43,089 nucleotides of DNA from the UHGV virus genome UHGV-0203456. One strand, written 5' to 3'. Of this stretch, positions 1-43,089 are shown piece after piece. This DNA is from a virus. Under the pieces are notes generated by a model. That model did no database searches. It had not been told where the DNA came from and saw nothing but the letters and a program-made list of their open reading frames with translations. Each line of letters starts with the position of its first letter. Position 1 is the first letter of the stretch. Position numbers and translations under genes: made by a program.

Positions 1-573
1 ATGGATAGAGTTAAAACATCTGCTCGTCTAAAGCAACTTATGAGTGAGCGCAATTTAAAACAAGTTGATATTCTGCGTTTGTCAGAACCATATCAAAAAG
101 AATTAAATATAAAAATGAGTAAAAGTACTTTGTCACAATATGTAACTGGAAAGCAATCACCTGACCAAAATAGAATTTATCTTCTGTCAAAAACTTTAGA
201 TGTTAACGAAGCATGGCTAATGGGGTTTGATGTCTCTAAAAAAAGAATCCCTGACGAACAAAGATCTAGTGAAAAAAATGACTTCGACATAGTACCTATA
301 TTCAACCAGTTAGAACCCAAGCTCCAACAGCTTATATATAACGAAGCTAAGTCTCATTTAGAAAAACAAAACAAAGCTTCTAATAATGTGGTTAACATTA
401 ACAAGAAAAAATATGATACTTTAGCTGCGCATTCACCAGACCCTGATAAAGTATTTACTGATGAAGAGAAACTTAAAATCAATCAATTTCTAGATAAAGT
501 GGATGCTGATTATGATAGGAAGCAAAAAGAATGTAAACATCTTTTTGATGATGAATCAGATGATAAAGAATAA
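1..573 (+). CDS. CI-like phage repressor, XRE-family HTH DNA-binding protein
   Basis: N-terminal helix-turn-helix (SARLKQLMSERNLKQVDILRLSE...TLSQYVTG). Sits divergent to a cro-like gene once the window ends are joined. Its RBS AAGGAGG and promoter lie at 43037-43082. Confidence 0.8.
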   Translation: MDRVKTSARLKQLMSERNLKQVDILRLSEPYQKELNIKMSKSTLSQYVTGKQSPDQNRIYLLSKTLDVNEAWLMGFDVSKKRIPDEQRSSEKNDFDIVPIFNQLEPKLQQLIYNEAKSHLEKQNKASNNVVNINKKKYDTLAAHSPDPDKVFTDEEKLKINQFLDKVDADYDRKQKECKHLFDDESDDKE

Positions 574-589
574 TTTTCAGGAGTATTTT

Positions 590-1063
590 ATGAACGAATA
601 TGAACTGTTGGTGTCAGAGGTACAGAAAAAAGCACCAGTTATTGAAACAGATTTGTTTCAAAATACTGGATGCTATGGGTTGTACCGTGATGGTAGAATT
701 TATATTGAAAAATCGTTGAGTCTAGTTGAAAAAAGAAATGTGCTAGCTGAAGAACTTGGTCACCATGATACTTCGTTTGGCGATATATTAAACCAGGATT
801 GTTTAGAAAACCGCAAACAAGAATTAAAAGCTAGACAATATGCTTTAGAACAATTAGTCACTTTAGATGATTTAATTAAGTGTTCAGAATCAGGATTCAG
901 TAATCATTACACGTGCGCTGAATTTTTAGGGGTAGACGTTGAAACGCTAAAAAATGTACTCGCCTATTATCGTCAAAAATTTGGTGATACCCATTTTTAT
1001 AAAGGAAGAATTTTTGAGTTTAATGATTTGTCAGTCATGATTTTAAATACAAATTTACAATAA
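590..1063 (+). CDS. ImmA/IrrE-family (DUF955) metallopeptidase-like protein, partner of the repressor
   Basis: Lies immediately downstream of cI, with RBS GGAG before ATG 590. Has an EELGHH motif where ImmA HEXXH normally lies. Typical cI-immA pairing. Confidence 0.7.
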   Translation: MNEYELLVSEVQKKAPVIETDLFQNTGCYGLYRDGRIYIEKSLSLVEKRNVLAEELGHHDTSFGDILNQDCLENRKQELKARQYALEQLVTLDDLIKCSESGFSNHYTCAEFLGVDVETLKNVLAYYRQKFGDTHFYKGRIFEFNDLSVMILNTNLQ

Positions 1064-1152
1064 AAAAGCCCCGTGCTACAACACGGAACTCTTTCCTCAT
1101 TTATGAGAATTATTCAATAAATACATTATATCAGAAATGGGGAGTTTTAAAA

Positions 1153-2037
1153 ATGAAAAAAAGGGTTATTTTAACTTCACTACTACTACCTATTATTTTT
1201 ATATCAGGTTGTAGTGCCAGTGGTAACGATGATAAAACAAAAGAAGCGGAAACCCATGAAAAAAAACAAACTACCAAAATACCTGAAAATAAATTGGGAA
1301 TAGATTCAAAAAAAGTAATAGAATCTAATTTAAATGAATTGACCGAAAGTAAATATGAACTTACTAATAAGTATGATTCCTATCTGACATCAAAAAATCT
1401 AAAAGTTGAAATATTTAAAGAAAGTTTATCACCGATTGCTTTTGCTTTGTTCACAAAAACCGATGAAAAACAGCCTTCTGCGCTAACCATTTTTTCTACT
1501 ATGAGACTTGCAAATAGCGTAGTAGAAAAAAAGTTTGATGATTTAATTCTTGTTTTAGAAAATAGTATTCCAGATAATTCAAAAAAATATACTAGTAAAT
1601 CTGAAAATTCAATAGATGATAATAAATTTGTCACTTTTGTTTTTAACAATGATTTAAATAGTAATGATTTAGACGAATTATTAGCAGATGTACTAGCTGG
1701 TAAGGATAAAAAGGCGCAAGAAACAACTGCTTCTTCCTCGCAATCTAGTAAAGTTCCTCTGGAATACACAAACGCAAAGATAAAAGCTGAAGAGTATATT
1801 AACCACAGCTCTTTTTCAAAAATTAGCTTATATAAACAACTTCAGTATGAAAAATTTTCTGATGAAGCAGCAAACTTTGCAGTAGAAAATATATCTACCA
1901 ATTGGAATAAGCAAGCGGTAAATAAGGCTAAAGAGTATATGGAAAGTATGGATATCTCTAAAGAAAAATTAAAAGACCAGTTGTCATATGAAGGTTTTAC
2001 CGATTCAGAAATAACTTATGCTTTAAATAATATATAA
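1153..2037 (+). CDS. Surface lipoprotein with two C-terminal Ltp-like repeats (candidate superinfection-exclusion protein)
   Basis: Signal peptide plus lipobox (LPIIFISGC). Two internal repeats, SKISLYKQLQYEKFSDEAANFAV and SKEKLKDQLSYEGFTDSEITYAL. Located between repressor and integrase, as Ltp is in streptococcal phages. RBS GGGGAG. Confidence 0.55.
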   Translation: MKKRVILTSLLLPIIFISGCSASGNDDKTKEAETHEKKQTTKIPENKLGIDSKKVIESNLNELTESKYELTNKYDSYLTSKNLKVEIFKESLSPIAFALFTKTDEKQPSALTIFSTMRLANSVVEKKFDDLILVLENSIPDNSKKYTSKSENSIDDNKFVTFVFNNDLNSNDLDELLADVLAGKDKKAQETTASSSQSSKVPLEYTNAKIKAEEYINHSSFSKISLYKQLQYEKFSDEAANFAVENISTNWNKQAVNKAKEYMESMDISKEKLKDQLSYEGFTDSEITYALNNI

Positions 2038-2052
2038 AAGGACGTGTTTTAC

Positions 2053-2253
2053 ATGAAAGTAGGAATGCGTAAACCAAGTATAAAAAAATCAATAAGTGCT
2101 CGTACTACTGGAAAAGCTAAACGTAAGCTTAAAAAAGCAGTAATTCCTGGTTATGGGCAAAAAGGAACTGGTTTCATTAAGAACCCCAAGAAAGCTATGT
2201 ATAATAAAGTATATAATAAAACAACTTTTAGCTTTTGGGATTTGTTTAAGTAA
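2053..2253 (+). CDS. small very basic protein of unknown function
   Basis: ORF with RBS AAAGGA 10 nt upstream of ATG 2053. Lys/Arg-rich, 66 aa. Followed by an intrinsic terminator. Confidence 0.4.
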   Translation: MKVGMRKPSIKKSISARTTGKAKRKLKKAVIPGYGQKGTGFIKNPKKAMYNKVYNKTTFSFWDLFK

Positions 2254-2257
2254 AAGG

Positions 2258-2282
2258 AATGGCCTTCGGGCTTTTCTTTTTT
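2258..2282 (+). terminator. rho-independent terminator
   Basis: GGCCTTCGGGC hairpin followed by TTTTCTTTTTT. Confidence 0.55.
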
Positions 2283-2320
2283 CAACACTTGAGAACATAC
2301 ATTCGAAAGGAGTTTTAACA

Positions 2321-3457
2321 TTGTGGATCGAGGAACTTCCTAATGGAAAATTTAAATACTTTGAGCGATATAAAGATCCGTACACGGAAAAATATCGACG
2401 TGTTTCAGTTACACTTAATTCGAAGTCTAACCAAGCAAAAAAACAAGCGATGATGGAATTACAGGATAAGATTAATAATCGAATGGAGAAAAAAGATCAA
2501 CAAAAAGTATCATTAGAGAATCTCTTAAATAGCTGGTGGCAACAACATCAATTATCTATTAGGAAAACATCAGTTAAAGCTTACGGAAAAATTTTAAAAT
2601 ATATATTTTCCAATATGAATGTTGATGTACTCATAAGAAACACAGATACAAAATTTTTCCAAGACTTTATTAATGATTTACCGCATTCGTGGGAGTATAA
2701 GAAAAAATTCAAAAGTGTGCTTAACATGTCCTTCACTTATGCACAAGACATGGGAATGATTGATGAAAATCCTATCAATAGAGTGAAAGTTGTTAAACCC
2801 CCACTAACAAAAGAAAATTTTGAAAATATAGAAAGTAAATACCTCGAAGAGAAAGAGGTTTATCAATTATTAAACTATTATTATTCTACATTTCAAAGTG
2901 TCCATCATGGTCGTTTAGCAGAGTTTATGTATTTAACTGGATTAAGAGCTGGTGAAGCAATTAGTCTTACTATAAATGATTATGTAAAAAATGAACATGC
3001 TATTTTAGTTAATGGAACTCTGGATTATTCTAACGGTTATAAAAACGCTACAAAAGAATTACCTAAAACTCTAGCATCATTCAGGAAAGTAGAATTATCA
3101 AATAGAGCTGTGAAAATAATCGAAGAGTTAATTTTAGAAAGAGAAATAAAATTCAAAGAGCAAACAAATTATCTATTTGTTGGCAAAACGGGCAAACCAA
3201 TTCAAGTTAATTCATTTAATGCCTCTCTAAAGAAAGCTAATGAAAGTCTAGGTAAAAATAAAATAAACAAAACTATATCAAGTCATATTTTTAGACATTC
3301 TCATATTTCACTACTTGCAGAATTAAATGTACCAGTAAAAGCAATAATGGAACGTGTAGGCCACGTTGACACGGAAACAACTTTAAAAATTTATACTCAT
3401 GTTACAAAAAAAGCTAAAACAAATCTGGTAGAAGCTCTAAATAAATATGGCAAGTAA
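2321..3457 (+). CDS. int: tyrosine site-specific integrase (phage integrase family)
   Basis: C-terminal catalytic signature HIFRHSHISLL...GHVDTETTLKIYTHV (R-H-R-Y). TTG start at 2321 preceded by GAAAGGAG. N-terminus WIEELPNGKFKY is typical of integrases. Confidence 0.85.
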   Translation: MWIEELPNGKFKYFERYKDPYTEKYRRVSVTLNSKSNQAKKQAMMELQDKINNRMEKKDQQKVSLENLLNSWWQQHQLSIRKTSVKAYGKILKYIFSNMNVDVLIRNTDTKFFQDFINDLPHSWEYKKKFKSVLNMSFTYAQDMGMIDENPINRVKVVKPPLTKENFENIESKYLEEKEVYQLLNYYYSTFQSVHHGRLAEFMYLTGLRAGEAISLTINDYVKNEHAILVNGTLDYSNGYKNATKELPKTLASFRKVELSNRAVKIIEELILEREIKFKEQTNYLFVGKTGKPIQVNSFNASLKKANESLGKNKINKTISSHIFRHSHISLLAELNVPVKAIMERVGHVDTETTLKIYTHVTKKAKTNLVEALNKYGK

Positions 3458-3720
3458 TTGCCCCTTTCGTGCCCCTTTTTTAATTCAAAACAAATAAAAA
3501 AAGGCTTAAAGCCTTTGACATCAACTATAATTCAGACACATGGCGGCACTTGCTTAGTCTTTCAAGCGTATTTTACGACTATTTATAGCCTTGTAAAAAC
3601 ACTGTTAAATCAAGAATATTATAATTTAATACTATATATTTTTTTACAATCTTTTACAATTTTTGCCCCTTTTTTGCCCCTTTATTAATAGCCTTAGCTT
3701 TTTGACTCTTTTTTTTTATT
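3458..3720. other. candidate attP region downstream of int with repeated GCCCCTTT motifs
   Basis: Two motif copies at 3461-3480 and two at 3662-3685 flank a roughly 180-bp AT-rich segment. The int terminator hairpin GGCTTAAAGCC lies at about 3501-3512. Confidence 0.35.
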
Positions 3721-3803
3721 ATATTTTTATAGTATGGTATAGTTTTTTACAGCAGTTATTTACATTACTAAATTTATGAATAGATTGAAAGGAATGATTA
3801 CAA

Positions 3804-4385
3804 ATGAAGAAATCTCTTTCGCTGGTCTTTGCATTATTATTACTAACAGCTTGTACTAATGAAAATACGAAAACAGAAAATACAAAAGGGTCATCTACTA
3901 CTGTCACCTCTACAGTAAAGGAATCATCTAATAATAGTATAAATGAAAAAAACATACTGTCCACTAACACAACAACTACTTCAACTGCTGACAGAAAATC
4001 ATCCCAAACTGAAGAAGAACAATCACATACTGAGGATCCAGCTAGTTTGTCTTCTTTTGTTGGTGGCTGGGGTATTCCGCAAAGTGGTAATTTCTTTTTC
4101 ATTAATCCTGATGGAAAAATGTCTGGATCTGGCCAGCCAAACGGAGTCATTCAGAGTCCTAATTTTCTAAGTAATGCTGACGGAAGCATTACAATGAATT
4201 TTATAATTAATAATACCTCTCTCTCATTTACAAAAAACTTAGATGGCACTTTATCTACTGAAAATCAAATCTATAGTTATCTTGGAAACATTGCGCTAGA
4301 GCAATGGCTTGAACTTAAAAATAAAGGACAAATGTCATCTGAACAACAAACTGGAATCCTAGAAGCATCTTCTCAGACACCTTAA
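3804..4385 (+). CDS. lipoprotein with Ser/Thr-rich linker, unknown function (cargo/moron)
   Basis: Lipobox LLLTAC, followed by a low-complexity S/T-rich region and a small C-terminal domain. RBS GAAAGGAA. Confidence 0.6.
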   Translation: MKKSLSLVFALLLLTACTNENTKTENTKGSSTTVTSTVKESSNNSINEKNILSTNTTTTSTADRKSSQTEEEQSHTEDPASLSSFVGGWGIPQSGNFFFINPDGKMSGSGQPNGVIQSPNFLSNADGSITMNFIINNTSLSFTKNLDGTLSTENQIYSYLGNIALEQWLELKNKGQMSSEQQTGILEASSQTP

Positions 4386-4750
4386 AAATATCCATCATGT
4401 TAATTTTTTAAGTCATCTTAGCTGACTCTATCTATTTTTATAATTATATATAGTATATATAGTTTTTTCATACAACTAGCTGTTGATATTAATAAGTGAT
4501 TTGTCGAAACAAGAACTATCTAATTACTTGTTTTTAATTAAAACTGGAATTTGAGGTGCTCTTATTTTATAATTAATGTACTGTATAAATATATTTTTGG
4601 TAATTTATAGGTTATTTTATTTAACTAGTAAGACTTTTTTCAAAAAAGTTTTTTTCTATTTAGCAAATATGTGTTTGTTAGTATGATTTATGAAAAATTC
4701 AAAACTAAGTAAATTTATATGGTTAAGAAATAAAACGATAGGAGAAAAAA

Positions 4751-6253
4751 ATGAAATATTTTTTTAAAGAAAACAAAGGCTTAGCCATCTACAGCTTTTT
4801 GATGGTCTTTGCTACTTATGGTATTAAACTATTTAACAATACTTACGCTATTGATACTATGCACTTAATGACTAACTACAGAGGCTACTTAAAACATTGG
4901 GTTTCAATTGGTAGACCAGGATTAGTAGCTTTAAAGCTTTTAACATACAACTATGTAAATGTTTATTTTTTAAATTTGTTAGCTATTATTTTCTTTGCTA
5001 TCGCCACTATCTTGTTATGCTATTATGTTGATCTTTCAACTAAGCAGATTTATAACAAAAAGTATTTATATGTTATCCCAAGTATTTTTCCAACCAGTCA
5101 ATTATTTAGCGAACAATTTTACTTCGTCCTACAAAATTTTGAATTTTCATTAGGTATCTGTTTGGTTATACTTTCTCTCATTGCTATTTACCATATTCCC
5201 AATAAAATTTTTAAATTATTTGGCTTTTTGTTACTGACGTTTACACTTACTATGTATCAATCATTCTTTGTATTTGCGTGTACCTTAATTTTATTCAAGA
5301 TTTTAATGGCATTGTATTTTGCTCAGTTAAATGATCTTAAAATTTCTTTTAAAGACTATGCCTTCAAAATCGGCCATTTTATTCTACTAGCTATTTCATC
5401 TCTCGTTCTATCTCAACTAATGGCGATGTTAGCGAAAAAAGTTTTAAACGTTGAAAGCTCCTATCTAGATAATATGATTCTTTGGGGTAAACGCCCCTTG
5501 ATAGATTCTATCAACGATATTAAAGATTACGCCAAAGAACTATTCTTCCCTCCAGTCGGAGACACTTTTTTTACACCGCTGTTTTTGATATGTGTTCTTT
5601 TACTGGTCATTGTATTAATTAATATGTCCTATCTGAAACGCAAAAATGTTTTTTTCATCTTTATTACCTTGTTAGGTATTCTAATCACTCCACTCATGTT
5701 TACAATTTTAGGTGGAAAACGTCCGGCAATTAGAGGTGAAGTACCTAACTTCCCTGCTGTTTTAGCGTTATTACTCATCTTTATTATGATTTACTGGGGA
5801 TACAACTTTGTGCTTAAACATTTATTAGTTGGCATAGTAATTATCTTTACTTTTATTCAAGTTCGGGAAACAACCAACCTAGAATATTCTGAGTATCTAA
5901 CAGCGGAAGAAGATTTACGTACTGCGGAAATGATTACAAATAATATTTATTCAATGGAAATTGAGAATCCAGAATCCTATAAACTTTTAATGTATGGAAA
6001 TCGTTCTCCTCGGAATGTTTCGAATATAAAAGGTGAAACAAACGGTGTTTCATTATTTGAATTCATGCCTAACTCGGTGCACACTAGTTTAAATACTCTA
6101 GTTTATATGAAAACATTTGGATTAAATTTTAATGATCCTACACCAGAAGATTTTGAAAAACACAAAGCTTTACAAGCGGAAATGAATGTCTGGCCTAGTA
6201 AAGATTCCATCAGAGTGGTAGATGATTGTATAATTGTTAATTTATCAAAATAA
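4751..6253 (+). CDS. polytopic integral membrane protein (at least 10 TM helices) with C-terminal soluble domain; possible GT-C-like surface-glycan modification or exclusion protein
   Basis: 500 aa, highly hydrophobic with repeated TM segments. C-terminal 120 aa hydrophilic. RBS AGGAGA. Most AT-rich gene in the window. Sits between attP and the lysis module. Confidence 0.55.
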   Translation: MKYFFKENKGLAIYSFLMVFATYGIKLFNNTYAIDTMHLMTNYRGYLKHWVSIGRPGLVALKLLTYNYVNVYFLNLLAIIFFAIATILLCYYVDLSTKQIYNKKYLYVIPSIFPTSQLFSEQFYFVLQNFEFSLGICLVILSLIAIYHIPNKIFKLFGFLLLTFTLTMYQSFFVFACTLILFKILMALYFAQLNDLKISFKDYAFKIGHFILLAISSLVLSQLMAMLAKKVLNVESSYLDNMILWGKRPLIDSINDIKDYAKELFFPPVGDTFFTPLFLICVLLLVIVLINMSYLKRKNVFFIFITLLGILITPLMFTILGGKRPAIRGEVPNFPAVLALLLIFIMIYWGYNFVLKHLLVGIVIIFTFIQVRETTNLEYSEYLTAEEDLRTAEMITNNIYSMEIENPESYKLLMYGNRSPRNVSNIKGETNGVSLFEFMPNSVHTSLNTLVYMKTFGLNFNDPTPEDFEKHKALQAEMNVWPSKDSIRVVDDCIIVNLSK

Positions 6254-6278
6254 ATTTCAAACTTCTGTTAATAAAAAT

Positions 6279-6304
6279 AACCCTATTCTATTAGGAATAG
6301 GGTT
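6279..6304. terminator. bidirectional terminator hairpin between convergent genes
   Basis: AACCCTATTC-tattag-GAATAGGGTT, a 10-bp perfect stem, flanked by A-run and T-run. Confidence 0.55.
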
Positions 6305-6316
6305 ATTTACATAAAA

Positions 6317-7585
6317 TCATTTCACTACTGGAAACATTGCCTCTAGTCGAATATACCATGGCGAAGTTTTAGGCCAATCTTTTTTATAATATACCGGAAT
6401 TTCTTTTCCATTGTTTTTACGATATAGCTCTTTAACAATATTAACTTCATCATTATGATATACTCGTCGTGTATTGACCCCATTACAAAACATCATTGTA
6501 GTTGCTGAGCCATTTATATCTAAAGCTCCAGTATTCGGATTAATTGGTCGTTCATATAAACATTGCATAGTTGTCAGTCCTCCATTATTAGTAATTCCCT
6601 CAGTACTTGCATCAATTTGTGCAAGTTTACCAGGATTTTGTTTGTTTATTGAATTATAAGTTGGTATTAACATATTAAAGTAATTTTGATAGCCTGTCGC
6701 AGCATAGTCTGAATTTGCTCCACCTATGCGAAATAAGCCCTTACAGTATTCTTCAATTGAATTTGCACCTTCAACATTATATAAGCCATTTCTTTTTGAT
6801 AATACAAATGCATATGCTTTAAAAAAATCGTTCATGGTTGCAAAATGAATATAATAACCACCTTCACCAACTGGTCTTGCTGACCCACGACTCATATTAA
6901 TTCCTAAATCAGCTGGAACGCTAAAAGGTTCCGAAATTCCTGCCCAATTATTGTCTTTACTTCCAACAATTGAAATGTTTGGATCACCCCAGTGACTTTC
7001 AATAAACATTTGTGCAATCATAAAACTTGGCTTGATATTATATTTTTTTCCAGCAGAAATGATTAGACGAATATTTGATTCTGAAATGCTTTTTCCTGCA
7101 TTTAATAAAGCTCCGCCCGTATAAATTCCACCATTGCCACCGTTATTACTAGAGTCTCTGCCAGAACCATCTAAATTAATTACTTCTCGTGGATTGATTC
7201 TCTGCCATTTACCACCACGCCACACTTCAAAATGAAGATGAATACCTGTGGCACCCCCAGTTGCTCCACATAATCCAAGAACCGTTTGATTTGTTACTTG
7301 TTGTCCTACTGATACATTTATAGTTGCTAAATGCCCATAATAGGTCCAGTAGTTATCCATATGTCTGATAACAATGTAATTACCACCAATTGGATGATTT
7401 GGTACTACCTCTTCTACTGTCCCAGATTTAGCTGAATAAACAGGTGGATTAGTACCTGCTTTTGGAGCTAAGTCAATGCCTCCGTGAATTCCTGCTTGTC
7501 CTCCGCTCAAATAATCAGGTTCATCCCATTCTTGAGTTGCTTGATAAGAAACAGCAAGAGGACTTAACCATGTGTCTGCCATAAT
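6317..7585 (-). CDS. peptidoglycan hydrolase: N-terminal M23 peptidase domain plus glucosaminidase/muramidase-like domain
   Basis: M23 motif GIHLHFE, then FMIAQMFIESHWG (FlgJ/glucosaminidase-like). Real start is MADTWL at 7585, preceded by AAGGAGGGG. The 5' extension to 7657 in the ORF track is spurious. No signal peptide. Confidence 0.7.
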   Translation of the reverse strand: MMADTWLSPLAVSYQATQEWDEPDYLSGGQAGIHGGIDLAPKAGTNPPVYSAKSGTVEEVVPNHPIGGNYIVIRHMDNYWTYYGHLATINVSVGQQVTNQTVLGLCGATGGATGIHLHFEVWRGGKWQRINPREVINLDGSGRDSSNNGGNGGIYTGGALLNAGKSISESNIRLIISAGKKYNIKPSFMIAQMFIESHWGDPNISIVGSKDNNWAGISEPFSVPADLGINMSRGSARPVGEGGYYIHFATMNDFFKAYAFVLSKRNGLYNVEGANSIEEYCKGLFRIGGANSDYAATGYQNYFNMLIPTYNSINKQNPGKLAQIDASTEGITNNGGLTTMQCLYERPINPNTGALDINGSATTMMFCNGVNTRRVYHNDEVNIVKELYRKNNGKEIPVYYKKDWPKTSPWYIRLEAMFPVVK

Positions 7586-7759
7586 TCCCCTCCTTAATAT
7601 TCTTTCCATGCGTCCATGGAGAACATATGTCTGGAATGGCAACAGTTTTTTTGACAAATTTTATAAGGTGCAGAACTTCTTTCCGTATGCTATTCCGATT
7701 GTCCTTGACAATGAGCCTCCTCGGATGTGACGATCTTCGGCAGGAGCTAACAGTTAAAG

Positions 7760-8596
7760 TTAGACTGCCTCGCTAGCGTTAGCACATCCGAGCTCATTAT
7801 CAAGGATTCGCTGCGCCAATCTCTGGTTACGGTAACCAACCGGTGTCTCGTAGCCAAGTGTACCGTGCAACCGAAGGTGGTTCCACCAATTGACATAGTC
7901 AAATAACTCCAAATCCAATTGTTGTAAGGTTTCAAATGTGTATTGATAGACAAATTCTACTTTCAACGACTTATAAGTTGATTCAGCTACGGCATTATCA
8001 AAAGGACAGCCTTTATGACTCAATGATCGATTGATGTCAAAAGTTGTTAATAATTCATCAATAGCTTGGTTATCAAACTCTTTTCCACGATCAGTATGAA
8101 AAATCTCAACCTCTGTCAGAGGTTGTTTGATACGGCTAAATGCTTTTTTTACTAGAACGGCATCTTTATGTTCTCCACAAGAATAGCCGAGAATTTCTCG
8201 ATTGAACAGATCCAAAATGAAACAGACATAATTCCATTTTTTCCCGACTCGTACATAAGTCAAGTCTGTTACGATCGCTTCTAATGGGTTGTCTCTTAAG
8301 AATTTACGATTCAATACGTTTGTCGTTTTGGCTTCATTGCAAGTAGAATGATGTACTTTAAAATAAGCAACAGTATAGCTCGATTTTAATCCTCTATTTT
8401 TCATGATTCTACTAATTTTTCGTCGGCTGATCTGAATGCCTCGTTTTGATAAGGCTTTTTTTATTTTTCTTGAGCCGTAGGCCTTTCGGCTGCGGATAAA
8501 TTCTTCAGCGACTACTTCTTCAAGTTCTGATTCGTCTTTCTTTGGTTTTGATTGATAATAATAGGACTGACGTGATAGACCTAATATTCTGCACAT
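7760..8596 (-). CDS. IS3-family transposase OrfB (DDE integrase core); frame continues upstream to the frameshift site
   Basis: DDE-type motifs (…HTDRGKEFDN…, …NAVAESTYKSLK…), typical of IS3/IS150 OrfB. Confidence 0.8.
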   Translation of the reverse strand: MCRILGLSRQSYYYQSKPKKDESELEEVVAEEFIRSRKAYGSRKIKKALSKRGIQISRRKISRIMKNRGLKSSYTVAYFKVHHSTCNEAKTTNVLNRKFLRDNPLEAIVTDLTYVRVGKKWNYVCFILDLFNREILGYSCGEHKDAVLVKKAFSRIKQPLTEVEIFHTDRGKEFDNQAIDELLTTFDINRSLSHKGCPFDNAVAESTYKSLKVEFVYQYTFETLQQLDLELFDYVNWWNHLRLHGTLGYETPVGYRNQRLAQRILDNELGCANASEAV

Positions 8597-8631
8597 CGCT
8601 GATATAGGGTAAAGATGCTTATTCGCATCGA

Positions 8632-8961
8632 TTACTTGTCTCTTCGTCCGAATATCAGCGCTGCTTGCTTTAAAATATCATTTTCCATTTCTAATTGCTG
8701 GTTTCTTTTACGTAGTTCTAACAATTCTTTTTGTTCAGGCGTAAGATTATCTTTTTCTTTGAATGAACCACTCGTTTTAAATTGCTTTACCCATTTGTCA
8801 AATGCTGAAGCCGTTAGTTCATATTCTCGAATGATTTCTACACGTGGCTTTCCAGCTAAGTAAAGATTGACGATTTGTTGCTTGAATTCTTGTGAAAAAG
8901 TTCTTCGTGTTCTCTTAGACATAAAAATTCCTCCTGGTATGTTTTCTTCTAGTCTACACAC
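8632..8961 (-). CDS. IS3-family transposase OrfA (HTH)
   Basis: MSKRTRRTFSQEFKQQIVNLYLAGK..., coiled-coil LELRKRNQQLEMEND; canonical OrfA. Confidence 0.8.
   Translation of the reverse strand: MCRLEENIPGGIFMSKRTRRTFSQEFKQQIVNLYLAGKPRVEIIREYELTASAFDKWVKQFKTSGSFKEKDNLTPEQKELLELRKRNQQLEMENDILKQAALIFGRRDK
8668..8674 (-). promoter_or_regulatory. -1 programmed ribosomal frameshift heptamer T TTA AAG (orfA to orfAB)
   Basis: In the orfA frame the codons are ATT TTA AAG. After a -1 slip the reading frame gives ...ASSADIRTKRQVIDANKHLYPISAMCRILGL, continuous with OrfB. Confidence 0.5.
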
Positions 8962-9039
8962 CTTAATTTTTCTGTCTAGTTAATTGTAGCCTATCCAGTC
9001 CTTATCTAAAGTCTATAACTAAACACACCCTTTTTTTGC

Positions 9040-9420
9040 TCAAACTTCTAACCAACCTAATTGTCGTGCTAATTCCTCTAAGAATTCACTATCCCTCCTT
9101 TTAATCGTTGATAAACTTAAATAAGTTTCATAGGCCACAATTTCATTCTTTTTACGTGGATAGCCATTTTTATACTTAGAAATAAAAATATCACGTACAT
9201 CCGATGTTGCATCTGATAAAACCTCTTCAACTGTATTTAAAAAAAACTTATGAAAAACTATTTGGTTCAAACTTATTTTTTCATTTGACTTTTCTTCAAA
9301 GTATAAAGAAAAAGAAGATTGGGGGTAAACTAATGCATCTTCATACTTTTTTAATTGTTTTTCTATTTTTTTATAATCACATAATAATTGACGAATATGT
9401 TTTTTTATTTCTGATTTCAT
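9040..9420 (-). CDS. hypothetical protein downstream of endolysin
   Basis: 126-aa ORF with good coding texture and no recognisable motifs. Confidence 0.45.
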   Translation of the reverse strand: MKSEIKKHIRQLLCDYKKIEKQLKKYEDALVYPQSSFSLYFEEKSNEKISLNQIVFHKFFLNTVEEVLSDATSDVRDIFISKYKNGYPRKKNEIVAYETYLSLSTIKRRDSEFLEELARQLGWLEV

Positions 9421-9432
9421 ACTGCCACTCTC

Positions 9433-10692
9433 CTAATAAATTAATGTTTGCCCTGGATAAATTAAGTTAAGATTAGTTAACCTGTTTCGCTGTGCTAAAG
9501 CTTGGTATGTCGTACCAAGTTTGGCTGCAATACTTGATAAATTATCACCGTATTGAACCGTGTAAACGTTGCTTACTGCTGATCCATTTACTTTCAAAAA
9601 TTGTCCAGGGTAAATAAGGTTTGGATTAGCCAATTCATTTAACGAAGCTAAAGTTTGATAATCAGTACCGTATTGGTAAGCAATGCTCGATAATGTATCG
9701 CCATATTGAACCACATGTGTTGCTTCTGGTTGTTTATCAGGAACAGTTGTTGAATCTGGCAATAGTTCAATATCGCCTTTACTAATCCACGATAAGATGC
9801 CTTCTAGCAACACTCTGCTTCCAGTTACTTCTTGCACTTTATAGCTGTTTCCTTTTACCCAATCTGGAATAGCTTCACCAGTTGCCCAAGCATCAACATT
9901 AAATTTCACTTTGACGGTATCACCGACTTCAACTGCAGAAGTAGGTGTTTTATCTGCTTCTTTACCTTCCTCAATAGCTGGTGTGTCCGTTTCTGGTTTG
10001 TCAGTAGCCGTATAACCATTATCAGTGATACCTGTTAAGTCTACGTTACCATCTAACCCACCAGCAATATAAGTAGATGTAAACTGCCAAATTGCAATAC
10101 CATCCATACTTGGAAAATAGTTATACAATGGACTTGGTGTTACCTCATAACTAGGATATGCAGCAATCCATAAAGAGTTAGGAAATTCTTTAATAATTCG
10201 CTGATAATCTACATATTGCAATGTAAAAGGTTTGTATGAATAATACATTGGCGTGTACCCTGCTTGTTTAATTCGGCGCATGCCATATAGGATTGTTTCC
10301 GTATTGGCGTTTACATCAGGACTAGCTCCATGTTCAAAATCTAATGCAACAATGGAATTTTTAGGCGTTTGGATACGTGGCAAGAAATAATCCATTGTTG
10401 TTTTAGCAATGTCCATGCTACCGAACGTATCGTACCAGATATAAGTGTGCGCTCGTTTTCCTTGAGCAATGGCACTTGCTACTTGCGTTTTATAGGTATA
10501 CTGCTCGTAAATACCACTAGCATTGTAGCCGCCAATTTGAGCAATAGCGAATTTATCATGAGCATAACCAAAACGACCTTGTTCACCTTGATAAATGGCC
10601 CAATCAACACCTTGATCGCCTTTGGTAGCAAATACATTTAAAGGCATAAAAAATAGAGCGATTAACGCTCCGACTAAAATTTTCTTTTTCAA
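9433..10692 (-). CDS. endolysin: Sec-type signal peptide + GH25 muramidase + two C-terminal LysM domains
   Basis: N-terminus [24 protein letters not shown]25 motifs (GIAIWQFTS). Two LysM repeats ([13 protein letters not shown]..., [13 protein letters not shown]...). Confidence 0.85.
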
Positions 10693-10697
10693 TTCGT

Positions 10698-10901
10698 TTA
10701 CTCCTTGTCTTTTAAATTATATGCTGACACACCTGTTACTACTCCTAAAAAAGTTGCAATGGCATTGATAGTTAAAACAGCCATATCTGTTTGCTGCCAT
10801 CCATAACCTTTGCCTAACGTTGCTACTAAAACAGATATGGCTGGAAGTACAGTAAGTACTCCCCATTTGATAATTTTGTAGTACTTATCTGGTAGAATCA
10901 T
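10698..10901 (-). CDS. holin (small 2-TM protein)
   Basis: 67 aa with two hydrophobic helices and a charged C-terminus (NLKDKE), immediately upstream of the endolysin. Confidence 0.65.
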
Positions 10902-11125
10902 TTTTTTGCTCCTTTCAATTCTATTATGTCATGTTCCGCTTCTTGCATTCGACCTTCTAATTTAAAAGTTCTTTCAATTACACCATTATGTTTTTCTACT
11001 TTTTTTTCTAACTGTTCTATTCTGTAAGCTGTCAAATTGGCACTAGCTACCACGCCAATAAACGCACCAAATGTACTGCCTACTAACCCTATTACAGCAA
11101 CAACTATTTCATTTGACAAAATCAT
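10898..11125 (-). CDS. XhlA-like membrane protein (holin-associated)
   Basis: N-terminal TM helix plus a C-terminal coiled coil (RIEQLEKKVEKHNG...), as in XhlA/hemolysin-like lysis accessory proteins. Confidence 0.55.
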   Translation of the reverse strand: MILSNEIVVAVIGLVGSTFGAFIGVVASANLTAYRIEQLEKKVEKHNGVIERTFKLEGRMQEAEHDIIELKGAKK

Positions 11126-11198
11126 TCCTCCAATTTAAAAACCGCTTAGCTTTTTGCTAAACGGTTATTTCATTTAAATAAATTTATAAAAATCATTA

Positions 11199-12962
11199 TC
11201 ACGTTAAGTATCTTAAAAATCCTCTCAAATATAAAACCGTATATGAAGATTGATTAGAATTACTTTGAAATGCAATAGTATCGCCAGCTTTTACATCAAA
11301 TACATCTGTCAAACCAGCAGCGTGTAATCCTCCTGTACCTTGATTACTCCTGTTCATAACTGCATTACTCTTTGTAAGCTCAATATTACACCAACCTGCT
11401 GGAGCATTGGTTGTATAGCTAGTAACAACACTAATTATTCCATCTTTTAATACTTTAATTTTATTCGCTGATAACTCAAAAAATTCATTATTAGTGATGA
11501 CCTTTTGAGAAATAGGAATGACCTTAATTCCTGTACCACTGATTGATACTGTATTAGGGGCAGAAAAAGCTATTACTTTTTCAGAAATAACAGTTTGTCC
11601 AGCGATTTTCGGAGGATTCATAAAATCTTTTGTTCCTGCTATTTCTTGGTCTCCAGTTTGAGTCACCGCTTGCCCTTTAATAGCATCTGCAACATTTTTA
11701 GGGCTCATATATTTGGTCGTTGATGTTCCAGCAGATGCTTCGCTATCAGTAGCAAATCCATAATTTTTAACATTGCCCAAGCCAACTTGACTTGCTGTCA
11801 CTTTATGTGGATTGTCTTGACTTTCCGTATGCTCCTTTAGTTGTTCCTCTCTTACAAAGCCACTTTTTGCTAATACATCTTGCGCATTAATACTAATTTC
11901 TAATTGAATAGCTGAATAGTCAACATCCAGATTAGCAGTTGTCACTCCATTTGATGGATCTGTATAGCTAATTAGATAGATAAAACCCTCGCTAGTAATG
12001 AAATTTTTATCAGTGACTTGAACTGATAAATCTTTGTATTCGCCAGCATTTTCTTGAATTTGAGTGGTCCACGAGTCAGTTGACTCAATATAAGTGGAAA
12101 CTTTAATTGTTTTGTTGTTAGGTGTAGTGGCTTTAACACGTTCACTAATAGTAAAAGCGACAAAACTATCTTTTAATAAAACCACCGCTTCTTCTTGACT
12201 TAATCCTTCAAAATTTTGAGGAATTAATTTTTTTGCAGCTTCTAAAGCATTGAACACTCCTAACTGTTGTGGTATAACTCCGCTTTGCGTCGAACCACTA
12301 CTCACTCCAGAATCATCACGGCTTACTAATTTGTTGTAATCAGATTGAGAAACTTCATTCCATGTATCTTTTGGTTTTTTTAGTACTTTAGCTGTTACAT
12401 CTGTAAAATATTGATTTGCATTTGTTGCTGTATTACCCGCTGTTTTTCCAGTGAAATCCATAGGTACTTTTACGTTTGTTGTTCCAGAAAGTAACGATAC
12501 TCCTTCTGATTTTGTCATGCGGTCATTAAAGTCAACTTGTAATCGAGTAGCTAATGTTGATTGTGTTACCCCTTGTGTATCTGTTCTCGCTTGTACGATT
12601 TCAGGATTACTGTCACCAGCTTCTCCAACAAGTTTTTCAAAGTCATTACGCAAAGCATCAAATTCTTGTTTATTGTTGTTTGCTGTAGATACCGCTTGAT
12701 TTGAAGTATTAATAGCCGTTTGAGAATTAGTTAAAGCTTGGTTTGCTGTTTCATTAGCTTGATTACCTGCTTGTTCTGCAATTTGTACAGCTTCTTTTCC
12801 GGCGTCGTCAGCAATTTTTTTGGCATCATTAATTCCTTCTGTCAACCGACTTTGATAATCATTTATTTTTTCAACAGCAGTATTAGATTGATCCAAAATT
12901 GCATTAATTTTAATTCGACCTTGATTCAGCGTGTCGGTTTCTTTAATTTGCTCGATAGCCAT
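11199..12962 (-). CDS. tail fibre / receptor-binding protein with N-terminal coiled-coil shaft
   Basis: Start is MAIEQIKE at 12962 after AGGAGTG. The ORF track extension to 13016 is spurious. Long Q/N/A-rich coiled coil followed by a beta-rich C-terminal domain, in the last position of the tail module. Confidence 0.6.
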   Translation of the reverse strand: MAIEQIKETDTLNQGRIKINAILDQSNTAVEKINDYQSRLTEGINDAKKIADDAGKEAVQIAEQAGNQANETANQALTNSQTAINTSNQAVSTANNNKQEFDALRNDFEKLVGEAGDSNPEIVQARTDTQGVTQSTLATRLQVDFNDRMTKSEGVSLLSGTTNVKVPMDFTGKTAGNTATNANQYFTDVTAKVLKKPKDTWNEVSQSDYNKLVSRDDSGVSSGSTQSGVIPQQLGVFNALEAAKKLIPQNFEGLSQEEAVVLLKDSFVAFTISERVKATTPNNKTIKVSTYIESTDSWTTQIQENAGEYKDLSVQVTDKNFITSEGFIYLISYTDPSNGVTTANLDVDYSAIQLEISINAQDVLAKSGFVREEQLKEHTESQDNPHKVTASQVGLGNVKNYGFATDSEASAGTSTTKYMSPKNVADAIKGQAVTQTGDQEIAGTKDFMNPPKIAGQTVISEKVIAFSAPNTVSISGTGIKVIPISQKVITNNEFFELSANKIKVLKDGIISVVTSYTTNAPAGWCNIELTKSNAVMNRSNQGTGGLHAAGLTDVFDVKAGDTIAFQSNSNQSSYTVLYLRGFLRYLT

Positions 12963-12972
12963 TTTCTCACTC

Positions 12973-13146
12973 CTACTCTGCATTAATATATTCAATTGTA
13001 GCTTTTTGTAAAACACGATTTCCTATTTTGATGAATGGCGAACTATTATCAATCAGTTCTGCAAAATAATCATCTAATGTTTTACCTGATTCATCATTGA
13101 TTATAAATTCTTCTTGTTTGCTAATTAGTTTTACTGTTAATCTCAT
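12973..13146 (-). CDS. small protein (57 aa) between Tal and fibre
   Basis: ATG at 13146 directly follows the Tal stop, and its own stop lies 10 nt before the fibre start. Not in the ORF track because it is under 60 aa. Confidence 0.3.
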   Translation of the reverse strand: MRLTVKLISKQEEFIINDESGKTLDDYFAELIDNSSPFIKIGNRVLQKATIEYINAE

Positions 13147-15165
13147 TTAAAATTGTCCTCCTAGTTGTGATTGTATAAAAACACGACAAATAACTTGCGC
13201 TTCGATTCGTGCAAGTTTGTTAGGTATTATCTTGATTGTATGATTACCTCTAGAGATTTTACCTCCACTAGTTTTCCTAAGATAATTAACAATGTTTAAT
13301 CTTTGTTGGCTAGTATCGTGTACTGGAATGGTGGTACCATCTACAACTATATCAACACTAGTTGCGCTACTTGGTGCCTCATAAATCCCCCATTCTAATG
13401 GATGGCTATGATCAGGTAAAGTAATTTGGTGTGTATGTGCCGGTATTCTTACTTGGTGGCTATGGTTAGGAACCGATATGCTGTGAGTATGGTTTGGTAT
13501 AGAAATATTAAAATTGTGACTATGGTTAGGTGTATTCACTGTATGGGAATGTGCCGGTGTAGTCACGTTATGAGTATGATTACCTGAGCTCGTCTTTGTG
13601 TACCAATCTGTTGATGCAGTCGACATCAGTCTAAATCTCATACCTGACCCCGCATCCATTTCTCGATAAAATGCACTTGATTCAGTGCTACCATTATTAG
13701 ATGCAACAAGGTGATTATGATCTCCACCTGCTGAACTTGTTTGTGAACTTTGACCATTTACAGAACTAGATTGAATACTGCCTCCCCCGCCACCTGTAGT
13801 GGATCCACTAGAATAACCTCCGCCAGCTGAACTTGAAACGACACTTCCGCCACCAGCCGAGCTCGTTTGCGTTGAAGCTCCTCCAGCTGAAGTACTTTTA
13901 ACCGTAGCTCCGCCTCCTTTTACGGCTTTTGTGTAGCCACGATATCTCTTTGTTTTGAAAGTAAGTTCTACAGTATTTACATGAAATACATCATCATCTA
14001 AGAAGAATTCAATTTCTGCTGGGTATGCCTTTTCGCAGTTATCCTGATAACTATAGTTCAAAATATTCGTTGCACCTTGCGAGTATGTCTCATTTATTTC
14101 CTGTTTACGTTTCAAATCAGACATTGTTGTAGTAAAATCGTCAGATAAATTACCAAGCTCTAGCTGAATATCTTGTGGGGAGCCGAAAACATCCTGTTTT
14201 GTCTCTTTTTTAATGCGCAAGTTTATGCTTCCAAAGTCATCTGTGTTAATCATAATTACAGTTCCTTGTCTTAACTTATCAATGCTTAAAGGTTCATCTG
14301 TTAATTTCAATAAATCAGCCGCAGTCACATCCCAAGAAATTTTAGGTTGTGCCCATTTTTTTAACATGTTGATTGCATTGTCTTTTAAAGCTTGTGGAAC
14401 TGTGAATCGTTGGTCCACCCATACATATTCAACTAAACCATGTTCTTTTATAGACTTTGCATCTTCTACATAAGGAATATTTTTATTCACTGATTTTATA
14501 TTTATCTGGTTAACCCCTTCACCAGCCCCCAAAGGATAAACTCGATTAACTAAATTATTGGGGTCTCTTTCAATCTCAAAACCTTGCATGTTATATCCTT
14601 CTTGAATACGAGCAATAGGTTCTTTTGGCGGCTTCACTAAAGATAATTCGAATGGATAAACTTTGGTATTCCACTGCCACATGTAGTCTTCATCAAATGC
14701 TTGAGGGATACTAAACAAGGCATCAGCAAGACCATTTTCATTTTCCCATGCATAACTAAAATATCGAGTGAATTCACATTTTTTTAAAACCCAGTGCTTT
14801 GTCCTTTGTTTATTCAAAAGATAGTTAATAACATCAATTGTTTTTCGATTAACTAGTTCATGATAACCAAAAAGAACTGTGTCTAGTAAAGTACAGAGGG
14901 CTTCATTTGCCGTGTACGTGATCGAATTGTTACTAGCATCTTTGCGAACAGTTGAAGGCATAACCCGGTATAACCCTATATATTCATTCTCATTATCTGT
15001 TAGTTCAACCCATAACATTTCTTGCAAAAATTCATTTTTAGGATCATCCAACGGCATTGAAAATTCTAGATTACCTATTTGGTTTTCAATTTTTTCATAT
15101 CCAACATTATAAGCGTTATCTAAAACTGCCGTATATTCTCTTTTTAAATCCATTGCCATCAACAT
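13147..15165 (-). CDS. tail tip protein (Tal-like, prophage-tail endopeptidase family N-terminal domain) with Gly/Ser linker and C-terminal HxH repeat needle
   Basis: Position after Dit. N-terminal region typical of siphovirus Tal. Low-complexity GGS linker. Eight HxH motifs with 9-11 aa periodicity at the C-terminus. Confidence 0.65.
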   Translation of the reverse strand: MLMAMDLKREYTAVLDNAYNVGYEKIENQIGNLEFSMPLDDPKNEFLQEMLWVELTDNENEYIGLYRVMPSTVRKDASNNSITYTANEALCTLLDTVLFGYHELVNRKTIDVINYLLNKQRTKHWVLKKCEFTRYFSYAWENENGLADALFSIPQAFDEDYMWQWNTKVYPFELSLVKPPKEPIARIQEGYNMQGFEIERDPNNLVNRVYPLGAGEGVNQINIKSVNKNIPYVEDAKSIKEHGLVEYVWVDQRFTVPQALKDNAINMLKKWAQPKISWDVTAADLLKLTDEPLSIDKLRQGTVIMINTDDFGSINLRIKKETKQDVFGSPQDIQLELGNLSDDFTTTMSDLKRKQEINETYSQGATNILNYSYQDNCEKAYPAEIEFFLDDDVFHVNTVELTFKTKRYRGYTKAVKGGGATVKSTSAGGASTQTSSAGGGSVVSSSAGGGYSSGSTTGGGGGSIQSSSVNGQSSQTSSAGGDHNHLVASNNGSTESSAFYREMDAGSGMRFRLMSTASTDWYTKTSSGNHTHNVTTPAHSHTVNTPNHSHNFNISIPNHTHSISVPNHSHQVRIPAHTHQITLPDHSHPLEWGIYEAPSSATSVDIVVDGTTIPVHDTSQQRLNIVNYLRKTSGGKISRGNHTIKIIPNKLARIEAQVICRVFIQSQLGGQF

Positions 15166-15181
15166 ATTTTAGCAACACCTC

Positions 15182-16111
15182 CTATAAGAAACGATTTGGA
15201 TATCGAATAGTTAGATTAAAAGTACTATCTTTCGCTTGGATGTATAGTGGCTCATTTGGATAAATATAAAAATCGTTCATAGGGCGAATCATTGGCTTCC
15301 CATTTTTCGTAATATTAAACTGTTCTGTATCGATTACTATTTCTGACTTATCAAAATCACCAATATCAATAGTGTCGCTTCTAGTTTTTATCCACACGCC
15401 TCTACCAGTGCCTTTTATAGTAATAATCGGTTTTACTTTTAACCCTTCGACAGTTGGATATATTTCAATTGGTTTCACTTCTTGACCGTTATCTCCCATT
15501 AAATAGGAACGATTTTGAAAAGTAATCATGGTAGAACCCCAATAAGCCCCACCTTCGATAACAATAGGTAAGTCAACAGCCCCTGATCCAGTATTACCCA
15601 TAAGATAGTTAGCCTGAAACGTTATTTCTGTTGAACCCCACATAACACTAGTAGCATCGCTTCGAGTGTATTTATATGGATTGTTCAACAAAATTGTAAA
15701 TGTACCAACGACTCGATTCAATCCCTCAGGAACTGCATCAATGTCTGATTTACTACCCGACCAAAGCATTTCTGGTTCATCATTAAACCAAATCTGTACA
15801 TCTTTTTCTGTAAACAAAGCAACGTTTAGTCTGTTAAAAGAATCCCTAAACGCTTCGTTAGAGTTAGCCTCAACTTTGAATTTAACTGTTAATTCTCTTT
15901 CCGGAATACGAGCATAAACATGTCGCATTCCATCACGAATTCCCAACTGGTAGCTTTGTATCTCAGTAGGAGCTAACTCTCTTCCAACAACAGATAATGT
16001 TCTATAACCTGGAACTAAATCTTCTAAAAAGGAACCATTAAAATTCATGGCTTCGGAAGGCAAAGAGGCTTTTGTTTGTTGTTCATTTACATCAATAAAG
16101 TTGTATAACAT
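15182..16111 (-). CDS. distal tail protein (Dit-like)
   Basis: 309-aa protein directly downstream of the tape measure protein. Beta-rich. Confidence 0.6.
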   Translation of the reverse strand: MLYNFIDVNEQQTKASLPSEAMNFNGSFLEDLVPGYRTLSVVGRELAPTEIQSYQLGIRDGMRHVYARIPERELTVKFKVEANSNEAFRDSFNRLNVALFTEKDVQIWFNDEPEMLWSGSKSDIDAVPEGLNRVVGTFTILLNNPYKYTRSDATSVMWGSTEITFQANYLMGNTGSGAVDLPIVIEGGAYWGSTMITFQNRSYLMGDNGQEVKPIEIYPTVEGLKVKPIITIKGTGRGVWIKTRSDTIDIGDFDKSEIVIDTEQFNITKNGKPMIRPMNDFYIYPNEPLYIQAKDSTFNLTIRYPNRFL

Positions 16112-16125
16112 TTAGCGCCTCCTTC

Positions 16126-19100
16126 CTAAAGAAACATTTTTTTATCTTGTTGATTCTGTAATTCTTTACTCATTGGTTTAGCAATAACCCTTGCAACCTC
16201 TGTACTATCTAAAATAACAGGTACCTCCACAGTGAATTTTGAAGATACATCTCCAGAAAACGCTAAACTTTGTGTTCCGCCACTAAATGACAGATTTGAA
16301 TTTAAATTATCCAGCGCGGGCATGCCTACTTTTTTACTTAGTCGTTGCATAGATTTTTCTACAAAGTTTGAATATTTATCAATACCAACCGCTACTCCTG
16401 CTGGAATCATTTTACCTACTTCGTCACGCATTACACGTGATGGAGAATGAATATCCATAGCGCTTTTCATTGTACTTACAATTTGATCTGCCACACCTCT
16501 TGCTGCAGCTAAAGCACTATTAGCATTGGCGTTAATACCATTAGTCAATCCATCAATTGCATTTGCTCCGATAGAATTCATTTCTGATGGCAATTTATCC
16601 ATTGCAGAAATTATTTTATCAACAATAGACTCAACAGCTCTTACTGGATTCGTTGCGTTTTGTTCGATACCGTTTGATAATCCAGAATCAACATCTTCAC
16701 CAATTGAATGAAATACACGAGAAGGAGAGTGAGAATCTAAACCTTTTCTGGCGCCAGAAACCACATCATCGATCATTTGATTAGACGTTTTCACAGGAAT
16801 TCCTTTGCCGTCATCAACACCTTTTTCTAATCCTTGAGGAATTGACTTACCAATACCTCTGAAATCAGCTTTTTGGACTTCGCCTTTCATGTCTTCCCCG
16901 ACTTTAGGAACAATTCCTTTGGTCATTTCTTCAACCGATGTACGCCCGTTCTCAATGCCTGCTTTAAAGTCATCAGTTACACTTAGACCCACACTTTTAA
17001 AATCTGTATTCTTAATTTGAGTCATCAAAGTTTCTTTTTGAGTTGGTATAAGAGCTTGAATTTCATCGTTCAAACCATTTTTGCCTAATTGATAACCTTC
17101 TTTCATTGCATTCATGGAAGTTTCACCAGTATTACGATAGACATCATTTAAGCGTTGCAATTGTTCGTCTGAAGAATTTACTAATTCTGCCGCTTGAGCA
17201 GCACCTTCTGGACCCATTTTTCTTAGTTGCTCTAAAAGACCTTCGTCTACCCCTCGCTGTGCTAACGTAGCAATGTTAGTACTCCATTGACTAACAGCTT
17301 CTTGATTTTTTTGTAAATTTTCAGCCATTTGATCAACTGAAATAGCTTGTTTTTGTTGGATAACATCAAAGGCACTCCCTACTTTTTCTTCAAGCGATGA
17401 ATATTCTGAACGCATTGCATCCATTGTTTCTTTCGTCTTTCCACTTAAAGCATTGTATGAAACTGTTTGATTTAACACACCATTTTCTACAGCTTGGCTT
17501 GCACGCTGCATTGATTGTTCATGGGCATTAGCTGTATTTATAATTTCATTCGTTAATTCCTGTTGAACGCCCTTTAACACTTGCTCTTGCTCGCCCAACT
17601 TTTCAATATTTTCACGAGCTTCTTTTGTATTCCCGCCAGATTCTTTTAATGTCTGATTCCATTTTTCTCTAGCAGCATTGATTTCCATCAGCTTCGCTTC
17701 ATTATCATTTCGTTCTTTTAACATTTGATTAATGTTTTCTTGAGCTTGAGAAGCTTCATCTAAAGCATTATAGGCATCAACTTGTTGTTGAATTGTTCCA
17801 GGCATTTCAGATAAAATATTTTTTTGATCGTCATAAACTAAGTTTAAACCTGTCATTTTACCGTTCAATTCCTCAACAATTTCCACCATACGTTTTTTCT
17901 CGCTGTTGCTTAATTTTTCTTTAGCAGAGAGCATTTCCATTTCAGAAATCATAGATTGGAATTTTTCTTTAGTATTATCCAATTCAATAGCTTCATCTTT
18001 TCGTGATTGGGTATGTTCTTGATTCTTTTTAATCAAGTCATCTGTGGTTTTCATAAGGTTTTCTTGTTCTTTTTTAACTGCCTTAGTTGATTCAGTTTCC
18101 TTATCTAACCATTTCCACAAGTTTACCCCTACAGCTACTAGTCCTCCTATTGCAGCTGTTACCCAACCAATAGGGCCCATCAACAATTTCATAGCGGTAC
18201 TAAAAACAGTTGTAGCTACTGTAGCTAAACTAATTGTTCCCGTCAAAATACCAACGATTGTATTTTGCGCCACTAAAAGACCAGTTTTTATTGCTATTGC
18301 TGCAGAATTGGCTTTATCGGCTGCCAAGTTTAACATCCATGCTCTTCCGAGTGCTGTGGTAGACAACGTAGCCAGTTTTGATATTCCATTGTATAAACTT
18401 ATTGCGGTTGTATAAGCTTTGATTGCCAATTCAGATTGTTTTATATAGCCTGTCACTTGCTGAATTACTTTCAACGCTGTAAAGGTGGCAGCAAAACTGG
18501 CAATTGTTGGTAGTAATGGTGTTAAAGCTGTACCTATCGACGTAATAGCTTTTCCGAATAGTTTCATCAATGGGATAGTTGATTGAATCGCTGCATCAAT
18601 TGCCTTAAAAGTTATATTCACTACATTTTTTAAAGAGTCTAAGTTTTCGGCAATATTTTTTCCTGTCACTGCTTTGGATAATTCATCAAACGATTTAATA
18701 ACTGTAGTTACACCTTTAACGGTGGCTGTTTTAATGTTTGCCCATGATGTTTTGATACCTTTTGAGTTTTTCTTTGCTAGGTCCGCAAAACCACCTACGC
18801 CTTTGTCCAACTCAATCAAACGATTATTGAACTCATTAAATGTAATATCTCCTTCTTTTAAGGCATCATATAATTGGTTAACTGAGTTTACACCTTGTTC
18901 TTTGAAAGACTTAGCAACTTTATCCATAGCTATTGGCATTGTTTCTTGTAAAGTTCGCCAAGACTGCATATCAACTTCACCCTTACCGAGCATTTGAATA
19001 TATTGTTGCATACCACGAGTCGCATCAGCAGTTGAAGCTCCAGAAGCAAGAAAGGCATCATTTAATGCAATAGCTGTGTCAGTCCCTTTACTCAAGCTAC

Positions 19101-19518
19101 CAGTTGAAATCGATAGTTGTTGCGTACTAGACACAATTTCATCGAGGGATGTTGGTAATCCATCAATCCCATCAGATAGTTTATTCATGGACCGATCAAC
19201 ATCTTCTGTTGAGTAACCTAGAGCCTTCATAACTACAGGATACTTATTCAACGTATCAAATCGGTTAATAGCTCCTTCAACAGAATCCTTAACCATATTT
19301 ACGGCCGTAGATACTAATTTTACTGCACCCACACCTGCTCCAATACTAAGAATTGACTTGCCTAATTGATTACCTTTAGTGGTACTTTTATCCAATCCAT
19401 CCCCTAGTTCACCAGATTGCTTGTTTACACCAGCCATTGAACGTTCAGCGCTACTCATCGTGCTACTAAACGTTCTATCAGTGGCAGTAAGTATTGCTTC
19501 GACTGAATATGATTCCAT
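16126..19518 (-). CDS. tail tape measure protein
   Basis: 1130 aa with a long alpha-helical/coiled-coil region and a central hydrophobic segment. Canonical position after the G/T chaperones. Confidence 0.9.
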   Translation of the reverse strand: MESYSVEAILTATDRTFSSTMSSAERSMAGVNKQSGELGDGLDKSTTKGNQLGKSILSIGAGVGAVKLVSTAVNMVKDSVEGAINRFDTLNKYPVVMKALGYSTEDVDRSMNKLSDGIDGLPTSLDEIVSSTQQLSISTGSLSKGTDTAIALNDAFLASGASTADATRGMQQYIQMLGKGEVDMQSWRTLQETMPIAMDKVAKSFKEQGVNSVNQLYDALKEGDITFNEFNNRLIELDKGVGGFADLAKKNSKGIKTSWANIKTATVKGVTTVIKSFDELSKAVTGKNIAENLDSLKNVVNITFKAIDAAIQSTIPLMKLFGKAITSIGTALTPLLPTIASFAATFTALKVIQQVTGYIKQSELAIKAYTTAISLYNGISKLATLSTTALGRAWMLNLAADKANSAAIAIKTGLLVAQNTIVGILTGTISLATVATTVFSTAMKLLMGPIGWVTAAIGGLVAVGVNLWKWLDKETESTKAVKKEQENLMKTTDDLIKKNQEHTQSRKDEAIELDNTKEKFQSMISEMEMLSAKEKLSNSEKKRMVEIVEELNGKMTGLNLVYDDQKNILSEMPGTIQQQVDAYNALDEASQAQENINQMLKERNDNEAKLMEINAAREKWNQTLKESGGNTKEARENIEKLGEQEQVLKGVQQELTNEIINTANAHEQSMQRASQAVENGVLNQTVSYNALSGKTKETMDAMRSEYSSLEEKVGSAFDVIQQKQAISVDQMAENLQKNQEAVSQWSTNIATLAQRGVDEGLLEQLRKMGPEGAAQAAELVNSSDEQLQRLNDVYRNTGETSMNAMKEGYQLGKNGLNDEIQALIPTQKETLMTQIKNTDFKSVGLSVTDDFKAGIENGRTSVEEMTKGIVPKVGEDMKGEVQKADFRGIGKSIPQGLEKGVDDGKGIPVKTSNQMIDDVVSGARKGLDSHSPSRVFHSIGEDVDSGLSNGIEQNATNPVRAVESIVDKIISAMDKLPSEMNSIGANAIDGLTNGINANANSALAAARGVADQIVSTMKSAMDIHSPSRVMRDEVGKMIPAGVAVGIDKYSNFVEKSMQRLSKKVGMPALDNLNSNLSFSGGTQSLAFSGDVSSKFTVEVPVILDSTEVARVIAKPMSKELQNQQDKKMFL

Positions 19519-19533
19519 TATTTTCCTCCTTTC

Positions 19534-19965
19534 CTACTTATTTGCTTTTCTTAATAAATCAATTGCTCCTATATCAACTTTTTCATCAATTAATGATTTA
19601 CCCAAAATAAGCTTCTCTCGTTCTTCATAATTGAAAAACTTATTGAATTCCTTATAATAAGGTTCAGATTTTTTACCTTTAGTCGCCTTAATTTGGTTAT
19701 TTAGCCAAGATTGGAGATAGAGGTCTCTTTCATGGTCAAGTCTTTTTAACTGAAACGCCAATAGCCTAACTTCATATTCATACAAAGTCATTCGTTCAAT
19801 TTCTGATAAATCAGTAATTTCTAGGTAACGAAAACAATTAATAAGAATATTTTCATAAGCTTCAGCTGAGCTTAGTTCCTCTCTTACTTGTTCTCCATCA
19901 GAGCTTTCTTGAAATTTCTGACCGTTAACTTTCCCGCATTGCTTTCTTCTAAGTTTTTCAACGTT
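19534..19965 (-). CDS. tail assembly chaperone T-frame segment (expressed as G-T fusion by -1 frameshift)
   Basis: Open frame extends upstream of the annotated M to 19965 and overlaps the G gene by about 80 nt. No independent RBS. Confidence 0.55.
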   Translation of the reverse strand, partial: NVEKLRRKQCGKVNGQKFQESSDGEQVREELSSAEAYENILINCFRYLEITDLSEIERMTLYEYEVRLLAFQLKRLDHERDLYLQSWLNNQIKATKGKKSEPYYKEFNKFFNYEEREKLILGKSLIDEKVDIGAIDLLRKANK

Positions 19966-20234
19966 TCATCAAATAATGTCTCAATATCATCAACAGTTTC
20001 AACAAACTCATCTACTTCATCCTTAGAAGGTCTACTTTTTTCCGTAATGGTAGCTGTGTAAAGTACATCAGATAAAACAACGATATTTCCACTTACTAGC
20101 TGCGGTAATAATGTTGTTAACCCCATTCCAAGATTCACATCATTGCGAACTACCCCATGCTGCTTATCCAATTCACGAATAAACTTGACTCCAAAAATAC
20201 AGTTATATTTTTTTCCTTTAATTTCGATTTGCAT
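19884..20234 (-). CDS. tail assembly chaperone G
   Basis: 116-aa acidic protein preceding the tape measure protein. Contains the slippery site near its 3' end. Confidence 0.65.
   Translation of the reverse strand: MQIEIKGKKYNCIFGVKFIRELDKQHGVVRNDVNLGMGLTTLLPQLVSGNIVVLSDVLYTATITEKSRPSKDEVDEFVETVDDIETLFDETLKNLEESNAGKLTVRNFKKALMENK
19929..19935 (-). promoter_or_regulatory. G GGA AAG -1 frameshift slippery heptamer (G to G-T)
   Basis: Minus-strand GCG GGA AAG TTA in the G frame. A -1 shift reads GGG AAA GTT AAC GGT..., giving GKVNGQKFQESSDGEQ, which matches the T frame. Confidence 0.6.
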
Positions 20235-20289
20235 GTCTTTTCCTCCATAAGAAAAGGACAGCCGCTAAGCTGCCCTCTAAATTTATATT

Positions 20290-20748
20290 TTAAACTTGAT
20301 TATTCAATGTTAAGGTGTGTTGAGCTGTTTTCTTACCATCCTCTGTTGTTCCTGTTGTGGTATAAACACCAGCTGGTACCGTTTCTGTCCAAGTGATATT
20401 ACCTGTTTCAGAGACAGCAAGACCTTCTGTTTCAGGCGTAATCTTATAGGTTACTTTTTTGTTGATTGCATTTTCAGGCAAAACAGTTGCTGTGATTTGT
20501 CGGCTACCTGCAGTACCCGCATCTGCTGTTGATGTTTTAGGAGAAAACTCTAAGCCAGTTACAGCAATAGACAATGTTTTAAAAGCTGGAATATCTACTC
20601 GCTCTGATTCTTTCCCATTAACAACACGAGTTACTTGGTACTCACCAACTGGCACAGAGGTGTTAGGTTCCATTCCTGTTATAGTTAAAGGTGATGTGCC
20701 GGAAACAACTTCGGTTTGGCCTTTATAAATTTTAAAAGTATCCACCAT
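20290..20748 (-). CDS. Ig-like (Big_2-type) domain tail protein
   Basis: 152 aa, beta-rich Thr/Gly-rich sequence. Own RBS AAAGGAAAA. A stop codon 5 codons upstream in its frame argues against fusion to the major tail protein. Confidence 0.55.
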   Translation of the reverse strand: MVDTFKIYKGQTEVVSGTSPLTITGMEPNTSVPVGEYQVTRVVNGKESERVDIPAFKTLSIAVTGLEFSPKTSTADAGTAGSRQITATVLPENAINKKVTYKITPETEGLAVSETGNITWTETVPAGVYTTTGTTEDGKKTAQHTLTLNNQV

Positions 20749-20825
20749 ATTTATTTTCCTTTCTTAGCTTAATTCAATAGAAGCCCCATCGACTGTAGGA
20801 GTTACACTTCCCACAGAAGGGCTAT

Positions 20826-21356
20826 CTACTTTCCCGGATCAGCTGTTTCAATAGTTGTATCTTTGAAGACATATTGAACTACTTCTTCTTGATCAGCAGT
20901 TAATGTCGCAAATCCTTTTGCACCTTTACCATTGATACCAAATTCTAATGAAACTTCTACGGTGTCTTCAGCATTAGGTGATTTACCAAATGATGTTACA
21001 TATCCTTGGTAATAGGTTGCCTTGTATTTGTCAGCATTATCTCCTGCACCTTTTTCTGCTTTGTTGATTTCCCAAATTTCAATAATATCGTCATTGTCTA
21101 AAGCTTCTTCTAGTTGATCAACATACGGATCACCGACTGATAAAATAGATGTTGCTGAAAAATCAATTTCCAATGATCCTGGGATACGAATCGGACCATC
21201 TTTAGTGGCCACGGAGTCACTATCTTTTGTTTTTGTATTTTCATGTTCTGTCTGGAAAGCTAATTTCCATGCTGCTTCCTCTTTTGATTTTTTTAACAAA
21301 CGGAAAAGTAAAATAATATCAATACCTTTAGCCGCTACTTTTGCTTCATTAGCCAT
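20826..21356 (-). CDS. major tail protein
   Basis: 176 aa. Canonical position between the head-tail joining genes and the G/T chaperones. Confidence 0.75.
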   Translation of the reverse strand: MANEAKVAAKGIDIILLFRLLKKSKEEAAWKLAFQTEHENTKTKDSDSVATKDGPIRIPGSLEIDFSATSILSVGDPYVDQLEEALDNDDIIEIWEINKAEKGAGDNADKYKATYYQGYVTSFGKSPNAEDTVEVSLEFGINGKGAKGFATLTADQEEVVQYVFKDTTIETADPGK

Positions 21357-21371
21357 TTATATTCCTTCTCT

Positions 21372-21761
21372 CTATAGTATTTTGAATTCTAAAGATATCA
21401 TTGCCCGCTTCAATGGTGTGTTAGTCGAAATGTCATCTACTAACCGAATACCGCTTGATTGGATATTGAGCGACCAATAATAACCTTCCGTTTCAGAAAT
21501 AGATAGAGCCTCAGCAAAAATTGCTGAAGCCATATCCGATATTTGTTTACGTTTTTTTGCCAATCCCCATACAGATAGATTCAATGTAACCGAACCTTTA
21601 ATATCAGTTTTGTTGGCTTGGTGCAGTGTCTGAGTATCTTCTAATTCGACAAATGGATAACCTACATCATTCGTAGGTTTGTAATCGTAGGTTTCATAAC
21701 CCAGTGATTGACACTTCTTATACACTTCATCGAAGATTGATTGATCTCTTGTTTTAATCAT
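21372..21761 (-). CDS. tail completion / tail terminator-like protein
   Basis: Position and size (129 aa) in the head-tail joining cluster. Confidence 0.45.
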
Positions 21762-22141
21762 TTCATCAACCTTTCCAAGTCCGTTCTAAATTTCACTTTT
21801 TGTTGTTTCAGAGGTGGTAAAAAGAAATCACGTTTCACCATGAATCTTGTTCCGTGTATTAAGTATGGTGCGTATTCTGTTCCTGGTCCTGTATGCCCAG
21901 AAAAACCATTGTTCGAAAGCCTCATAACGATACTTCTTTTTGTTGCCCCAGTAGGTTTAACAAACTTTTTACCTTCCCAGTGTCCAGTTAACACTTTTCC
22001 GGCTTCAGCTTGCATATTGGCGGTTAATTCTGCTGTGTTGTTTCTAACAACTGTTTTCACATCATCAAGCTGAGCATTTCTCTTTAGTTTTTTAGAAATT
22101 CCAGCTAATCCATTAATTCTTACTTGACTTCTTGCCATCAA
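21758..22141 (-). CDS. HK97 gp10-like head-tail joining protein
   Basis: 127 aa. Order and size are typical. Translationally coupled overlaps with its neighbours. Confidence 0.5.
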
Positions 22142-22448
22142 TAGTCACTTCCTGAATAATCAAGCTATTTCTTAATGCAGGAACTCTACTTGTAATAACT
22201 TCCCAAGTTTTACCTTCAAACTCAATGTAATCAAATTCTGGAATAACGAAAAGGGGCTGTGTCCTAATGACCTTAGCCCCTTCTTTAATGCTTCCGAAAA
22301 TAGTAATAGAACGATCTGTACCAATATCAGTTACATTGATATCAGCAGTTTTTCTAAACGGTTCTTCTTCAATCCATTCACCTAAATTTGGATCATAATG
22401 CGATTCTGAAGATTTTTTTACAAAGGTAATTTCATCTAAATATCTCAT
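22113..22448 (-). CDS. head closure / head-tail adaptor protein
   Basis: 111 aa, in the position after the connector protein. Confidence 0.45.
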   Translation of the reverse strand: MRYLDEITFVKKSSESHYDPNLGEWIEEEPFRKTADINVTDIGTDRSITIFGSIKEGAKVIRTQPLFVIPEFDYIEFEGKTWEVITSRVPALRNSLIIQEVTIDGKKSSKN

Positions 22449-22780
22449 GAAAATGTAAACCTCCCACGTTTAGGCTTATAAAGTTCTTCTATTTCCTTAT
22501 TCTTATACTCTTCAATCTCATCTTGATATTCAGAAAAATCAGAGTCTGGAAATGCCATAGATAAACCTTCTTGAGAATAAGATTGCATTCCTTCTTGGCC
22601 AATACGATTAAATCGTTTTAAAGTGACTTCATATACAACTGAATCAAAACTTTTTGGTAACTCAGTGACATTCAATATATTTTGAAGCCGATCTTTTGTA
22701 CGTCTTTCAATGATTTCTAATTTTTCATCAAGACTGCCATTTAATAATTTTTTTACATCATTTGCTATCTCTGACATCAA
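22445..22780 (-). CDS. head-tail connector (gp6-like DNA packaging) protein
   Basis: 111 aa, directly downstream of the major capsid gene. Confidence 0.5.
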   Translation of the reverse strand: MMSEIANDVKKLLNGSLDEKLEIIERRTKDRLQNILNVTELPKSFDSVVYEVTLKRFNRIGQEGMQSYSQEGLSMAFPDSDFSEYQDEIEEYKNKEIEELYKPKRGRFTFS

Positions 22781-22850
22781 AACACCACCTAAGTTAGTTC
22801 GATTGTCGCCCCATTTGTTGTCGGTGTTACTTTTCCGACAACAGGGCTAG

Positions 22851-23783
22851 TTACTCCCCCGCAGCTTTTGGTTGAATCTTAGCAAATGCTTCATCTTTGA
22901 TGACCATGAAACCAATATCCATTGTAGCTCGTAAAGCAACCAATTCTTGTTCGTACAAGTTGACAGGCGTACCGTCTTCATTCGTTAAAGTAGATAATTG
23001 AGCTTCTTCTGAAATTTTGAAATTAATGTTAAATGGGATACCATAGCGCAAGTAATCAAAATCACCAGTATAAAGGTTTCCCTTATCCATAGATTTTAGA
23101 TCTGCTACAGGTAGTCCATCAATAGTATTGCTGACACGATCATAAATAAATTGAGTTGTGTCACCAATTTTTTTACTTGCTTCACGTAACACTGTACGAT
23201 TCTTACGATTAGAAATGAAAGCATTCGGATCGTATTCACCTTCTCCAAGCAAATCCTCTAATGCTAAAATGTTGTCATATGTCAAGTCGCCCTCAATTAC
23301 ATTACTAGCTGCAATGACAGATTTTTCAATAGATTGAGAGAATGGATTTTCTTTATCAAGGATAGTAGCCGCATCGATTTTCTTATAAAATGCTTCTGCG
23401 ATTTTTGGTTGCATTTGAGTAAAGAAATCAGACATCTTATAAGTTAAATATTCCCGAGAAACTGGGATAATAACACCAATTTTTTTCGCAGTCATCGTTA
23501 CGTTTAACCATTTAGGTTTAGACGTTTTAATCTTTTCGCCTTCACCAACCCAGTACGCCCCAGGACCTTCTGCAAAGTATTCGAATTTCTTTTCTTTGCC
23601 GTCCATTTCTTCATATTTAGCCAACTGCATTAACTTAGAATTTTCCATCACATCTTTTAAAATTAAAGTGTTGTACTTATCTGGAATTGTTCCATCTTTT
23701 TTCTCTAATACAGTGACGTTGTCTGGATTCCATGTTTGAGCAAACATTTGAATATCCATTTTCATTAATTGTTTTTTCTTCAT
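22851..23783 (-). CDS. major capsid protein
   Basis: 310 aa. RBS AGGAGGAAAT. Preceded by a scaffold gene. Typical size. Confidence 0.8.
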   Translation of the reverse strand: MKKKQLMKMDIQMFAQTWNPDNVTVLEKKDGTIPDKYNTLILKDVMENSKLMQLAKYEEMDGKEKKFEYFAEGPGAYWVGEGEKIKTSKPKWLNVTMTAKKIGVIIPVSREYLTYKMSDFFTQMQPKIAEAFYKKIDAATILDKENPFSQSIEKSVIAASNVIEGDLTYDNILALEDLLGEGEYDPNAFISNRKNRTVLREASKKIGDTTQFIYDRVSNTIDGLPVADLKSMDKGNLYTGDFDYLRYGIPFNINFKISEEAQLSTLTNEDGTPVNLYEQELVALRATMDIGFMVIKDEAFAKIQPKAAGE

Positions 23784-23795
23784 TTATATTTCCTC

Positions 23796-24395
23796 CTATT
23801 TTACAATTCGTTTACTTGCTGCAAGAGCTGCAACTGATTCGGTTTCTTTTTTATCAGTTGAAAATTGTCCGCCCTCACCTGGTGTTTTTTGGCGAGCATT
23901 TTCTTTCTTAATCATTGATACATAGTTCGTAACAATAGCGACAGCTTTTTTTGTGGCTTCCGCATCATCTGAAACAATCAATCCTAGCAAATCATCGTCA
24001 TGCGGCAAACTAGCCTCTGAAAGCATTTTAGAAGCTTCTTTTGACATGGAAACTAATGCTTGACTACGTTCCAATTCCGCAATTTTTGCTTCTAGCTGTT
24101 TCTTTTCATGTTCAGCTTTTTCCTGAGCATTCATTTTTGCCAGTTTTTCTGCTTCTGCTTGTTTTTCTTGTTGCTCTTTTTCCCAAGCTTCTTTTGTTTT
24201 TGATACTTCAGCAGCAATCATTTTTGCTACTTCATCACGAGAAAACGTTTTTCCATTGCCTTTATCTTTACTATCATCTTCTGGTGGCGTTTGTTCTTGA
24301 CCTCCGGCCGGTTGGTCCGTATCTCCAGTGCCAGTATCTGGATTATCAGCAAAGAATTGTAAATGCATTGGCAATAATAGTTTTTTTGTTTTCAT
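23796..24395 (-). CDS. scaffolding protein
   Basis: 199 aa, highly charged coiled coil (EKEQQEKQAEAEKLAKMNAQEKAEHEKKQLEAKIAELE). RBS GGAGGA. Confidence 0.65.
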   Translation of the reverse strand: MKTKKLLLPMHLQFFADNPDTGTGDTDQPAGGQEQTPPEDDSKDKGNGKTFSRDEVAKMIAAEVSKTKEAWEKEQQEKQAEAEKLAKMNAQEKAEHEKKQLEAKIAELERSQALVSMSKEASKMLSEASLPHDDDLLGLIVSDDAEATKKAVAIVTNYVSMIKKENARQKTPGEGGQFSTDKKETESVAALAASKRIVK

Positions 24396-24517
24396 GATTA
24401 TCCTCCACGGTTACGCCGCTACCCGATATATTTGATAAGTTACGCCTATCAATCGAAACAGCTTTCTCTTTAGTGCCTGTAAGCAGTAAGAAGGCAATAT
24501 AAAAAGCCTAACGTTTG

Positions 24518-24871
24518 TTAGACTTTAATTGCCTTATTTTCCCATTTTTTGTATGCATCAAAATAAATCTCTTGCTTGTCGCCGTTTAATGTTAATTCAT
24601 AATACATACCATCAAGTAAAGTAGTGCTTAATAGAGCTTTGTTATTCTGCAATGTTTTACAACTCCAAACTACAAAAACATCTTTTTTGGTAATTTCTTT
24701 TTGATCTGATTTATCCAAGTGTTTGTTTGCATAATTTGAAACAATTTCTTTACATTTATCAATAAATTCTTGTGAATCCATCATTTTACCCTCTTTTCTT
24801 AAATATTCTTCATAATCAGCATCTAAATAGTCATAAGGATCGTCATTCATAGAATCACACCTTTCTGTCAT
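24518..24871 (-). CDS. hypothetical protein
   Basis: 117-aa ORF between the head morphogenesis and scaffold genes. Confidence 0.45.
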   Translation of the reverse strand: MTERCDSMNDDPYDYLDADYEEYLRKEGKMMDSQEFIDKCKEIVSNYANKHLDKSDQKEITKKDVFVVWSCKTLQNNKALLSTTLLDGMYYELTLNGDKQEIYFDAYKKWENKAIKV

Positions 24872-24875
24872 AATT

Positions 24876-25145
24876 TTAAAGTGATTCTTCGACTTCTTTT
24901 CTTAATTCAGAAATTAATCTGTTTAGCTTTTCTGTCAATTTACCTTTCTTTTTTGTACCAAATTTTGTTTTTCTTTGTTCATACATTAATAACTTGATTT
25001 CGGTATTCATATACATAATTGTCGCTTTATATCCACAATTTGCACATTCAGCATAATGGTGTTCGACATCCTTCGTGATATTTTCAGATTTTCTAATTAA
25101 AGGAGTGTGTTTATGACATTGATTGCATTTATATAGATTATCCAT
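24876..25145 (-). CDS. zinc-ribbon protein (CxxC...CxxC)
   Basis: CNQCHKH...CANCGYK. Confidence 0.45.
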   Translation of the reverse strand: MDNLYKCNQCHKHTPLIRKSENITKDVEHHYAECANCGYKATIMYMNTEIKLLMYEQRKTKFGTKKKGKLTEKLNRLISELRKEVEESL

Positions 25146-26084
25146 TTACAAACCTCTTTCTTTCAGCGACTTCTCATAATCCTCACTAATTTTAGGGACA
25201 GTAGAGCACTTACAATGAGGATGCATATAAGGAGCATTAATACCTTTTTTCATCTTTAATACTCTATAAGGGCTTCCCTTAGCCACTTTTTTACATATTT
25301 CACAGGCAAACGGTTCTGCAATGTAATCATATTCTTCGATATCTGCATCCAAGTAACTTTGCTTTTGAATATCTGTTTGAATACCAGATATTTCAGTCAT
25401 CATTAACCTATTTAGCTTGTACCTTATATTTAATTGGTTAGGCTTTATAAATTTAGCCATCTCTTTTGCTACTGCTCTTGGATTTTTCCCTTGAGTGATT
25501 GCCTGAGTGATTGTTTTTTCTAAATCAGCTTTCATTTCAACAAAATTTTGCCAAATGTTATCACTAAACGAAGGGAATTCACTTGATTTGAATGATGCAT
25601 TAACAATTTTTCTAACCTTAGACGAATAATTTTCTTTAACGGTTTCGCCTAATATTCCCGCCTGTCTTAAATACTCATCTTTTGCTGCTTCAGATAACTG
25701 AGAATATCCCCACTTATCTAGCTCATCAAACAACGTGATTAGTTCTAAACCAATTTGAGACTTTAATAGCTCTAATCTAGACACTCGCATTACTAAGTTA
25801 TAGATTTTCAATTCTTTATTGGCCTGTGGACTAAAGTCTTTATTTTTTACATACTCCTTCGCTTTTCTCTCAAAGCGTTTTACGTCCATCTTATTAGCCA
25901 TTTTTCTTGCTTCGCTAATCGTAATCTTTTGGCCATTGGAAAATCTATCCCAGTTAGCTTCAATTTCGGTTTGAATCGCATCAATAGCATTTTGAAGCTG
26001 TTGAACAATTTCTTTTTCTCTATCGCGATCTAGCTTCATCTGTTCTTTGATCCAAGATTCTTCACGATTTTTCAAGTAGGACAT
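25146..26084 (-). CDS. head morphogenesis / minor capsid protein (SPP1 gp7 / Mu F-like)
   Basis: 312 aa directly after the portal. C-terminal Cys/His cluster (CEICKK...HPHCKC). Confidence 0.7.
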   Translation of the reverse strand: MSYLKNREESWIKEQMKLDRDREKEIVQQLQNAIDAIQTEIEANWDRFSNGQKITISEARKMANKMDVKRFERKAKEYVKNKDFSPQANKELKIYNLVMRVSRLELLKSQIGLELITLFDELDKWGYSQLSEAAKDEYLRQAGILGETVKENYSSKVRKIVNASFKSSEFPSFSDNIWQNFVEMKADLEKTITQAITQGKNPRAVAKEMAKFIKPNQLNIRYKLNRLMMTEISGIQTDIQKQSYLDADIEEYDYIAEPFACEICKKVAKGSPYRVLKMKKGINAPYMHPHCKCSTVPKISEDYEKSLKERGL

Positions 26085-26088
26085 TCAA

Positions 26089-27627
26089 TCATTCCTCCTC
26101 GGTTTCCTTTTCCGATTGTTTAGCTAAAAATTTTGCCTGATTCACTTTCGTTTTGGCTACTTCTTCATCAGTAATATCTAATGGTTTATTTTCATTTTTT
26201 ACACGTTCTAATTCAGCTTGAACATCATCAACAAACGAAGCTAGACCTAAAATTGTTTCTTGGCTTAACTCAGCTCCAGAGTCAATCAATGTTTTTAATT
26301 CTTCTAGAATTGCTTTCGGAAGATTAGGAGTAAAGATAATTCGCAATCCTTTTAAATCGGAGTTATCAATCTCAGAAACACTTGATTTTAGATTAAATAA
26401 AAGACGATAGCGCCGCACAAGACTTTTTTTAAATAGTCTTTGCTTTACTGCCGTCATTTGATTGAAACCAAACATTTTATACTTCATTGCTTCTCCTGAT
26501 TGAACACCAGAAAAATTTGTATCTGTTAAATCTGGAATCATAGATATTTCATGTATCCCTTTTCTCACTCGTTCTTTGTAGGCTTCAACGCCGTTTACAT
26601 CGTATTGTTTATAGATGTAGCTAGCATTCACTGAGGTCTTGTTACCATTGATATCTGTGCCAGATTCAAGTAAAAGAATGTTCGCTTCTTTTTGCTTAAT
26701 AGCATCTTCGGTTGATAGACCCGCTGCTTCAATGTCTCCGCTAATCACTAATAGCGCATCGTTTAAGTCCGTCATGTAATTAGCAGTGTCAGACTGTCCA
26801 GCATCATACAAATCGATTTGAGATAAAATATCTTCATACAATCCCATTCTAAAACGATTAGGAGAAAACTCAGTTATCTGAACTTCTTTGTAATCATGAG
26901 AATCCTCTTTTGGATCACTTAGTTTAATCGTAGCAAGAGTCGTTTCAGCGTAAGTAATGATTTTGTCTTTTGTGTAAATTATCGGTTGAATATACTGTTT
27001 GTCTGCATCTATAGTAAATTTAGTTTTAGGATAACGAACAGCAAGTATTGGTCTACGCTTGACCGTTGTATCATAAACAACAAACGTTTCAAAAACATTG
27101 CATAGATCAACATAGTCAACGTCATCTTCATCTCGATATATGATTTCATAAGCTCGGCCGTATTTATCCATATCTAACCACAATTCTCCATTCAATCCGT
27201 CAATGTCATTATCTTGATTGAAATTATCAATGGTCTCTTGACTAGCTTTATTATTAATTTGAACTTTTAATGGATTGCCTGTATTGTATCCAACATCAAA
27301 CGTTGCAAGAACTTTTCCAAAATTATGAGCAGCTCTATGGTCTGCTTTTTCTTTTTCCTTACGGCGACGATTTTTGATGATGTTTGTATTCTTTGCTTTA
27401 TAATAATCATCCAAAACCTGTAGACGTGGAACCTGGTGTTCATTATGGTGCGCAATCATTTTTGCTAAAACATCAGTATTATCCAACAATTCTTCTGCAG
27501 AACTATATCTATAGTGAATATTTGATTCTACGCCAAAGCTAACAAAATTTTCATTCACATCACTTGAATAGCTGATGTCCGATCCATGTTCAAATTCATT
27601 AACTTTTTGGATTTCTTCATTTTCCAT
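26089..27627 (-). CDS. portal protein
   Basis: 512 aa following the large terminase. Acidic C-terminus. Confidence 0.85.
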   Translation of the reverse strand: MENEEIQKVNEFEHGSDISYSSDVNENFVSFGVESNIHYRYSSAEELLDNTDVLAKMIAHHNEHQVPRLQVLDDYYKAKNTNIIKNRRRKEKEKADHRAAHNFGKVLATFDVGYNTGNPLKVQINNKASQETIDNFNQDNDIDGLNGELWLDMDKYGRAYEIIYRDEDDVDYVDLCNVFETFVVYDTTVKRRPILAVRYPKTKFTIDADKQYIQPIIYTKDKIITYAETTLATIKLSDPKEDSHDYKEVQITEFSPNRFRMGLYEDILSQIDLYDAGQSDTANYMTDLNDALLVISGDIEAAGLSTEDAIKQKEANILLLESGTDINGNKTSVNASYIYKQYDVNGVEAYKERVRKGIHEISMIPDLTDTNFSGVQSGEAMKYKMFGFNQMTAVKQRLFKKSLVRRYRLLFNLKSSVSEIDNSDLKGLRIIFTPNLPKAILEELKTLIDSGAELSQETILGLASFVDDVQAELERVKNENKPLDITDEEVAKTKVNQAKFLAKQSEKETEEE

Positions 27628-27644
27628 ACTTCACACTCCTTTTT

Positions 27645-28970
27645 TTAAAACATTCTTTTTATTTTGTTTCTTTGATTTTTACTAATTTTAGTTTTTTTCT
27701 TCGCCCACATGTCTTCATTAAATCCGTAACGTGTGGCATCAATTGTATGATTGTCTTTATCTTCTAGTCTCGGTTTAGGATTACCATCTCTATCAGTCTG
27801 ATAATCAATGTTTTCAAATTCCTTAGCTATATTTGGAGTCCTCAATGGATCGATACAAATAAAATCTAAGTCATCTAGCCATTGCTCACCATATTCAACC
27901 GAATCCGGGCCTTTTTTAACACCTTTTATATGATTGATACCATGCTCATTTACTAACTCTGCATTACTTTTGGGCTCAGCAGAATCAGAAAAAATTTCAT
28001 CATTTTGATAGCCCTTTTCATGTAGTTTTTTAGCTAATTCCCTATTACTAATTTTCACACCATATATCTCATCAATAGCATAGATACCATTTTTCTTTTT
28101 ATCATAATGCCATCGAACGAACGCTAACGGATCAGTTGCATAGCCGAAGTCAAGACCGTTTCTGATATTATCAAAGTTAGTTACCATTTCATCAGTTATA
28201 CAGCCTTTCTCCACTTTTAGGTTACTGAATGGAACTACTCCAGAACCGATTGCTTCACCATCGTATTCCCATCTAGCACGCAAAGGATTTCTATCTCTTG
28301 CTGCCTCCACTTCTCTCAAGAATTCTCTCGAAATAAAAGGATTATCTTTATAAGTAGAGTGATGAACAAATGTATTCTCAGGTTGGAAACTAGATTCATA
28401 TTTTTTGTTCACCCAAGATTGTCGACGTTTTGGCGGGTTGTAGCTGAAAAAGAATTTATAAAAAAGACCATCTCCTAATTCACCACGTAAAAGTGAATTG
28501 GTAATGGTCGTTACTTCATCTTCAGTTTTAAACTCGCCTAACTCCTCAATCCAGCCAATCGCAAACGGGAATCTACTATCTTTTAAAGACTTGATTCTTT
28601 CGGGATTTTGGGCACCTCTGAAAATCATATAATTCCCACGAGGTATGTATGTGATTCTTAACGGTGATTTATTAAATTTAAATAGATGCGTTACCCCTTG
28701 CTGTTCAATCGCCCACTTCATTTGCTCGTAGATTGATTGTTCTAATGTATTATCAACATATCGAATGCCAACCGCATTGACAGCATACCTCATAAGTAAT
28801 TGAGTAATAATATGTGCAATATCTGATGATTTACCAGAACCGCGTCCACCCTTACAAACAATATTCAGTATGTCCGAGTTAAGAGTTGCTCTCCATACCG
28901 AATGAAATTTTTTCGGTAATAATTCTGATAGTTTTTTCTTAACCATCATCATCACCGATATCATCAACAA
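27645..28970 (-). CDS. terL: terminase large subunit
   Basis: Walker A CKGGRGSGKSS and a C-terminal nuclease region. The real start is probably a few codons inside (MMMVKKK), since the annotated start overlaps the terS end. Confidence 0.9.
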   Translation of the reverse strand: MLMISVMMMVKKKLSELLPKKFHSVWRATLNSDILNIVCKGGRGSGKSSDIAHIITQLLMRYAVNAVGIRYVDNTLEQSIYEQMKWAIEQQGVTHLFKFNKSPLRITYIPRGNYMIFRGAQNPERIKSLKDSRFPFAIGWIEELGEFKTEDEVTTITNSLLRGELGDGLFYKFFFSYNPPKRRQSWVNKKYESSFQPENTFVHHSTYKDNPFISREFLREVEAARDRNPLRARWEYDGEAIGSGVVPFSNLKVEKGCITDEMVTNFDNIRNGLDFGYATDPLAFVRWHYDKKKNGIYAIDEIYGVKISNRELAKKLHEKGYQNDEIFSDSAEPKSNAELVNEHGINHIKGVKKGPDSVEYGEQWLDDLDFICIDPLRTPNIAKEFENIDYQTDRDGNPKPRLEDKDNHTIDATRYGFNEDMWAKKKTKISKNQRNKIKRMF

Positions 28971-29409
28971 ATACTGGCATTTCAGTAACTTCTATTTGTT
29001 GCTTGTCAGTGAACAGCGCATGACGTTTACCGAGTAATTCGGCTGCTTTAGTCCTCTCTTCCGTACTAGGGGTATATTCATAGCTTTTTTGATGAGTGAA
29101 TACTTCTCCTTCATCATTAGTTGTTTCGGTATTATAAACACCTTTCATTTTTTCACCACGCATGGTGCTAGTGAGATATTCTAGGACTTCTTGTGCATCT
29201 GCAACTCTTTCGTTCTGCATCTTTTCTAGCTGTTCATCAATATATCGCTTCACGTTAGCATCTGTTAGCAGTCTACTTGCATTCACTCTTGCTGTGGTGT
29301 CTTTTTTTATGTTTGGATATGCGACTTTATACGCTCTCGTACCATTCATATCAATCAGCCATTCATCAGCAAAAACCTGATGTTTTGGATTCCTTATCAT
29401 GTTATTCAC
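28939..29409 (-). CDS. terS: terminase small subunit
   Basis: 156 aa with an N-terminal DNA-binding-like region, immediately upstream of terL. RBS AGGAGGTGAAT. Confidence 0.75.
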   Translation of the reverse strand: MNNMIRNPKHQVFADEWLIDMNGTRAYKVAYPNIKKDTTARVNASRLLTDANVKRYIDEQLEKMQNERVADAQEVLEYLTSTMRGEKMKGVYNTETTNDEGEVFTHQKSYEYTPSTEERTKAAELLGKRHALFTDKQQIEVTEMPVFVDDIGDDDG

Positions 29410-29543
29410 CTCCTAATTAATTTTATGTAAATGTGCGACAGATACACAAATACCTGTTATACTCTTTATAAGGTAGCGCTCCTTTTTTAAAAACTTAAGT
29501 TCAGAAACTACAATCTATCTTAATTTTGACACTAACGCTACCT

Positions 29544-29577
29544 AGCCACTAGAACCCATAGTCTAGTGGCTTTTTTA
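29544..29577 (+). terminator. plus-strand intrinsic terminator hairpin upstream of terS (antisense orientation)
   Basis: AGCCACTAG-aacccatagt-CTAGTGGCT followed by TTTTTTAT on the plus strand. Confidence 0.45.
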
Positions 29578-29582
29578 TGTAC

Positions 29583-29609
29583 GAAAAAAAGACCACTAAA
29601 TAAGTGATC
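29583..29609 (-). terminator. rho-independent terminator of the accessory gene
   Basis: Minus-strand TAG-ATCACTtatttAGTGGTC-TTTTTTT. Overlaps the stop codon. Confidence 0.55.
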
Positions 29610-30447
29610 TATTTTTCTTGATTATTGATAATAAAAAAGCGTATAAAATCTTTTCCAAATTTTGATATTTTCAATCTATCCTTCGCTTTAAGACTTATCT
29701 TACTTTTGCTAGTTAGACTTTTCAATTTTATTTTTCTTTTCCCAGACAAAGAATTTAATATGCTCTCTGTAGAATTTCTAATTTCCTCAATAGCAATTTG
29801 CATTTTTTTTATGTCTTTTGCAAGCTTATCATCATATTCATTTTGCATTAAGCCTAACCGATATAAGTTCTCTCTAACTGCAACATATTGGTCGTAATTG
29901 ATATCGAATGCTTCTAATAACTCTGTATAGTTATTGTATCCATCGATATCAGCAAATGTATTGGTTTTATAGGACAATTTAAGAACTGAAATATCTAAAA
30001 TAGTCAGTTTATCAAGCGTATCAAAATATAAATAAGCCACATCAAAAGATGGATTATCCAAATTCAAAAATTCTGAATAACCATTAATCATAAATTCAAT
30101 TTTTTCTGCTTGATTAGTAGATTCAATTTTCTTCATGACCATTTCAAATATTTCGTCTAAAACTTCCTTATTTTCTAAAGATTGTTTTTCAAATTTCTCC
30201 TTCAATTCTTCGTTTCTTCTACTGATTGCTTGAACCATAATCTCTAAGTTTCTTATTTTCTTATTCGTCCTAAACTCAGTTATAGCTCCCCCAATGCCCG
30301 GTATCAAACCAGCTCCGTAATCAATCAATATATCACCACCTTGCTTCACAATTTCATTTGTTAATAAAGGTAAAGCATTTTCTTTTAGAAAGTCTTTTCC
30401 CTGATCAGCTACTATTGACAAAACATTTTCAAATAAAAAATTTTTAA
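29609..30447 (-). CDS. insulated accessory (moron) protein of unknown function, coiled-coil rich; candidate defence/abortive-infection gene
   Basis: Roughly 279 aa. The annotated ATG at 30538 lies inside the upstream terminator, so the start is more likely GTG near 30447 after AAAGGGG. Flanked by terminators on both sides. AT-rich. Confidence 0.45.
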
Positions 30448-30520
30448 CTGCATTTGCTTTCTCTCCCACAATCGTTATCCCCTTTACAAATTTATATATA
30501 CAGAATAACTGATTATGCGA

Positions 30521-30552
30521 ATAATAAAAAGACCGCACTCAGAAGTGCAGTC
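30521..30552 (-). terminator. rho-independent terminator downstream of tRNA
   Basis: Minus-strand GACTGCAC-ttctga-GTGCGGTC-like hairpin (8 bp, one mismatch) followed by TTTTTATTATT. Confidence 0.5.
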
Positions 30553-30649
30553 TCAGATAGGAGGGAAAATCTTAACCGTCATTCGATCGTAAAGGTAGTT
30601 ACATTTGAATTATTGACGATATTTTTATTTAAGCAGCAAAAGCTACTTA

Positions 30650-30723
30650 TTGACGTGACAGGAGTCGAACCTGCATGTACTTGATTGAAAACCAACCGCT
30701 CTCACCAATTGAGCTACACGCCA
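30650..30723 (-). tRNA. phage-encoded tRNA, anticodon UUC (Glu) by manual fold
   Basis: Minus-strand TGGCGTG-TA-GCTCAATTGGTGAGAGC-G-GTTGG-TTTTCAA-TCAAG-TACAT-GCAGGTTCGACTCCTGT-CACGTCA-A. Canonical D-arm and T-arm (GGTTCGACTCC). 7-bp acceptor stem with one G-U pair. No encoded CCA. Confidence 0.65.
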
Positions 30724-31326
30724 TACCAGAAGGAGCTACCTCCTAGCAATTGCTAATAAATCAAATTAACCTTTGCACACTCTCGTCAGAATGTTTTCCC
30801 ATCAGGACGTAGCTTTCGCAGACTTTCACGGCTAAAATGATTATGTCACTGACAAGGATTTGCACCTTGTTTGGTCTATATTCCACCACAGTGACCGATC
30901 AATCAAACACCAGCAAAAACAATTGATTAAGTTTATCCTAAACGTACCTAGCTGCTACTCTATGAGTTTAGGAATTGCTCTCGTGCGTAAGCAGCTGCCG
31001 CAGAGATCTGGTTAATGTTCTTATCGTCATATGCTGGGATAGAGCAATATACCTAACCTCGACTAGTATGAATCAGGTAGTTACTACTGCATCCCTAGCA
31101 ACTATTTGTGTCACTTGCAAACCTGTAGAAAAAAGAGGAGGTTATTCACCTCACTTCATTTTATTGAGAACGTGAGTCTGCAAGTGACCATCGAAAGTCA
31201 AATCAAACGGTGACTAAACCAGAAAGCGTTGTGTAATGTGTCCATTTCTTTGACTTTCGATATTACTATATTAGCATTCAAATTCGTATAAAAACCGCCA
31301 ACTTTACGCCAAAAAACCGCCAAAAA
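30724..31326 (-). ncRNA. candidate large structured non-coding RNA (ROOL/GOLLD-like class) adjacent to tRNA
   Basis: 603 nt with no ORF of 60 aa or more in any frame. GC about 45% against about 33% in flanking DNA. Many local helices (GGAGgtagCTCC, GAGGTgaataACCTC, 12-bp TCGAAAGTCAAA/TTTGACTTTCGA). Lies between the late regulator and a tRNA. Confidence 0.3.
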
Positions 31327-31794
31327 TTATTTATATGCAATTATTTTTCCATTGCGGTAAGCTTCTGCGAATTCAATCAAAGCTTCTGATTTCATTCTTT
31401 GAATACTTCTTTCGGAATAGCCGACTTCTCTAGCAATCTTGTAATTAGAGTAATGGTCCTGCACACAGAAACTATAGTGCAAAATTTGTCTGCTAGTTAG
31501 GCTTAATGCCATAAGCCCAGATAAAATTGCGTCTCTTTCTGCTTCTGCATCTGCTAATTGTACTAGCGCATCTTCTGCTTTGTTCCCATGACTTTGGCTT
31601 TTAGGCATATCTGTAATAATTGGTGATTTTAAATCTATCAAAGAGCGACCAGCTATTCGCTCTAAACGTCTAAAATTCTTCAACACATTTCTGGCATTCG
31701 CTTTTGTTTGTCGAAAATCTACTTCTTTTAGCAATTGAATCAAGTGGAATCGCTCCTTTTGTGGTATAATAACTATGTCGAAAATATTTCTCAC
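31327..31794 (-). CDS. ArpU-family late transcriptional regulator
   Basis: C-terminal sigma-70 region-4-like HTH (YSNYKIAREVGYSERSIQRMKSEALIEFAEAY). Positioned upstream of the packaging genes. GTG start at 31794. Confidence 0.75.
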   Translation of the reverse strand: MRNIFDIVIIPQKERFHLIQLLKEVDFRQTKANARNVLKNFRRLERIAGRSLIDLKSPIITDMPKSQSHGNKAEDALVQLADAEAERDAILSGLMALSLTSRQILHYSFCVQDHYSNYKIAREVGYSERSIQRMKSEALIEFAEAYRNGKIIAYK

Positions 31795-31819
31795 AGCCGG
31801 AGCAATCTGGCTTTTTTTA
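31795..31819 (+). terminator. plus-strand intrinsic terminator abutting the ArpU start (antisense)
   Basis: AGCCGGA-gcaa-TCTGGCT followed by TTTTTTT on the plus strand. Confidence 0.45.
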
Positions 31820-32064
31820 TTTTCTACTAAATATACTTTTTACAATACGTACTATGAGATAGTATTTTCAAATACATTTACTCATGATATAATCATATTA
31901 ACTTTCTTGGGGATTTTATTTCTGAAATAAATTTCTCCTTTTCTATGATAACTGGCGGAAAACAGTTATCGATAGTTCCTGTCTCCACCAGAGACACAAT
32001 GTCAACCTTATTTGTTGGCACTATTAGCACTTTACTTGGGAAAAGTGCTAACTACCACATTAGT

Positions 32065-32090
32065 CAGCCATTGGTCGGCTGGCTTTTTGT
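32065..32090 (+). terminator. plus-strand intrinsic terminator
   Basis: CAGCC-attggtc-GGCTG followed by GCTTTTTGTTTG. Confidence 0.5.
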
Positions 32091-32132
32091 TTGCAAAAAA
32101 TCGGCTAGTTATTGTAAAAAAGTTGCAATAAG

Positions 32133-32333
32133 TTAAAACTCCAATGTAATTGGCCTCCCGTATTTTAAAATTCTCCATTCGCCATCTTTTGTATTGGTTT
32201 TATTCATATGATTTCTTTCATCACGAGCTATCGTATAATCGAAAAATAAATCGGCTTTCTCTGCTCCATGTAAGTACTCAACATACACTCCATCAACTTG
32301 CCTTCCTAAGATAAAAACTTCTGGATAACTCAT
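32133..32333 (-). CDS. hypothetical early protein
   Basis: ORF with a likely start at MSYPEVF after AGGGGG. The longer form in the ORF track overlaps the neighbouring gene. Confidence 0.4.
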   Translation of the reverse strand: MSYPEVFILGRQVDGVYVEYLHGAEKADLFFDYTIARDERNHMNKTNTKDGEWRILKYGRPITLEF

Positions 32334-32515
32334 ACGCTGGAACCCCCTAAATATAGCCCTAATCCCAAAATAAACGAGCATGAAAGGAAATAAACAAGGT
32401 CACTGCTTGTTATGTCATTGCCATACACGAAATAGCTCACGGTTGCTTTGGCTACAAGAATCATTATTGCAATGCCACTAACTTTATTTATTACTCTTTT
32501 CCAGTTGCGTTTCAT
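32330..32515 (-). CDS. small membrane protein
   Basis: 61 aa with two hydrophobic helices. Confidence 0.35.
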   Translation of the reverse strand: MKRNWKRVINKVSGIAIMILVAKATVSYFVYGNDITSSDLVYFLSCSFILGLGLYLGGSSV

Positions 32516-33034
32516 TTATTCACCATCCACCTTCACAGCAAACGGCCAATAGCGCTCATCAACTGCTTTGATTTCTTGTTCTGTTAACATATCCACCTTT
32601 TCCTTACATGTCGTAAAATCAATTGCTCCCGCTAAATTTAAAAAAGTATATCCTGTGTTAGTCGCCCCTTTGTCTGGTAATAAAACGTGATATAAAGGTC
32701 CCTTCTCGACTTCGTAGCCGTCAAGCCATGCGTGAGCAAACAACTCATGATTTTCAAAAGTATCAAGCCAGTCTGATACTTCTTTAGCTTTTTCTATATG
32801 CATCGTATCTCTAAGCTTACTTGTTGCTGAGCAATACAGAGTGCACTCTAATCCTTTGCATAACTCAATCCATTCTGCCACGAACTTCGGAACAACGACT
32901 TTTTTCGGTTCGTCTAGCTGTTTTGCTAAGCTAATTGCTCTTTCGTTGGCATAGTCAGCACCTTTCAAATAATCAAGGCTGTCTGTAGAAACTTCTATAC
33001 ATTCTAACTCTTCAATCAATTCTTGTTTATTCAT
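32516..33034 (-). CDS. hypothetical early protein
   Basis: 172-aa ORF, tightly packed and translationally coupled. Confidence 0.5.
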   Translation of the reverse strand: MNKQELIEELECIEVSTDSLDYLKGADYANERAISLAKQLDEPKKVVVPKFVAEWIELCKGLECTLYCSATSKLRDTMHIEKAKEVSDWLDTFENHELFAHAWLDGYEVEKGPLYHVLLPDKGATNTGYTFLNLAGAIDFTTCKEKVDMLTEQEIKAVDERYWPFAVKVDGE

Positions 33035-33354
33035 CGCTGGTCCTCCTTACGTTTCGCTATATCATCAGACCAAGCAGCATAAAAATCAAAGTCATAGCCA
33101 TCCTCTCTTGGGTTTTCGTTTAAGCGATCTGGATCATGCATTAATATAGCCTGTTTCAACTCTTTGCGTTCATCTTCTAGTTCATCTATCAAGTCATCTG
33201 GTATCTCAATTGAGACTAATTTTACTGTTTCGTCTTCTTCTGGATCGTCAGCCATTAAGTAGTCTTTTTCATCTTCAAATTCTTTAGTTGCTTGAATTAA
33301 GCTTTCTGTCCAACGTCCAGTATTTTGGGAACTTTCATATCGATATAGTTTCAT
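33031..33354 (-). CDS. hypothetical acidic protein
   Basis: 107-aa ORF. Confidence 0.5.
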   Translation of the reverse strand: MKLYRYESSQNTGRWTESLIQATKEFEDEKDYLMADDPEEDETVKLVSIEIPDDLIDELEDERKELKQAILMHDPDRLNENPREDGYDFDFYAAWSDDIAKRKEDQR

Positions 33355-33365
33355 TTTGATTCCTC

Positions 33366-33644
33366 CTAAATCAAGCCGCCGTCAATCAATAATACTTCGC
33401 CGTTTTCTTCAAGGTTTTCTAACTGATTGAAAGCTTCTTCTGCGCCAGTCTTGTCACCCTCTTCTGTATGACTTTTAGCAAGCATTTTGAACGCTTCGTA
33501 TTTATCAATTGTTTTCATATCATCAAAAAATTCTTTTTCGTCTTCTACTTCGCAAACAATATCCTTGTAAAGTTTTAAACATTGTTTTTCATCTTTAGCA
33601 GCAATTAATGCATAATAAGGGTCCTTAATTTCGTAAAATTTCAT
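33366..33644 (-). CDS. hypothetical protein
   Basis: 92-aa ORF. Confidence 0.5.
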   Translation of the reverse strand: MKFYEIKDPYYALIAAKDEKQCLKLYKDIVCEVEDEKEFFDDMKTIDKYEAFKMLAKSHTEEGDKTGAEEAFNQLENLEENGEVLLIDGGLI

Positions 33645-33980
33645 TTATTTTTCCTCCTGTTCCCAAACCCACTGGCTAAATAACTGTAATACTTGAGCTA
33701 ATTCATCATCATTTAAATCACCATATGCATAAGCTACTTGCTTATACTTCATTTTTCCACCAGTAGTTGATAAAAATCCCATAATTTCGATAACTGTACG
33801 TAATCCGTTTAATTTGCATGATTCTTTCAACCAATCCAGCACAGTCTGCTGATTTTCGTTGAGTTCTGGTTCATCAGACAAATCATATATCTGTTTTCCA
33901 TAAGAAAATTGTTTGCCCGGTTCCATATATTCATGCACTAGATCAAATGCCAAATCGTTTATTTTGCTTAATCTACTCAT
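33645..33980 (-). CDS. hypothetical protein
   Basis: 111-aa ORF. Confidence 0.5.
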   Translation of the reverse strand: MSRLSKINDLAFDLVHEYMEPGKQFSYGKQIYDLSDEPELNENQQTVLDWLKESCKLNGLRTVIEIMGFLSTTGGKMKYKQVAYAYGDLNDDELAQVLQLFSQWVWEQEEK

Positions 33981-34414
33981 TCTGTTCCCTCCAATAATTC
34001 TGGATTTTCGTGTATATTTCCAATAACTTCAATTTCGTCACAATCAGTTCCCAACCATTTTGAGAAACCTTCATTGTCCTGAAGCCAATATGCAAAATCC
34101 TGAAACTTAATAATACCTGTGTATTCCCAATCATCATCCAATGTCATATTTTCATCAGAGTAAGGTTCTTCGCCACGTTGAATGCAAATATCACCTTCAA
34201 AAATATCCACGCCGTTCTTGTCTTTCAAGCCTGTAGATTGCATGAGCACATATTTATCAATCATTCCCCACATGCCATTTTCTAGATTTATAAGAGGCGC
34301 TATAAATCCTGTATCATCATCAATAGTCCATTCTACATTTTCATCTTCATCTGGATAATACATTATGTTTTCTTCTACTGAATATGCTCTAAACTTTGGA
34401 ATCATCTTCTTCAC
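33977..34414 (-). CDS. YopX-family protein
   Basis: KFRAYS...MQSTGLKDKNGVDIFEGDI motif typical of YopX. Confidence 0.6.
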   Translation of the reverse strand: MKKMIPKFRAYSVEENIMYYPDEDENVEWTIDDDTGFIAPLINLENGMWGMIDKYVLMQSTGLKDKNGVDIFEGDICIQRGEEPYSDENMTLDDDWEYTGIIKFQDFAYWLQDNEGFSKWLGTDCDEIEVIGNIHENPELLEGTE

Positions 34415-34437
34415 TCGCTTTCTTTATCTGATTTTTA

Positions 34438-34758
34438 TTAGTAGACAGGTCGCTTTTCGCATGGTTCATTAAAATTTTCTGCGTTTATTTCCCAAAAGTC
34501 ATTGACCGCTTTCTCAAATTGTTCTGCGTTGTAAGAATAGCCTTCGTCATCTTTTGACAAATGAATTAAATTGTTATTGTGATAAATAGCAGCAGAAAGT
34601 TTGTTATACAGTGGTTCGTGGTCAAGCCACGACTTTCCTATTTCCATAACAGTGACAGTTGGACCTGTACTTAAACCACTCAAAACTCTGATTTTTTGAG
34701 ACATCATTTGTAATTCCCATGCACGAATTTTATCTGCCTTTCTTATCATCTTCTTCAC
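34438..34758 (-). CDS. hypothetical protein
   Basis: 106-aa ORF. Confidence 0.45.
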   Translation of the reverse strand: MKKMIRKADKIRAWELQMMSQKIRVLSGLSTGPTVTVMEIGKSWLDHEPLYNKLSAAIYHNNNLIHLSKDDEGYSYNAEQFEKAVNDFWEINAENFNEPCEKRPVY

Positions 34759-34769
34759 CCGCTTTCCGT

Positions 34770-35099
34770 TTAAAAATATAAATTTATATGTTCAAAGACA
34801 TCTCTTTTTTTACTAGTGGTGTAGTTGTCAAAACGAACGAACAGCTCTTTCTTTACATTATTTGTTAAAAACCTAACGGAATATCCATACTTAATTCTGC
34901 TTATTTCAATGGCATCTCTGCATATTTTTCTCAGCTCATTTTTCGATAGTTTAACTCTAAAACCTAGCACTATGTCAGTAACACCATTCACGGTCTCTGT
35001 CTTAGCGGACCAATCGTCATTACAATAATGCCCATAAAATTGCCAAAGTTTATCATTATCTAACTCAAGCAAATTTATTTGCTCATTCATCTTATTCAC
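34770..35099 (-). CDS. hypothetical protein
   Basis: 109-aa ORF. Confidence 0.45.
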   Translation of the reverse strand: MNKMNEQINLLELDNDKLWQFYGHYCNDDWSAKTETVNGVTDIVLGFRVKLSKNELRKICRDAIEISRIKYGYSVRFLTNNVKKELFVRFDNYTTSKKRDVFEHINLYF

Positions 35100-35556
35100 C
35101 CGCTTTCATAAATACTAACCAATGTGTTTTTGCTCTTTTATTGCCGTACAATGGCTCACAATCAATTGTGCTTAATATTTCAGATAACTTGATTTGTTCC
35201 TCGTTCCATTTAAAAACTAACGTCCCATTGGGCTTCAAAACCCTCATACACTCATGAAAACCTTTTTGTATATCTTCTTTCCAAGTTTTCTCGTTTAGCT
35301 TGCCATATTTTTTGGCCAACCAGCTGTTATTACCACACCTCAATAAATGCGGAGGATCAAATACAACATGATAAAACGAGTTATCTTCAAAAGGCATCTT
35401 TCTAAAATCTGCAACTAGATTAGGATTAACATCGATAACATGCCCACTGTCTAATTTTTCGTAATGTTCTCTGTTGTCCATAAACAAAACTTGTTCGTTT
35501 TGCTTATCAAACCAAAACATTCTGCTACCACAGCAAGCATCAAGTATTCTTTTCAT
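35092..35556 (-). CDS. small DNA methyltransferase (DPPH catalytic motif)
   Basis: ILDACCGS (SAM-binding-like) and VVFDPPHL (DPPY-type motif IV). 154 aa. Confidence 0.6.
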   Translation of the reverse strand: MKRILDACCGSRMFWFDKQNEQVLFMDNREHYEKLDSGHVIDVNPNLVADFRKMPFEDNSFYHVVFDPPHLLRCGNNSWLAKKYGKLNEKTWKEDIQKGFHECMRVLKPNGTLVFKWNEEQIKLSEILSTIDCEPLYGNKRAKTHWLVFMKAGE

Positions 35557-35619
35557 AATTTCAAAGGAGAAAAAGCTTTTTAATGCGGCCGCAAATCTCC
35601 GCTCCTTTCTATTTGTTTT

Positions 35620-36375
35620 CTAAAATAATGCCAGCTGTTCTGGTTCAGTAAATGAACTGCTTGTTTTATTTTCCAAAAGTTCCATTACTTCTTTTAGTAT
35701 TTCTAATGTGTTTTGCGTTTCTTTTTCTTTTGCTCTATTCAAAGCGTAAAACGGTGTAAACCATACGTCTGTTGCAGGTTCATTACTTAGTGCATTTTTT
35801 CTTTCAAATATCGCATCGATTCCTAACAAGGAACATTGTACATATGCCATTGAAAGTACATTTCCGTCGATGTCACCACACAACGCTCTCAAATTTCTTT
35901 GGTAGTTATAGCCTTTTTCTCGCATCACATTTGCTAAAGCAATGAGGGTAACACCGCCACCAATGCAAGGCTCATAAAAAACAACTGGCTTTCCATTTTT
36001 CAATTGTTCATCATTTTCGCTAAAATTCATTTCTGCCATTAAACGAGCTACATTGTATGGCGTAAAGAATTGCCCTGCATCTTTATTAGCGATTTCCAAA
36101 GTCATATACAATTCACCTAGTATATCAGTCGTAGTCTCTTCTAAAGCTTCAACTAGCAAAGCGAATAATTTATGGAACTTTTCTTGTTCTTCTTCGGTGT
36201 ATTTCTCTTGAATAGACAGATACAACTTCTCTCTTTCTTCAAAATGCACTTTGTCAGTAACATTGGAAATACTGCATGCTGACATTTTGGTAAAGTCGAA
36301 AAACACTTCGTACATATTTCTTTTACCGCAAAGGTCTTTCATGACTTTAACCATCTTCTTTTGGTAAATATTCAT
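35620..36375 (-). CDS. N6-adenine methyltransferase-like protein (HsdM-like motifs X and I, no obvious NPPY)
   Basis: GQFFTPYNVARLMA and FYEPCIGGGVTL resemble gamma-class MTase motifs. No NPPF/Y motif found by eye. Confidence 0.5.
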   Translation of the reverse strand: MNIYQKKMVKVMKDLCGKRNMYEVFFDFTKMSACSISNVTDKVHFEEREKLYLSIQEKYTEEEQEKFHKLFALLVEALEETTTDILGELYMTLEIANKDAGQFFTPYNVARLMAEMNFSENDEQLKNGKPVVFYEPCIGGGVTLIALANVMREKGYNYQRNLRALCGDIDGNVLSMAYVQCSLLGIDAIFERKNALSNEPATDVWFTPFYALNRAKEKETQNTLEILKEVMELLENKTSSSFTEPEQLALF

Positions 36376-36431
36376 AATTTCAAAGGAGTAAAGAATTCTT
36401 TACTGTGGCCACAAACTCCACTCCTTCCTGA

Positions 36432-36659
36432 TTATTTGATTAATACATAAAATCCATTTTTCTTTGCAACGTCTCCTCGAATTCCCAAATGGCCTTCCAA
36501 CTCTTCAAAGGTCCTTTTTGTAATTTTGGAAAGTTGCGTGTCATAACCCAAATTTCTAAGTGTCACGTATTCATCTGGTGTTAATTGATCTAAATCTATT
36601 GCCACAATTGGCGGAAAACGTTCAGCCGACGGCTTAAATGTCACACTAGTTAATTTCAT
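36432..36659 (-). CDS. hypothetical protein
   Basis: 75-aa ORF. Confidence 0.4.
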   Translation of the reverse strand: MKLTSVTFKPSAERFPPIVAIDLDQLTPDEYVTLRNLGYDTQLSKITKRTFEELEGHLGIRGDVAKKNGFYVLIK

Positions 36660-36787
36660 CCTTTTTTACCTCACAATTTCACCGCTTTATTTTTCGATTT
36701 AAGGTGTTTTAAATCATTTATGATTAATTACCCTAAACTAGTTTTTAAATCTAGCTACGGTTAAATCACGCTACAAAAAACAACAAA

Positions 36788-37330
36788 TTATTTCTTATTC
36801 ATCCAAGACTGATTACTCTTGGTTTTCTTTTTAGGTTTTTCTTGAAATGATTCTTCTTTCACTTTTTCAAGTAATTGTTTTGGCTTTTCTGGTGGAATTA
36901 CAACATTTACGACCTTTCCACCTGCCACTTCTGCAGCAAGATTCGCTAATTCATCGTCTGTAAAATGCATCGCCTGCTTAATTTGATTAGTGATGTTACC
37001 GTCTTTATCCAGATACCCAGCACATTTCACTACTTTTACTTTTTCCACGTAATCACCTACTCTGTTTTTAATGTACTGCTTCAGTTTTCGTATCCCTTTA
37101 CCTCGGTCTTGTCCTTTGCGGACCACCCAAGTGCCATTTATCCCGAAGTAATCAATGACACCTACAGGCGTTTCAATCGCAAATTGGCAACTATCTTCGA
37201 AGTATTCAAAGGGATAGCCTAGCTCATAAATATTCTTCATTGCCTCTGTACTCATGAATTGCACATGAGATTTTCTTTTGTTTTTTAATTCTTGTGTTGG
37301 GTACTTTGTCATTATTTCTTTCCACCCCAA
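36788..37330 (-). CDS. hypothetical protein with basic C-terminus
   Basis: 180-aa ORF with a Lys-rich tail. Confidence 0.45.
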   Translation of the reverse strand: MGWKEIMTKYPTQELKNKRKSHVQFMSTEAMKNIYELGYPFEYFEDSCQFAIETPVGVIDYFGINGTWVVRKGQDRGKGIRKLKQYIKNRVGDYVEKVKVVKCAGYLDKDGNITNQIKQAMHFTDDELANLAAEVAGGKVVNVVIPPEKPKQLLEKVKEESFQEKPKKKTKSNQSWMNKK

Positions 37331-37333
37331 ACC

Positions 37334-37636
37334 TTACAAATCGGATTCTTTGACGAATACTCCGTTTACCATTTCCCCTTGCCGATTTTTAATTTCGCTG
37401 TATGCTTGATTTAAGCATTCGTATAAGTCCATGTTATTTTGCATAGCGAGAATAATTAACGTCACAACCACATCACCTATACCATCTCTTAAATCATTTT
37501 CATTATTTCTTGCCAATGCAGCGCCAACTTCTCCGACTTCCTCAATCACTTTTAACATTTGCTTTTCTGGCTCTGCTTTATCTAAATGCTTTTCTTTCGC
37601 CCATTCTTCTACTAATTTAACTAATTCGTTCATCAT
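37334..37636 (-). CDS. MazG-like nucleotide pyrophosphohydrolase
   Basis: EEVGEVGAALARN...DGIGDVVVTLIILA, the characteristic MazG EExxE/D motif. Confidence 0.7.
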   Translation of the reverse strand: MMNELVKLVEEWAKEKHLDKAEPEKQMLKVIEEVGEVGAALARNNENDLRDGIGDVVVTLIILAMQNNMDLYECLNQAYSEIKNRQGEMVNGVFVKESDL

Positions 37637-38601
37637 TTTCCCTCCATGAATTCTTTTATTTGTCTATCAAGTTCCGCTTGCTCTTCTGGCGATAACTTTT
37701 CTTCTTGCTGGTTATTTGATTCTTTTGCCCATTCTGGTAAATTTTCAGTCCTAACATTTTGACGTTGGTAAGTCGTTCGTTGTTGGCCACGTTCTTTTTC
37801 ATTCTTGATTTCAAATTTTAGTTTTTCAAACTGCGTTCTTAGCTTAGAAGCACTTCTAATGTTTCCAAACCAGAATGAATTTGTCGGTAACCAATCAAGA
37901 ACATAGTCAATTGCTGCAATAGTTTGTTGATCTCGTTCTTCGATTAACCTGAACGTATCAGCCCACTTTTCAATATTGGCTCTTTTCATTTCACTTGGAA
38001 AATCATTGATTAAATTATTTTTTAACTTTTCAGCAAGGCGTAAATGTTCGTTAGAATATTTACGAGAAGGTTTTGAATCTTCTTTTTCTATCTCTAACTC
38101 TTTCTCTAACTCTATCTCTATCTCTGGTGTAGATTTGTCCGGACATTTGTTACCCTTTTTTTGGACACTTGTCCGGACGTTTGTAGTTACATTTGTCACA
38201 TCATTAAGCAACAGACTGTCTTTTTCTTTCTTGATTTGTTGTCTATAATCCCTTTTTCTATCTGCTTCTGTTGAAGATTTTCCAATAAAATTTTGGATAT
38301 CTAACATATAAATTGCTCCATTATCTAAAACCTCAATGAGCTCTAAATCTCTAAAAACCTGTATTGCTTTTTCGACATCTCCAACGCTATGCCTCGTCAC
38401 TTGTGATAGCATTGTTGAGTTGAATGGTATCCTTTCGTTAAACATTAGGCGCCCTTCATATTTCAAACTTCTTAAATAAAGTTTTAATAAGATATTGGAA
38501 TAGATATAACCATCGGGCATACTTTCTAGCACAATCATTTCATCACTATCGAAAAAATTATCTTTGAGTTTGAGATAGTAATATTTTTTATTGTCTGCCA
38601 T
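37633..38601 (-). CDS. phage replisome organizer / replication initiation protein
   Basis: N-terminal Phage_rep_org_N-like region (YYYLKLKDNFFDSDEM...). Internal iteron array in the DNA. Acidic EIE repeats in the middle. Confidence 0.7.
   Translation of the reverse strand: MADNKKYYYLKLKDNFFDSDEMIVLESMPDGYIYSNILLKLYLRSLKYEGRLMFNERIPFNSTMLSQVTRHSVGDVEKAIQVFRDLELIEVLDNGAIYMLDIQNFIGKSSTEADRKRDYRQQIKKEKDSLLLNDVTNVTTNVRTSVQKKGNKCPDKSTPEIEIELEKELEIEKEDSKPSRKYSNEHLRLAEKLKNNLINDFPSEMKRANIEKWADTFRLIEERDQQTIAAIDYVLDWLPTNSFWFGNIRSASKLRTQFEKLKFEIKNEKERGQQRTTYQRQNVRTENLPEWAKESNNQQEEKLSPEEQAELDRQIKEFMEGK
38085..38205. repeat. origin-like iteron array inside the replisome organizer gene
   Basis: Direct repeats TTGTCCGGACATTTGT at 38135-38150 and TTGTCCGGACGTTTGT at 38169-38184, a partial ACATTTGTCACA at 38190-38201, and upstream TCTCTAACTC/TCTCTATCTC repeats at 38089-38125. 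Confidence 0.5.
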
Positions 38602-38603
38602 GT

Positions 38604-39284
38604 TTATCCTCCAATGTGTAATTTCTTGATGGTATCTTGATTTAATTTAATTCCTTTAACATGATATTTTTTCTTAAATGCTGTAATACCAATGTTATGT
38701 TTTTCAGTGTGATGGCATCGGCACAAACCAGCATAAGTGTATTCTGTATGGTCAACGCTTTTTCTTTTGCGCCGACCTAGCGCTTTATCGAAATGGTCAA
38801 TATCTGCACCAGTTTTGCCACAAATGCAACAAACTCGGTTAGTTATACATTTGTAAAAGTAATATTCTTGATTTGCTGGTAAAATGTCGTACCCTTTTTT
38901 GAAAGGAATATTATTTTCAAAGATGAAATTCAAGATAATGTTCGCTAAAATGGTTGCATCGTCCATTGTGTTCATTGAGTCGTTTCTGAGGCTAATTTCA
39001 TAGCCTTGTAACGCTTCAAATCTGAGATAGAACATTTCCTTTAACACTTCTGTTTCTTGCCCTGTGAAAGAGAATATGTCTTCTAGCATTGCAAAGATAA
39101 ATCGACGTTGGGCAACACTAAATTTTCTCGGATCAATAAATCTTATTTCAACTTCTCTTGGCCCTGTATAATCAAAATACATGGTTTTTAATCGTTCAAT
39201 ATTTATTGCTTCGTTTATTACTGCTGTTATTGAGTTGTCTTTCAAACTCTTAATAACAGCAGAATAAACATTGTTTAGGTTCAT
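38604..39284 (-). CDS. Cys/His-rich HNH-like putative nuclease (DUF968-like)
   Basis: C-terminal CCICGKTGADIDHFD...CRCHHTEKH. Confidence 0.5.
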   Translation of the reverse strand: MNLNNVYSAVIKSLKDNSITAVINEAINIERLKTMYFDYTGPREVEIRFIDPRKFSVAQRRFIFAMLEDIFSFTGQETEVLKEMFYLRFEALQGYEISLRNDSMNTMDDATILANIILNFIFENNIPFKKGYDILPANQEYYFYKCITNRVCCICGKTGADIDHFDKALGRRKRKSVDHTEYTYAGLCRCHHTEKHNIGITAFKKKYHVKGIKLNQDTIKKLHIGG

Positions 39285-40204
39285 TCAATCACTTCCACTT
39301 GAATCCCGTTATTAATAATAAAATTGTTTAGAGCAACTAACTTTTGATGTTCTGCTGTTAGTCTTAACGTAACTGTTTTCTCTAGTTGTTTTTTGCTGGT
39401 TTTTGGCGCTTCTTCCGTGATGATTTCGCCTGTCGCAGTGTCAACTGTTTTATTGTTGATTGTTTCAGTTTTCAAAGCAGCAATGGCTTCGTCGTGTTCT
39501 TTTTTTGCTCTTTCACGTTCTTCTTGTTCTTTTTTTAAAGCAACGGCGGAATCAATTTCTTTTATCAGCTCTGGTGCAGTAGACCCTTTATCAATTAATG
39601 CGACCCAAGAAAACGAGTCAAGGCCAACTGCCTTAGCATAATTTTCAACAATGAGCTTATCGTTTTTTATACGTTCTTTTTCAGATGCAACTGCTACCAT
39701 CGATGCCGCTATTTCCTCAATAGTTTTCTTATTTGGTTCACCTTTAACTGTGAAAGCTGTTTTATTAGTCCACGAACTAGGAATTTCAATTTCGTCAATG
39801 GATACATTGTAGTTTTCAGACATTTCAGCAATCACTTTTTGAAGCTTTTTGCTTCGTTTCTGCTTCTCTGCTTCTTCGTATGATTTGATGCTTTCGTTAA
39901 TTTCTGAACTAACTTCACTTATTTTTTCAGTATATTTTTTTATTTTTTCCTCAAAATCTTTTAACGGCTTATCATATTGATTTTTAACTTCTTTACGTTG
40001 ATCATCTAGCAACGTTACAACTTTATTTAAGTCTGCTCTTGCTTTTTTAGCTTCAGGAATGTTTTCATCTGTGAAAATCATTGTTGAATAGTGCTTAACT
40101 GCGCTCTCAACCATCTCAGACAACTGTGCTTCATTTTGGATAGTGATTTTACTAGCTTTAAAATCAACATTAAACTGCAATTCTGTTGTTAATTCGTTTG
40201 TCAT
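39281..40204 (-). CDS. coiled-coil recombination-associated protein (DUF1351-like?)
   Basis: The start is probably MTNE at 40204, overlapping the Erf stop as TAATGA. The 5' extension in the ORF track overlaps Erf. Charged coiled coil. Confidence 0.45.
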   Translation of the reverse strand: MTNELTTELQFNVDFKASKITIQNEAQLSEMVESAVKHYSTMIFTDENIPEAKKARADLNKVVTLLDDQRKEVKNQYDKPLKDFEEKIKKYTEKISEVSSEINESIKSYEEAEKQKRSKKLQKVIAEMSENYNVSIDEIEIPSSWTNKTAFTVKGEPNKKTIEEIAASMVAVASEKERIKNDKLIVENYAKAVGLDSFSWVALIDKGSTAPELIKEIDSAVALKKEQEERERAKKEHDEAIAALKTETINNKTVDTATGEIITEEAPKTSKKQLEKTVTLRLTAEHQKLVALNNFIINNGIQVEVIE

Positions 40205-40881
40205 TAGCTTTGCCCCCATGTAATGTTTTCTTCTGGTTGTGGCTGGAATTGTTGTATCCATTGTTTCAGAACTTCAACAGCTTTATTGAACATACTAGAC
40301 GGCATGTTTTCATTGACATCAACATTCAATTCTTTACTTAGTTCATTCCGCACATAGTCAAGTTCAGAATTCGATAACTCAGAAAGTTGTCTGATATGAT
40401 CATTTAACGTGGCTAACTGTTTACCGCTAATCAAATTAACTTTCGATGTATCATTGTTCTTTTCAGCTGCCGTTTGGCCATCGTCGTCTTTATCTGCTGC
40501 AATTCCAAACGCTGCCGAAAGCGAGTAACGTCTTGCATATGTCGTTAAACTTCCTAATCCTTGAGGATTTGTCCCGCTGTTTGGAAATTCAAAAGGTCCA
40601 TGAACTATATATTGACCACTAACGTGAGTAATAATTGTTGTGACTTTTAACGCATTATTCTCATTGACGACATTTTGTTGAAAATCAATTCCGCTTTCGG
40701 ATTCTTGTGCAGCTTTTCTAATTGCTTCTTCAATCGCTTTTAGAGTTGCATATTGGAAATTCATTGGACCTTTTTTCGTTGTATAGGCAACTTCTGCATC
40801 AAATCTTGGTTGAATTAATTTGCTTTTTAGCTTATACATCCCATCAAACAATTCTTTTAAATTTTCGCTGTTCTCGTTCAT
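40204..40881 (-). CDS. erf: ERF-family single-strand annealing protein
   Basis: LGSLTTYARRYSLSAAFGIAAD motif typical of the Erf superfamily. Confidence 0.7.
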   Translation of the reverse strand: MNENSENLKELFDGMYKLKSKLIQPRFDAEVAYTTKKGPMNFQYATLKAIEEAIRKAAQESESGIDFQQNVVNENNALKVTTIITHVSGQYIVHGPFEFPNSGTNPQGLGSLTTYARRYSLSAAFGIAADKDDDGQTAAEKNNDTSKVNLISGKQLATLNDHIRQLSELSNSELDYVRNELSKELNVDVNENMPSSMFNKAVEVLKQWIQQFQPQPEENITWGQS

Positions 40882-41118
40882 TTATTCCCCTTCTTTCAGT
40901 AATGAAATAACTTTTTGAAGTCCTTCGATTAATTCAACTTGATTAAAATAAGCACTTTCATCTAAACTCTCGAATACTGTTCTAACTTCTTCATCTTCGC
41001 TATCTTGGTAAACAGCAACATGATTATTAATAGCATCCTTTTCAAAAATCAGTGATCCATAAGGTGAATGATTATCAATTAAGACAATTCTTTGCATTGA
41101 ATCCACTTCCACTCTCAT
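40882..41118 (-). CDS. hypothetical acidic protein
   Basis: 78-aa ORF. RBS AGGAGA. Confidence 0.45.
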   Translation of the reverse strand: MRVEVDSMQRIVLIDNHSPYGSLIFEKDAINNHVAVYQDSEDEEVRTVFESLDESAYFNQVELIEGLQKVISLLKEGE

Positions 41119-41149
41119 GCTATAATTCTCCTATCAATTAATTTTGTTT

Positions 41150-41184
41150 GTGACTTTTTGCTTGCCGGCGGAAGTCACTTTTTT
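41150..41184 (+). terminator. plus-strand intrinsic terminator (antisense to the early operon)
   Basis: GTGACTT-tttgcttgccggcgg-AAGTCAC followed by TTTTTTGTTT, preceded by TGcTATAAT at 41118-41126. Confidence 0.45.
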
Positions 41185-41337
41185 GTTTCTTGGATAAATA
41201 ACGCTTCTGGAAATACTGCCTTATTTATCGCAGTGTCTGGATATTTTTCTTTCAGCTTTTGAAATACCAGAGCTTTCGTGTCCTCAACCACGTAAATTTT
41301 CAAACTATCTTTACCAACCGCTTGAAACATCTAAATC
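41182..41337 (-). CDS. small ORF (about 51 aa), unannotated
   Basis: MFQAVGKDSLKIYVVEDTKALVFQKLKEKYPDTAINKAVFPEALFIQETKK. Fills an otherwise empty gap. Confidence 0.25.
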
Positions 41338-41439
41338 CCTCTTCTCTCTTTTTGTTGCGCTATATATATCTGATTTTTTTGTTGCTGGTACCATAAATCA
41401 GCAAGTTTTTTGGTTTGCTGTAGTTTGTCTTTCCTAGTC

Positions 41440-41612
41440 ATTTCTTAACCTCTCTATCTTCAAGTGCCAGATCATAAAATAGTGTCCAAATGATGAATAA
41501 GCCTATATACACATTTTGGATAATTGGATTAAAGTTTCCACCAACTAGCAAACCCAATCCGAAAACAATGAGCAATACTGCAATTCTTCTTAAGTTATAA
41601 ATTTTTCTCATA
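41440..41612 (-). CDS. small membrane protein (about 57 aa), unannotated
   Basis: MRKIYNLRRIAVLLIVFGLGLLVGG..., preceded by GGAGGTAAGTAAT. Confidence 0.3.
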
Positions 41613-41632
41613 TTACTTACCTCCTATAACGT

Positions 41633-41881
41633 CTATTTATTTCGCTTATACTTGTTTTTTTCCCGCCAAACCAAAAATTCATCAAATTTCTGAATGTGGA
41701 TAATTGGCATGCATGATGTAACGAGTCTATATCCATCTTTAAATTCTTTATGTTCCTTAAACTCTCTCAGAAGTTTTTGAAAGGTTGGTTTGTGATGCTG
41801 ATAGCCAAAATAAACAATTGCTTCATCTTTTGCCATCCAAGCTTGCTGTAAATCGATAGTCTTTGCTAGTGTGATTTGCAT
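41633..41881 (-). CDS. hypothetical early protein
   Basis: 82-aa ORF downstream of the antirepressor. Confidence 0.45.
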   Translation of the reverse strand: MQITLAKTIDLQQAWMAKDEAIVYFGYQHHKPTFQKLLREFKEHKEFKDGYRLVTSCMPIIHIQKFDEFLVWREKNKYKRNK

Positions 41882-41896
41882 GTATACATCTCCTTT

Positions 41897-42616
41897 CTAT
41901 GCTGTCTTGTCATGTAAGAACTTGTTAACAAAATATATTTGCCCTTTACCAGTAATTTTCGGCGTTCGACTAATTCGAATACTTCCATCTGGATTGTTAT
42001 GGGTTCGTTCCTTGATTTCCGCAATTCCCAAATCAAGTGACCGCTGGGTTGGCATATTGTAGCTTTCACCTTTTCGAGCAATTAGATACCCATTGTCTCG
42101 CAGCCATTGGAATAAACGATTCTGCCCAATGTCGATGCCGTTTTGCTTGATTAGCTTAGCTAGGTCACCGATTAAAATGGAAGTCTTACTTGCATCAACG
42201 GCATCTGCAAATAATGCTTTAGGTTTTAATGATTCATTTTCTAGTTGTAATACTTCTATTTTTTTCTGTTGAAATTCAAGAGCTCGTTTAGTCACCATTT
42301 CTGGGCTATTCCAAAACTTTTCTAGTTGAATAAAATATCTACGAGCTTGCTTTCCTCTTTCGGTACGTTGTAGCATTGAAATTTCCTTAGCCATGTCTAG
42401 TTTCACATAATGATTTACTTGTGGGCGACCACCAAAAGGTTTATCGGATTTTTCCGAGAAACTGATAAAATCAACGTTTTCATCAAACCCGTATTTAATC
42501 ATTCGTTTAAACCAATCAGTATAATTATCTTTAACTCCCAGAAATTCATATAACTCTCTACCGTTAACTAACTGTTCATCATTTTCATTTGTTGTAACTT
42601 TAATTAGTTCGTTCAT
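41897..42616 (-). CDS. phage antirepressor (AntA/ORF6N N-domain + KilA-C/ORF6C C-domain)
   Basis: N-terminal ...NGRELYEFLGV...DWFKRMIKYGFDENVDF; C-terminal ...KTSILIGDLAKLIKQNGIDIGQNRLFQWLRDNGYL. Confidence 0.8.
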   Translation of the reverse strand: MNELIKVTTNENDEQLVNGRELYEFLGVKDNYTDWFKRMIKYGFDENVDFISFSEKSDKPFGGRPQVNHYVKLDMAKEISMLQRTERGKQARRYFIQLEKFWNSPEMVTKRALEFQQKKIEVLQLENESLKPKALFADAVDASKTSILIGDLAKLIKQNGIDIGQNRLFQWLRDNGYLIARKGESYNMPTQRSLDLGIAEIKERTHNNPDGSIRISRTPKITGKGQIYFVNKFLHDKTA

Positions 42617-42697
42617 ATGATTTCATCCCTTCTATTCTGGTTGTCTTTCGTTCCATTAATGGAACACTTTTCCTTTTTCATTTGTATACTTCCAAAA

Positions 42698-42931
42698 CTA
42701 CCTTTGTTCACAAACGTGAACTTTCTCTTTAAAAAAATATAAATGAATAAAATTTGTTTCCAAGTCTAGCAATTTGCAAGCTTTCGTAATTTCAGTGTCT
42801 TTCCAAGAGACTTTCCCGTTCATTTTCAATGATATTGTTCTCTCCGACAATCCCATTGCGATAGCAAAATTATATTGAGTTCCAAACTTTTCAACAATTC
42901 TTCCTGCTAATTTTGAGTAATCATAGCACAT
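42698..42931 (-). CDS. Cro-like XRE-family HTH regulator
   Basis: 77 aa with an HTH (YNFAIAMGLSERTISLKMNG). RBS GGAGGAGG. Divergent from cI across the window junction. Confidence 0.75.
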   Translation of the reverse strand: MCYDYSKLAGRIVEKFGTQYNFAIAMGLSERTISLKMNGKVSWKDTEITKACKLLDLETNFIHLYFFKEKVHVCEQR

Positions 42932-42948
42932 TTACAAACACCTCCTCC

Positions 42949-43034
42949 AAGTTCATGAACATGAACTTTATAACCATATAATACATTGTTCATTTCTTAA
43001 TGTCAACGAAAAAGTTCATGATTCATGAATTTTT
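42949..43034. promoter_or_regulatory. operator sites of the cI/cro switch (palindromic TTCATGAA units)
   Basis: gTTCATGAAcATGAAc at 42950-42965, half-site GTTCAT at about 42986, TTCATGAtTCATGAA at 43014-43029, flanked by the inverted repeat TCAACGAAAAA/TTTTTCGTTGA. Confidence 0.55.
42977..43005 (-). promoter_or_regulatory. cro promoter (PR-like): -35 TTGACA, 17-nt spacer, -10 TATTAT
   Basis: On the minus strand, TTGACA is the complement of 43000-43005 and TATTAT the complement of 42977-42982. An operator lies at +1 to +20. Confidence 0.55.
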
Positions 43035-43036
43035 TC

Positions 43037-43068
43037 GTTGAAGATATATTCAATATCTTGTATACTTA
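43037..43068 (+). promoter_or_regulatory. cI promoter (PRM-like): -35 TTGAAG, 17-nt spacer, -10 TATACT, then RBS AAGGAGG at 43076-43082
   Basis: Read directly on the plus strand. The ATG served by this RBS is position 1 of the window. Confidence 0.5.
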
Positions 43069-43089
43069 AATCTATAAGGAGGTGTACCA

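Follow-up and report, generated by a model that had tools for sequence, protein, structure and literature searches.

The window, by which we mean the whole stretch of 43,089 nt that was analysed, opens with the cI repressor gene of a temperate phage, which is followed directly by a gene for an ImmA/IrrE-like protein and, further along the same strand, by a tyrosine integrase gene. It closes with the antirepressor gene and mor, both on the minus strand, and with an intergenic region in which two back-to-back promoters and a set of palindromes are found (Table 1). Direct reading of the ends confirmed a preliminary description of this DNA, according to which the last 14 nt (AAGGAGGTGTACCA) are a ribosome-binding site and base 1 is the cI ATG. 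The 3′ end reads ...TATAAGGAGGTGTACCA (over a longer stretch, ...TTGAAGATATATTCAATATCTTGTATACTTAAATCTATAAGGAGGTGTACCA) and the 5′ end starts with ATGGATAGAGTT.... Across the record junction, five nucleotides (TACCA) separate the motif AAGGAGGTG from the base-1 ATG. An in-frame TAA at 43075–43077 stands 15 nt upstream of base 1 in the joined sequence, and since no start codon intervenes between the two, the base-1 ATG is the first possible start of cI.

Table 1. Positions of the genes, regulatory sites and other features in the 43,089-nt window; promoter scores are matches out of 12 hexamer positions.
Feature	Position	Strand	Details
cI repressor gene, 190 aa	1–573	+	TP901-1 CI-type N-terminal HTH domain and hook region, without S24 peptidase domain
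ImmA/IrrE-like Peptidase_M78 gene, 157 aa	590–1063	+	Directly after cI; Pfam score 28 bits (cutoff 22); alignment to TP901-1 ORF3 includes the zinc-motif region
Tyrosine integrase gene, 378 aa	2321–3457	+	Pfam Phage_integrase; region 99% identical to that of phiEf11 at nucleotide level
attP core ACTAAGCAAGTGCCGCCATGTGTCTGA	3532–3558	-	Single exact copy, 74 nt from the integrase stop codon (3457)
Peptidoglycan hydrolase gene	6317–7657		M23 and glucosaminidase
IS3-family insertion sequence, 1,366 bp	7632–8997	-	orfA 8632–8961, orfB 7760–8596
ArpU-like transcriptional activator gene	9040–9420	-	First of two such genes
Peptidoglycan hydrolase gene	9433–10692		GH25 and LysM
Terminase large subunit gene	27645–28970	-	Pfam terminase match, SPP1 type; 98.9% identity to the IME197 large terminase
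Terminase small subunit gene	28939–29409	-	Pfam Terminase_2, SPP1 type
tRNA-Glu (anticodon TTC)	30650–30723	-	Phage-borne; ARAGORN and Rfam
ArpU-like transcriptional activator gene	31327–31794	-	Second of two such genes
Antirepressor gene (AntA and KilAC)	41897–42616	-	After mor, same position as in TP901-1
mor (earlier "cro"), 77 aa, DUF739	42698–42931	-	PDB 6TO6_A (MOR) E 2.4e-26; Pfam DUF739 E 2e-38
Candidate operator OD, AGTTCACGTTTGTGAACA (minus strand)	42705–42722	.	Last codons of mor; TP901-1 OD position
Candidate operator OL, AGTTCATGTTCATGAACT (minus strand)	42950–42967	.	Just downstream of the mor-promoter -10; aligns with TP901-1 OL
Putative mor lytic promoter (PL in TP901-1 naming)	42978–43006	-	TTGACA 43006–43001, 17 nt, TATTAT 42983–42978; 11/12
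OM3-like motif, TCAACGAAA	43003–43011	+	mor side of OR, overlaps the mor-promoter -35; fits TCAACAnAA (Pedersen 2020, PMC7250872)
Candidate operator OR, AGTTCATG ATT CATGAATT	43013–43031	.	Between both -35 hexamers; aligns with TP901-1 OR; at -97 relative to mor in relatives
OM2-like motif, TCAACGAAA	43033–43041	-	Overlaps the cI promoter
Putative cI lysogenic promoter (PR in TP901-1 naming)	43038–43066	+	TTGAAG 43038–43043, 17 nt, TATACT 43061–43066; 9/12
Weak OM1-like motif, TGAATATAT	43044–43052	-	Overlaps the cI promoter; 6/9 positions of TGAACAAAA
cI ribosome-binding site, AAGGAGGTG	43076–43084	+	Identical in phiEf11, IME197 and 8 chromosomes

Joining of the two ends, which had been proposed as a check on circular closure, was carried out with 600 nt from each side. 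The joined sequence was continuous in phiEf11 (28831–30030) and in IME197, at 99.0–99.4% identity. Whole-genome blastn placed window 38605–43089 on positions 8017–12500 of the phiEf11 locus (L005) and window 1–1162 on positions 12501–13660; because these coordinates are adjacent, window bases 43089 and 1 are neighbours in phiEf11, and the cI-mor intergenic region measures 158 bp in both. The exact 40-nt junction was found in nine IMG/VR contigs, while the GTDB representative genomes, which are probably without this prophage, gave 0 matches. In eight E. faecalis chromosomes the 158 nt located 5′ of cI differed from window 42932–43089 by 0–2 mismatches and were followed by mor. Host genes at the boundary, with another sequence 5′ of position 1, had been named as the observation that would speak against closure; the same upstream sequence was present in all eight of these prophages, and no host DNA was detected at the window ends. 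A protein identical to cI was encoded in 2099 blocks of the public collection of assemblies, and many of these blocks were chromosomal. No terminal direct repeat linking both ends of the window was found, nor was there a full-length match to the window in the phage collection.

The genes of the packaging module point to the form that the DNA may take in the virion. Pfam families Terminase_3 and Terminase_2 were matched by the terminase genes (27645–29409), the large terminase was 60% identical to SPP1 G2P over 94% of its length, and the portal belonged to the SPP1 family. SPP1 is a textbook headful (pac) packager. By analogy, the virion DNA is probably terminally redundant and circularly permuted by headful packaging, and DNA packaged in the manner of SPP1 would therefore assemble as a circle without fixed ends. 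When the ends of the phiEf11 record were sought inside the window as reciprocal proof of permutation, no match was obtained, because the packaging modules of the two phages differ. A terminase of the SPP1 type also implies concatemer substrates, and a unit-length slice from a tandem array would have a sequence identical to that of the window. That the window represents one unit length of a head-to-tail repeat (prophages in tandem, or a concatemer formed in replication or packaging) instead of a monomeric circle is nevertheless very improbable. Although the sequence alone would be the same whether it came from virion DNA, from a circle after excision or from one unit of a concatemer, the record starts exactly at the A of an ATG, which suggests deliberate rotation of a circular contig. 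Since the 43,089 positions include only some 65 gene starts, chance would seldom place a cut exactly on the first base of one, and from the position of the cut we infer that rotation to the cI ATG was performed deliberately, by software or by a curator.

Both promoter hexamer pairs that had been claimed for the region between cI and mor were recovered by a pattern scan, back-to-back within the last 158 nt. Matches to the promoter consensus were not above chance locally (4 sites vs. 2.7 expected in a 590-nt region), and the whole window contained 2 sites scoring at least 11/12 vs. 3.5 in shuffles. The consensus score was discarded as stand-alone evidence, since matches are no commoner than in shuffles in this AT-rich DNA. 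The back-to-back geometry and the 17-nt spacers recurred in 13 divergent lineages, and nucleotide alignment matched both promoters with the promoters of TP901-1. The assignment of the two putative promoters is thus supported by position and conservation, not by consensus scores.

Regarding the palindromes, GTTCA-N6-TGAAC occurred exactly twice in 43 kb, at 42706–42721 (OD) and 42951–42966 (OL), and a one-mismatch N7 variant was located at 43014–43030; all three sites lie within the immunity region. The candidate operator OR forms the core of a 39-bp palindrome (43003–43041), the outer arms of which, TCAACGAAA, overlap both -35 hexamers. The OM2- and OM3-like motifs consist of this same sequence and have a one-A spacing, and the OM1-like motif is a weak match (6/9). 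A comparative set was made up of 79 IMG/VR loci with MOR relatives (55–100% identity), among which 13 distinct lineages with a divergent cI could be distinguished. Across these 13 lineages, operator palindromes lay near -36, -97 and +209 relative to the mor ATG; OD was positioned at +209 in nearly all of them, and its half-site covaried with those of OL and OR. Half-site changes occurred at all operator sites together, for example to AGTTAAAA in lineage L073 and to AGTTCAAT in L079. This covariation of half-sites is the strongest evidence here that one protein reads all three palindromes. The preliminary description had proposed a divergent cI/cro switch with shared operators. The divergent promoters and the palindromes of that proposal were borne out. 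The sites do not form a shared tripartite operator, one central OR being accompanied by two outlying sites (OL and OD), and the gene called "cro" encodes a MOR homologue, as in a switch of the CI/MOR and not of the lambda type.

Some further features of the region were observed. The codons that specify the conserved K-V-H at the MOR C-terminus also make up the left half-site of OD, and among the operators of L073 that jointly changed their half-sites is the site that lies in coding sequence. An additional palindrome (GTTCCATTAATGGAAC) is present at 42650–42665, between mor and the antirepressor gene; it resembles a terminator on the plus strand alone, which is the antisense strand for the genes at this position.

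Analysis of the encoded proteins was in agreement with this arrangement of sites. CI residues 5–80 matched the TP901-1 CI structures PDB 6TRI, 5A7L and 3ZHM with E values of about 1e-31 (1.7e-31 for 6TRI_A), and residues 6–124 were 55% identical to TP901-1 CI, to which no similarity was detected beyond residue 124. The Pfam search with CI returned HTH families only (HTH_3) and no match to Peptidase_S24. In TP901-1, the lytic promoter is the site of OL, OD is placed distally in mor, and OM motifs of the form TCAACAnAA lie beside OR, with OM1 inside PR; TP901-1 MOR alone binds DNA inefficiently and requires CI (PMC7250872). Nucleotide alignment of the window with TP901-1 matched OD, OL, OM3, OR, OM2 and OM1. 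By homology, the junction region is predicted to be a TP901-1-type CI/MOR bistable switch. In such a switch CI would occupy OR, OL and OD, by which the lytic promoter would be shut and the promoter of cI itself partly repressed, and a complex of MOR and CI on the composite OM-OR site would shut the cI promoter.

Divergent genes with shared palindromes would also be expected of a lambda-like switch, in which Cro would compete with cI for shared operators and RecA-stimulated self-cleavage would remove cI, and GenBank labels phiEf11 ORF36 and ORF37 as cI-like and cro-like. Such a switch is very improbable here, since the supposed Cro is a homologue of a protein that in TP901-1 needs CI to bind efficiently (PMC7250872), the repressor is without a Peptidase_S24 match, and the operators are laid out as a central OR with OL and OD and not as a tripartite OR. 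As a separate observation on a relative, the cI of IME197 (L003, 27597–28170) is annotated as two ORFs, and tblastn likewise split the alignment of the window CI to this region into two; the repressor gene of that isolate may thus be disrupted.

For the predicted CI/MOR switch, the absence of an S24 autocleavage domain from CI bears on how the lysogenic state could be ended. Several related lineages have a CI with an S24 peptidase domain, unlike the CI of the window. More broadly, the CIs of the CI/MOR family (loci L026–L092) have the N-terminal domain in common and fall into three or more types by their C-terminus, among them an S24-like type and a short type with M78 next to it. Because the autocleavage domain is missing, induction would most likely proceed through inactivation of CI by the putative M78 metalloprotease, the Ant antirepressor, or both. 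The M78-like protein has the motif EELGH where the zinc motif of TP901-1 ORF3 is HELGH, that is, the first His of HEXXH is missing, and its catalytic competence is in doubt because of this replacement. No solved structure was matched by its sequence, and NCBIfam yielded nothing further. The proteins beside cI in L065 and L073 also have no first His. It is conceivable, though rather doubtful, that the phage belongs to a CI/MOR subgroup (defined by a CI without S24 domain or TP901-1 multimerisation tail, an M78 protein with EELGH, and Ant) in which induction might run via a non-canonical or non-catalytic ImmA-like partner. If true, this route would constitute a third way of CI inactivation in the CI/MOR family.

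The attachment site allowed the circular form to be distinguished from the integrated one. According to Stevens, Zhang and Fouts (2025, PMC12540744), phiEf11 has a 27-nt attP core at a distance of 74 nt from the end of its integrase gene, and the attB of the host lies within ffs. Integrated prophages were compared with the window on the integrase side in four chromosomes that share its cI-Ltp-int module and on the other side in three contigs, and ffs as the host flank was taken from PMC12540744. On the integrase side, identity persisted through the integrase and the following 74 nt to the far edge of the core, ending at 3558/3559, after which host DNA followed in the four chromosomes. On the opposite side, identity started at 3532 in the three contigs and ran rightwards with 0 mismatches in 245 nt. 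Both att cores were present in chromosome CANTTA010000001.1, 41,172 bp apart. As homology breaks at both edges of the 3532–3558 core, the prophage is the same circle opened at attP; comparison of the att core with host sites, which had likewise been proposed earlier, showed a single and intact core in the window. The window is the attP form of the circle, with attP closed and the map opened at the cI ATG. Upon integration, the tyrosine integrase would join the 27-nt core to the host ffs, so that the circle would be opened elsewhere than in the record and cI-mor would become internal to the prophage. Although this phage is very common as a prophage, as the 2099 assembly blocks with its cI protein indicate, and the internal IS element suggests time spent in a bacterial genome, the reading of the window as an integrated prophage excised from a chromosome, with prophage-host boundaries as its ends, was rejected as scarcely credible: the one attP core is internal and flanked by phage DNA on either side, there is no duplication at the ends and no host DNA outside, and the ends fall in the middle of a regulatory unit which all relatives have as one uninterrupted stretch.

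With a probability of about 0.92, the window is the complete genome, on a circular map, of a phiEf11-type temperate siphophage of E. faecalis that was opened at the cI ATG and has a TP901-1-type CI/MOR switch at the junction. The proposal that a complete phage genome had been linearised within its immunity region was thereby upheld, as the junction is contiguous in relatives, host flanks are absent and the attP core is single. This reading is directly supported by sequence contiguity, the status of attP, homology, and the conservation and covariation of operators and promoters. Writing such a circular map as a linear record from the first base of cI would make the promoter, ribosome-binding site and operators of cI fall at the 3′ end, and biologically these elements would be situated directly upstream of base 1. 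The apparently split regulatory unit is an ordinary consequence of the opening point of a circular map.

The expectation that every function would be present once and that host genes would be absent was borne out in part: host flanks were indeed lacking, and the window contained an IS3-family element, two peptidoglycan hydrolases and two ArpU-like regulators. The inverted ends of the IS3-family element (TG...CA) are imperfect, and its target duplication is the 3-bp sequence GTC (7629–7631 and 8998–9000). The element is absent from phiEf11, its site being the spacer between the homologues of phiEf11 ORF27 and ORF28, and it is 99.8% identical to sequence in the records named Listeria phage LM 4-11-1 / 4-14-1 and in Enterococcus phage Efs 1-1-1. 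The IS-phage junction gave 0 matches in IMG/VR. Conversion-type genes (Ltp lipoprotein, DUF4950 and GtrII) were located on either side of attP. The window was also observed to be mosaic (at 1153–2253 and 26–31 kb): the Ltp cassette is common to EFC-1 and many prophages and absent from phiEf11, while the match is to IME197 for the large terminase and to EFC-1 for the portal and head region.

Phage type, attachment site and switch architecture have all been published already, and the value of the analysis is correct annotation; no open biological question is moved forward by it. The record is best handled as circular, so that cI retains its promoter, ribosome-binding site and operators, and the appropriate annotation label is phiEf11-like with a TP901-1-type CI/MOR switch. 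It would be a mistake to take the ends for physical termini or prophage boundaries.

Among known phages, the closest correspondence was with phiEf11 (GQ452243 / NC_013696), with which most of the genome is colinear in blocks of 94–99% identity. The immunity region of phiEf11 and of vB_EfaS_IME197 is 99% identical to that of the window across the junction. With phiEf11 the window further shares the integrase and the 27-nt attP core, as well as tail, lysis, recombination and replication modules that are 94–99% identical. It differs from phiEf11 in having the Ltp lipoprotein in place of ORF32–34, in its packaging module, and in that the window record is rotated and reverse-complemented. Similarity to SPP1 lies in the large terminase, the portal and the Terminase_2 small subunit, of a pac type.

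Compared with lambda, the window likewise has divergent lysogenic and lytic promoters, palindromic operators and an HTH repressor, but its CI is without S24, there is no tripartite OR, and the second protein is of the antirepressor/co-repressor type, in contrast to the independently operator-binding Cro. The likeness to TP901-1 extends over the homologous CI N-terminal domain and MOR, the back-to-back promoters with their symmetry around OR, the placement of OL by the lytic promoter and of OD towards the end of mor, and the OM-like motifs (TCAACnAAA) on either side of OR. Gene order is also alike, with int, a sie-type gene (ORF2), the metalloprotease gene and cI on one side and mor, ant and xis on the other. 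Differences from TP901-1 consist in the C-terminal part of the window CI, which is unrelated after residue 124, in the operator spacers, in OM1, which is poorly conserved in the window, and in the integrase, which is a tyrosine recombinase of 378 aa in the window and of the serine type in TP901-1.
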